Shown here: positions 1 through 40,646 of the stretch, piece by piece
Position numbering within the stretch: the first letter of the stretch is position 1
How the letters are laid out: the number at the start of each line of letters is the position of its first letter
Source: Clostridia bacterium
GTDB taxonomy: Bacteria; Bacillota; Clostridia; Oscillospirales; CAG-272
DNA: 40,646 nt
NCBI GenBank assembly: GCA_017508405.1
Contig: JAFVYY010000089.1
Coordinates: 1 to 40,646 of the forward strand
Direction: 5' to 3'
Program-made: the position numbers and the translations under genes
Notes under the pieces: model-generated
Databases searched by the model: none
Told to the model about the DNA's origin: nothing
Seen by the model: the letters and a program-made list of their open reading frames with translations, nothing else

Positions 1-106
1 CCATACCGCCATTATGAAGTGAGTGTAAAATCAAATTTTCATTTGCTTTTGCAATGGAAATTAATGAATTTCTCGCGCTAAAATGAAATTTATCAAAACT
101 TAACAT
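1..106 (-). CDS. N-terminus of an unidentified protein, truncated by window edge (MLSFDKFHFSARNSLISIAKANENLILHSLHNGGM...)
   Basis: Minus strand AGGAGA RBS upstream of ATG at 106; open frame to the window edge; TG-TAAAAT -10-like element near 138-146. Confidence 0.6.
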   Translation of the reverse strand, partial: MLSFDKFHFSARNSLISIAKANENLILHSLHNGGM

Positions 107-263
107 ATTTATTCTCCTAAAAACATTGTTGTAAGATAATTTTATCATATTAACTCATGAATTTCAATAAAAGAATCATAATTAACGCAACTTTCGTACA
201 ATTTATTAATTCTTAAAAATAAACGCACAAACATTAATTCATAGCGGTTTTGAATGTTGCGGA

Positions 264-499
264 TCACCTTCTTTTTGAGGCTATGGGGCTTTGTATTCGC
301 AGTTTTTCTTTATAGTCAGGCTTTTCAATTGAATGCCTGATGAGTCTGTAACTGTCGGTATCAAAGTAGACGTTTCGTATTGTTGTCCGTATCTATCAAG
401 CTGCATTTACAGCGACATTGCTGACTGTATTTTCTCCTTCTGTTCAAGCGTGAGCATATATTTTAATTCATACCGCTTAAACACCGTTTGAAATGCCAT
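264..499 (-). pseudogene. VTC (polyphosphate polymerase) domain gene remnant
   Basis: GAAAGGAG RBS + ATG at 499 gives MAFQTVFKRYELKYMLTLEQKEKIQSAMSL*MQLDRYG; after a frameshift TIRNVYFDTDSYRLIRHSIEKPDYKEKLRIQS. RxExKY, YFDT and KxKLRIR-like motifs are VTC hallmarks. Internal TAA, frameshift, truncated. Confidence 0.85.
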
Positions 500-714
500 T
501 AAATGCACTCCTTTCCCGTTTTATAATAGATTATATCATACAGCGCTAAAGGCAGACTAAAAATTAACTGTGTTTAATCTTTCGAGTCTATTGGCCATAA
601 TGTATGATTATTCCCTCCCTTAGGAGCACTATAGGAATATAAAATATTTAACAGCAATGCATAAAAAGGGTTCAAAGCAAATACAATTTATTAAAATGGG
701 TATATGAGGTGAAT

Positions 715-1239
715 ATGAAGAAGCCGATTGGACTTTGGCAATTGATGGGGTTTGCAGTGACAGCGTTGGGTGGGACACTTTTGCATTTTTTATATGATTG
801 GTTTGGCGAGAATAAATGGATAGCGTTATTTTCCGGTGTAAACGAATCCACGTGGGAACATATGAAGCTGCTCTTCTGGCCAATGGTTGTTTATGCAATT
901 ATACAAAGCTTTTTCTTCAGAGACAGAAATGACTTCTGGTGTATAAAGCTTAAAGGTATTTTATTGGGACTTATTTTGATTCCTGTGATTTTTTACACCT
1001 ATAACGGGGTGATAGGAAAATCTCCGGACTGGATAAATATTGTTATTTTCTTTGTTGCTGCCTCTATTACGTACATTTATGAAACAAGTTTGTTTAACAA
1101 AGAGTTAAGCAAATGCAATAGTCCTAAGCTTGCAATAGCAACACTATGTATAATTGGAATTTTATTTATGATATTCACATTCGTCCCCCCAAAAATAGGA
1201 ATTTTTAGAGATCCATTATCGGGGACTTATGGAATATAA
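715..1239 (+). CDS. Multi-pass membrane protein, DUF6512-like
   Basis: Hydrophobic helices; GTLLHFLYDW and VNESTWEHMKLLFWP motifs; GAGGTG RBS before ATG 715 (ORF track starts at GTG 709). Confidence 0.75.
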   Translation: MKKPIGLWQLMGFAVTALGGTLLHFLYDWFGENKWIALFSGVNESTWEHMKLLFWPMVVYAIIQSFFFRDRNDFWCIKLKGILLGLILIPVIFYTYNGVIGKSPDWINIVIFFVAASITYIYETSLFNKELSKCNSPKLAIATLCIIGILFMIFTFVPPKIGIFRDPLSGTYGI

Positions 1240-1244
1240 AAACA

Positions 1245-1278
1245 ACCGCTGAGGCTTAAAATCCTCAGCGGTGTTTCT
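1245..1278 (+). terminator. Intrinsic terminator
   Basis: ACCGCTGAGG-N8-CCTCAGCGGT stem followed by GTTTCT. Confidence 0.75.
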
Positions 1279-1436
1279 ATTTTAATTATATAGCATCTTA
1301 ACGTGTTTTAATTCATGCTTACAAAAAAATGTCCAAATCCTCATTCACGCAAGACAACCTTTAATACGTAGGCTACCTTTATAAAACGTCCTCTTTAGTC
1401 GTTACCATTTCGGATCTATGGGGAGTTCATCTTAAA

Positions 1437-1928
1437 TCACAGGTTTTCTCTGCCTATAAAATCATCCGCCTCCGCTCTGCTTTTGAACACTACTATATTT
1501 TTGTCACTGTATTTTTCAAGCAAATCATATATAGCAGGCAGATTTTTGATTGGAAATTTTTCAATCTCGTTTTTAAGATAAGGGTCAAGCTCTTTATCTA
1601 TCCACGGCATATCATACCGTTCCTTTCCCAAACGTGAAATAGCACCGTCAAGGCAAACAGAAACAGGCAGATCAAAAAGAATAACCGTATCGCATGCCTT
1701 AATTCTGTTTTCTATTGTCCGACTGTAATTTCCATCTATAATCCAAGAATCAAGATTAAGAATCTCGGATAAGCGCATATCATATTCTTCTCTCGAAATA
1801 TGTGTTTTATCGGGCTTATGCCAAATTGCGTCAAGATAAAATAAAGGAAGCCCTGTTTTATCCCTCAGCTTTTCGGCAAACGTTGTTTTTCCGCTTCCGG
1901 GACAACCAATAACTATAATTTTTTTCAT
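1437..1928 (-). CDS. Adenylate kinase-like / DNA topology modulation (FlaR-like) P-loop kinase
   Basis: IIVIGCPGSGKTT Walker A; LDAIWHKP; WIIDGNYSRT. Confidence 0.85.
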   Translation of the reverse strand: MKKIIVIGCPGSGKTTFAEKLRDKTGLPLFYLDAIWHKPDKTHISREEYDMRLSEILNLDSWIIDGNYSRTIENRIKACDTVILFDLPVSVCLDGAISRLGKERYDMPWIDKELDPYLKNEIEKFPIKNLPAIYDLLEKYSDKNIVVFKSRAEADDFIGRENL

Positions 1929-2701
1929 TTCAATTCATCCTTATCTACGCAAAAAGGCGTGTAATTATTTATAATTTCAATAATGTCACGTTGATAAACA
2001 TTATCGTTAAGCACATCTCCGTTTTGGGAAAAAGAAATACAACGTACATCACACGGGTCTTCCACATATGGATTTTCTATAAAAGTATCCTTAAAATATT
2101 CAGAAAGATATTTAAGCGCATTACCCTCGGGAAAGATAATATTACCGTCGTTTTCTGAAATATTCAAATCACAAAAGCTGTCTAATATTTCTCTTGTCTT
2201 TTTGTTATATGAATTATCATCTTGAGGACTTACAAGCCAAGCGGGTTGAAGACGAATCGGGATACCGCATTTTTTAGCCTGACCGGCAAATTGCCTTACT
2301 GCATCAAGCGGAATTGTTTCTTGATGAAAAGCATCAACAGATAAAAGCAGATCGTTTACACCGCACTCGGCAAGATGGTTTACTACCTCACGAATTTTAT
2401 CTGCATTATTTGAAAAATATCCGTTTGTAATTACCTGCCGTATAGGTATATCGATTTCCCTTGCTGCATTTATCACGGAGTAAACCGCATCGGGATAAAT
2501 AAGAGGCTCACCACCGAAAGCCATTACGGTTTTTATTTTATATTGAGAGGCAATTTTACGTATACAGTCAGCTGCAATCAGGGGATCGATCCTCTCACCG
2601 AATGATTTATGCTCTCCCTCTGAGCAATGCTTACATCTACCAGTACAAGCATTTGTTATAACGAATTCAATTTTACTGAGATTTTTAAAATATTTATTCA
2701 T
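1925..2701 (-). CDS. Radical SAM protein, unknown substrate
   Basis: CTGRCKHC (CxxxCxxC), FGGEP, ITNG, LSVDAFHQE; start chosen at ATG 2701 (track extends to 2734); 4-nt overlap with downstream kinase. Confidence 0.85.
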   Translation of the reverse strand: MNKYFKNLSKIEFVITNACTGRCKHCSEGEHKSFGERIDPLIAADCIRKIASQYKIKTVMAFGGEPLIYPDAVYSVINAAREIDIPIRQVITNGYFSNNADKIREVVNHLAECGVNDLLLSVDAFHQETIPLDAVRQFAGQAKKCGIPIRLQPAWLVSPQDDNSYNKKTREILDSFCDLNISENDGNIIFPEGNALKYLSEYFKDTFIENPYVEDPCDVRCISFSQNGDVLNDNVYQRDIIEIINNYTPFCVDKDELK

Positions 2702-2742
2702 ACGTTTAATATATAGCTTTAACACACAAGACAAAAATTGCT

Positions 2743-3674
2743 TTATACAATCAATCCAAAAACAGCGAACATAAGCGGGATGGTAAGTGCTGACGCAAGG
2801 TGGGAAACTATTGCCATGCCTGATGCCTCGCTTGTATCCTGCCCGTGAGCCTCAGGTATAACTACGCTGTTTAATCCAAGCGGCATAGCAAGAACCGTTA
2901 ACACGCACATGGAGACGCCATGATCGAATTATGTATGCAAAGCACTAAAACAAATATAAGCGGCATTACCAAAAGTCTTATTGCAGTAAGTATATAAATA
3001 CTCTTGATCTTTAATACTTTCTTAACATCTATTTTGGCAACACACATTCCTGTAAGAAGCATTGTGCATGGAGACATACATTTACCGAGAGCATCTATCG
3101 AAACATTTATAAACTGAGGCATGGGTAACTGTGTAAGACCGATTATAATGCCTATTACCATAGCCATAAACAATGGGTTCAACAAATTTTTAAAGGAAAA
3201 CACCTTGCCCGTTTCATTCGGCATTAATAATGCGGGAATAGCCCACGTATAGTTTACGATCCACATAGGAGTACATAAAATAAGATAGGACATGAATATA
3301 TCAGGCATAATAGCTGATACTACGGCTGTACCCATAAAGCCGAAATTCGAAAACGCAATACAGTACGTATGTATTTTTTTACGATATTCATCCTTCGAGC
3401 TGAAAATCGAAACAACATAAGCAAACGCAATAGACAGTGATACTAAAATTACTCCCGCAAGCGCAAATTTCCATGCGGAGCTTAATCTTGATACTGTAAA
3501 GTTTTCCATAAAATTAGTAAGTATCAATGCCGGCATAAAAAGCGTACTGACTAATTTGGATATGGAATTAGTGGCATTTGACGGCAGCTTACATACCTTC
3601 ATTACAACGTATCCTGCGCCTATTATAAGAAATAAAAACTAAATCTGGCTTAATGTGGTTAAAAACGTTGACAT
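2743..3674 (-). pseudogene. AEC (auxin efflux carrier) family transporter, disrupted
   Basis: ATG 3674 with GAAAGGA RBS: MSTFLTTLSQI*FLFLIIGAGYVV in frame with ORF 2898..3602 (FSNFGFMG, NPLFMA); C-terminus DHGVSMCVLTVLAMPLGLNSVVIPEAHGQDTSEASGMAIVSHLASALTIPLMFAVFGLIV* in another frame ending 2743. Confidence 0.85.
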
Positions 3675-3773
3675 ATATAATCCTTTCGATGAAGTCAATA
3701 AATACAATTACAAATCAATTATATCACTGCTTCTGCATTATTTCAATAAAATAATCGCATAATTTTTAATATG

Positions 3774-3806
3774 CTAAACCCCTTGATGGTAAATCAAGGG
3801 GTTTAG
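3774..3806 (-). terminator. Hairpin/terminator after ABC operon
   Basis: 14-bp perfect stem CTAAACCCCTTGAT-N5-ATCAAGGGGTTTAG directly after stop at 3809; weak U-tract. Confidence 0.65.
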
Positions 3807-3808
3807 AA

Positions 3809-6043
3809 TTATTCCATTTTTGACATTTCGCGCTGAGCCATTACAAGACCGTAATAAATACCTTTCTTTTCGATCAGCTCATCGTGTGTTCCTGTTTCGG
3901 CAATTCTTCCCTTGTCTATTACTACAAGCTTTGTAGCGTTTCGAAGAGTTGAAAGCCTATGCGCAATGGCAATAGTGGTTCTATTTGCCGAAAGATTAGC
4001 AAGCGCATCCTGTATCTGTTTTTCCGTTTCAGTATCAAGGGATGCAGTTGCCTCATCAAGGATAAGGATTCTGGGATTGTGTAACAGCGCTCTTGCAATT
4101 GCAACCCTCTGCCTTTCTCCGCCTGAAAGATTATAACCCTTTTCACCAACCTTTGTGTTATAGCCGTCGGGAAGCTTGATTATAAACTCGTGACAGCCTG
4201 CAAGCTTAGATACTGCAATTATTTCTTCTCTGGTAGCGGTAGGCTTCGCATACGCAATATTTTGATAAATACTGCCCGAGAACAGGAAGGTTTCCTGAAG
4301 TACGACACCTATCTGTGAACGAAGTGATTCCTGTGAATAATCTCTTATATCAATGCCGTCAACAAGAATACTGCCCTCTTCAACGTCATACATACGCATA
4401 ATAAGGTTAATAAGGGTTGATTTACCCGTTCCCGATTTACCTACAAGGCCGATAAATTCACCTGATTTAATGCTCAGACTTATATTATGAAGCACCTCTG
4501 TACCGCTTTCGTATCCAAAGGATACGTTATTGATTTCAATATCTCCCTTAATAGCCTTATCAACAGACTGCTCCCTATCTGAAATCTCAATTTCTTCATC
4601 AAGAATTTCAAATATTTTGCTTGACGACGTAAGAAATCTCATAGCGTGACGAGGAATACCGGCTATCATACGTAAGGGACCGTAAATAAGTCCTGCATAT
4701 GATGAAAACAGTGTCATTTCACCGAGGGTCATTTCACCACCCAGGATCTTATTTCCAACATAGTATAAGATTATAAATTCACCGAAGCTGATAAAGAATT
4801 GAAGTATTGGCATTAAAATACTCCAAATGCAGTCCGCCTTTTCGGTTATATTTCTTTCATCTCTTGCTGCTTTATCATATCTTTCTGCTTCTCTGTGCTC
4901 CATTCCGAATGCCTTAACAACACGAATACCGGAAAAAATATCGTGAAGCACAGCATTTGACTGAGCCGAGCATTGCCATCTTCGGCGGTACATTCTCATT
5001 ACGAACTTCCAAAACAGATTAAAAGAAAGTACAACGAAGGGAGTTGGAATCATAATAAGTATAAAAAGCTTATAATCATAAACAAGAATTACGGTTCCAA
5101 CGGCTATGAAAAGAATAAGCTGTTCCAAAACGTTTGGCAAGTAATTAACCAAGAAATTTTGAACCTGTGACGTATCACTCGACACTCTGCTCATCAAATC
5201 TCCCGACGTTCTTTTAGATATCTTAGATATGGAAAGCTTCTGTATCTTATCAAAAAGCATCTTACGAAGATCGACTATCATTCCATTACTTGCATTTATC
5301 AAAAGGTGACTTCTCACCATAGAAACTCCCCTTACGAGAAGCTGTGTGCCGAGCATAGATAAAACCACAAGAACAAATGGAAATAGCGACACTGCCTCGG
5401 GGTTTTCGCTCTTAATGTAATCATCTACAAGTATTTTATTTATGTATGGAATTGCGAGATTAAGAACGCTGACAAGGAAGAACAGTACTATCGAGCTAAC
5501 TATAAATCCCTTGTACGGGCTAGCCACCCTCCAAAGTCTTTTAACTACCTTCTTCTTACTTGTACAGTGCATACACGTCTTTGAGCCGGGTTGGAATGGT
5601 CTTCCGCACTTTTCACATCTGTCAACTCCATCCTCACCATCTGAGGATGCGTGAAGCTCTTTGCCATCCTCAAGATAATGATTAAGCTTCTTTAAAGCGT
5701 GAATTATACGCTTTGAGCTGCTCATATCACTTCTGCATATTAGTTTAATAATTCCGCTTGACTTCTCCACGTAGGAAACGTAAATACATCCGACACCTAT
5801 ATCAGTTTTTATCTCTGATACTGAGCTTGAATCAATATCTAATACAAGCTCACCATCCGATATTACGCATAAACGCTTTTTGTCGGCATAGAAAAATCCC
5901 TCTATCCTCTTTTCCGGATCATCCTTGTCAAGATTAAATCGGAAGGTGCAAAGTGACTCCTCCGCCGAAGCATCGGGCAATATTCTTTTTATTTCATCGT
6001 AGAGACCGCCTACGCATGTTTTCTCTTTTTTTCTTATGAACAT
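3809..6043 (-). CDS. ABC transporter fused TMD-NBD (exporter fold) with ~165-aa N-terminal domain and Zn-ribbon
   Basis: CEKC..CMHC before TMD; GKSGTGKST, LSGGERQR, LILDEATASLD, AHRLST. Confidence 0.9.
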   Translation of the reverse strand: MFIRKKEKTCVGGLYDEIKRILPDASAEESLCTFRFNLDKDDPEKRIEGFFYADKKRLCVISDGELVLDIDSSSVSEIKTDIGVGCIYVSYVEKSSGIIKLICRSDMSSSKRIIHALKKLNHYLEDGKELHASSDGEDGVDRCEKCGRPFQPGSKTCMHCTSKKKVVKRLWRVASPYKGFIVSSIVLFFLVSVLNLAIPYINKILVDDYIKSENPEAVSLFPFVLVVLSMLGTQLLVRGVSMVRSHLLINASNGMIVDLRKMLFDKIQKLSISKISKRTSGDLMSRVSSDTSQVQNFLVNYLPNVLEQLILFIAVGTVILVYDYKLFILIMIPTPFVVLSFNLFWKFVMRMYRRRWQCSAQSNAVLHDIFSGIRVVKAFGMEHREAERYDKAARDERNITEKADCIWSILMPILQFFISFGEFIILYYVGNKILGGEMTLGEMTLFSSYAGLIYGPLRMIAGIPRHAMRFLTSSSKIFEILDEEIEISDREQSVDKAIKGDIEINNVSFGYESGTEVLHNISLSIKSGEFIGLVGKSGTGKSTLINLIMRMYDVEEGSILVDGIDIRDYSQESLRSQIGVVLQETFLFSGSIYQNIAYAKPTATREEIIAVSKLAGCHEFIIKLPDGYNTKVGEKGYNLSGGERQRVAIARALLHNPRILILDEATASLDTETEKQIQDALANLSANRTTIAIAHRLSTLRNATKLVVIDKGRIAETGTHDELIEKKGIYYGLVMAQREMSKME

Positions 6044-6073
6044 TTAAAAATGCCCTCTCTTTACAAATCTCGA

Positions 6074-6604
6074 TTATAGATAAAGCTCTATGCGGCGGTA
6101 GCTCTTTCTATCGAGCCCCGCAATACTTTTAATAACGAATCTATTTCCGTCCACATCAAGAAGGATCGCACCGTCCTCACCTACTCTAACAATGTTTCTA
6201 AATGTATCCTGCATTGTAAAATTAAGATTTCTTCCATCGGAAAGAGTAACCCTCCAATATGAAAAGCCGTATCTCTCCTTGAGGCTGTCAATAGTCTTAA
6301 TTGTCGGGGAATAATATTTTCTTTCAAGCTCTGTTTTTATAAGAGCTGAGATATCGTCATCAAAATCCTTTATATCGTATATTACACCCTTTTCCTTTCC
6401 GTCATCGGATATAACCGATATGTACTTCCATAAAAGCTCAAACGGAAAGGCACGATGCAAAAATACACGATCAAGATTTTTTTCCTCCTCACCGTCATTA
6501 TACGTCATTGCAAGGAAGCCGTTTTTTGTATAGAACTTAGCATTTGTACTGTCAAGCCTGTGTATTTTTGCAGCTTCTTCAAGCATTATTTCATTCTCTG
6601 CCAT
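6074..6604 (-). CDS. DUF1854-like protein
   Basis: HRAFPF, ELERKYYSP, YGFSYWRV, DVDGNRFVI..LDRKS motifs; lies between two ABC genes. Confidence 0.8.
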   Translation of the reverse strand: MAENEIMLEEAAKIHRLDSTNAKFYTKNGFLAMTYNDGEEEKNLDRVFLHRAFPFELLWKYISVISDDGKEKGVIYDIKDFDDDISALIKTELERKYYSPTIKTIDSLKERYGFSYWRVTLSDGRNLNFTMQDTFRNIVRVGEDGAILLDVDGNRFVIKSIAGLDRKSYRRIELYL

Positions 6605-6616
6605 AATAATTCCTCC

Positions 6617-8917
6617 TTATTCGGTTATTCCCGCATTTTTCAGTGCTTCCTGCTGGAGTGTATAAAGTTTCTTATATACTCCCTCTTCCTTTTCAAGAAG
6701 CTCCTTATGTGTTCCCTCTTCGGCTACCTTTCCTCGCTCTATGACAATAAGCTTGTCCGCATCACGAAGCGTTGAAAGTCTATGGGCTATCATAATTGTT
6801 GTTTTTCCGCGGGTTAGCGCTCCTAAAGCATTTTGAATCAGCTTTTCGGTTTCTGTATCCATCGCTGCGGTTGCTTCATCAAGAATAAGTATCTTAGGAT
6901 CACGAAGAATGGCACGGGCAATAGAAACTCTTTGACGTTCGCCTCCCGAAAGGTCCTTATATCCAAATCCTATTTTGGTATTGTATCCATCCGGTAATCT
7001 CATTATAAAATCATGAGCTCCGGCACATTTGGACGCCTTGATAACCTCTTCATATGTAGCGTCCGGCTTAGCATATTTAATGTTTTCAAGTATAGTTCCG
7101 ATAAACAAATATGTCTCCTGAGAAACAATAGCGATGTTATTGTATAATGATGCAAAAGAAAGATCTTTAACATTTACACCGTCAATAAGTACTTCTCCCT
7201 CTTCACAGTCATAAAGTCTTATGATCAAGTTGGCAATAGTACTCTTGCCTGCTCCGGTATGTCCTACAATGCCGAGGATGTGTCCGGCATCAACCTTAAA
7301 GCTTACTTTATCTATTATCTTTCTGTTTTTGGTATATGAGAAATCAACATCCTTGAATTCAACAGTGCCCTCCATATCAAGGAGCTCCACAGCGCCTTCC
7401 TTTTCTGTAATATCAGGCTTAGTATCGAGAATCTCAAAAAGCCTTTGAAGAGCGTTTGATGATGATGCTGACCAGTCCACCATCTGAGAAAAGAAATACA
7501 TCGGACTGTAAATCATATTTACGTATGCGGTAAACGTAAGAAGCTGACCATAGGTGAAGCCCCTATAACCCTTTATTACCATCCAACCGCCTACACCAAG
7601 GGCAATTATATTACCGAGATAAAGTATAATTCCCGCTATAGGATAGGAATAGTTATTGAAAATAGAAAGCTTTTTATTGTTTTTAGCTACACGAGTGCTG
7701 CTTTTATTGAATCGGTCTATTTCCTCATCCTCTTTGGAGAATGCTTTTACAACGCGCATTCCCGAAAGAACGTCGGAAAGAAGTCCATTCATACTTCTCT
7801 GGCTCGAATAATTTCTTGCGTGGTATTTCATACTTGTTCGATAGAACTTACGCAAAACTATAAAGAACAAGGGAATTGTTATAAGAGATAGCGCCGCAAG
7901 GATAGGATTCATTATAAACAGGATAACGCAAAGTGTTGCTACCTGAACTATATTTATAAGGAAATAAGGTACTCCGTCACAGAAAAATCCGTAAATTGTG
8001 TTTGCATCATTATTTACCTGCGTCATAAGACCGCCCGTCTGTCTTCCGCTGAAGAAGCCGAGAGACAAGCGTTCAATAGCGCCGAAAATAGTTATTTTCA
8101 AATCATAGACAACTCTTGCTGATATCTTCGACGTAATATATCCGTTTATTATATTGAATATCTGGGAAAGTATCTTCGTTCCTACAACTATGGAAATCAC
8201 GAGAAGAAGCTGGCCGTAAAAGGTTCCGCCCACTTCAAGGACCTGATCGTAAAAGAATCCGCTTGAAAAATATGGCGCTAAAATACTGGTTGCGGTAAGC
8301 AGAATAAGGGATGATATCATTATAAGTATGTAAAGCTTATATTTTGCCAAAAACATACCGAATCTTGTAAACAGCTTACCCTTTTCCATACACCTGGGAC
8401 ATATTTTTCTGTGTTTATTTGGATATCTCATTCCGCATTTTGGGCAGCGCTGAGATTTAGGGTCATCATCAGGATCTACCGCAAAAGATACATCCGATAT
8501 TTCTCCTTTTTTTATTTTATTAAGATATTTAATGAATAAAAGCGCTGAGTTTTTGCAGAAGTTGGACATTGCGGTAAGAAATACATACTCATCCGATTCA
8601 TCCTTTGCGGTCAAACGTGCACCTGACAATAGCTCCTCAACCTTGAAATCCTTAAGAGAGGAAAGCTTGTACTCCTCAAATCCGCCCTCGTTCCAAAAAA
8701 CATCAAGACCGCCTTTAGCAGGATTTTCTCTTGACACTAAGGAATCACTTCCCCACAATACGTAAAGAGTTTCATTTGTTGACATTAGATAGGTATCACA
8801 ATAAGCATGGTCACTGTTCATGTCACAACGTAGAGTCAGATATATATTTTCCATATCAACGCCCTTGTGACAGGCATATTCCACCACGTGGCGCGGTATT
8901 TTATCTATTTCCAGCAT
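6617..8917 (-). CDS. ABC transporter fused TMD-NBD (exporter fold) with ~180-aa N-terminal domain and Zn-ribbon
   Basis: CPKC..CPRC before TMD; GHTGAGKST, LSGGERQR, ILILDEATAAMD, AHRLST. Confidence 0.9.
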   Translation of the reverse strand: MLEIDKIPRHVVEYACHKGVDMENIYLTLRCDMNSDHAYCDTYLMSTNETLYVLWGSDSLVSRENPAKGGLDVFWNEGGFEEYKLSSLKDFKVEELLSGARLTAKDESDEYVFLTAMSNFCKNSALLFIKYLNKIKKGEISDVSFAVDPDDDPKSQRCPKCGMRYPNKHRKICPRCMEKGKLFTRFGMFLAKYKLYILIMISSLILLTATSILAPYFSSGFFYDQVLEVGGTFYGQLLLVISIVVGTKILSQIFNIINGYITSKISARVVYDLKITIFGAIERLSLGFFSGRQTGGLMTQVNNDANTIYGFFCDGVPYFLINIVQVATLCVILFIMNPILAALSLITIPLFFIVLRKFYRTSMKYHARNYSSQRSMNGLLSDVLSGMRVVKAFSKEDEEIDRFNKSSTRVAKNNKKLSIFNNYSYPIAGIILYLGNIIALGVGGWMVIKGYRGFTYGQLLTFTAYVNMIYSPMYFFSQMVDWSASSSNALQRLFEILDTKPDITEKEGAVELLDMEGTVEFKDVDFSYTKNRKIIDKVSFKVDAGHILGIVGHTGAGKSTIANLIIRLYDCEEGEVLIDGVNVKDLSFASLYNNIAIVSQETYLFIGTILENIKYAKPDATYEEVIKASKCAGAHDFIMRLPDGYNTKIGFGYKDLSGGERQRVSIARAILRDPKILILDEATAAMDTETEKLIQNALGALTRGKTTIMIAHRLSTLRDADKLIVIERGKVAEEGTHKELLEKEEGVYKKLYTLQQEALKNAGITE

Positions 8918-8919
8918 TA

Positions 8920-9381
8920 TTATATCATCTCCCTTTCCGATTCATCCTCATCTATTTCTCTTCTCTTTATTTCTCTTATAATTCTTTGAGCCTTGTCCAT
9001 AAGACGGACAAGCTCGCAAAATTCATCATCTCCAAGCTTTTCTGAAAGCTCATTTAAACGCTCCGTTTGCTTCTCCTCATACTTAGCGCAAAGCTCTACT
9101 GCCTTATCTGTCGGACGAACGAAAAAGCTACGCTTGTCGTCTTCCGACTTTTCTTTATAAACATAACCGTTTTTCTCAAGCGCCTGAATATGTGCTGCGA
9201 TCATTGGCTTTGAAACAGCCATTATCTCCGCAAGCGCTAACGGGGTCAAATCTCGCTTTCGCCTTGCTATTATATTTAAAAGTGCCATTTCGCTGGGACG
9301 AATAGGCAAATAATTTTTAAGCTCCGTAAAATCCCGTGAAAATTTGGAAAATACAACATTAGCTCCCATATGCTTGTTCAT
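8920..9381 (-). CDS. MarR family transcriptional regulator
   Basis: LAEIMAVSKPMIAAHIQALEKNGYV..DDKRSFFV (winged HTH with DxR); GGGAGA RBS before ATG 9381 (track start TTG 9402). Confidence 0.88.
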   Translation of the reverse strand: MNKHMGANVVFSKFSRDFTELKNYLPIRPSEMALLNIIARRKRDLTPLALAEIMAVSKPMIAAHIQALEKNGYVYKEKSEDDKRSFFVRPTDKAVELCAKYEEKQTERLNELSEKLGDDEFCELVRLMDKAQRIIREIKRREIDEDESEREMI

Positions 9382-9403
9382 AAGCGTTCTCCCGTCAATC
9401 AAA

Positions 9404-9421
9404 AGTTAACCTACATTAACT
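9404..9421. promoter_or_regulatory. Palindromic operator, probable MarR autoregulatory site
   Basis: AGTTAA-N6-TTAACT immediately downstream of the -10 box. Confidence 0.6.
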
Positions 9422-9450
9422 ATTATAATTTACTTTCCCAATAATGTCAA
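9422..9450 (-). promoter_or_regulatory. Sigma-A promoter of marR-ABC operon
   Basis: Perfect TTGACA-N17-TATAAT on minus strand. Confidence 0.85.
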
Positions 9451-9500
9451 TATTTACATACAAATTTAACACTCTATATATAAAAAATATCTAGAGCTTT

Positions 9501-9530
9501 AAATAAAAGAGCGAGTTTTTAACAACTCGC
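9501..9530 (-). terminator. Intrinsic terminator after SDR gene
   Basis: GCGAGTT/AACTCGC stem followed on minus strand by TCTTTTATTT. Confidence 0.7.
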
Positions 9531-9534
9531 CCAT

Positions 9535-10257
9535 TTATTTATCTTTTTCTAACTCAAGTTTCCAACCGTTGTCACCGTGATATATCATATGACGAGTCAT
9601 TCCGCCGTCAACACATATATTCTCCCCCGTTATAAATCCCGCCATGTCTGAGCAAAGATACATAACTATATTTGCAATATCAAGAGGGTTTCCTACTCTT
9701 CCGACAGGCTGTTGAACAGCATCGGCACCCTCATACACCGTATATGCAGTATCTATCCAACCGGGAGAAACGGAATTTACTCTTACCTTTCCCGCAAGAC
9801 TTACCGCCAAAGCGTGAGTTAACGCCGAAATTCCGCCCTTTGCAGCAGTATAGCTTTCAGTTTCCGGCTGACTCATTCTGTCACGGGATGAGGATATATT
9901 TACAATGCTTGCTCCCCCTGCAAAATACGGCGCAAACAACTTTGAAAGATAAAAGGGAGCAGTAACTCCAACCTTTAACGCATACTCAAAATCCTCATAG
10001 CTTCCCTTTTCGATACCGCACATTTTCGGAGCGGCATTATTAATTAAGAAGTCCACTCTGCCATATTGAGAAATAACTTTTTTTGCGAATTCTTCAAGAA
10101 TTATTTTATCTGCAATATCTCCAACAAAGTAATCGTTATCAAGCAAGTCGATTACACATACTCTTGCTCCCGCCTTTTCCAACTCGTCACGGATACATTT
10201 ACCGATTCCCCTTGCGCCGCCTGTTACAACGGCAATTTTTCCTTTAAAATCAAACAT
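9535..10257 (-). CDS. SDR family oxidoreductase
   Basis: TGGARGIG, NNAA, YTAAK, SPGWIDT. Confidence 0.9.
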   Translation of the reverse strand: MFDFKGKIAVVTGGARGIGKCIRDELEKAGARVCVIDLLDNDYFVGDIADKIILEEFAKKVISQYGRVDFLINNAAPKMCGIEKGSYEDFEYALKVGVTAPFYLSKLFAPYFAGGASIVNISSSRDRMSQPETESYTAAKGGISALTHALAVSLAGKVRVNSVSPGWIDTAYTVYEGADAVQQPVGRVGNPLDIANIVMYLCSDMAGFITGENICVDGGMTRHMIYHGDNGWKLELEKDK

Positions 10258-10265
10258 ATAATCTC

Positions 10266-10745
10266 CTATATCCTCGCAAGAGTGTTTAAATTATTTCCGG
10301 TTAAGCGGTATATCGTCCACTCATCCAAGGGCTCTGCACCTAACGATTTATAAAAATCTATACTTGGTTTATTCCAATCAAGACAGCACCACTCAAGTCT
10401 GCCGCATCCTCTTTCAACAGTAATACGTGCAAGCTCACGAATCAAAGCCTTTCCGTGACCTTTTCCCCTAAATTCAGGTTTTACAAACAGATCCTCAAGA
10501 TATATTCCCGCTCTGCCGAGAAAGGTGGAAAAATTATGAAAAAACAGGGCAAATCCGACCTCTTTTCCATCTTCCAAAGCAAATATGACCTCTGCTTTTC
10601 CTTTTTCAAATATCCATTCACGTAAAAGATCCTCATCAGCTACAACAAGATCCGACATTTTTTCATACTCGGCAAGGGATCTTATAAATTCTAATATCAG
10701 AGCAGTATCCTGTTCTTTTGCCATTCGAAATTCCGTTTTGTTCAT
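10266..10745 (-). CDS. GNAT N-acetyltransferase (diamine acetyltransferase-like)
   Basis: FFHNFSTFLGRAGIYLEDLFVKPEFRGKGHG, CLDWNKPSIDFY; GGGAGA RBS before ATG 10745. Confidence 0.9.
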   Translation of the reverse strand: MNKTEFRMAKEQDTALILEFIRSLAEYEKMSDLVVADEDLLREWIFEKGKAEVIFALEDGKEVGFALFFHNFSTFLGRAGIYLEDLFVKPEFRGKGHGKALIRELARITVERGCGRLEWCCLDWNKPSIDFYKSLGAEPLDEWTIYRLTGNNLNTLARI

Positions 10746-10761
10746 AGGCTTCTCCCGTATC

Positions 10762-11292
10762 TTAGTCAAAAATCTTAATAAGCTTAGACGGCTCCTTGCG
10801 CTTTTTCACACGGAGCTTATCATCATCCGATGCATAACCGAGTGAAATAACAAGTCTGACTGTCCCATCAAGGCCACAAATCTCACGTATATCACCATCA
10901 TTGAGCCAACCGAGAATACATGTGCCAAGTCCCTGTGCCGTTGCTTCCGCTGTAATGTATGCGGATACTATACCAATATCAATGGAACGGTAGTCATTTT
11001 TCTTTACCTTTGCTCCTAACGCTGCCGATGCAACATAGGGCATTTCCGATATAACAATCATTATGGGGGCATCGTTTGTAAATTTATTCATTCCCATGCC
11101 TTGAGTTGCCTTTGCAACCTTCTTTGCAGCCTCTCCCTTGCAAACAGTAATAAAGTACGGCTGACCGTTACATGCAGACGGAGACAGTCTGGCAGATTCC
11201 AATATTCTGTCAAGCTTTTCCTGCTCTACCTCACGTTTTGGATTATAGCTGCGACATGATTGACGTGTATTTGCAATTTCATTGAAATTCAT
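10762..11292 (-). CDS. Nitroreductase family protein
   Basis: RQSCRSY, ARLSPSACNGQP, GLGTCILGW. Confidence 0.9.
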   Translation of the reverse strand: MNFNEIANTRQSCRSYNPKREVEQEKLDRILESARLSPSACNGQPYFITVCKGEAAKKVAKATQGMGMNKFTNDAPIMIVISEMPYVASAALGAKVKKNDYRSIDIGIVSAYITAEATAQGLGTCILGWLNDGDIREICGLDGTVRLVISLGYASDDDKLRVKKRKEPSKLIKIFD

Positions 11293-11304
11293 AATGCTCT
11301 CCTT

Positions 11305-11898
11305 TTATAATTCGATAAGAACGGCTCGGCACGGAGCGCCGTCTCCGCCGCCTAAATTCAACGGAGCGGCACTAAGCAGATAAACTCCCTCAGGTACATG
11401 GGAAAGTCTTATTCCCTCTAAAAGAACTACGTTTTTCTGCAACAATTCCAAGTGTACCTGCTTTGGCGAATCCTCAGGACCGACGGTCTGTGATTCATTG
11501 CCTATCAGCTCAACACCCGCATGGGCAAATACCCTTGCCGCATCATACGTAACTGTTGCATTGCCCTTTATGAGAATTTTATTTACGTCTTTTTCTTGGA
11601 CATTTCTTGCTTTGCAAACAAATAATTCTGCATCATTTCGACTTATATCGCCGCTATGCTCCACCACAAGCGCATATCCAATCGTCTTTTGAAGAGAAAG
11701 CTCGTCAATCCTTAAACCGCTGTTTATAAAATGATACGGCGCATCAACATGAGTACCATTATGAGCGCACATACTAAATGACGTAAGATTACATACGTCT
11801 CCGCTATTTATTGAAAGAAGCTCTTTCCTTTCCGGCTTAGGGTCCCCCGGATATATGTTGCATGAATAGATTTCCTGAGAAATATCGTATATCTTCAT
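11305..11898 (-). CDS. Cyclase / kynurenine formamidase-like metallohydrolase
   Basis: HNGTHVDAPYH motif, YPGDP, GDGAPCRA. Confidence 0.9.
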   Translation of the reverse strand: MKIYDISQEIYSCNIYPGDPKPERKELLSINSGDVCNLTSFSMCAHNGTHVDAPYHFINSGLRIDELSLQKTIGYALVVEHSGDISRNDAELFVCKARNVQEKDVNKILIKGNATVTYDAARVFAHAGVELIGNESQTVGPEDSPKQVHLELLQKNVVLLEGIRLSHVPEGVYLLSAAPLNLGGGDGAPCRAVLIEL

Positions 11899-11927
11899 TT
11901 TAACTCCACAAACGTTACTTTAAAGCA

Positions 11928-11956
11928 ATTATACCATAAATGTAACGTTAAATCAA
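11928..11956 (-). promoter_or_regulatory. Sigma-A promoter of cyclase operon
   Basis: TTGATT-N17-TATAAT with TG extension. Confidence 0.65.
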
Positions 11957-11982
11957 CAAAATATATTTTAAAATATCCGGTC

Positions 11983-12011
11983 TTGACGAAAATAAAATAT
12001 TTTGTTATAAT
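11983..12011 (+). promoter_or_regulatory. Sigma-A promoter of glnA
   Basis: TTGACG-N17-TATAAT with TGn extension; GGAGG RBS downstream. Confidence 0.8.
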
Positions 12012-12043
12012 TAATATATAAAAAACTTTGGAGGAAATGCTTT

Positions 12044-13468
12044 ATGGCAAAAACAGTACAGGATATTCTTACTCTCATCAAAGAAAATGACATCAAAATG
12101 GTTGACTTCAAGATGGTCGATATCAACGGACAGTTCAGACACGTTACCATCCTTGCAGAAAACTTTTCCGAAGACACTGTAAAAAGCGGTATCGGCTTTG
12201 ACGCTTCCAACTACGGATATGCGGTAGTTGAAAAGAGCGACATGGTATTCATACCCGATCTTGACACAGCTATCATTGATCCGTTCTGCGACATCCCTAC
12301 TCTTTCAATGACAGGAAATGCTATGGTTATAGCAAGTCCCGAAAACAAGCCCCTTGCTCAGTATCCCCGAAATATAGTTCTCGCTGCTGAAAAATATATG
12401 CAGGACTCCGGAGTTGCTGACACAATGCTTATTCTTCCCGAATTCGAGTTTTATCTTTTCGATAACGTTGGCTGGGAGGTTCAGCCTAATTCTATCGGAG
12501 TTACCCTTGATACACAGCAGTCCTATTGGAACAGCGCAACAGAAGGATTTGGATGCGTTGTACCTAAGCAGAAGGCATACCATATTGCCAAGCCCTTTGA
12601 TAAGGCTTATGAAGCAAGAAGTGAAATGTGTCTCCACATGAAGAATATAGGTATTGAGATCAACTATCATCACCCCGAGGTTGCCGCATCCGGTCAGTTT
12701 GAGATAGAGCCTCAGCTTGGTAAGATGTCAACTATGGCAGACGCTACCATGATGATCAAATACATAATTCACAATACTGCCCTTAAGTATGGCAAGACTG
12801 CTACATTTATGCCCAAGCCCATTTACGGTGAGGCAGGCAGCGGTATGCATGTTCATATGCTTCTTCTCAAGGACGGCGAGCCTGTATTCTCCGACGACAA
12901 CGGTTATGCGCATCTCAGCGAAACAGCTCACTACTTTATGGGCGGTCTCCTTAAGCATATTGCTTCACTCTGCGCAATCACTAACCCCAGCACAAACTCC
13001 TTTAAACGTCTTGTTCCCGGCTTTGAAGCTCCCGTTACAGTTGGTTATGCTACATCTAACAGAAGCGCTGTAATCCGTATCCCCGCTTACGCTAAAACAC
13101 CCGCTAAGCGTCGTTTTGAGCTTCGTAATCCCGATGCAACGTGCAACCCCTACTTCTGTTATGCAGCTATACTTATGGCAGGTCTTGACGGTATTAAGAA
13201 CAAGATAGATCCCCACGCAAACGGTTGGGGCCCCTATGATATGAACCTCTTCCACTTGAGTGATGAAGAAAAGGCTAAGCTCACTCAGCTTCCTACCTCT
13301 CTTACCGAGGCCCTTGACGCTCTTGAAGCAGACCACGATTACCTCACAGCAGGCGGTGTTTTCCCCGAAGAGCTTCTTAAGAACTTTATTAAAACTAAGC
13401 GTGCAGAATGCAGTGAGCTTTCCAAGATTCCTCATCCCGCTGAATTTGACAGATACTATAATCTTTAA
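12044..13468 (+). CDS. glnA: Glutamine synthetase type I
   Basis: FDAS, PEFEFYLF, HHPEVA, ATFMPKP..GSGMHVH, NSFKRLVPGFEAP, NRSAVIRIP, RFELRNPD, PHPAEF. Confidence 0.96.
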   Translation: MAKTVQDILTLIKENDIKMVDFKMVDINGQFRHVTILAENFSEDTVKSGIGFDASNYGYAVVEKSDMVFIPDLDTAIIDPFCDIPTLSMTGNAMVIASPENKPLAQYPRNIVLAAEKYMQDSGVADTMLILPEFEFYLFDNVGWEVQPNSIGVTLDTQQSYWNSATEGFGCVVPKQKAYHIAKPFDKAYEARSEMCLHMKNIGIEINYHHPEVAASGQFEIEPQLGKMSTMADATMMIKYIIHNTALKYGKTATFMPKPIYGEAGSGMHVHMLLLKDGEPVFSDDNGYAHLSETAHYFMGGLLKHIASLCAITNPSTNSFKRLVPGFEAPVTVGYATSNRSAVIRIPAYAKTPAKRRFELRNPDATCNPYFCYAAILMAGLDGIKNKIDPHANGWGPYDMNLFHLSDEEKAKLTQLPTSLTEALDALEADHDYLTAGGVFPEELLKNFIKTKRAECSELSKIPHPAEFDRYYNL

Positions 13469-13472
13469 TAAC

Positions 13473-13502
13473 AAAAAACGGCTGATACGTCAGCCGTTTT
13501 TT
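13473..13502. terminator. Bidirectional terminator between glnA and GH30
   Basis: AAAAAACGGCTGA-TACG-TCAGCCGTTTTTT. Confidence 0.9.
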
Positions 13503-13515
13503 ATAATGCGAATCA

Positions 13516-14787
13516 TTAAAGAACTATTGTATTTAAAGATCTTGCAGAAAGAACGTAAGATTTTTCCTCAATTGTAATTACCTTCTCTGTGGGATGGGGA
13601 TTGCATACAACCATAATTCTTTCACCATCGGGATTTGTAAAAGAAACAATATTTGAAGAAAATTCTCCCTTTGTCTCCGTAAACTTAGCACCTCTTTTTA
13701 CAAAATGAGAAATATGCTTCATAAGGTAGAACTCGGGAGTGAACGTAGCTTTACCGTCCACAACGTGTATAAGTGAATTTTGACGCCATCCCCAAGTGCT
13801 TGAGCTATCACCCTCAAGAGCGATATTCCAATAAACGTATGCGGATGCGCCTTCTCTTAAGTACATACGAACCATTTCAAATATGTACATCATCTGATCC
13901 CATGAGTTGTCACCGCCGCCGCACTCGGACTCTGTCTGTATAATTTCAAGCTCGGGATAATCATCCTTAGTTGCTCCGAGAGCCATCTTTCCTGCCCATT
14001 GATAACCAACGCCCTTAATATATTTTCTTGCCTTTTCATCCTGCATAGCGTGAGCAAGATACTGGTAATATCTTGTTCTTGTCCATCTGCTATCCCCCTC
14101 GGGACCGTTTATCGTTCCAAAGAAAATATCAACACCGCTGCCCTCTAAAGCTTCACCGAGATAATTACCTATAAAATGCGTAAGCATGTCTCCGCTCCAA
14201 ACACAGGATGGGAATACCTGATTGCTACATGGCTCATTTTGCGGATGAACGTGAACAAGGGGAACTCCTTTTTCAAGATAAGCATCAACGTACTTTCTGA
14301 AATACAATGCATATGCCTTAAAATTCTCCTCGGTTGCATTGAAAATACCGTTACTGTATACCTTCTTTGTTTTAAGCCAAAGAGGTGGACACCAGGGTGA
14401 TGCAAACATCTGCATATCATCCTGACGGGAAAGCGCTTCTCTAATCAACGGAAGAAGATACTTTTCATCTCTTTCAACGGAGAAATTATTCATTTCATAG
14501 TCCCCGTCTGTTTCGTTGTAAGAATAGAAATCTGTTGCGAAATCACTTGCACCCATTGGAGTTCTGCAATAATTGAAATTTGCTTTATCTTTACAAAAGA
14601 GCTCGTCAAGAAGTTCCTTTTTTTCTTTAGGCTTTAATTTATTCAGAGCAATTGCGCCAAGCTCGGAAAAGCATGTTCCAAATCCTCTTATATTCTGTTT
14701 TTCATCGCCAAACGTAATCTTAATACCCTCTTTATCGGTTGTCTTTCCCTTTTGCCACTTGACTCTTTCCGTTGTTGAAATAATCAT
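13516..14787 (-). CDS. Glycoside hydrolase family 30 (glucosylceramidase-like), cytoplasmic
   Basis: GFGTCFSELG, RTPMGASDF, FASPWCPP, PQNEP (acid/base), IIQTE (nucleophile), YVYWN; no signal peptide. Confidence 0.9.
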   Translation of the reverse strand: MIISTTERVKWQKGKTTDKEGIKITFGDEKQNIRGFGTCFSELGAIALNKLKPKEKKELLDELFCKDKANFNYCRTPMGASDFATDFYSYNETDGDYEMNNFSVERDEKYLLPLIREALSRQDDMQMFASPWCPPLWLKTKKVYSNGIFNATEENFKAYALYFRKYVDAYLEKGVPLVHVHPQNEPCSNQVFPSCVWSGDMLTHFIGNYLGEALEGSGVDIFFGTINGPEGDSRWTRTRYYQYLAHAMQDEKARKYIKGVGYQWAGKMALGATKDDYPELEIIQTESECGGGDNSWDQMMYIFEMVRMYLREGASAYVYWNIALEGDSSSTWGWRQNSLIHVVDGKATFTPEFYLMKHISHFVKRGAKFTETKGEFSSNIVSFTNPDGERIMVVCNPHPTEKVITIEEKSYVLSARSLNTIVL

Positions 14788-14937
14788 AAGATTAACTCCT
14801 TATATTAAAATTCAAGATTATTTTAACATATATGCCTTTATAAATCAATCTATTTTTTAAAAAAGGAAAAGAACTATCGGTCAGAGGCGTACTCTAAGGG
14901 ATAGCTTTGCCTACAACAAAAAAACAGAAGTCGCAGA

Positions 14938-14966
14938 TTGTTTTTTTACGATTATTGTGATATAAT
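14938..14966 (+). promoter_or_regulatory. Sigma-A promoter of methyltransferase
   Basis: TTGTTT-N17-TATAAT with TG extension. Confidence 0.55.
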
Positions 14967-15039
14967 ATGATGTGTGATAAGTCTTGTGTCGGGTTGCGAT
15001 AAGTAAGAACGGCAAATATGAATTTTCAGGAGGTTATGT

Positions 15040-15690
15040 ATGCTTGAAAAAATGAGTGATTTCTTTGAGGCGAGACTTGATAGATACGATGAGCATATGA
15101 TGACCGACATCGAGTCCGCAAACGAGTTCTATCCCTTTACGGCAAGGCAATTGCCGACTGCCAAAAACTCTTTAATACTTGATTTGGGTTGCGGTACGGG
15201 ATTGGAGCTGCAAGAATATTATAAGCTTAACCCGTCGGCAAGGATTACGGGAATTGACCTTTCGCAAGGAATGTTAACACAACTTAAGCAAAAATTCGTT
15301 GGAAAGGAAATAACCTTGATTCTTGGTTCATATTTTGATGTACCACTCGGTGAGAACGTATTTGATGCAGCTGTATCGGTGGAAAGCCTTCACCATTTTA
15401 AAAAAGAAGAAAAGATTGGTTTGTATTCTAAATTGCACATTGCTCTGAGGGATAATGGTTATTTTATCCTCACGGATTATTTTTCCTTATCCGATGAAGA
15501 AGAACAGATGCATCGACAGAATTTGATAACCCTGAAGGCAGCACAAGGAATTACCGATGACGAGTTTTACCATTATGATACACCGCTTACTGTGAAACAT
15601 GAAATTGAAGCTCTCATTGAAGCGGGTTTTACGTCTGCAGAGGTGTTGAACAATTGGGGAGCAACGTACACTGTTAAGGCAATTAAATAG
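15040..15690 (+). CDS. Class I SAM-dependent methyltransferase
   Basis: ILDLGCGTG, GIDLSQGML, FDAAVSVESLHH; AGGAGG RBS. Confidence 0.92.
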   Translation: MLEKMSDFFEARLDRYDEHMMTDIESANEFYPFTARQLPTAKNSLILDLGCGTGLELQEYYKLNPSARITGIDLSQGMLTQLKQKFVGKEITLILGSYFDVPLGENVFDAAVSVESLHHFKKEEKIGLYSKLHIALRDNGYFILTDYFSLSDEEEQMHRQNLITLKAAQGITDDEFYHYDTPLTVKHEIEALIEAGFTSAEVLNNWGATYTVKAIK

Positions 15691-15723
15691 CCGCACATTC
15701 TATTTTTTGGTCGCCAAGCCTTT

Positions 15724-15751
15724 AAGCTCTCTTTTGTTAAGAGAGCTTTTT
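15724..15751 (+). terminator. Intrinsic terminator
   Basis: AAGCTCTCTT-N5-AAGAGAGCTT followed by T tract. Confidence 0.8.
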
Positions 15752-16011
15752 GTTCACCTATCTTTTTTCAATTTTCTTTACAAGTGCTGCATTTACGGAA
15801 ACAAATATAAAATACGGCATACCATTTCGAGATATGCCGCATTTTTTAATAAGATGAATTTTTAAACAATGTTTTTTAATTAACGCTTATAAAATTTAAA
15901 TTCATTAATTTTTCCTTGAATTTGTTGGGCTTTTCCTCATATTACAGTTATTTTATTTTTATATTATTGTATAAATAATTTGTAGAAGTCTGTATTATTA
16001 GGAGTGAAAAA

Positions 16012-16251
16012 ATGGGAAACTACATATATAAAATCAATGAGGAAATACAAATTATCGAAAATTCAAGGGTTAAAATGTACGGCATTTCCATATTTTCTTC
16101 GGATTCTTCTCCTGACTCAGAGCCCCTTGAAGAAATCAAAGCAATAACATCAAAGCTCTCTTTTATTACGGAAATTTTAAGACTTGTTATTAGATTCAAG
16201 CCTTCTCCCATCCATCTAAAGGATATTGTAAGTGATATTATAACAAGATAA
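16012..16251 (+). CDS. Small protein, DUF6514-like
   Basis: YGISI...SPIHLKDIVSDI pattern; AGGAG RBS. Confidence 0.7.
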   Translation: MGNYIYKINEEIQIIENSRVKMYGISIFSSDSSPDSEPLEEIKAITSKLSFITEILRLVIRFKPSPIHLKDIVSDIITR

Positions 16252-16277
16252 AAGCCGCTTTTTAAAAACGGCATTCT

Positions 16278-16838
16278 CTATAATCTTTTTCCGTATTCCA
16301 TAAGGATGTTTCTTTTACAGTTGTCCTCTTTTTCGTGCTTTTTGATCCTGTTTTTAACGTAAGTCCTTTTGATTTTACAGAAAGCGGCTTTAAGCCATAA
16401 AGCTACCGGTCTTATAGGCTCGAAAAGACATACAAGGATGATCTTGAAAATTTTTCTTATTCTAATAACTATTAAGCTCGATAATGATATTACGACTCTG
16501 CCAAGGGTAAAATAGTAAAGCATAAATCCGAAAAAAGCTCCGAAATATATATACCATCTTATTTTTCCGTTGTTTACAAAATATACGAAAACAGACATAA
16601 TTACGGCTATCGTAACAAAATAAATTATATCCGTTATTCCCATAACAATGCTTTCGTAAGCCTTGCCGACAGACGTATCTTCGTCTATGCATTTGAGCCT
16701 TTTAAACATATATCTTTTATATCTTATTCCCAAAAAGCATCTTAAAATTCTCACGCAATCATATATTAAACCGAGTAAAAGCCCTAAAACAACAGACGAA
16801 AGTGCTACTGCGAACTGATGCGCAAGGGATATTTCCAT
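16278..16838 (-). CDS. yabQ: Spore cortex biosynthesis protein YabQ
   Basis: LIYDCVRILR, DIIYF, NNGKIRWY motifs; follows yabP. Confidence 0.88.
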   Translation of the reverse strand: MEISLAHQFAVALSSVVLGLLLGLIYDCVRILRCFLGIRYKRYMFKRLKCIDEDTSVGKAYESIVMGITDIIYFVTIAVIMSVFVYFVNNGKIRWYIYFGAFFGFMLYYFTLGRVVISLSSLIVIRIRKIFKIILVCLFEPIRPVALWLKAAFCKIKRTYVKNRIKKHEKEDNCKRNILMEYGKRL

Positions 16839-16848
16839 TTAATTTACC

Positions 16849-17127
16849 TCATTTAAACAATCCTATAAAGGATCTTTTCTTTTTTTCCGGCGCAGTACCG
16901 TAATAATTAATTCCGCATATTTTACCGTTGACTGTAAGCTCTCCGCTTGATGCATCAAATTTTTCGATTTTCAAGCCTTCACCCTCTATTGAAATATCCG
17001 ATTCCGAATTCTGTGCCATTATTTGGCAGTCATCAAAGCTTGTAACGTCACTTATTCCGGTCATTCTGAGCATTCGACCGCCTATTATCGTAACATCGTG
17101 ATTTAATGGCTCTCTGTTCTCTTCCAT
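16849..17127 (-). CDS. yabP: Sporulation protein YabP
   Basis: MTGISDVTSFDD, IEGEGLKI, VNGKICGINY; yabO-yabP-yabQ synteny. Confidence 0.88.
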   Translation of the reverse strand: MEENREPLNHDVTIIGGRMLRMTGISDVTSFDDCQIMAQNSESDISIEGEGLKIEKFDASSGELTVNGKICGINYYGTAPEKKKRSFIGLFK

Positions 17128-17158
17128 ATATACCTCCGAAACAATCTATCTGACATTA

Positions 17159-17188
17159 ATATATATGAAAAAGTGCCCGAGTTTATTA
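17159..17188 (-). promoter_or_regulatory. Possible sigma-E-type sporulation promoter for yabPQ
   Basis: Minus strand TAATA-N16-CATATATAT; yabPQ is sigma-E controlled in Bacillus subtilis. Confidence 0.45.
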
Positions 17189-17431
17189 CTCGGACACTAC
17201 CTCGTATAATTCCTGAGCATCGTTTTTTCTAACGACCTCTCGTACATCAAGTACTCTTATTTTAAGCTTTTTTGCACCGAAGGTGATCTCTACAATATCT
17301 CCCTCCTTAACATCATATGAAGCCTTAACTGTTTTACCGTTAACAGCTACGTGGGCAGCGTCGCATGCATCGTTTGCCACCGTTCTTCTTTTAATAATTC
17401 TTGAAACCTTTAAAAATTTATCTATTCTCAT
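17186..17431 (-). CDS. yabO: S4-domain RNA-binding protein YabO/RqcP
   Basis: MRIDKFLKVSRIIKRRTVANDAC. Confidence 0.93.
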   Translation of the reverse strand: MRIDKFLKVSRIIKRRTVANDACDAAHVAVNGKTVKASYDVKEGDIVEITFGAKKLKIRVLDVREVVRKNDAQELYEVVSE

Positions 17432-17445
17432 AATATCACCGCATC

Positions 17446-17473
17446 AAAACAGGCTGCGTAAATACACAGCCTG
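17446..17473 (-). terminator. Terminator after hup
   Basis: CAGGCTG/CAGCCTG stem, minus-strand TTTT. Confidence 0.65.
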
Positions 17474-17492
17474 CTTTTATATTCAATTTTAA

Positions 17493-17768
17493 TTAGCCGT
17501 TAACTTTTTCTTTAAGAGCCTTACCAGCTGAAAACTTAACCGTTTTGGATTCAGGAATCTGAATAGCTTCGCCTGTTGCAGGGTTACGACCTTCTCTTGC
17601 AGCCTGTACCTTTGTTTCAAAAGCACCAAAGCCAACTATCTGAACCTTATCTCCCTCACAAAGAGCCTTTTCAATTCCTGCAAATACTGCATCTACTGCT
17701 GCTGCGGCATCCTTTTTCTTAAGTTCTGTTTCCTTCATTACTACTTCAATAAGATCTGCCTTGTTCAT
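17493..17768 (-). CDS. hup: HU family DNA-binding protein
   Basis: [26 protein letters not shown]. Confidence 0.96.
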
Positions 17769-17804
17769 TGGAGTTTTCCTCGTTTCATTTTTATTTCCGA
17801 TTTT

Positions 17805-17833
17805 ATTATATCACCTTATGATATAAAATTCAA
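17805..17833 (-). promoter_or_regulatory. Sigma-A promoter of hup
   Basis: TTGAAT-N17-TATAAT with TG extension and an A-rich upstream tract on the minus strand. Confidence 0.7.
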
Positions 17834-17896
17834 GTATTTTTGTTTATTTTTTCAAATTTTTTATTATTTTTGCGATTTTTTTGTTTAATATCACTA

Positions 17897-19519
17897 TTAT
17901 TTTATAATTTTAAGCTTTTTCAAAGCCGTTATTAACGCTCTACCTTTTGGTACAAGCATTATTTCTTCTTCGCTTACCGTTCTTGATTTTATGACTGTCA
18001 TAGCGTATACCAAAGCAGCTATTAAAATTGCAGCAAAAGTGGCTAATTCAACTGATATCAGCTTCGTTAACATAGTATACGCTATCAATGATGAGCTTAC
18101 ACATATTGCCGCGCAAACAAAGGGCATAAAAAACACATCAAAGGGATTTGGTATGTCCCCCACTTTTTTTATGACAAAATAAATATTCATAACCGACGCC
18201 GTAAGATAACATAATACAGTAGCAATAGGCGCTCCTATCATACCTATCTTATCAAGTAAAATAAGATTTGCAGCAAGCTTTACCGTAGCTCCGCAAAGCA
18301 TTGAGATTATAGGAAGCCTTTGATGTCCTGCAGAATTCAAAAAAGCGTTAGTTATTGCTATAACACCTAAAAATATTACTGAGATAGCCGCAACGGAGAG
18401 CCAGGGTGCCGCTCTTTCCACCGAATCATCCTTAAACATAAGTAAATTTAAAATCGGAGCGGAAAACACAGCCATACCAACAGCGCAAGGAATGGATATA
18501 ATAGCTGTCATTCTCATTCCCAGCTTTCTGATTTTTATTCCCCCATCCTCGTCGTTTTTTGCAACAGATGCGGATATGAGAGGAACCAACGCATTGGCAA
18601 TCGGATAAATAAGAATAGTCGGCAGATTAAACATAGAAATAACAAGGGACGTATAATCGCCGTAATAAATTCTTATGGTTGTCTTATCCATTCCATAGGA
18701 CAAAAGTCTGTTTTGTATCATAAACGTATCCAAAATGGTTGTAAGAGATAAAACAGAGGAGCTTAGGGTTATTGGTACTGCAATCTTAAGCATTTCCTTT
18801 ATTAATCCCATACTGCTTATTTCAAGGCTGCCGTTATCACCGATTCTGTTATATTTATCGAAAATATATTTTCTTAACGTAAGATACAGAGTACCGAGGA
18901 ATACGCCTACGGTTACTCCCATAACCGTATATGCCGCAACTATATGGTCAGCATAGCCCATGTTTTTTGCGTAGAGCGCTCCGCAAATACCTATAACGAC
19001 CTTAAATACCGCCTCAATTATTTGAGATACCGCCGTCGGCCCCATAAGCTGATATCCTTGAAAATATCCTCTTATACAGCTGCTTATACAAATAAAAAAC
19101 AAGGTGGGAGCTACCGCTTTAATACATGATTCTGTTTCGGGAGCACCCATTAATTTTGACAGTTGGGGCGAAAAAATAATCATGAGGCCTGTTAAAACAA
19201 GCCCCATGGTCGCAAATACTTTAAAAGCCGTATTAAATATTCGGTTTGCTCTTCCGCTATTTCCGTTAGCGACACTTTTTGCTATCATAATTGATATAGC
19301 AACAGGAAGTCCCGACGTGGAAATAACGTATAAAAAAGCATAGATTTCGTAAGCTGAGCTATAATATCCCGCTCCAACGCTTCCTACTACTCTGTTTAAG
19401 GCTATTTTGGATATTAATCCCACAGCCTTTACAAGGATACTGGCGACGGTTAAAATCAGTACGCCCGAAAAAAATAAATTTTTTGAACTTCTTTTTTTAC
19501 TGTCGACTGTGTTAAACAA
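17897..19519 (-). CDS. yabM: SpoVB/YabM (MurJ-like MOP) flippase
   Basis: SGLPVAIS, RGYFQGYQLMGPTAVSQIIE, many TM segments; upstream of hup-yabOPQ. Confidence 0.85.
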   Translation of the reverse strand: MFNTVDSKKRSSKNLFFSGVLILTVASILVKAVGLISKIALNRVVGSVGAGYYSSAYEIYAFLYVISTSGLPVAISIMIAKSVANGNSGRANRIFNTAFKVFATMGLVLTGLMIIFSPQLSKLMGAPETESCIKAVAPTLFFICISSCIRGYFQGYQLMGPTAVSQIIEAVFKVVIGICGALYAKNMGYADHIVAAYTVMGVTVGVFLGTLYLTLRKYIFDKYNRIGDNGSLEISSMGLIKEMLKIAVPITLSSSVLSLTTILDTFMIQNRLLSYGMDKTTIRIYYGDYTSLVISMFNLPTILIYPIANALVPLISASVAKNDEDGGIKIRKLGMRMTAIISIPCAVGMAVFSAPILNLLMFKDDSVERAAPWLSVAAISVIFLGVIAITNAFLNSAGHQRLPIISMLCGATVKLAANLILLDKIGMIGAPIATVLCYLTASVMNIYFVIKKVGDIPNPFDVFFMPFVCAAICVSSSLIAYTMLTKLISVELATFAAILIAALVYAMTVIKSRTVSEEEIMLVPKGRALITALKKLKIIK

Positions 19520-19530
19520 ATTGAATCCTC

Positions 19531-20436
19531 TTATTTTTTTCCTAAAAATTCAGTATAAAGGGAATCTGCGGGTACATAATCAAAGCTTATTTCCGGAAGA
19601 GAGAGGAATTTATTCCGCAGCTCCGTTGCTTTACCGTAATATTTGCTTTCCGGTAAAACATCCTTTAATACTTCTATTATATATTTTTTTATAACAAATA
19701 ATTCATAATCAAGAAAGGAATCCATTTGTATTTTGCAGATATTTTTATTGGGATATATATTCTTATCCTCATTTTCCCTTACACTTTCCCAAAGGTAAAG
19801 TGAGAAATCCGCTGTTGCTCCTCGGAATTTTCTATCCCTTACTATTCTTCTTGAAAGACGGATATCATCACGGGAAAAATGCACGCCGTTAACCATAACG
19901 TCATTATCAACGTTTGTAAATATACCTATATGATCGTAATTTGAAAACAAACCGTAAATCTCAGGATATACAGCCTGTATTCCCTCAAATATCACTACGG
20001 TATTTTCGTTCATTTTGAAGGTCTCATATCCAACGCGCTTTTGTGTTAGGAAATCATATCTCGGTACCGAAAACTCCCGCTTTGTTTCAAGATCGTATAC
20101 GCATTTTTCAAGACATTCAAAGTCAAGAGCATCGACGGAGTCATAGTCTATTTTTTCATTTTCCTTTACAACTCTTATACCTTCTCTATCATTAAAGAAA
20201 TCGTCAATAGAAACGACCTTTACATCCTTACCGTTTTCTGTATAATCATCAATTATTTTATTTGCAAGGGTAGTTTTTCCCGAACAGGTGGGGCCTGATA
20301 ATAATATGATATCTGCTCCGCTTTCTTGAACTCTTGCGGAGATATCAATGAGATATTTATGAAATTTTTCTTCACATTCAAGTACATATTTTTTCTTATC
20401 ATACTCGCACTCAAAGGAAACGTTTATAATTTTCAT
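19531..20436 (-). CDS. Uridine/nucleoside kinase family protein
   Basis: SGPTCSGKTT, SIDDFF, FEGIQA, RLSRRIVRDRKFRG. Confidence 0.85.
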   Translation of the reverse strand: MKIINVSFECEYDKKKYVLECEEKFHKYLIDISARVQESGADIILLSGPTCSGKTTLANKIIDDYTENGKDVKVVSIDDFFNDREGIRVVKENEKIDYDSVDALDFECLEKCVYDLETKREFSVPRYDFLTQKRVGYETFKMNENTVVIFEGIQAVYPEIYGLFSNYDHIGIFTNVDNDVMVNGVHFSRDDIRLSRRIVRDRKFRGATADFSLYLWESVRENEDKNIYPNKNICKIQMDSFLDYELFVIKKYIIEVLKDVLPESKYYGKATELRNKFLSLPEISFDYVPADSLYTEFLGKK

Positions 20437-21902
20437 AATAAACTCCTATCAAAAAAATTCTTCGCCTTATCGTAAAAATCTCTGTTTTCTTTTAAATATT
20501 CATATGGATATTTTGGTGAAAATATTCTTTCTATACAGCTATTCCCATTTACGTGTTTTACAAGTTTTGTCGTAGCCCCTGCTCCTATACCGAATACAGT
20601 ATGAGCATCAGACATCATATATACGTTATAAAGTCCTAAAAAAGCTTTTTTTGCGTATCCCACATTTTCGGAATTACCAACTGTGTTCTTCTGCCTGTAC
20701 ATGTAATACGGAGTATATCCGTTATATAAAAGCGCACAAATCGAATAATCTATACTCTTTCTTGCAAAATCGGTATTTTTTCCATAAATATCCTTATCAT
20801 CTGAGCGAATCTGTGCCGCATTTTTTACACAGAAGCTATGTACAGTAATATTAGCGGGAGACAATTCTATAATTTTATCGACCGTAGCTTTAAAGCTATC
20901 ATAGTTATCATAGTCGAGTCCTGCTATGAGATCTGTATTTACTATTGGTATTCCGCTTTCGCTTACCTTTTTATACGCATCAAGAAATTCTGCAACCGTA
21001 TGGCGGCGTCCTATTCTTTCAAGAACATCATCATTCAAGGTCTGTGGATTTACGCTTATTCTCGTTATTCCGTATTTTTTAGCTGTTTCGAGCTTTTTCT
21101 CCGTTATGGTATCGGGTCTTCCGCCCTCTAAGGTATATTCATCAAGTGCGTTTACGTCTGTACTGCTATAAATTGTGGAAAGAAGTCTGTCAAGCTGCTC
21201 TTCACTGAGTATTGTAGGAGTTCCTCCGCCGATATATATACAAGAAACCGTAAGTCCGAGCTTTTTTATATTATCAAACGTATTTTTTATATCAACGCAT
21301 AGCTTTTCGAGATAATCCGGAATCAAGGAGAAAAGCTTTTTACCTGCATATGAAATAAAGGAGCAATAATTACATCTTGACGGACAAAACGGAATAGAAA
21401 TATACACGCTGCATTTTGAATCATCCGTGCTTCTTAATATTTCAGTTTCGTTTTTTGCAACCTCAATACACAGCCTTGCCTTTTCGATACTCATAAGATA
21501 TCTTTTAGTAAGTATATTCATAGTATCCGTTACATCATTATGAGATAGAATCTCGGCAACCACCTTAGAAGGTCTAATTCCCGTAAGAATGCCGTATCCG
21601 GAGTCCCTGCCAGTCATTTCAGCCCCCGCTGAATATATGGCTTGTCCTATGGCAATTTTATATGTCCTGTCAACACTTTCATTCTCCATAAAATTACATG
21701 ATGCAGATTTTTCAACAAATCTTTCATCTTGGCGTAAAAGTGCTGTACAGTGTACAGCACTTTTACTTTCATTTACGGTAACGGTCAATTCAAGATTGTC
21801 GCAGCTTTCCCCATTTTCGGGAAATTTCACTCCGTGATAAAACATCATACAAAGCGACTGTACGTATATTTTATTGATATTTCCGTTTAAATTAAGCTTC
21901 AT
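20433..21902 (-). CDS. hemZ: HemZ-type (HemN-like) radical SAM protein
   Basis: YGILTGIRPSK, YISIPFCPSRCNYCSF, GGGTPT, PYYMYRQKN; dtd-hemZ synteny. Confidence 0.9.
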   Translation of the reverse strand: MKLNLNGNINKIYVQSLCMMFYHGVKFPENGESCDNLELTVTVNESKSAVHCTALLRQDERFVEKSASCNFMENESVDRTYKIAIGQAIYSAGAEMTGRDSGYGILTGIRPSKVVAEILSHNDVTDTMNILTKRYLMSIEKARLCIEVAKNETEILRSTDDSKCSVYISIPFCPSRCNYCSFISYAGKKLFSLIPDYLEKLCVDIKNTFDNIKKLGLTVSCIYIGGGTPTILSEEQLDRLLSTIYSSTDVNALDEYTLEGGRPDTITEKKLETAKKYGITRISVNPQTLNDDVLERIGRRHTVAEFLDAYKKVSESGIPIVNTDLIAGLDYDNYDSFKATVDKIIELSPANITVHSFCVKNAAQIRSDDKDIYGKNTDFARKSIDYSICALLYNGYTPYYMYRQKNTVGNSENVGYAKKAFLGLYNVYMMSDAHTVFGIGAGATTKLVKHVNGNSCIERIFSPKYPYEYLKENRDFYDKAKNFFDRSLL

Positions 21903-22345
21903 TTTAAAATTTCACTATCCATTACTATGGTAACAGGTCCGTCATTTAGCAGATCAACCTTCATATCCGCACCGAAAATTCCCTTTTCAGTAGGAACAAG
22001 TGTTGATATATAATTACAAAAATATTCGTAAAGACGGTTTGCCTCGTCAGGCTTTGCTCCGCTCATATAATCGGGTCTGTTGCCTTTTTTATAATTTGCC
22101 ATAAGCGTAAAATTAGAAATAACGAGCACGCTGCCGTAAACATCCTTTACGCTTAAATTCATTTTTCCGTTTTCGTCGGAAAATATTCTTAATTTACTTA
22201 TTTTATCGGCAAGAAGTGTTGCATCCCTTTCCGTATCCCCATCCTTTACACCGAGCAAAATAAGTAATCCTTTATCTATTTTTCCGCAAACAAGCTCATC
22301 AACCGTAACGCTTGCACGGCTTACCCTTTGAAGTACTGCTATCAT
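21899..22345 (-). CDS. dtd: D-aminoacyl-tRNA deacylase
   Basis: AVLQRV, LRIFSDENGKMN, SNFTL, NDGPVT. Confidence 0.95.
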   Translation of the reverse strand: MIAVLQRVSRASVTVDELVCGKIDKGLLILLGVKDGDTERDATLLADKISKLRIFSDENGKMNLSVKDVYGSVLVISNFTLMANYKKGNRPDYMSGAKPDEANRLYEYFCNYISTLVPTEKGIFGADMKVDLLNDGPVTIVMDSEILK

Positions 22346-24558
22346 GTCGATGCTCCTATCACTCTTGTAACTCTTATAACGTCCTTGATATTTCTTAATC
22401 TTGATATTATAGAGTTAAAATGCTCTATGTTTTTACAAGAAATCGTCATATTGATAATAGATGCACCATCAACGTTTTTAGTATTGATAGATACGATATC
22501 TACCTTCATTTCTGCAAGAGCAACAGAAATATCCGCAAGAATGGAAATTCTGTTAGTTACAAATATCTGTATTGCAGACTCATATGTGGATACGGTATTT
22601 CCTGAGGGAATATCCCATTCTGCCTTTACGAATCTGTCTGCGTTATCTTCATTTGCGAATGCGGAGCTTATATTCGGGCAATCCGCCTTGTGAATCGAAA
22701 TTCCGTATCCCTTTGTAATGAAACCGATTATAACCTCACCGGGCAAAGGATTACAGCATTTTGCAAATTTAACTGCGCATCCTTCTTCTCCGTCAACGAT
22801 AACTCCACTGTTGGATTTACGTTTTTTGAATGCCGATTGAGGTGTAGGCTCTATTACGCTAATTTCCTTTGGAGCTTCCTTTTTATAATTCTTTTCGTAT
22901 TCGTCAGTAAGCTTCGATTCGACCTTTGTATAAGAAATTCCACCGTAGCCGAGAGCGTTGTACAGATCGTTTGCATCAACCATACCGATACGTTTAGCAA
23001 CGGTTAAAACGATTTCCTCCCTCTCGGAGTCCGTGCACGCCATACGCTTACGATTGAACATTTTTTCAATCTCATTTTTACCAACAGCAATATTCTCCTG
23101 ACGCTTTTCTTTCTTGAACCACTGTCTTATCTTATTTCTTGCTTCACTTGTTTTTACAATATTGAGCCAGTCTCTGCTCGGGCCCTTAGAGGAGTTAGAG
23201 GTAATGACCTCTACAATATCTCCGTTCTTGGGTTGGGAATCAATAGGAGCTATTCTGCCGTTTATCTTAGCGCCTATCATCTTATTTCCTACGCCCGTAT
23301 GAATCGAGTACGCAAAGTCAATAAGCGTCGCTCCGAGAGGTAATGCAATTACGTCGCCCTTAGGAGTAAATACAAACGTCTCGTCGTGGAAGATATCTAT
23401 TTTGAATGCATGTAAAAATTCATCAGGATCTCTTGTATCCGTTTCCGTATCGATAAGCTTTGATATCCAATCGAGCTTTTTATCAATATCAACAGAAGAT
23501 TTTTCTCCGCTTTTATACTTCCAGTGGGCGGCAATACCGTACTCAGCCACATGGTCCATATCTCTTGTTCTTATCTGGACCTCAAAGGGAATACCGTCCT
23601 TACCGATTACAGTTGTGTGAAGTGACTGATACATATTGGGCTTTGGAGTGGATATATAATCCTTAAATCTACCCGGAACTGACTTATACATTTCGTGAAT
23701 AAGACCAAGAACCGTATAGCACTCAAGCTCAGTATCAACGATTATACGGAGTGCATAAAAGTCATATATCTCATCAAAGCTCTTGTTCTGATTATACATT
23801 TTACGGTAAACGCTGTATACGGTTTTTACTCTGCCCTTGAGCTTATGCTTTATATCGATAGCTTCAAGTCTGCTGGAAACGTGATTTGTTATATTTTCGA
23901 TAAAATTAACGTTCTTTCCGAATTTATCATCAATATTCGCCTTAATCTCCTGATATCCAATGGGGTCAAGGTACATAAGGGCGTAATTTTCAAGCTCCTG
24001 CTTTATTCTCTGCATACCTAAGCGGTGAGCAAGGGGCGCATAAACATGCATAGTCTCAAGAGCGGTAGCTCTTCTCTTTGCATCCTTCTTTACGTAAAGA
24101 GTACGCATATTATGCATTCTGTCACAGAGCTTGATAAATATAACTCTTATATCTCTGGACATTGCAAGAAGCATTTTACGGATATTTTCAATATGTGTTT
24201 CCTCTTTGTCCTCTACATTAATGGATTTGATCTTTGTAACACCGTCTACAAATAGCGCTACGTCATCTCCAAAAAGCTTTCTTACCTCATCAAGGTTTGT
24301 TTTATCAGGACAGTCCTCCACCGTATCATGAAGAAGAGCTGCACAAACAGAATCCGTATCCAAACCGAGAGAAACAACACTCTCGGCAACTGCTATAGGA
24401 TGGCTTATATAAGGCTCTCCGCTTTGACGGAGCTGTCCCTTATGCATTTCATCAGCGTAAAGAAAGGCCTTTTTTATTTTTTCAAGGTCGTACTTTTTAT
24501 TACTGTTTTCAAGCAGTTCAATAAGCTGCTCAATAGGTCTTAATTCCTCCGCTAGCAT
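22342..24558 (-). CDS. relA: Bifunctional (p)ppGpp synthetase/hydrolase Rel
   Basis: PYISHP, LLHDTVED (intact HD), RFKDY, YQSLHT, TGS (FTPKG), KCCNP, C-terminal ACT. Confidence 0.97.
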   Translation of the reverse strand: MLAEELRPIEQLIELLENSNKKYDLEKIKKAFLYADEMHKGQLRQSGEPYISHPIAVAESVVSLGLDTDSVCAALLHDTVEDCPDKTNLDEVRKLFGDDVALFVDGVTKIKSINVEDKEETHIENIRKMLLAMSRDIRVIFIKLCDRMHNMRTLYVKKDAKRRATALETMHVYAPLAHRLGMQRIKQELENYALMYLDPIGYQEIKANIDDKFGKNVNFIENITNHVSSRLEAIDIKHKLKGRVKTVYSVYRKMYNQNKSFDEIYDFYALRIIVDTELECYTVLGLIHEMYKSVPGRFKDYISTPKPNMYQSLHTTVIGKDGIPFEVQIRTRDMDHVAEYGIAAHWKYKSGEKSSVDIDKKLDWISKLIDTETDTRDPDEFLHAFKIDIFHDETFVFTPKGDVIALPLGATLIDFAYSIHTGVGNKMIGAKINGRIAPIDSQPKNGDIVEVITSNSSKGPSRDWLNIVKTSEARNKIRQWFKKEKRQENIAVGKNEIEKMFNRKRMACTDSEREEIVLTVAKRIGMVDANDLYNALGYGGISYTKVESKLTDEYEKNYKKEAPKEISVIEPTPQSAFKKRKSNSGVIVDGEEGCAVKFAKCCNPLPGEVIIGFITKGYGISIHKADCPNISSAFANEDNADRFVKAEWDIPSGNTVSTYESAIQIFVTNRISILADISVALAEMKVDIVSINTKNVDGASIINMTISCKNIEHFNSIISRLRNIKDVIRVTRVIGAST

Positions 24559-24568
24559 GGGGTCTCCT

Positions 24569-26737
24569 TTATTTTACTGAGTATAATGTTTTAAGCCTTT
24601 TCAAAATATTGGATTTATCAAGGCTGGTTTTGGTTTTTGTATAGGTTATGCGATATTTAAAGCTATATTCGTCTATTTCTTCAATAAATGCAATATTAAG
24701 CTCAAGAAATACGTTTATGACAAGCTTAACCTTAGCGTATGACATAGACTCAGCGCCTCTTTTACAGTTCAACGCCTTAAGAAGTCTTAGATATGTATAC
24801 TCACTTATTCCCTCTCTTGCGGATTTAAGGAGGAAATTATATACCTTGGCAAAATCCTCACGGTCAGGTATCATTTCCTTCGGATCTCCTGCAAAGCTAC
24901 CCGATTTAACCTCTTCAAACTCCCTTTCCCCATTTTCCTGTATCAAAAGAGAGCTTTCGGAAAGCCTTATATCCTTAACGTTAAGCTGTACTGTGCGCAT
25001 ATTCATAAATTCGTTGATTTCAAGATTAAAGGCAATATCAATTTCATCGCCTATCTCATATCCAAACTCTTCAGACGAAACGCAGAACTGCATAGCGGTA
25101 AATCTGATTCCGTTTTTGGAAAGAATCAACTTTAAGTGTCTGTTCATACCAACGGGAACTATATCCTCGATAACCATATTCTTCATTGCGAATACGGGAA
25201 CAAGGTTTGATACTCCGTATGGCTCGAGAAGGGTGATTTCGGTAGCAAGCTCCTTTGATACGTCCCTTTCACCGAGTATGCAATCAATATCAAGAGCTCC
25301 TACAGGTTCTTCCCCGTTAAATGACGCTCTTGCATATTCCGTCATTCTTCTTTGAAGCTCCTTTAAATTCTTTCTCTTTACGCTGAGTCCGGCAGCAAGC
25401 TCATGTCCACCGAATTTTTCAAGAATATCTGAGCATGAGGATAATGCATTTACAAGATTCATTCCTCTGATGCTTCGTCCGGAGCCCTTACCGATAGCCT
25501 CATCATCATAAGGATTTTCATTACCCTCAAACGAAATAAGAATTGACGGTAACGAATATTTTTCCGTAACTCTTGATGAAACGATTCCTATAACACCGTG
25601 ATTCCATTCCGTATTATCAAGAACGATCACTCCACCGTGATCATATCCGTTCTTCTCTATGCTCTCAAAGGCTTCATCCGCTATTCTGTTCTCCTCAAGC
25701 TGTCTGTCCTTGTTAATATCGCAGAGCTGGATAGCATATTTTTCCGCATCGGCGTGATTCTTTGAAAGAAATAACTCTACAGCTAAGGATGCATCGCAAA
25801 TTCTACCTGCAGCATTAATTCTCGGTGCGATAGTAAATCCGACAAACCCTGATGATATCTTCTTTTTGGTTTTGGACTTTTGGGGCTTAGTATCATTTGT
25901 GCGACACAAATTTATAAGTGTTGACAAACCGATTTTATCCGTATCCTCAACCATTGAAAGACCGTAGGATATAATAAGTCTGTTTTCATCTGTAACGGGC
26001 ATTACGTCGGCAATTGTACCGATAGCGGTAAGGTCTGCGTATTTTTTTGCAATTCTTCTTACGCAGGAGGTAAGATCTTCCCCTGTTCTTAACGTTTCAA
26101 GGGCGCAAAGAAGCTTAAAAACTACTCCTACGCCTGCAAGACTCTGAAACGGATATGTTGAATCCTTTCTTTTCGGGTTTATAACCGCAATTGCGGACGG
26201 AAGCTCCGATGGACACTCGTGATGATCCGTAATAACCGTATCAATTCCATATTCTTTGGCTAATTCTATTTCCTTATGCGCGGTAACACCAGTATCTACG
26301 GTAACAATAAGACGCGTACCGTTTTCAGCAAGCTTTTTTACAGCCTGCTCTGATACTCCGTAGCCCTCTCCCTTTCGGTTGGGAATATAGTAATCAATAT
26401 CTGCAGAAATACTCTCAAGATATAAGTATAATATGCTGACAGACGTAACACCGTCAACGTCATAATCTCCGTACACGGAAATTCTTTCTTTTTTCTCAAC
26501 TGCCTCAAGTATTCGCATCGCACCCTTTTCCATATCGTTCATAAGAAAAGGATCGTGCAATATCTCCGTGCTTTTACCGAGGAAGGCAGTAACATCTCTT
26601 ACCGTTTTATATCCTCTGTTCAAAAGAAGGGTGGCAAGAATTTTGCTTATTCCCATGCTGTCTGAAATTTGTGTAGCTTCTTTTGAGGCTGCATTTTCAG
26701 ACCTTATATTCCAAATTTTTTTGTTTTTGTAATTCAT
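24569..26737 (-). CDS. recJ: Single-stranded DNA exonuclease RecJ
   Basis: GDYDVDG, TVDTG, TDHH, GTIADV, PRINAAGR, GSGRS, GGHELAAG. Confidence 0.96.
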   Translation of the reverse strand: MNYKNKKIWNIRSENAASKEATQISDSMGISKILATLLLNRGYKTVRDVTAFLGKSTEILHDPFLMNDMEKGAMRILEAVEKKERISVYGDYDVDGVTSVSILYLYLESISADIDYYIPNRKGEGYGVSEQAVKKLAENGTRLIVTVDTGVTAHKEIELAKEYGIDTVITDHHECPSELPSAIAVINPKRKDSTYPFQSLAGVGVVFKLLCALETLRTGEDLTSCVRRIAKKYADLTAIGTIADVMPVTDENRLIISYGLSMVEDTDKIGLSTLINLCRTNDTKPQKSKTKKKISSGFVGFTIAPRINAAGRICDASLAVELFLSKNHADAEKYAIQLCDINKDRQLEENRIADEAFESIEKNGYDHGGVIVLDNTEWNHGVIGIVSSRVTEKYSLPSILISFEGNENPYDDEAIGKGSGRSIRGMNLVNALSSCSDILEKFGGHELAAGLSVKRKNLKELQRRMTEYARASFNGEEPVGALDIDCILGERDVSKELATEITLLEPYGVSNLVPVFAMKNMVIEDIVPVGMNRHLKLILSKNGIRFTAMQFCVSSEEFGYEIGDEIDIAFNLEINEFMNMRTVQLNVKDIRLSESSLLIQENGEREFEEVKSGSFAGDPKEMIPDREDFAKVYNFLLKSAREGISEYTYLRLLKALNCKRGAESMSYAKVKLVINVFLELNIAFIEEIDEYSFKYRITYTKTKTSLDKSNILKRLKTLYSVK

Positions 26738-26741
26738 AACC

Positions 26742-28316
26742 TCATTTATTTAAAATTGCTAAAGCAACGTTTATACCGTCAACTGCAGCGCTCATAATGC
26801 CTCCTGCATATCCTGCACCTTCACCGCAAGGATATACGGTAGGATTCATAAACGCATTGTAAAGCCGCTGATCTCTCATTATTCTCAAGGGTGCAGACGT
26901 ACGTGTTTCCACTCCCGTAATCGGCACATAGCTTGAATTAAAGCCTTTGATTTTTTTGCCAAACTCATTAAATCCGATTTTTAGATAGTCACATACGAAT
27001 TTAGGCAAAACGGTGTTAATATCACACACCTTGACCTTACCGTCCATATACGACGGTTTGATTCTTGTAGGCTCGGTCACAGCCTTACATTCATAAAAAT
27101 CTCCCAATGTCTGCACAGGTGCAGAATAATCTGAACCGGCAGCCAAAAACGCATTTCTTTCAAGCATGCGTTGAAATTCAATAGCAAGCGCAGGGTCGTT
27201 GCCATAATCATCCTTATCGACCTGCACGCAGATAGCCGAGTTTGAGTTTCTGCCGTTTCTCGCATAAACGCTCATACCGTTAACTACTACTCCGCCCTCC
27301 TCGCTGGTGGCGGCCACAACCTCTCCTCCGGGACACATACAGAAGGAATAAACACCCTTTCCGTCCTTACGGTATGATACGTTATAATCTGCGGCTCCCA
27401 AGCGCTTGTCCTCTGCATATCTTCCGTACATCGCCTCATTTATATCTGTCTGCAAGTGCTCAACTCTAACACCTACAGAGAACGCCTTCGGCTCAACTGC
27501 AAATCCCTTGCCCATAAGATACTTGTAAGTATCTCTTGCGCTATGCCCTATTGCAAGAATGATATCAGAGTACAAAATATCACCTTTTGCAGTATGGGCA
27601 ATTCCATTATCAAACGAATCAAGCCTTGCGTTATAGATAACTCTTCCGCCAAGAGCAATGATTTCACTTTCTATGCTTTTCACCACGTTTCGAAGCTTAT
27701 CCGTACCGATATGAGGCTTTGCCTTGTACATGATATCCTCGGGCGCACCATGCTCACAAAGAGTCTTCAATACAAAGGAGCATTTACTGTCGTTTATCCT
27801 TGTAGTAAGCTTACCGTCAGAAAAGGTACCCGCCCCACCTGCACCGAACTGAATATTCGAATCGGTATTTAGACGTCCGTTAGCATAAAATCCTTCAACA
27901 TCCTTAACTCTCGTATCTATATCGGATCCTCTTTCAATTACCGTAGGCTTATAACCTGCGCGCGCAAGAATAAGAGCGCAAAACATTCCGGCAGGGCCGA
28001 AGCCCACAACAAGGGGTGGTACAGAAGGAGCCTTGCCGCATTTAATTTCAAAGCTGTCCTCGGTAAAAATCTTTATTCCCTTAGTCAAAAGATAATCACT
28101 ATCAATACTTGCTTTTTTTGATTCTGCCTCAGCACAAACCGTACATACGATTTTTATATCGTCTTTTTTGCGGGCATCGACAGACCTTTTGAAAATATGC
28201 ATATCTCCGACAATTGAAAAGGTGCGTGTATTACTTATACGCACCTTTGCTATTTCGAAAATATCTTCATCAGTCGCATCAAGATTAACCTTGATTTGTT
28301 CAATGAGCAATATCAT
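26742..28316 (-). CDS. Uncharacterised FAD-dependent dehydrogenase (COG2509-like)
   Basis: VGFGPAG, GGAGTFSDGKL, KPHIGTD, FCMCPGG, GEGAGYAGGIMSAAVDG. Confidence 0.88.
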   Translation of the reverse strand: MILLIEQIKVNLDATDEDIFEIAKVRISNTRTFSIVGDMHIFKRSVDARKKDDIKIVCTVCAEAESKKASIDSDYLLTKGIKIFTEDSFEIKCGKAPSVPPLVVGFGPAGMFCALILARAGYKPTVIERGSDIDTRVKDVEGFYANGRLNTDSNIQFGAGGAGTFSDGKLTTRINDSKCSFVLKTLCEHGAPEDIMYKAKPHIGTDKLRNVVKSIESEIIALGGRVIYNARLDSFDNGIAHTAKGDILYSDIILAIGHSARDTYKYLMGKGFAVEPKAFSVGVRVEHLQTDINEAMYGRYAEDKRLGAADYNVSYRKDGKGVYSFCMCPGGEVVAATSEEGGVVVNGMSVYARNGRNSNSAICVQVDKDDYGNDPALAIEFQRMLERNAFLAAGSDYSAPVQTLGDFYECKAVTEPTRIKPSYMDGKVKVCDINTVLPKFVCDYLKIGFNEFGKKIKGFNSSYVPITGVETRTSAPLRIMRDQRLYNAFMNPTVYPCGEGAGYAGGIMSAAVDGINVALAILNK

Positions 28317-28753
28317 TTTGCACTCACCTTAACTGTAACCGTATCGACAGACGGAATAACTTCAACGTCTGCAGCCTCAACTTCAACAAAGCATTTTATA
28401 CCAACTTTGTATTTTCCGGTTCCGATGATTTCCTTTTTCAAAATCACAATTTTAATATCGGATTTGCTGATTTCGGTGATGTTAAGGTTAGTTCCTTTTA
28501 TCACGACGTCAACCTCATCCAAAACCTCTACGTTGTAATCAGCGTTCTCGCATATAATATCAACGTCTCTGTACTCCCTTTCATGCTCCGTAGGATCGGT
28601 ATACATAACGTATGCCCAAATGCCCACAGCTACAAAAATACAAATTACAAGGGCAATGATATTACCTCTTCTGCTCTTTTTAGGAGTATCCTGCTCTATG
28701 GCGTTAAGAACACCGGCAGTATCTATTTCAGTAGTTCTTGAAAACTTATCCAT
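28313..28753 (-). CDS. cdaR: Short CdaR/YbbR-like membrane-anchored regulator
   Basis: Single TM (AVGIWAYV) then beta-rich domain (VDVVIKG); directly downstream of cdaA. Confidence 0.7.
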   Translation of the reverse strand: MDKFSRTTEIDTAGVLNAIEQDTPKKSRRGNIIALVICIFVAVGIWAYVMYTDPTEHEREYRDVDIICENADYNVEVLDEVDVVIKGTNLNITEISKSDIKIVILKKEIIGTGKYKVGIKCFVEVEAADVEVIPSVDTVTVKVSAK

Positions 28754-28762
28754 TACGTCTCC

Positions 28763-29620
28763 TTATTTGTGCTTCATTCTGATGCGTACGCCGTTCTTGC
28801 TCTTTGCCTGTGAGGAATTGTGTACAAGATATTCCTCAAGCTTCTTCTTCATGGTAGCTCTTGTGAAGTTCCTGTAAATATGTCCCTCATGAGCAATGGA
28901 AACAATACCCGTTTCCTCCGAAACCACAACGGCAATACAGTCGCTGTTTTCACTCGCTCCGATGGCAGCTCTGTGTCTTGTGCCTAAATCCTTAATAATA
29001 TCAGAGTTTATAGACAGTGGGAGCAAGCATCCTGCTGAATAAATTCTGTTATCACGTATAATCACCGCTCCGTCATGCAAGGGAGCCTTATCGTAGAATA
29101 TGTTTCTCAAAAGATAAGAGCTGACCTGCGCATTGATAACCGTACCCGTAAGGATAAGGTCGCCAAGCTTTGTATTTCTTTCAAACACGATAAGAGCGCC
29201 TGTTTTGGACTTGGCAAGCTCAAAGGTTGCGTTTGAGATCTCATCTATCATCGCAATTGTCTGCGTGCTGTTCTTTTCTCCAATAACCTTAATACCCTTA
29301 AGAGAATTATCACCTAACTTTTCAAGACCTGAACGGATCTCGGGCTGGAAAATAACAACGAGAAGAACGAGACCTACATCAATTGCATGGGAAAGAATAT
29401 ACTGCATTGCGCGAAGCGATAAAATTTCGCAAAGAATGAGCAAAATAAAGATAAAGCCTACACCTATTGCAAGCTTACCCGCTCTTCTTTCCTTCATGAA
29501 GAGGTAAATAACAAAAAGTACGCCTGAGAGACAAAGTATATCAATAATGTCAAAGACAGATATCAGCTTAAACATTGAAAAGAAATGAACTATATAATTC
29601 CAAATCATTTTTACAGTCAA
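28763..29620 (-). CDS. cdaA: Diadenylate cyclase CdaA
   Basis: 3 TM, IFQPEIR, PLHDGA, GTRHRAA, VSEETG. Confidence 0.96.
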   Translation of the reverse strand: MTVKMIWNYIVHFFSMFKLISVFDIIDILCLSGVLFVIYLFMKERRAGKLAIGVGFIFILLILCEILSLRAMQYILSHAIDVGLVLLVVIFQPEIRSGLEKLGDNSLKGIKVIGEKNSTQTIAMIDEISNATFELAKSKTGALIVFERNTKLGDLILTGTVINAQVSSYLLRNIFYDKAPLHDGAVIIRDNRIYSAGCLLPLSINSDIIKDLGTRHRAAIGASENSDCIAVVVSEETGIVSIAHEGHIYRNFTRATMKKKLEEYLVHNSSQAKSKNGVRIRMKHK

Positions 29621-29698
29621 CTCCCGTTCTAATCAGTTTCGTATATAAAATGCGTAAGAAACGCCTGAGCGTATGCAAATATATTATATTATACAAAA

Positions 29699-29727
29699 AT
29701 TATATCATAGCTTTTCTGCTTTGACAA
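29699..29727 (-). promoter_or_regulatory. Sigma-A promoter of cdaA operon
   Basis: TTGTCA-N17-TATAAT with TG extension. Confidence 0.7.
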
Positions 29728-29770
29728 GAGATTTACCGAACTTTTTTAATTAAAGTAACCCTTTTTTTGC

Positions 29771-29806
29771 AAAAAAAGAAAAAAATCGCTCATCAAGAGC
29801 GATTTT
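29771..29806 (-). terminator. Intrinsic terminator
   Basis: AAAATCGCTC-N5-GAGCGATTTT with long minus-strand T tract. Confidence 0.8.
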
Positions 29807-29810
29807 ACAG

Positions 29811-30509
29811 TTAAAAAATAAGCTTTGCTCCGCCAAAATCAACCACATCCCCCGACAAAATTGATATGATAGACATTTCAAGAGCGTCTACGTGAGCCTT
29901 TATTTTACTATAATCAAGCAAGGTTTCCGCATTTCCGAAAACGAAAATTTTACCGTCACACACAAGACCGGCTCCGCCGATAAAGCCTGTATTATATCCC
30001 GGTAGTTTTATGTTTTGCTCTCTGATAAAAGTAACCTTAATTCCGCAACTTTCCAATGCATTTTTTACAGATACATCGGCAGTTACGGCATTTTGACCGT
30101 CGAGGGCAAGAGTTGTACATGCGGTATAACCTTGATTTACGTTTATAAGCTCATATCCCTTTTCTATAGCGATGGCCTTAAGCTCCGTAGACAAAAAATC
30201 AATTTTTCCAAATATTCTTTTATCCATAACAAGAGCGTTAAGACCAATATCATGGGGATATTGGGATGATACGGGCGGCGTACATTTTATAACCTTATAC
30301 CCATTTTTCTCCGCTATATCAAATATTTCCTTATTATCCCAATAGTAATCCTCATAGCAAAAAATATTTTCTTCTATTATATTTATAAGCATATCGGCAT
30401 GGGATGAAACCGGTAAATCAAGTTTTTTATACGGTCTAAGAGGACAAACCTCAATTCCCGTAGCTTCTGTAAAGCCTTTACAAGCTTCTATATTTAAAAA
30501 AGCCTTCAT
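29811..30509 (-). CDS. DUF6873-like protein
   Basis: SHADM, YPHDI, VNQGYTAC, TAD, IKLPGYNTGFIGGA motifs. Confidence 0.75.
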   Translation of the reverse strand: MKAFLNIEACKGFTEATGIEVCPLRPYKKLDLPVSSHADMLINIIEENIFCYEDYYWDNKEIFDIAEKNGYKVIKCTPPVSSQYPHDIGLNALVMDKRIFGKIDFLSTELKAIAIEKGYELINVNQGYTACTTLALDGQNAVTADVSVKNALESCGIKVTFIREQNIKLPGYNTGFIGGAGLVCDGKIFVFGNAETLLDYSKIKAHVDALEMSIISILSGDVVDFGGAKLIF

Positions 30510-30536
30510 ATAACCTCACAAATCTATTATAAAGTG

Positions 30537-30564
30537 AAAAAAAGACCGCAGAATACGGTCTTTT
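30537..30564 (-). terminator. Terminator after rpmB
   Basis: AAAAGACCG-N7-CGGTCTTTT. Confidence 0.8.
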
Positions 30565-30579
30565 GATTTCATTAATCAG

Positions 30580-30765
30580 TTAGGCACGAGTTACCTTGCC
30601 GGAACGAAGGCAACGGGAGCATACATAAACTGTCTTGTTTGAACCTTCAACAACAGCCTTAACTCTTCTGATGTTGGGCTTCCAAGTTCTGTTGGTCTTA
30701 CGGTTAGAGTGGGAAACGTTGTGTCCAAAAACTACGCCCTTACCGCATACATCACATTTAGCCAT
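30580..30765 (-). CDS. rpmB: 50S ribosomal protein L28 (Cys-containing form)
   Basis: [35 protein letters not shown]. Confidence 0.97.
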
Positions 30766-30818
30766 TTTTTACACCTCCATTAGAGTAGAAAATTAACCTA
30801 CTAAAATTCACGCTTGCT

Positions 30819-30847
30819 ATTATAACACAGTATTTTTTCAATTGCAA
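30819..30847 (-). promoter_or_regulatory. Sigma-A promoter of rpmB
   Basis: TTGCAA-N17-TATAAT with TG extension. Confidence 0.75.
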
Positions 30848-30864
30848 TAGCAAAATCGAATTTT

Positions 30865-32472
30865 TTAATTATTTTTTTGAATTTTTTTCAAAATGTGGTC
30901 AAGAGATATACCATATTTGTTTGCAATATCTCTTGCATAGCTTTTTCCATCAGGCTTTGCACGTAAAATCTTAAAGCTTCTCTGTCCGTTATTCATGCCC
31001 GCAACGAGAGTGTCGATTTTAGCGCCGCCGTCTGCCGTGCATTTTTCATTTATCTCATCTATCATAGATGAAAGCTCATGTAAGTGAGTTGAGAATATAC
31101 CTCGGCATCCTACCATCGAAAAGCCGCAAAGCACCTCTGATGCAATATACGCACCCTCAAACGATCCGGTTGATGAAAGAGATTCATCAAGAAGAACAAG
31201 GCTGTTTTCTGTTACCTTATCAAATATATCATCAAGACGGGCACACTCTTCTCCAAGTCTACCCTTATCAATGGTATCCTCTGATCCTGTGGGGAAATGA
31301 GTAAATATCGCATCAACGGGACTTATCACCGCTTCCTCGGCGCTTACTGCGAGACCGAGCTGAGCAAGTGCGAATACGTGACCGATTGAACACGTAATAA
31401 CCGATTTACCGCCACGGTTAGGTCCGGATAATACATAAAATCTTCCGTTATCATCAAACGCAAAATCATTTGTTACCATTTTCGCATCAACCTTGGATGC
31501 TACGACGGGGTTGTAAATTCCCTTTACGTCAAACTTCTTCTCCTCCATAGGCATCATCTTGGGGAAGCAGAAGCTATTTTCGGAATTTTTGAATTTGTTA
31601 AGAAGCTCTGTACCTCTTACTATAAACTCCATCTCAGGCATAAGCTTGATAAGGAAATCGGCATTTTCAAGAACGTAAGTCTGAATTACCTTTCTCCATG
31701 AACGCATTGAAGTCTTGAACACGTTTGCAAGAGCGCCGTTGAAAGCATTTGTAAGAGCTGTCTGCTGATTGTCGGACTGTCCCTTTTTAAACGGTATCAA
31801 TGAAGAAATACAGGTGTATTCATTTGTTCTGAAATCAAGTCTTAAAATCTTTTCAAGAAGCTCTCCGGACTTAAATCTGTCATTATTAACGCTCAAAACA
31901 CCTGCATATTCAGGACGAAGCTGCGAATTAAGGTTTACACCTATAGTAACGCTTTTAACCTCGCTTATACGGGTTGTAAGCTCCTTAAGCTTTACATTAA
32001 GATCCTTGTAGTAATCGCTTTCCGTAAGCTCCTTAATTCTTTCGGTAAGGGCAATAAGCGCCTGACTCTTGAATTTGCCCATCATAGGATACAATCCCTC
32101 GGAAAGAAGCTCCATTGCGGAAATGTAAAGCTCTATTTCCGTAATACTGTAAAGATATCCCTCTGAAGCCTCAGTATCCTGTGAAAGACGGCGAATCTCC
32201 GAAATATCAAGAAGAATGGGGCTTACTTTCTCAAAAAGATCGCAAAGCTCAGGATTCTCCATCATATCCTCAAATACCTTTTGACGGTATTCAATTACAT
32301 TAATATCCTTTGTGAAGAAGTCACAAAGTCTACCGGACTTAAGATCGATAATTGACGTAAGCTGAAGCTCCTCTAAAACCTCTGTAGAGATGTTGGCCCT
32401 ATCAACCCCATCAACACCCTTAGTAAGCGTTTCTATATCGGGGTATAAAAGGCTTATTTCCAAATTCTGCAT
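30865..32472 (-). CDS. MutS-related ATPase (domain V; no mismatch-binding domain)
   Basis: SGPNRGGKS, LAQLG, GRLGEE, LLDESLSST, STHLHEL, SYARDIA. Confidence 0.88.
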   Translation of the reverse strand: MQNLEISLLYPDIETLTKGVDGVDRANISTEVLEELQLTSIIDLKSGRLCDFFTKDINVIEYRQKVFEDMMENPELCDLFEKVSPILLDISEIRRLSQDTEASEGYLYSITEIELYISAMELLSEGLYPMMGKFKSQALIALTERIKELTESDYYKDLNVKLKELTTRISEVKSVTIGVNLNSQLRPEYAGVLSVNNDRFKSGELLEKILRLDFRTNEYTCISSLIPFKKGQSDNQQTALTNAFNGALANVFKTSMRSWRKVIQTYVLENADFLIKLMPEMEFIVRGTELLNKFKNSENSFCFPKMMPMEEKKFDVKGIYNPVVASKVDAKMVTNDFAFDDNGRFYVLSGPNRGGKSVITCSIGHVFALAQLGLAVSAEEAVISPVDAIFTHFPTGSEDTIDKGRLGEECARLDDIFDKVTENSLVLLDESLSSTGSFEGAYIASEVLCGFSMVGCRGIFSTHLHELSSMIDEINEKCTADGGAKIDTLVAGMNNGQRSFKILRAKPDGKSYARDIANKYGISLDHILKKIQKNN

Positions 32473-32499
32473 ATTAATCCTCTATTCCAACCAAAACGG

Positions 32500-33675
32500 T
32501 TATTTATTCTTTTTATTTCCGGGAGAAAAGTACACTGACTCTATCGGTGTTTCGTCATCATCCTTTTTCCCTTTCAAAAAGGCCTTACTCTTCGCTGAGC
32601 CCCTTATTTCGTTCTTTTCCTTTATGAGACGCTTTAATCCGTCTATTACCACCTTTTTATCGTCTCCCTTTGCCGATATAATACCGAAAATAAACTTCAT
32701 TTTGTCTATCATTATATCGGAAAGCGTAGATGCATTTGTAGTGGTTGCGAGTCTGTAAAAGCTCTCCACAAAGCGATGTCTGTCCTCTTCCGGCATTTTG
32801 CTCACCCATGCCTTAAGCAGCTGATGAAATTCATCGCTTCCGTTTTCAAATTCATTGGCGTTTACAAATTCCGCTCCCATAACGCTCCATGAAAATGCGT
32901 CGTGCTGCATAACCCCTTTGTTAAAGCTCTTTACGATTTCGTACTCACCTATAATATCGAATATCCTGCCGATTATAGAGCCCTCAGGCATTATGTTTCT
33001 TATTTTTTCAACGGTTACGGAATCATTCACCATATCTGTGAATTTATCGGTAAATCCGGGACCGTCGTAGTTAAATACTGTTACTATTCTCTTTTTGACC
33101 TTGGGATTTACGTTCAATGCAGAGTATACCGAAATGTTTCCTCCCTTAGAATGTCCCCCAAGATACAACCTATCCTTTGTAAGCTTAGCTATCTTTTCAA
33201 CATACTCTACTCCTTCAGTTTGTGCCGGAATAGGTGTGAAAAGCGCCATATTAAGATTCTCTTTCCAACCAACCAATGTATCGTCAGTGCCACGAAAGGC
33301 TATAAAGGTGTTCTTTTTCCCCCAAGAAAAGCACATAGCCGAAAATTGCTTTTCAGCATCCTTGCTTATTTCGTTTACATAAGCCCACATCTTAACCTCT
33401 GCAAAGCGATTGCTTCTGCATACCATTCTGAAAAGACGGATGATCTCAGGACCGGGAAGGATAGCTCCGATTGACCTATCCTCATCATAAACATCAAAAA
33501 ATCTATCGGCAACCTCAGATAAAAGCAGCTTTTCATTACTGTTTATATGAGGAACAAAATGCTCAAAGGGTAAATAGGACAGCTCAGTAAATATAAGACT
33601 GTCGATTTCATTTAGCGGTGAATGTGAAAATGGAATATCGCAACGCCACTTTACATAATCCAAAACATTTGACAT
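32500..33675 (-). CDS. DUF2974 (Mbeg1-like) alpha/beta hydrolase
   Basis: QFSA, AFRGTDDTLVGWKEN, GGHSKGG, YDGPGF, QHDAFSW. Confidence 0.88.
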   Translation of the reverse strand: MSNVLDYVKWRCDIPFSHSPLNEIDSLIFTELSYLPFEHFVPHINSNEKLLLSEVADRFFDVYDEDRSIGAILPGPEIIRLFRMVCRSNRFAEVKMWAYVNEISKDAEKQFSAMCFSWGKKNTFIAFRGTDDTLVGWKENLNMALFTPIPAQTEGVEYVEKIAKLTKDRLYLGGHSKGGNISVYSALNVNPKVKKRIVTVFNYDGPGFTDKFTDMVNDSVTVEKIRNIMPEGSIIGRIFDIIGEYEIVKSFNKGVMQHDAFSWSVMGAEFVNANEFENGSDEFHQLLKAWVSKMPEEDRHRFVESFYRLATTTNASTLSDIMIDKMKFIFGIISAKGDDKKVVIDGLKRLIKEKNEIRGSAKSKAFLKGKKDDDETPIESVYFSPGNKKNK

Positions 33676-33760
33676 TTAAATTCACCTCTTCAAGATATTT
33701 TATCACACTTTTTTTATATTTTCAATATATATTGCGTATTTTTACGCGCGATAAACAGCC

Positions 33761-33796
33761 AAAAAAAGAAAAATTCGGGAGTAGATCCCGAATTTT
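33761..33796 (-). terminator. Terminator after glycoside hydrolase
   Basis: AAAATTCGGGA-N5-TCCCGAATTTT with minus-strand T tract. Confidence 0.82.
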
Positions 33797-33806
33797 CTTG
33801 TTTTAA

Positions 33807-35729
33807 TTAATAATTCAAAACTATAAGCTGATGAAGTTCCATTTTTTCCACGTTAAATGTGATCTTGCCGTCCTTCTGCACAAAGGGTATTTCCTTATTT
33901 TGAGGAACAAGTGTCACACTCTTTACCTGCTCGGGAACGGAAAGCTTGATTTCCGTATTATAGAGAGGGGGGAAATCCTCAAGCAAGCATACGTTTCCTC
34001 TGTTGATCGGGGGAGCGTAAAGCATATGAACCGCATAAAAGCTCTTTTCCTCACTCTTACGTACTCTTACTCTCGCACAGGATGGATAATAATTGAATTC
34101 GATATTCTTTTCATAGACCTCTGCAACAGCCTTTTTGATATATCTTTCAAGTACATAGTTACCGGAGCTGTTATACGCTGCAAAAACGGGATGGGCGAAA
34201 TATATAACCTTATCATTTTTAACAAGCGCAGGATAGCTTGCAGGCTCTTCCTTAAAGGGAGTGTTCTTGTGACCGCAAAAATGGCGGAAGGTACGGTTAA
34301 AATAAGGCTCGTAAACCTTTGCAAGTACTTCTCCTTTACACTCTGCAACGTAAGCCTTAGTGTAGGACAGGAACGGTGTCGTTATTTCCTCCATATCGCA
34401 TGAGATGTAATCAAGGTCATATTCGGAGGGACCCTTTATGTCGATGCCGATTTCCTTAAATCCGCTGTTTCCGCTCGCAACGATTGCTCCGCCTTTTGAA
34501 ACATAGTCACATATTGCTTTTTTGTCTTCATCCGAAAGCTTCACGCAGTCAGGAAGAATAATGCATTTGTACTTTGAAATATCATCTCCCGACTCTATAA
34601 CGTCAAACTCAAGGTGCATAATCTGGACCATCTTTGAAGCGCCCATATCAGAGTCATAATTGTGGCTCATCCAAATACCGATATCCGTATATGCCTTAGT
34701 GTTTTCAGAATATTTCTCTATTTTTTCAGTGTAATCAAACGCATGTCCTATAATAGCATAGGTACTGTCATCAAGCTTACCAAGAGGGTGCAAATGGTCG
34801 CCTACCGAGATTGATGCGCCAATACTTACCATATCTGCGCATTCATATTTGAGTGCGTCCTTATTTTTAAATCCGCCGAATTCTCCCCAAGCGTGATGGA
34901 ATTTACCCGTCATGCCCCAGAACTTCTTTCCGTACTTCTCAAAGAATTTAGCGCGTAAGGGCATAAGATCGTATCCACCCCATGCGGTAGGAAGATCCTC
35001 AAGCTCATAATGTGTCTGATAAGGATGATACTCAGGTCTGTTTTGGTCTGCTCCGCCATTGTAAAAAACGGGTGCGCCGGGAGTATACTGATGAACTATT
35101 CCGGTAAGCTCCTTCATAAGCTCAATACGCTTGATTCTATAATATTTCTGCGCATCCGCATAATTGTCGGGGTCAAGTCCCATTTCCTTCATACCTGCCT
35201 TGCAGCTTTCACAAGCACAAGCATCTCTCATAAAGCAAATATCATAAAAAACACCGTCTTTTGTATCAAACTGCTGACAAACCTCATGGGTAATATCTAT
35301 AAGATGCTGCTTATATCCGCCAACAGGACAAAGTGTTGTCCATGTACAATCGTGAATGGGCGTATCAAGATCATCTGTAGGGCGGGTACCGAAATATATA
35401 GGCTCTTTTTTCCAAAAATCAATATGATGCCATTCGGGATGCTCGTCTGCATCAAGCTTGCTCCATCCCATAGTTATGTAAATAGGAGCCTCTGCCCCCG
35501 CATCATGAATTGCTTCTATCTGCTCCTTAAGAAGATTAAACTTAAGTCCGGGATGAACCGTACCAACCTTTGTAGGATAATAGCAATATCCGTGATGGCA
35601 TTTAGCAAATACTGTCATCAAGTCAATTTTTGCTTCTTTTACTGCTTTTGTAAATTCAGCCTTGTTGAATTTTGTACCTATTCCGTCAATTGCGGGGCTT
35701 GTGTGAAAGTCGAGATGTATGCATTTCAT
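33807..35729 (-). CDS. Glycoside hydrolase, GH151-like alpha-L-fucosidase (TIM barrel + trimerisation-like domain)
   Basis: IHLDFHTS, FAKCHHGYCYYPT, GVFYDI, ELEDLP, GKFHHAWGEFGG, GDHLHP; no signal peptide; near fucI. Confidence 0.75.
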   Translation of the reverse strand: MKCIHLDFHTSPAIDGIGTKFNKAEFTKAVKEAKIDLMTVFAKCHHGYCYYPTKVGTVHPGLKFNLLKEQIEAIHDAGAEAPIYITMGWSKLDADEHPEWHHIDFWKKEPIYFGTRPTDDLDTPIHDCTWTTLCPVGGYKQHLIDITHEVCQQFDTKDGVFYDICFMRDACACESCKAGMKEMGLDPDNYADAQKYYRIKRIELMKELTGIVHQYTPGAPVFYNGGADQNRPEYHPYQTHYELEDLPTAWGGYDLMPLRAKFFEKYGKKFWGMTGKFHHAWGEFGGFKNKDALKYECADMVSIGASISVGDHLHPLGKLDDSTYAIIGHAFDYTEKIEKYSENTKAYTDIGIWMSHNYDSDMGASKMVQIMHLEFDVIESGDDISKYKCIILPDCVKLSDEDKKAICDYVSKGGAIVASGNSGFKEIGIDIKGPSEYDLDYISCDMEEITTPFLSYTKAYVAECKGEVLAKVYEPYFNRTFRHFCGHKNTPFKEEPASYPALVKNDKVIYFAHPVFAAYNSSGNYVLERYIKKAVAEVYEKNIEFNYYPSCARVRVRKSEEKSFYAVHMLYAPPINRGNVCLLEDFPPLYNTEIKLSVPEQVKSVTLVPQNKEIPFVQKDGKITFNVEKMELHQLIVLNY

Positions 35730-35743
35730 AATAATACCTCCGT

Positions 35744-36310
35744 TTACTGATTTAAAATTCTGAATACGTATTGGACATCATTTATACCGAAAAATCCGTC
35801 ATAGCTGGCTCTTACAGTTCCATATCTGTTTCGCCTGCCCGCAGTTTCATAATATTGTCCTGTTTGAAATCTGATGTTACCTACGTTACCGTCCTTAATT
35901 TCCACGGTAATATTTGAAAGTCGGTAACGCTCATAGCTTATCAAGCTTTGCTTTGAATTATCATACAAAATATATACTCTTTTGTCTGTTATGGCGTATA
36001 CCGCATTATTTCTGTTTTTTATGGTTTTATATGGTAAAACAAAGACCATAAATATGCCAACAACGATAAATGGGATACCAAAAAGCGGGAAAACCGTTCC
36101 GATAGGTCCTCCGGAAGATGCAGAGGATGCCATTGCGGTCCAAAATATAGCAAATGCTAAAAAAGGAATTCCGAATAAAAACGTTGGCGTATCCTTAACG
36201 TTAAAGCGTTGCTTAACGGCCGGCATACCACACCATAATATATTTTCATCATACGAAATATACGGTTGGATCCTTGATAAAGGATTATATGACATATTTC
36301 CGTTATCCAT
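35744..36310 (-). CDS. Two-TM protein with bacterial PH-like domain
   Basis: ENILWCGMP, two TM helices, YAITDKRV, GNIRF. Confidence 0.7.
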   Translation of the reverse strand: MDNGNMSYNPLSRIQPYISYDENILWCGMPAVKQRFNVKDTPTFLFGIPFLAFAIFWTAMASSASSGGPIGTVFPLFGIPFIVVGIFMVFVLPYKTIKNRNNAVYAITDKRVYILYDNSKQSLISYERYRLSNITVEIKDGNVGNIRFQTGQYYETAGRRNRYGTVRASYDGFFGINDVQYVFRILNQ

Positions 36311-36337
36311 AATGTCCTCCTTTTCTTAACTGCTATT

Positions 36338-36405
36338 ATTTTATCATATAAGACGCACAAATGCAAGTAAAATACATTGACTGCAAGGAGTTTTAATGGT
36401 ATAAT
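36338..36405. promoter_or_regulatory. Divergent sigma-A promoter pair
   Basis: Plus: TTGACT-N17-TATAAT (36377-36405); minus: TTGCAT-N17-TAAAAT (36366-36338). Confidence 0.65.
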
Positions 36406-36420
36406 TTTAAAAAAGGAGGG

Positions 36421-37149
36421 ATGAAAATGAACATTGCCATTATAAGCGGTGCTTCCCGTGGTATCGGCAGGGCTATTGCTGCGGAAATAGACAGGGAGAA
36501 TCTTGACCAGCTTTGGTTCATCAGTCGCAGCTACGAGGATAAGGGAGATTTTAAAACTCCCGTAAGGCATTTTTCCCTCAACCTTTCTTCACCGTCCTTT
36601 ACAGATGCTATAAAATCGGCGCTTACCGAAAGCGGATGCAAAATAAAGTACCTTGTATGCTCCGCAGGAGTGGGATATACGGGTAAATTAGAGGAGCTTA
36701 CCGAAGAGGAGATAGGAAACACCGTAGCTTTAAACTGTACCGCCCTTTCTCTTCTTACTAAAATATGTATTCCGTATATGGAAAAAGGCGGGAAAATACT
36801 TGAGATCGCATCAGGAGCGGGCTTTTTGCCACAGCCGTCATTTTCCGCATATGCTGCATCAAAAGCCTATGTAATAAGCCTTTCAAGAGCCTTGAGAACG
36901 GAGCTTAAGGAACGGGAAATAAACGTTACAGCCGTTTGCCCGGGTCCTGTTGATACAGACTTTTTTAAGGAGCTTGACCCTCCGGAATACAAGAAAAAAT
37001 ATGTAATCTCTGCTGAAAAAGTGGCTAAAAAAGCAATAAAATCAGTAAAGAAAAATAAGGCGGTTTGCTCAACCTCCCTTTCTATAAAGCTTGTTCATTT
37101 CGTATCTAAGCTTATTCCGACGTCCTTTATTCTTAAATTTTACAAATAA
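36421..37149 (+). CDS. SDR family oxidoreductase (DltE-like)
   Basis: SGASRGIG, YAASK, VCPGPVDT; AGGAGG RBS. Confidence 0.9.
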   Translation: MKMNIAIISGASRGIGRAIAAEIDRENLDQLWFISRSYEDKGDFKTPVRHFSLNLSSPSFTDAIKSALTESGCKIKYLVCSAGVGYTGKLEELTEEEIGNTVALNCTALSLLTKICIPYMEKGGKILEIASGAGFLPQPSFSAYAASKAYVISLSRALRTELKEREINVTAVCPGPVDTDFFKELDPPEYKKKYVISAEKVAKKAIKSVKKNKAVCSTSLSIKLVHFVSKLIPTSFILKFYK

Positions 37150-37172
37150 AAAAGCGGCTTTGCCGCTCTTTT
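37147..37172. terminator. Bidirectional terminator
   Basis: AGCGGC-TTT-GCCGCT flanked by A and T tracts between convergent genes. Confidence 0.7.
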
Positions 37173-37175
37173 ATT

Positions 37176-37604
37176 TTACAGATGATACCTTAAAACCTCG
37201 TTAAGACGCTGCTCTGATGATATTATCTCTCTTGCTATATTTTTGCTTTCCTCAGTTGCATTTTTATATTGGTTCAAATATTTAGAAAGAGATTTGACTC
37301 CCATATTGCAGCCGTCCGTCATAACATCCGCTACGGTTTTCTCGCTGTTGTTCATCATTAGCTTGCCGCGTATTTTCATATCGCTCATAACCCTTGCAAT
37401 TGCGTGAGGCTCCTTAGTTTCCGCCTTATAAGCAAGAAGCATTTTATGCGTTCTGTCACCGAGTTCCGCATGCTGATCCTTACATTTATTAAGACTGCTC
37501 TTTAATTCGTTGCTTTTTACGTATGGCATTACCCTTGAAATCGAGGATACTCCCATTTTAACTCCCGCATTACATTCCTTAAGTAGCTTTACCGTATCGT
37601 TCAT
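37176..37604 (-). CDS. Conserved all-helical hypothetical protein (possibly ferritin-like)
   Basis: GGAGG RBS before ATG 37604; internally repeated GxxMGV helices (GVKMGV, GCNMGV). Confidence 0.7.
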   Translation of the reverse strand: MNDTVKLLKECNAGVKMGVSSISRVMPYVKSNELKSSLNKCKDQHAELGDRTHKMLLAYKAETKEPHAIARVMSDMKIRGKLMMNNSEKTVADVMTDGCNMGVKSLSKYLNQYKNATEESKNIAREIISSEQRLNEVLRYHL

Positions 37605-37646
37605 AAATACCTCCACAAATTTTATATACCTATTATTGACAAAAGA

Positions 37647-37682
37647 AAAAAATACCAACCGTAATTTCGGTTGGTATTTTTT
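37647..37682 (-). terminator. Terminator of fucI-nucleotidyltransferase operon
   Basis: AAAAAATACCAACCG-N6-CGGTTGGTATTTTTT. Confidence 0.88.
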
Positions 37683-37692
37683 GGTATTTAAA

Positions 37693-38607
37693 TTAATAAA
37701 GTGTCTTGGAATACGTGCCGTTAGCTTGAAGCTTCAAGAATTCTTCCTTAACTGCGTACTTATCCTCTCCGTATGTAACTCCGAACCACTTATCGTTGGT
37801 GGGAAGCACCTTAACGGATGCCTTTCCGGATTCAACAAGACCGCCGATTACAGAGGGAAGGAGATATTCGCCCTTAAGCTGATTAAGGTTGGGGTTTGAA
37901 AGGAATTCCACAAATCCGCCCTCAAGAACGTCGATAAAGTCGGGTGTAAGACCCCACATGTTCATAGAAACAAACGCCTCGGGATCAAGGGGAGATACTT
38001 CTCCGTCCTTTGCAACGCCTGCACCTGTTGCAGTTTTAACGATATCGGATGTTTCTACTACCTTAGTAAGATAGTTATCAGCATTTACTTCACATACTCC
38101 GCGTGTTACTCCGCCGTTATCGCTCAAGGTGTTCTTAAGAATGAAGCCTGCCATACAGAAATTGTACTGCGCAATTTCAGCCTGATCGTTAACAAGGAAC
38201 TCGTGAACTGTCTTAAATGCTTCCTTACCGTAGTAATCGTCTGCATTAATTACCATAAAAGGCTCTGTTACAATACCCTTTGTAGCAAGAACGGCTTGAC
38301 CTGTTCCCCAAGGTTTCTTTCTTTCGGGAGGATTTGTAAATCCTGCGGGAAGATCATCGATATTCTGATATGCATAAGCAACCTCACAAATACCGGAAAT
38401 CTTATCTCCTACAACCTCTTTAAAATAGTCCTCCATTTCCTTACGAATGATAAATACTACCTTATTGAAGCCTGCTTCAAGGGCGTCGTGAATGGAGTAT
38501 TCCATAATAACCTCTCCGTTAGGTCCGAGAGGCTCAAGCTGCTTAATACCGCCGCCGAAACGGGAGCCGATACCAGCCGCCATAATTACAAGTGATGTCT
38601 TCTTCAT
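37693..38607 (-). CDS. Sugar-phosphate nucleotidyltransferase
   Basis: MAAGIGSRFGGGIKQ, KPWGTGQA, INADDYYG, SMNMWG, WFGVTY. Confidence 0.9.
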   Translation of the reverse strand: MKKTSLVIMAAGIGSRFGGGIKQLEPLGPNGEVIMEYSIHDALEAGFNKVVFIIRKEMEDYFKEVVGDKISGICEVAYAYQNIDDLPAGFTNPPERKKPWGTGQAVLATKGIVTEPFMVINADDYYGKEAFKTVHEFLVNDQAEIAQYNFCMAGFILKNTLSDNGGVTRGVCEVNADNYLTKVVETSDIVKTATGAGVAKDGEVSPLDPEAFVSMNMWGLTPDFIDVLEGGFVEFLSNPNLNQLKGEYLLPSVIGGLVESGKASVKVLPTNDKWFGVTYGEDKYAVKEEFLKLQANGTYSKTLY

Positions 38608-38625
38608 TAGTGTATCTCCTAAAAA

Positions 38626-40455
38626 TTATTTATACATTGGACCGTAGGTTGCGCAAGCTCTGTAGTCCTGACCCTCTTTATCCATACCGAATGCGTTCCA
38701 AGCAGCAGGACGGAAGATCTTATCCTCGGGTACGTTGTGCATACATACGGGGATTCTGAGCATTGAACAAAGTGTAATAAGATCAGCACCGATATGACCG
38801 TAGCTGATAGCTCCGTGATTAGCACCCCAGTTCTGCATAACCTCATATGCAGTCTTGAAGGGGCTACCGTCCTTGCCGTCGCATCTGGGTGCAAACCATG
38901 TGCAAGGCCATGTAGGATTGGTTCTTTCCATAAGCTTATCGGAAACGTCATCAGGAAGCTTGACAGTCCAACCCTCTGCAATCTGGAGAACGGGACCGAG
39001 ACCCTTAACGAGATTAAGTCTTATCATTGTACAAGGCATTTCGGCTCTTGTTGTAAAGTGGCTGGAGAATCCGCCGCCTCTGAAGTTATCAAAGCCTGCT
39101 TCGCACCATACGGTAGCATCTGTCATCTTCTTGATATCCTCTTCGGTAACATCCCACCATCTCTTCATAACAGCATTGCCATCCTCGTCTGTGCATTCAC
39201 CGCAAGCATCAAGACAAGCTGCGCCAGAGTTAAGAAGGTGAATAATACCGTTACATTCCTTAGCCTTACCCTCAAACTTATAGCCTGTTACTCTTTCGGT
39301 AGCTTCGCCTGACCAGTATGTACGAACGTCAGCAAAAATCTGAGCTCTATGAGTAAGAAGTCTCATAAAGAGCATACAAACGCCGTTTAAAACGTCATTT
39401 TCCGTAGCAAGTGTATAGGGCTCTCTTGCGCCGTTATGGTCGAATGTAGAGGAAAGAAGCGCTTCGGGATAGTCACAGTTGGGCCAATGGTCAGTCCATT
39501 GTCTCTGTCCCTGGAATCCGCCTACAATTGCGTTATGACCCGCTTTTTCTTCAACAAATGCGTCGGGAAGATTCTTATTACCCATCATAAGATCCTTTAT
39601 GATGCAGTACATTTTAACTGTAAATTCCCACTGCTTTTCCTTTTCTTCCTTAGTAAACTTAATTTTTCTGTTCTCACCGAGGAATTCAACGGATTCAGGG
39701 TTATCGTCTCTGCCCTCTTTGCAGTGCTCCTTAGCCCACTTAAGAGCCTTCTGATATTCTGCCTCGTCGTAAATGCCTTCTTCCATTCGGCGAAGGATCT
39801 CAACCTCGTCAACGGACTCTACTCTCATACCGAGATAGCTTTCCATAAAGTCCTGATCCATAATAGAACCGGCAATACCCATACACTGAGAGCCGATCTG
39901 GAGATAGGATTTGCCCTTCATTGTCGCAACAGCGATAGCGGCTCTACCAAAGCGAAGAAGCTTTTCCTTAACGTCCTCGGGAATTTCACCTACGTCGCCA
40001 ACGTCCTGAACGTCGTGACCGTAGATACCGAATGCGGGAAGACCCTTCTGCGCATGACCTGCAAGAACAGCAGCAAGATATACAGCGCCGGGACGCTCTG
40101 TACCGTTGAAGCCCCAAACACCCTTAATTGTGTTGGGATCCATATCCATTGTTTCTGAGCCGTAGCACCAGCAGGATGTTACGGAAAGTGTAATATCTAC
40201 GCCTTCTCTTCTGAATTTTTCAGCACAAGCTGCCGCTTCCGGTACTCTGCCTATGCAGGTATCTGCAAGAACTACCTTAACGGGATCGCCGTTGGAGTAG
40301 AAAAGATTTTCTTCAAAAAGCTTTTTTGCAGCATTTGCCATTGCCCATACCGTTGGTTCAAGGCTTTCTCTTAACTGCATTGGACCGCGTCTGCCATCAA
40401 TGCAGGGGCGGATACCGATTACGGGATATTCACCTATAATTCTTTTTTCTGCCAT
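38626..40455 (-). CDS. fucI: L-fucose isomerase
   Basis: [48 protein letters not shown]. Confidence 0.97.
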
Positions 40456-40497
40456 TTTAATTTCCCCTTTTCGAGTTAAATTTTTATACTATAAAAT

Positions 40498-40526
40498 ATT
40501 ATACTATTTTATTGAGCCAAAATCAA
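40498..40526 (-). promoter_or_regulatory. Sigma-A promoter of fucI
   Basis: TTGATT-N17-TATAAT. Confidence 0.65.
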
Positions 40527-40646
40527 GATTATTTTCATATATGTGGGTAAAAATTGCCTGTTTGTTCCTTATTCAAAGTATTTTATGGCAAAATCAATGT
40601 CGGATGGGCCGTGAGGATGGTGGTCCACCCCTACCTTTTTATCGAG

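Follow-up and report, generated by a model that had tools for sequence, protein, structure and literature searches.

Organization of the operon

The window analyzed here comprises 40,646 nt (positions 1 to 40,646 of contig JAFVYY010000089.1, assembly GCA_017508405.1) from a gut Clostridia bacterium (Oscillospirales; CAG-272). Its minus strand harbors an operon that consists, in the direction of transcription, of a promoter, an operator, a marR gene, an ABC half-transporter gene (ABC1), a gene encoding a DUF1854 protein, a second ABC half-transporter gene (ABC2), and a hairpin:

9445..9450, minus strand: -35 hexamer TTGACA (12/12 promoter match with a 17-nt spacer; invariant in 7 aligned marR-bearing loci)
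9422..9427, minus strand: -10 hexamer TATAAT (12/12 promoter match; alignment of 7 marR-bearing loci)
9404..9421, no strand assigned: palindromic operator AGTTAA-N6-TTAACT, abutting the -10 box and covering the expected transcription start
8920..9381, minus strand: marR, 153 aa from ATG 9381 (PF01047/PF12802; open reading frame listed as 8920-9402 from TTG 9402)
6617..8917, minus strand: ABC1, 766-aa half-transporter with N-domain, Cys4 ribbon, TMD, and NBD (PF00664 at residues 198-473, PF00005 at 536-684)
8390..8446, minus strand: predicted zinc-ribbon motif of ABC1, CxxC-x11-CxxC (C158, C161, C173, C176), in 71/72 full-length orthologues
6074..6604, minus strand: DUF1854 protein, 176 aa, soluble (PF08909)
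3809..6043, minus strand: ABC2, 744-aa half-transporter with N-domain, Cys4 ribbon, TMD, and NBD (PF00664 at residues 184-457, PF00005 at 518-667)
5666..6010, minus strand: predicted PH-like domain of ABC2, residues about 12-126 (AF2 model, structure comparison)
5564..5617, minus strand: predicted zinc-ribbon motif of ABC2, CxxC-x10-CxxC (C143, C146, C157, C160), Cys4 in 65/69 full-length orthologues
3774..3806, minus strand: hairpin with a 14-bp stem, 2 nt past the stop codon of ABC2 (folding and shuffles)

The gaps between the four genes, given as 2, 12, and 30 nt in a preliminary description of the locus, proved exact on recount of the gene coordinates, and the Shine-Dalgarno sequence of each downstream gene lies within or just past the end of the preceding gene. 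For marR, the ATG at 9381, which lies behind GGGAGA, is a likelier start than the TTG at 9402; the ATG and its ribosome-binding site align in relatives (7 loci). The perfect promoter described earlier was recovered as TTGACA-17-TATAAT at 9450..9422 (12/12 match to sigma-70) and is the sole 12/12 site among 22 promoter-like sites between positions 3600 and 9600, where shuffles would lead one to expect 17.8 +/- 3.8 such sites. The palindrome is likewise present where it had been described, adjoining the -10 box, and an alignment of 7 marR-bearing loci shows the operator kept and its flanks divergent. Across the 1.41-Mb assembly, the operator occurs in one perfect copy and at one further site with one mismatch, which is the same count as that of the reversed pattern used as a control (2 per strand).

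The hairpin that had been placed at the end of the module (perfect 14-bp stem, 5-nt loop, -23.7 kcal/mol, z -5.86) was found as well, with a stability matched by none of 200 shuffles, although its coding strand carries no U-tract and the structure is absent from the list of the terminator scan; it probably marks the end of the operon. That the module forms a self-contained unit is in line with the situation in relatives, where the neighbors vary and the order ABC1-DUF1854-ABC2 is constant.

Transporter core

By sequence, ABC1 and ABC2 are paralogous half-transporters of the ABCB/Sav1866 type. Walker A, Q-loop, signature (LSGGE in ABC1), Walker B-E, and H-loop are complete in both; Walker B and its glutamate are conserved in 72/72 orthologues of ABC1 and 69/69 of ABC2, and the signature motif of the NBD in 72/72 and 67/69, respectively. 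The best PDB matches of ABC2 are Sav1866 (2hyd; 3.8e-112 over residues 167-735), TM288 (2.2e-103), and MsbA (about 1e-97), and TmrAB-type chains are also among them. Neither pump reaches the cut-off of any known drug-efflux equivalog in NCBIfam. The likeness to Sav1866, MsbA, TM287-288, and TmrAB covers the core formed by TMD and NBD, from about residue 165 to 740, with all ATPase motifs. The solved chains, however, begin at the equivalent of residue about 165, without a PH-like/zinc-ribbon head, and lack the DUF1854 partner of ABC1 and ABC2. Moreover, one ATP site of TM287-288 is degenerate, whereas the motifs of ABC1 and ABC2 make both sites look canonical.

Cytoplasmic heads of the transporters

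The preliminary description had credited both transporters with about 165-180 extra residues, which agrees with the start of PF00664 at residue 198 in ABC1 and residue 184 in ABC2; the lack of such an extension in ordinary halves is borne out by Sav1866, whose residue 2 aligns with residue 167 of ABC2. A comparison by hhalign shows the N-domains of ABC1 and ABC2 to be homologues (99.4%, E 8.9e-22, 174 columns), and the N-domain profile recovers 796 representative clusters at E <= 0.001. An HMM search of the N-terminal regions, set beforehand as a test, matched no characterized accessory domain by sequence: no Pfam family was found at E <= 0.01 over residues 1-180 of ABC1 or ABC2, and a PDB sequence search with the N-terminal regions matched no chain. 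The AF2 model of the N-terminal part of ABC2 (pLDDT 86.6, and 93-98 at residues 21-120) comprises seven strands and a C-terminal helix. Among the VIA-align matches listed, all 50 are PH, PTB, FERM-F3, Pru, or GRAM domains, as judged from their entry titles (best match 4tyz, Z 10.3, rmsd 3.1, 106 residues aligned), and the top Foldseek matches also have the PH-like fold (E 1.5e-3 and weaker). The N-domain of ABC2 is thus predicted to adopt the PH-like superfold, a seven-stranded beta sandwich with a helix cap. Such folds often bind peptides or lipids, but the fold alone shows no function and does not establish the earlier proposal that the N-terminal domains and DUF1854 handle a peptide-like substrate by capture, processing, or gating.

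The Cys4 knuckles that follow in both proteins presumably form a zinc ribbon, and the N-domain profile also matches zinc-ribbon repeat proteins along the Cys4 stretch. Of the motif previously given as CxxC-x10/12-CxxC, the two CxxC pairs stand in both proteins, whereas the spacing had to be corrected to x11 in ABC1 and x10 in ABC2. The location of the ribbon immediately before TM1 was not upheld, because about 20 helical residues separate it from the start of the Pfam TMD.

A cytoplasmic accessory domain before TM1 of an ABCB-type half is also present in peptidase-containing (PCAT) and HlyB-type exporters, whose N-terminal C39 or C39-like domain docks the cargo and may serve as a model for cargo docking here. 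By contrast, the present transporters have no peptidase domain and a predicted PH-like rather than papain-like fold, and the PCAT models of NCBIfam align to them only from about residue 160.

Conservation and distribution of the module

The DUF1854 protein matches PF08909 with 97.3 bits (cut-off 26.8; 8.3e-28), its residues 46-173 aligning with positions 3-128 of the 130-position profile. Its AF2 model (pLDDT 84) consists of two beta-rich halves; the best structural match of the model (Z 4.9) allows a weak fold assignment. In a survey of 80 loci, which were picked by likeness to the DUF1854 protein of the window (46-89% identity) and are therefore kin rather than independent cases, ABC1 lies upstream of DUF1854 in 79 of the 79 loci with room for it and ABC2 downstream in 80 of 80, so that the gene order is conserved in relatives. 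One genome (G067) carries two paralogous modules, with the same gene order in both. Single chains that fuse N-domain, TMD, NBD, and DUF1854 were also encountered (P0198/P0274, 930 aa, on two contigs; P0275, 926 aa), in which DUF1854 follows the NBD of a transporter of this type. Together with the near-coincident occurrence of DUF1854 (147 genomes) and the N-domain (149 genomes) among the same 201 genomes, these fusions corroborate the association of DUF1854 with the extended ABC type. The genes for DUF1854 and the ABC transporter also show cofitness in two beta-proteobacteria, as stated in the available part of Price et al. (10.1101/072470).

DUF1854 is encoded by 147/201 sampled genomes of the bacterial family to which the window belongs, often in two copies. 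It was not found in the other 54, which include all three further genomes of the same genus (96-97% complete); the module is therefore not essential. Its distribution across the phylum is patchy (13/300), and the flanking genes in relatives are unrelated housekeeping genes that vary between genomes. As a kind, the module is neither rare nor new, and its family is catalogued.

Proposed regulation by a MarR-type repressor

The winged-helix domain of MarR (residues 36-92) is recognized by PF01047 (38.4 bits, threshold 24.6) and PF12802 (38.2 bits, threshold 27), but the protein reaches no equivalog cut-off in NCBIfam, the best model being HpaR (41.3 bits vs 121.2). Of the 71 loci whose upstream sequence spans 700 nt or more, 8 have a marR gene ahead of the module, and these 8 represent the nearest clade of the window. 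The designation of the module as MarR-controlled thus applies to this clade and fails for the module in general, and because marR is upstream in so few loci, a role in inducible efflux would be neither ancestral nor general. MarR-family autorepressors of efflux operons, which belong to PF01047, resemble the present case in that the winged-helix gene is first in the operon and the palindrome overlaps the promoter; they differ in that the present MarR stays below every equivalog cut-off. The new part at this locus is the MarR layer with its operator, whereas the pump family had already been catalogued.

Relationship to cyanophycin-associated transporters

The best NCBIfam model for both transporters is NF052233, with 497.8 bits for ABC1 (residues 124-760 on model positions 112-748) and 560.8 bits for ABC2 (residues 45-741 on positions 46-747 of 766), both under the cut-off of 880; for the DUF1854 protein it is NF052234, with 65.6 bits and a cut-off of 150. 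These equivalogs are named "cyanophycin metabolism-associated" ABC transporter and DUF1854 family protein, which, together with the available part of Price et al. (10.1101/072470), agrees with the earlier statement that DUF1854 occurs next to cyanophycin synthetase in some Proteobacteria. The cphA-linked loci behind the models (Acidovorax and Cupriavidus), as far as covered by that part, follow the same plan of N-terminal extension, TMD, and NBD, the extension being homologous to that of ABC1 and ABC2, and the DUF1854 gene directly follows the ABC gene, as it does here. They have a single ABC gene, however, whereas here two paralogous ABC genes flank DUF1854 and a MarR gene and operator are added.

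The two settings also differ in their link to cphA. No cphA was found in the window, as had been maintained, and none over cut-off in the remainder of the genome, where it could have been missed because the assembly is only 72% complete. Among the 201 family genomes, a cyanophycin synthetase is present in one, on a contig other than those that carry the DUF1854 pieces of that genome. Since the module occurs in 147 of these genomes and the synthetase in one, a transfer of the name "cyanophycin metabolism-associated" would mislead.

Proposed function and alternatives

The gene content and its conservation make it reasonably probable that the locus encodes a MarR-repressed, heterodimeric, cyanophycin-independent variant of the catalogued exporter family, a three-protein ABC machine specified by one operon. 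The layout would allow a repressor bound at the palindrome after the consensus promoter to block RNA polymerase at the transcription start, and marR, ABC1, DUF1854, and ABC2 would be expressed from one tightly spaced operon with their own ribosome-binding sites. The conserved paralogue pair suggests a heterodimer of ABC1 with ABC2, and both of its ATP sites would be active. In the head of each pump, a PH-like domain and a Cys4 zinc ribbon would be followed by a helix leading into TM1. The fusions behind the NBD in other lineages suggest that DUF1854 is a cytoplasmic subunit of the pump. Heads and DUF1854 may then form a cytoplasmic platform that recognizes the cargo or gates the inward-facing cavity, and the cargo would pass from the cytoplasm or the inner leaflet to the outside. 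In the clade of the window, MarR would repress the operon and be released by a small-molecule ligand, so that the pump would act as an inducible efflux system and not as a cyanophycin exporter. A farther-reaching version, in which the heads and the two-lobed DUF1854 constitute a dedicated cargo receptor of a separate, widespread exporter class (Clostridia, Proteobacteria, archaea) with lineage-specific peptide or polymer cargo, a cyanophycin-like polymer being one case, and in which a MarR sensor was recruited in the clade of the window to make the machine inducible, is put forward tentatively and appears rather doubtful.

Export of a cytoplasmic cyanophycin-like amino-acid polymer, the function that Price et al. 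(10.1101/072470, in the part available) proposed from cofitness for the beta-proteobacterial relatives beside cphA/cphA', would be compatible with the identity of the best NCBIfam models, but the scores far under the curated cut-offs (498 and 561 vs 880; 65.6 vs 150), the lack of cphA in the window and over cut-off in the 72%-complete genome, its rarity in the family relative to DUF1854 (1/201 vs 147/201), and the unrelated housekeeping neighbors in relatives render it highly improbable. The predicted PH-like heads, whose top structural neighbors include peptide-binding PH, PTB, and Pru domains and which are placed like the N-terminal accessory domains of other ABC exporters, would also suit an exporter of ribosomal peptides or small proteins with heads and DUF1854 as cytoplasmic cargo receptor, comparable to C39 domains or DdE/DdF. 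According to the accessible part of a study of the enterocin DD14 locus (PMC8657885), the PH-domain proteins DdE and DdF are required for ABC-dependent export of EntDD14, a possible analogy in that bacterial PH domains are tied to ABC export; these proteins, however, are of a different, membrane-bound PH type and are encoded separately in a bacteriocin cluster, whereas the present locus has no bacteriocin gene. No candidate peptide gene is present, the 3' flank holding only chance-like open reading frames of 22-35 codons; no conserved small gene adjoins the module in relatives; and Pfam and NCBIfam reveal no peptidase domain in the pumps. A peptide exporter is thus unlikely.

A housekeeping flippase for lipids or envelope precursors, with regulatory cytoplasmic domains and MarR as a late, clade-specific addition, would fit the presence of the module in 147/201 family genomes, often in two copies and at chromosomal sites with varied neighbors, the sequence closeness to MsbA and ABCB4-type lipid translocators, and the frequent lipid binding of PH/GRAM-like folds. 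It is nevertheless improbable, given that the similarity to MsbA is generic among ABCB-type exporters and that the module is patchy in the phylum and was not found in 54/201 family genomes, including the three nearly complete ones of the same genus. Import has to be considered as well, since the sequence does not reveal the direction of transport and some transporters with the ABCB fold (IrtAB, YbtPQ, and Rv1819c) are importers, with IrtAB even providing a precedent for an N-terminal cytoplasmic processing domain; the heads and DUF1854 would then receive or process the incoming substrate. This reading is very unlikely in view of an operon without a gene for a substrate-binding protein or lipoprotein, of heads and a DUF1854 protein in which Pfam, NCBIfam, and structure comparison found no enzymatic domain, and of the fact that an ABCB-type pump under MarR repression typically serves efflux.

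Significance

The tie to cyanophycin synthetases is the only functional hint in print for a family that, with its 796 N-domain clusters, is large. For the MarR-repressed exporter proposed here, the marR-bearing clade offers an experimental handle in the form of a defined operator and repressor, and the ligand of the repressor may give a clue to what the pump carries or to what induces the operon. The predicted head of PH-like domain and zinc ribbon, together with a partner that is fused to the transporter in some lineages, represents a structural target for studying how cargo may be recruited by ABC exporters.

Organization of the predicted operon

The DUF1854 protein and the half-transporters encoded on either side of it (ABC1 and ABC2) most likely form a heterodimeric ABCB-type exporter whose operon is repressed by MarR; the transporters would bear PH-like/zinc-ribbon heads, and DUF1854 would be a cytoplasmic subunit. 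The features of the operon are:

9450..9422, minus strand: promoter TTGACA-17-TATAAT (12/12 match)
9404-9421: palindrome AGTTAAtgtaggTTAACT, immediately after the -10 box
8920-9402, minus strand: marR (ORF listing, start taken as TTG)
6617-8917, minus strand: ABC1 (ORF, 766 aa)
6074-6604, minus strand: DUF1854 gene (ORF, 176 aa)
3809-6043, minus strand: ABC2 (ORF, 744 aa)
3774-3806, minus strand: hairpin with a perfect 14-bp stem, 2 nt past the ABC2 stop codon

The gaps of 2, 12 and 30 nt that the preliminary description gave between the four genes are borne out by the ORF coordinates. A Shine-Dalgarno sequence is present at every gene junction, and that of the DUF1854 gene overlaps the ABC1 stop codon. 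The promoter is as perfect as claimed, being the sole 12/12 match among 22 promoter-like sites of the region (17.8 +/- 3.8 in shuffles). The listed TTG start of marR falls within the palindrome; the ATG at 9381, which is preceded by GGGAGA, is the likelier start and the position at which relatives align.

A terminator-like site (9532..9509) ends the SDR gene upstream of the operon; together with the 3' hairpin (-23.7 kcal/mol, z -5.86), it therefore bounds the unit at both sides. The hairpin lacks a U-tract and is not among the sites of the terminator scan. The flanks of the operon contain just four unsupported ORFs of 22-35 codons as candidates for a small peptide gene, and no Rfam family indicative of a riboswitch was matched there. 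The G+C content, which is even (0.36-0.41) across 3-12 kb of the window, lends no support to a foreign origin of the module; DNA synteny with same-genus genomes was too weak to be informative.

Elsewhere in the window, a TTGAAA-17-TATAAT site with a TG extension (3718-3746, minus strand; 11/12) probably drives the Mem_trans (AEC-type) gene that lies downstream of it at 2898-3602. Further minus-strand genes encode a 269-aa small radical SAM protein followed by a 163-aa AAA_18-like protein (1437-2734) and, in a row, a DUF6873 protein, a 535-aa protein in which MutS domain V is the sole domain identified, and a protein resembling Mbeg1 (29811-33675).

Conservation of the module

The gene order was compared in 80 loci (L numbers) from species-representative genomes. 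With identities of 46-89%, these are the best 80 among 144 relatives; being kin, they are not independent. By tblastn, an ABC2-type gene lies directly downstream of DUF1854 in all 80 loci and an ABC1-type gene directly upstream in 79, the contig of the remaining locus beginning within DUF1854. Genome G067 (L096, G067:C7:44500-63500) carries two diverged ABC1-DUF1854-ABC2 modules of the same order, tail to tail at 4050-9117 (+) and 10002-15142 (-) of the locus, with one 261-aa ORF between them. Many genomes of the family have two to three DUF1854 matches each.

Of the 201 genomes sampled from the window's family, 147 contain DUF1854 and 149 contain the head domain; the genus tallies are identical across the first 30 genera listed. 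Comparison of the lists identifies the two extra head-bearing genomes as G137 and G164, whose matches are weak. Two clusters of proteins from the profile search are single-chain fusions of head, transmembrane domain, nucleotide-binding domain (NBD), a linker of ~100 residues, and DUF1854 (P0198/P0274, 930 aa, on two contigs; P0275, 926 aa). Other families of the phylum possess either a single ABC gene with DUF1854 (L111, 5490-8211; L113, 7053-9834) or the ABC-DUF1854-ABC sandwich (L112 and L114).

The neighbors of the modules in L111-L114 are unrelated genes; the modules of L111 and L113 adjoin phosphoketolase, a GPH symporter, and alpha-glucosidase, with no cyanophycin synthetase gene (cphA) nearby. 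Across the relatives' loci, there is no constant upstream neighbor: the genes in this position encode RadA-like, MatE, M18 peptidase, YgjP-like, HAD hydrolase, FGAM synthase, phosphoketolase, HelD, and other proteins. Downstream of ABC2, large ABC-type ORFs of ~1000 aa and ~300-500 aa are located on the opposite strand in L070, L084, and L086.

Heads and catalytic domains of the transporters

The two CxxC knuckles noted earlier in each N-terminus recur in the head alignments from the relatives' loci (A2, 69 rows; A3, 67 rows), where the four cysteines are nearly invariant, but the spacing given as x10/12 is x11 in ABC1 and x10 in ABC2. The two heads are homologous (hhalign 99.4%, E 8.9e-22, 174 columns). 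In an AlphaFold2 model of ABC2 residues 1-185 (pLDDT 86.6), residues 32-126 form seven strands and, C-terminal to these, a helix; a ribbon of lower confidence and a long helix (163-184) follow. The top Foldseek matches of this model are all PH/PTB domains, none of them at E 0.001, and VIA-align against 48,161 chains yielded Z scores up to 10.3, with PH-superfold domains, judged from entry titles, making up 50 of 50 among the matches listed. The ABC2 head is therefore predicted to be PH-like, a fold that by itself implies no function. Sequence searches of the PDB with both N-termini returned nothing below E 0.03, and the ESM Atlas contained just clusters without names for ABC2 1-170.

In a search of 1.84 billion representative proteins, a head profile matched the N-terminus of proteins in 796 clusters at E <= 0.001, of which 246 reach 1e-10. 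All 27 matches of 712-930 aa that were scanned contain ABC_membrane and ABC_tran, and two further matches are zinc-ribbon repeat proteins that align on the ribbon alone. Among the proteins examined, the head is confined to this type of ABC transporter.

Both ABC1 and ABC2 match Pfam ABC_membrane and ABC_tran, and their best NCBIfam model is NF052233, a "cyanophycin metabolism-associated" ABC model, with 497.8 and 560.8 bits, respectively, which do not reach the cut-off of 880. The alignment with NF052233 starts at residue 45 of ABC2, and the N-terminal extension therefore belongs to that family's model. The NBDs of both proteins have a complete set of catalytic motifs; the glutamate following Walker B is present in 72/72 ABC1 and 69/69 ABC2 orthologues, and the signature motif in 72/72 and 67/69. 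From these intact motifs, we infer that ABC1 and ABC2 form a heterodimer in which both sites are active.

The DUF1854 protein

The 176-aa protein is a DUF1854 member in Pfam (97.3 bits); its best NCBIfam model, NF052234, scores 65.6 bits, below the cut-off of 150. The predicted structure (pLDDT 84, pTM 0.56) consists of two beta-rich halves with a helix at the end of each. Foldseek found no match to it at E <= 0.001, and a sequence search of the PDB none below E 0.03. With VIA-align, the best match was DUF1285 (2ra9; Z 4.9), and the C-terminal half (residues 99-176) matched many PH/EVH1 domains at Z 3-4, scores too weak to name the fold after either. Comparisons of sequence revealed neither homology of DUF1854 to the heads (hhalign probabilities 0.1 and 0.2) nor an internal duplication (probability 3.8). 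A complex prediction for ABC1-N (1-190), ABC2-N (1-175), and DUF1854 gave a score that was not specific against controls and so carries no weight in either direction for binding. Sulfolobus acidocaldarius is the only one of 14 control genomes in which DUF1854 exceeds the cut-off, which extends the family to archaea.

Predicted regulation by MarR

The marR product matches PF01047 and PF12802. The label "MarR-controlled" fits the window, where marR lies directly upstream of the module, but not its relatives at large: of 71 loci whose upstream sequence extends for at least 700 nt, just 8 (L009-L011 and L013-L017), the closest relatives of the window, have a same-strand MarR-family gene in this position. 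In loci without MarR, the module is preceded by genes for HAD hydrolase, YgjP-like, or other proteins, or by no gene. Seven aligned promoters of marR loci share the -35 box and, following the -10 box, the palindrome, whereas their flanks have diverged. A second palindrome, GTTCA-N7-TGAAC, lies between -35 and -10 in L013, L014, and L017 (alignment A5) and is absent from the window. The perfect operator palindrome is present as a single copy in the assembly, so that the predicted repressor looks local; a wider MarR regulon was rejected, a second perfect operator being absent.

Possible functions of the transporter

Pfam and NCBIfam already include the family of ABC and DUF1854 proteins, and the literature offers a suggested role: Price et al. 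(10.1101/072470) describe cofitness of DUF1854 with an ABC gene and cphA/cphA' in two beta-proteobacteria and propose DUF1854 as a subunit of a polymer exporter. Export of a cyanophycin-like polymer is very improbable for the present module. No cphA (TIGR02068) exceeded the cut-off in the window's own genome (72% complete), and only one of the 201 family genomes has one that does, on a different contig than its DUF1854 pieces; as the preliminary description stated for cyanophycin genes, nothing suggesting polymer synthesis was seen in the window.

Export of peptides by way of a PH-type cargo receptor, for which the PH-domain proteins in ABC-mediated peptide export of PMC8657885 offer a precedent, is an unlikely alternative here. 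The module is missing from the three other genomes of the same genus (G031, G120, and G186; 96-97% complete), where neither DUF1854 nor the PH/zinc-ribbon head is present. Its occurrence thus differs within the genus, through gain in the window's genome or loss in the others, and a housekeeping lipid flippase is improbable. The core from residue ~165 aligns with Sav1866 (3.8e-112), TM288, and MsbA, and the first 165 residues have no counterpart among solved chains; that the module is an importer with such an exporter fold is very improbable.

In the full-text literature outside subscription journals, a single paper was found to mention DUF1854, and no description was found of the PH-like/zinc-ribbon head, the cyanophycin-independent form with two ABC proteins, or the MarR-controlled clade. 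For ABC1, ABC2, and DUF1854, we infer the direction of transport, the cargo, the assembly into a complex, and the binding of zinc; in the clade that possesses marR, the machine they would form would represent an inducible efflux system.
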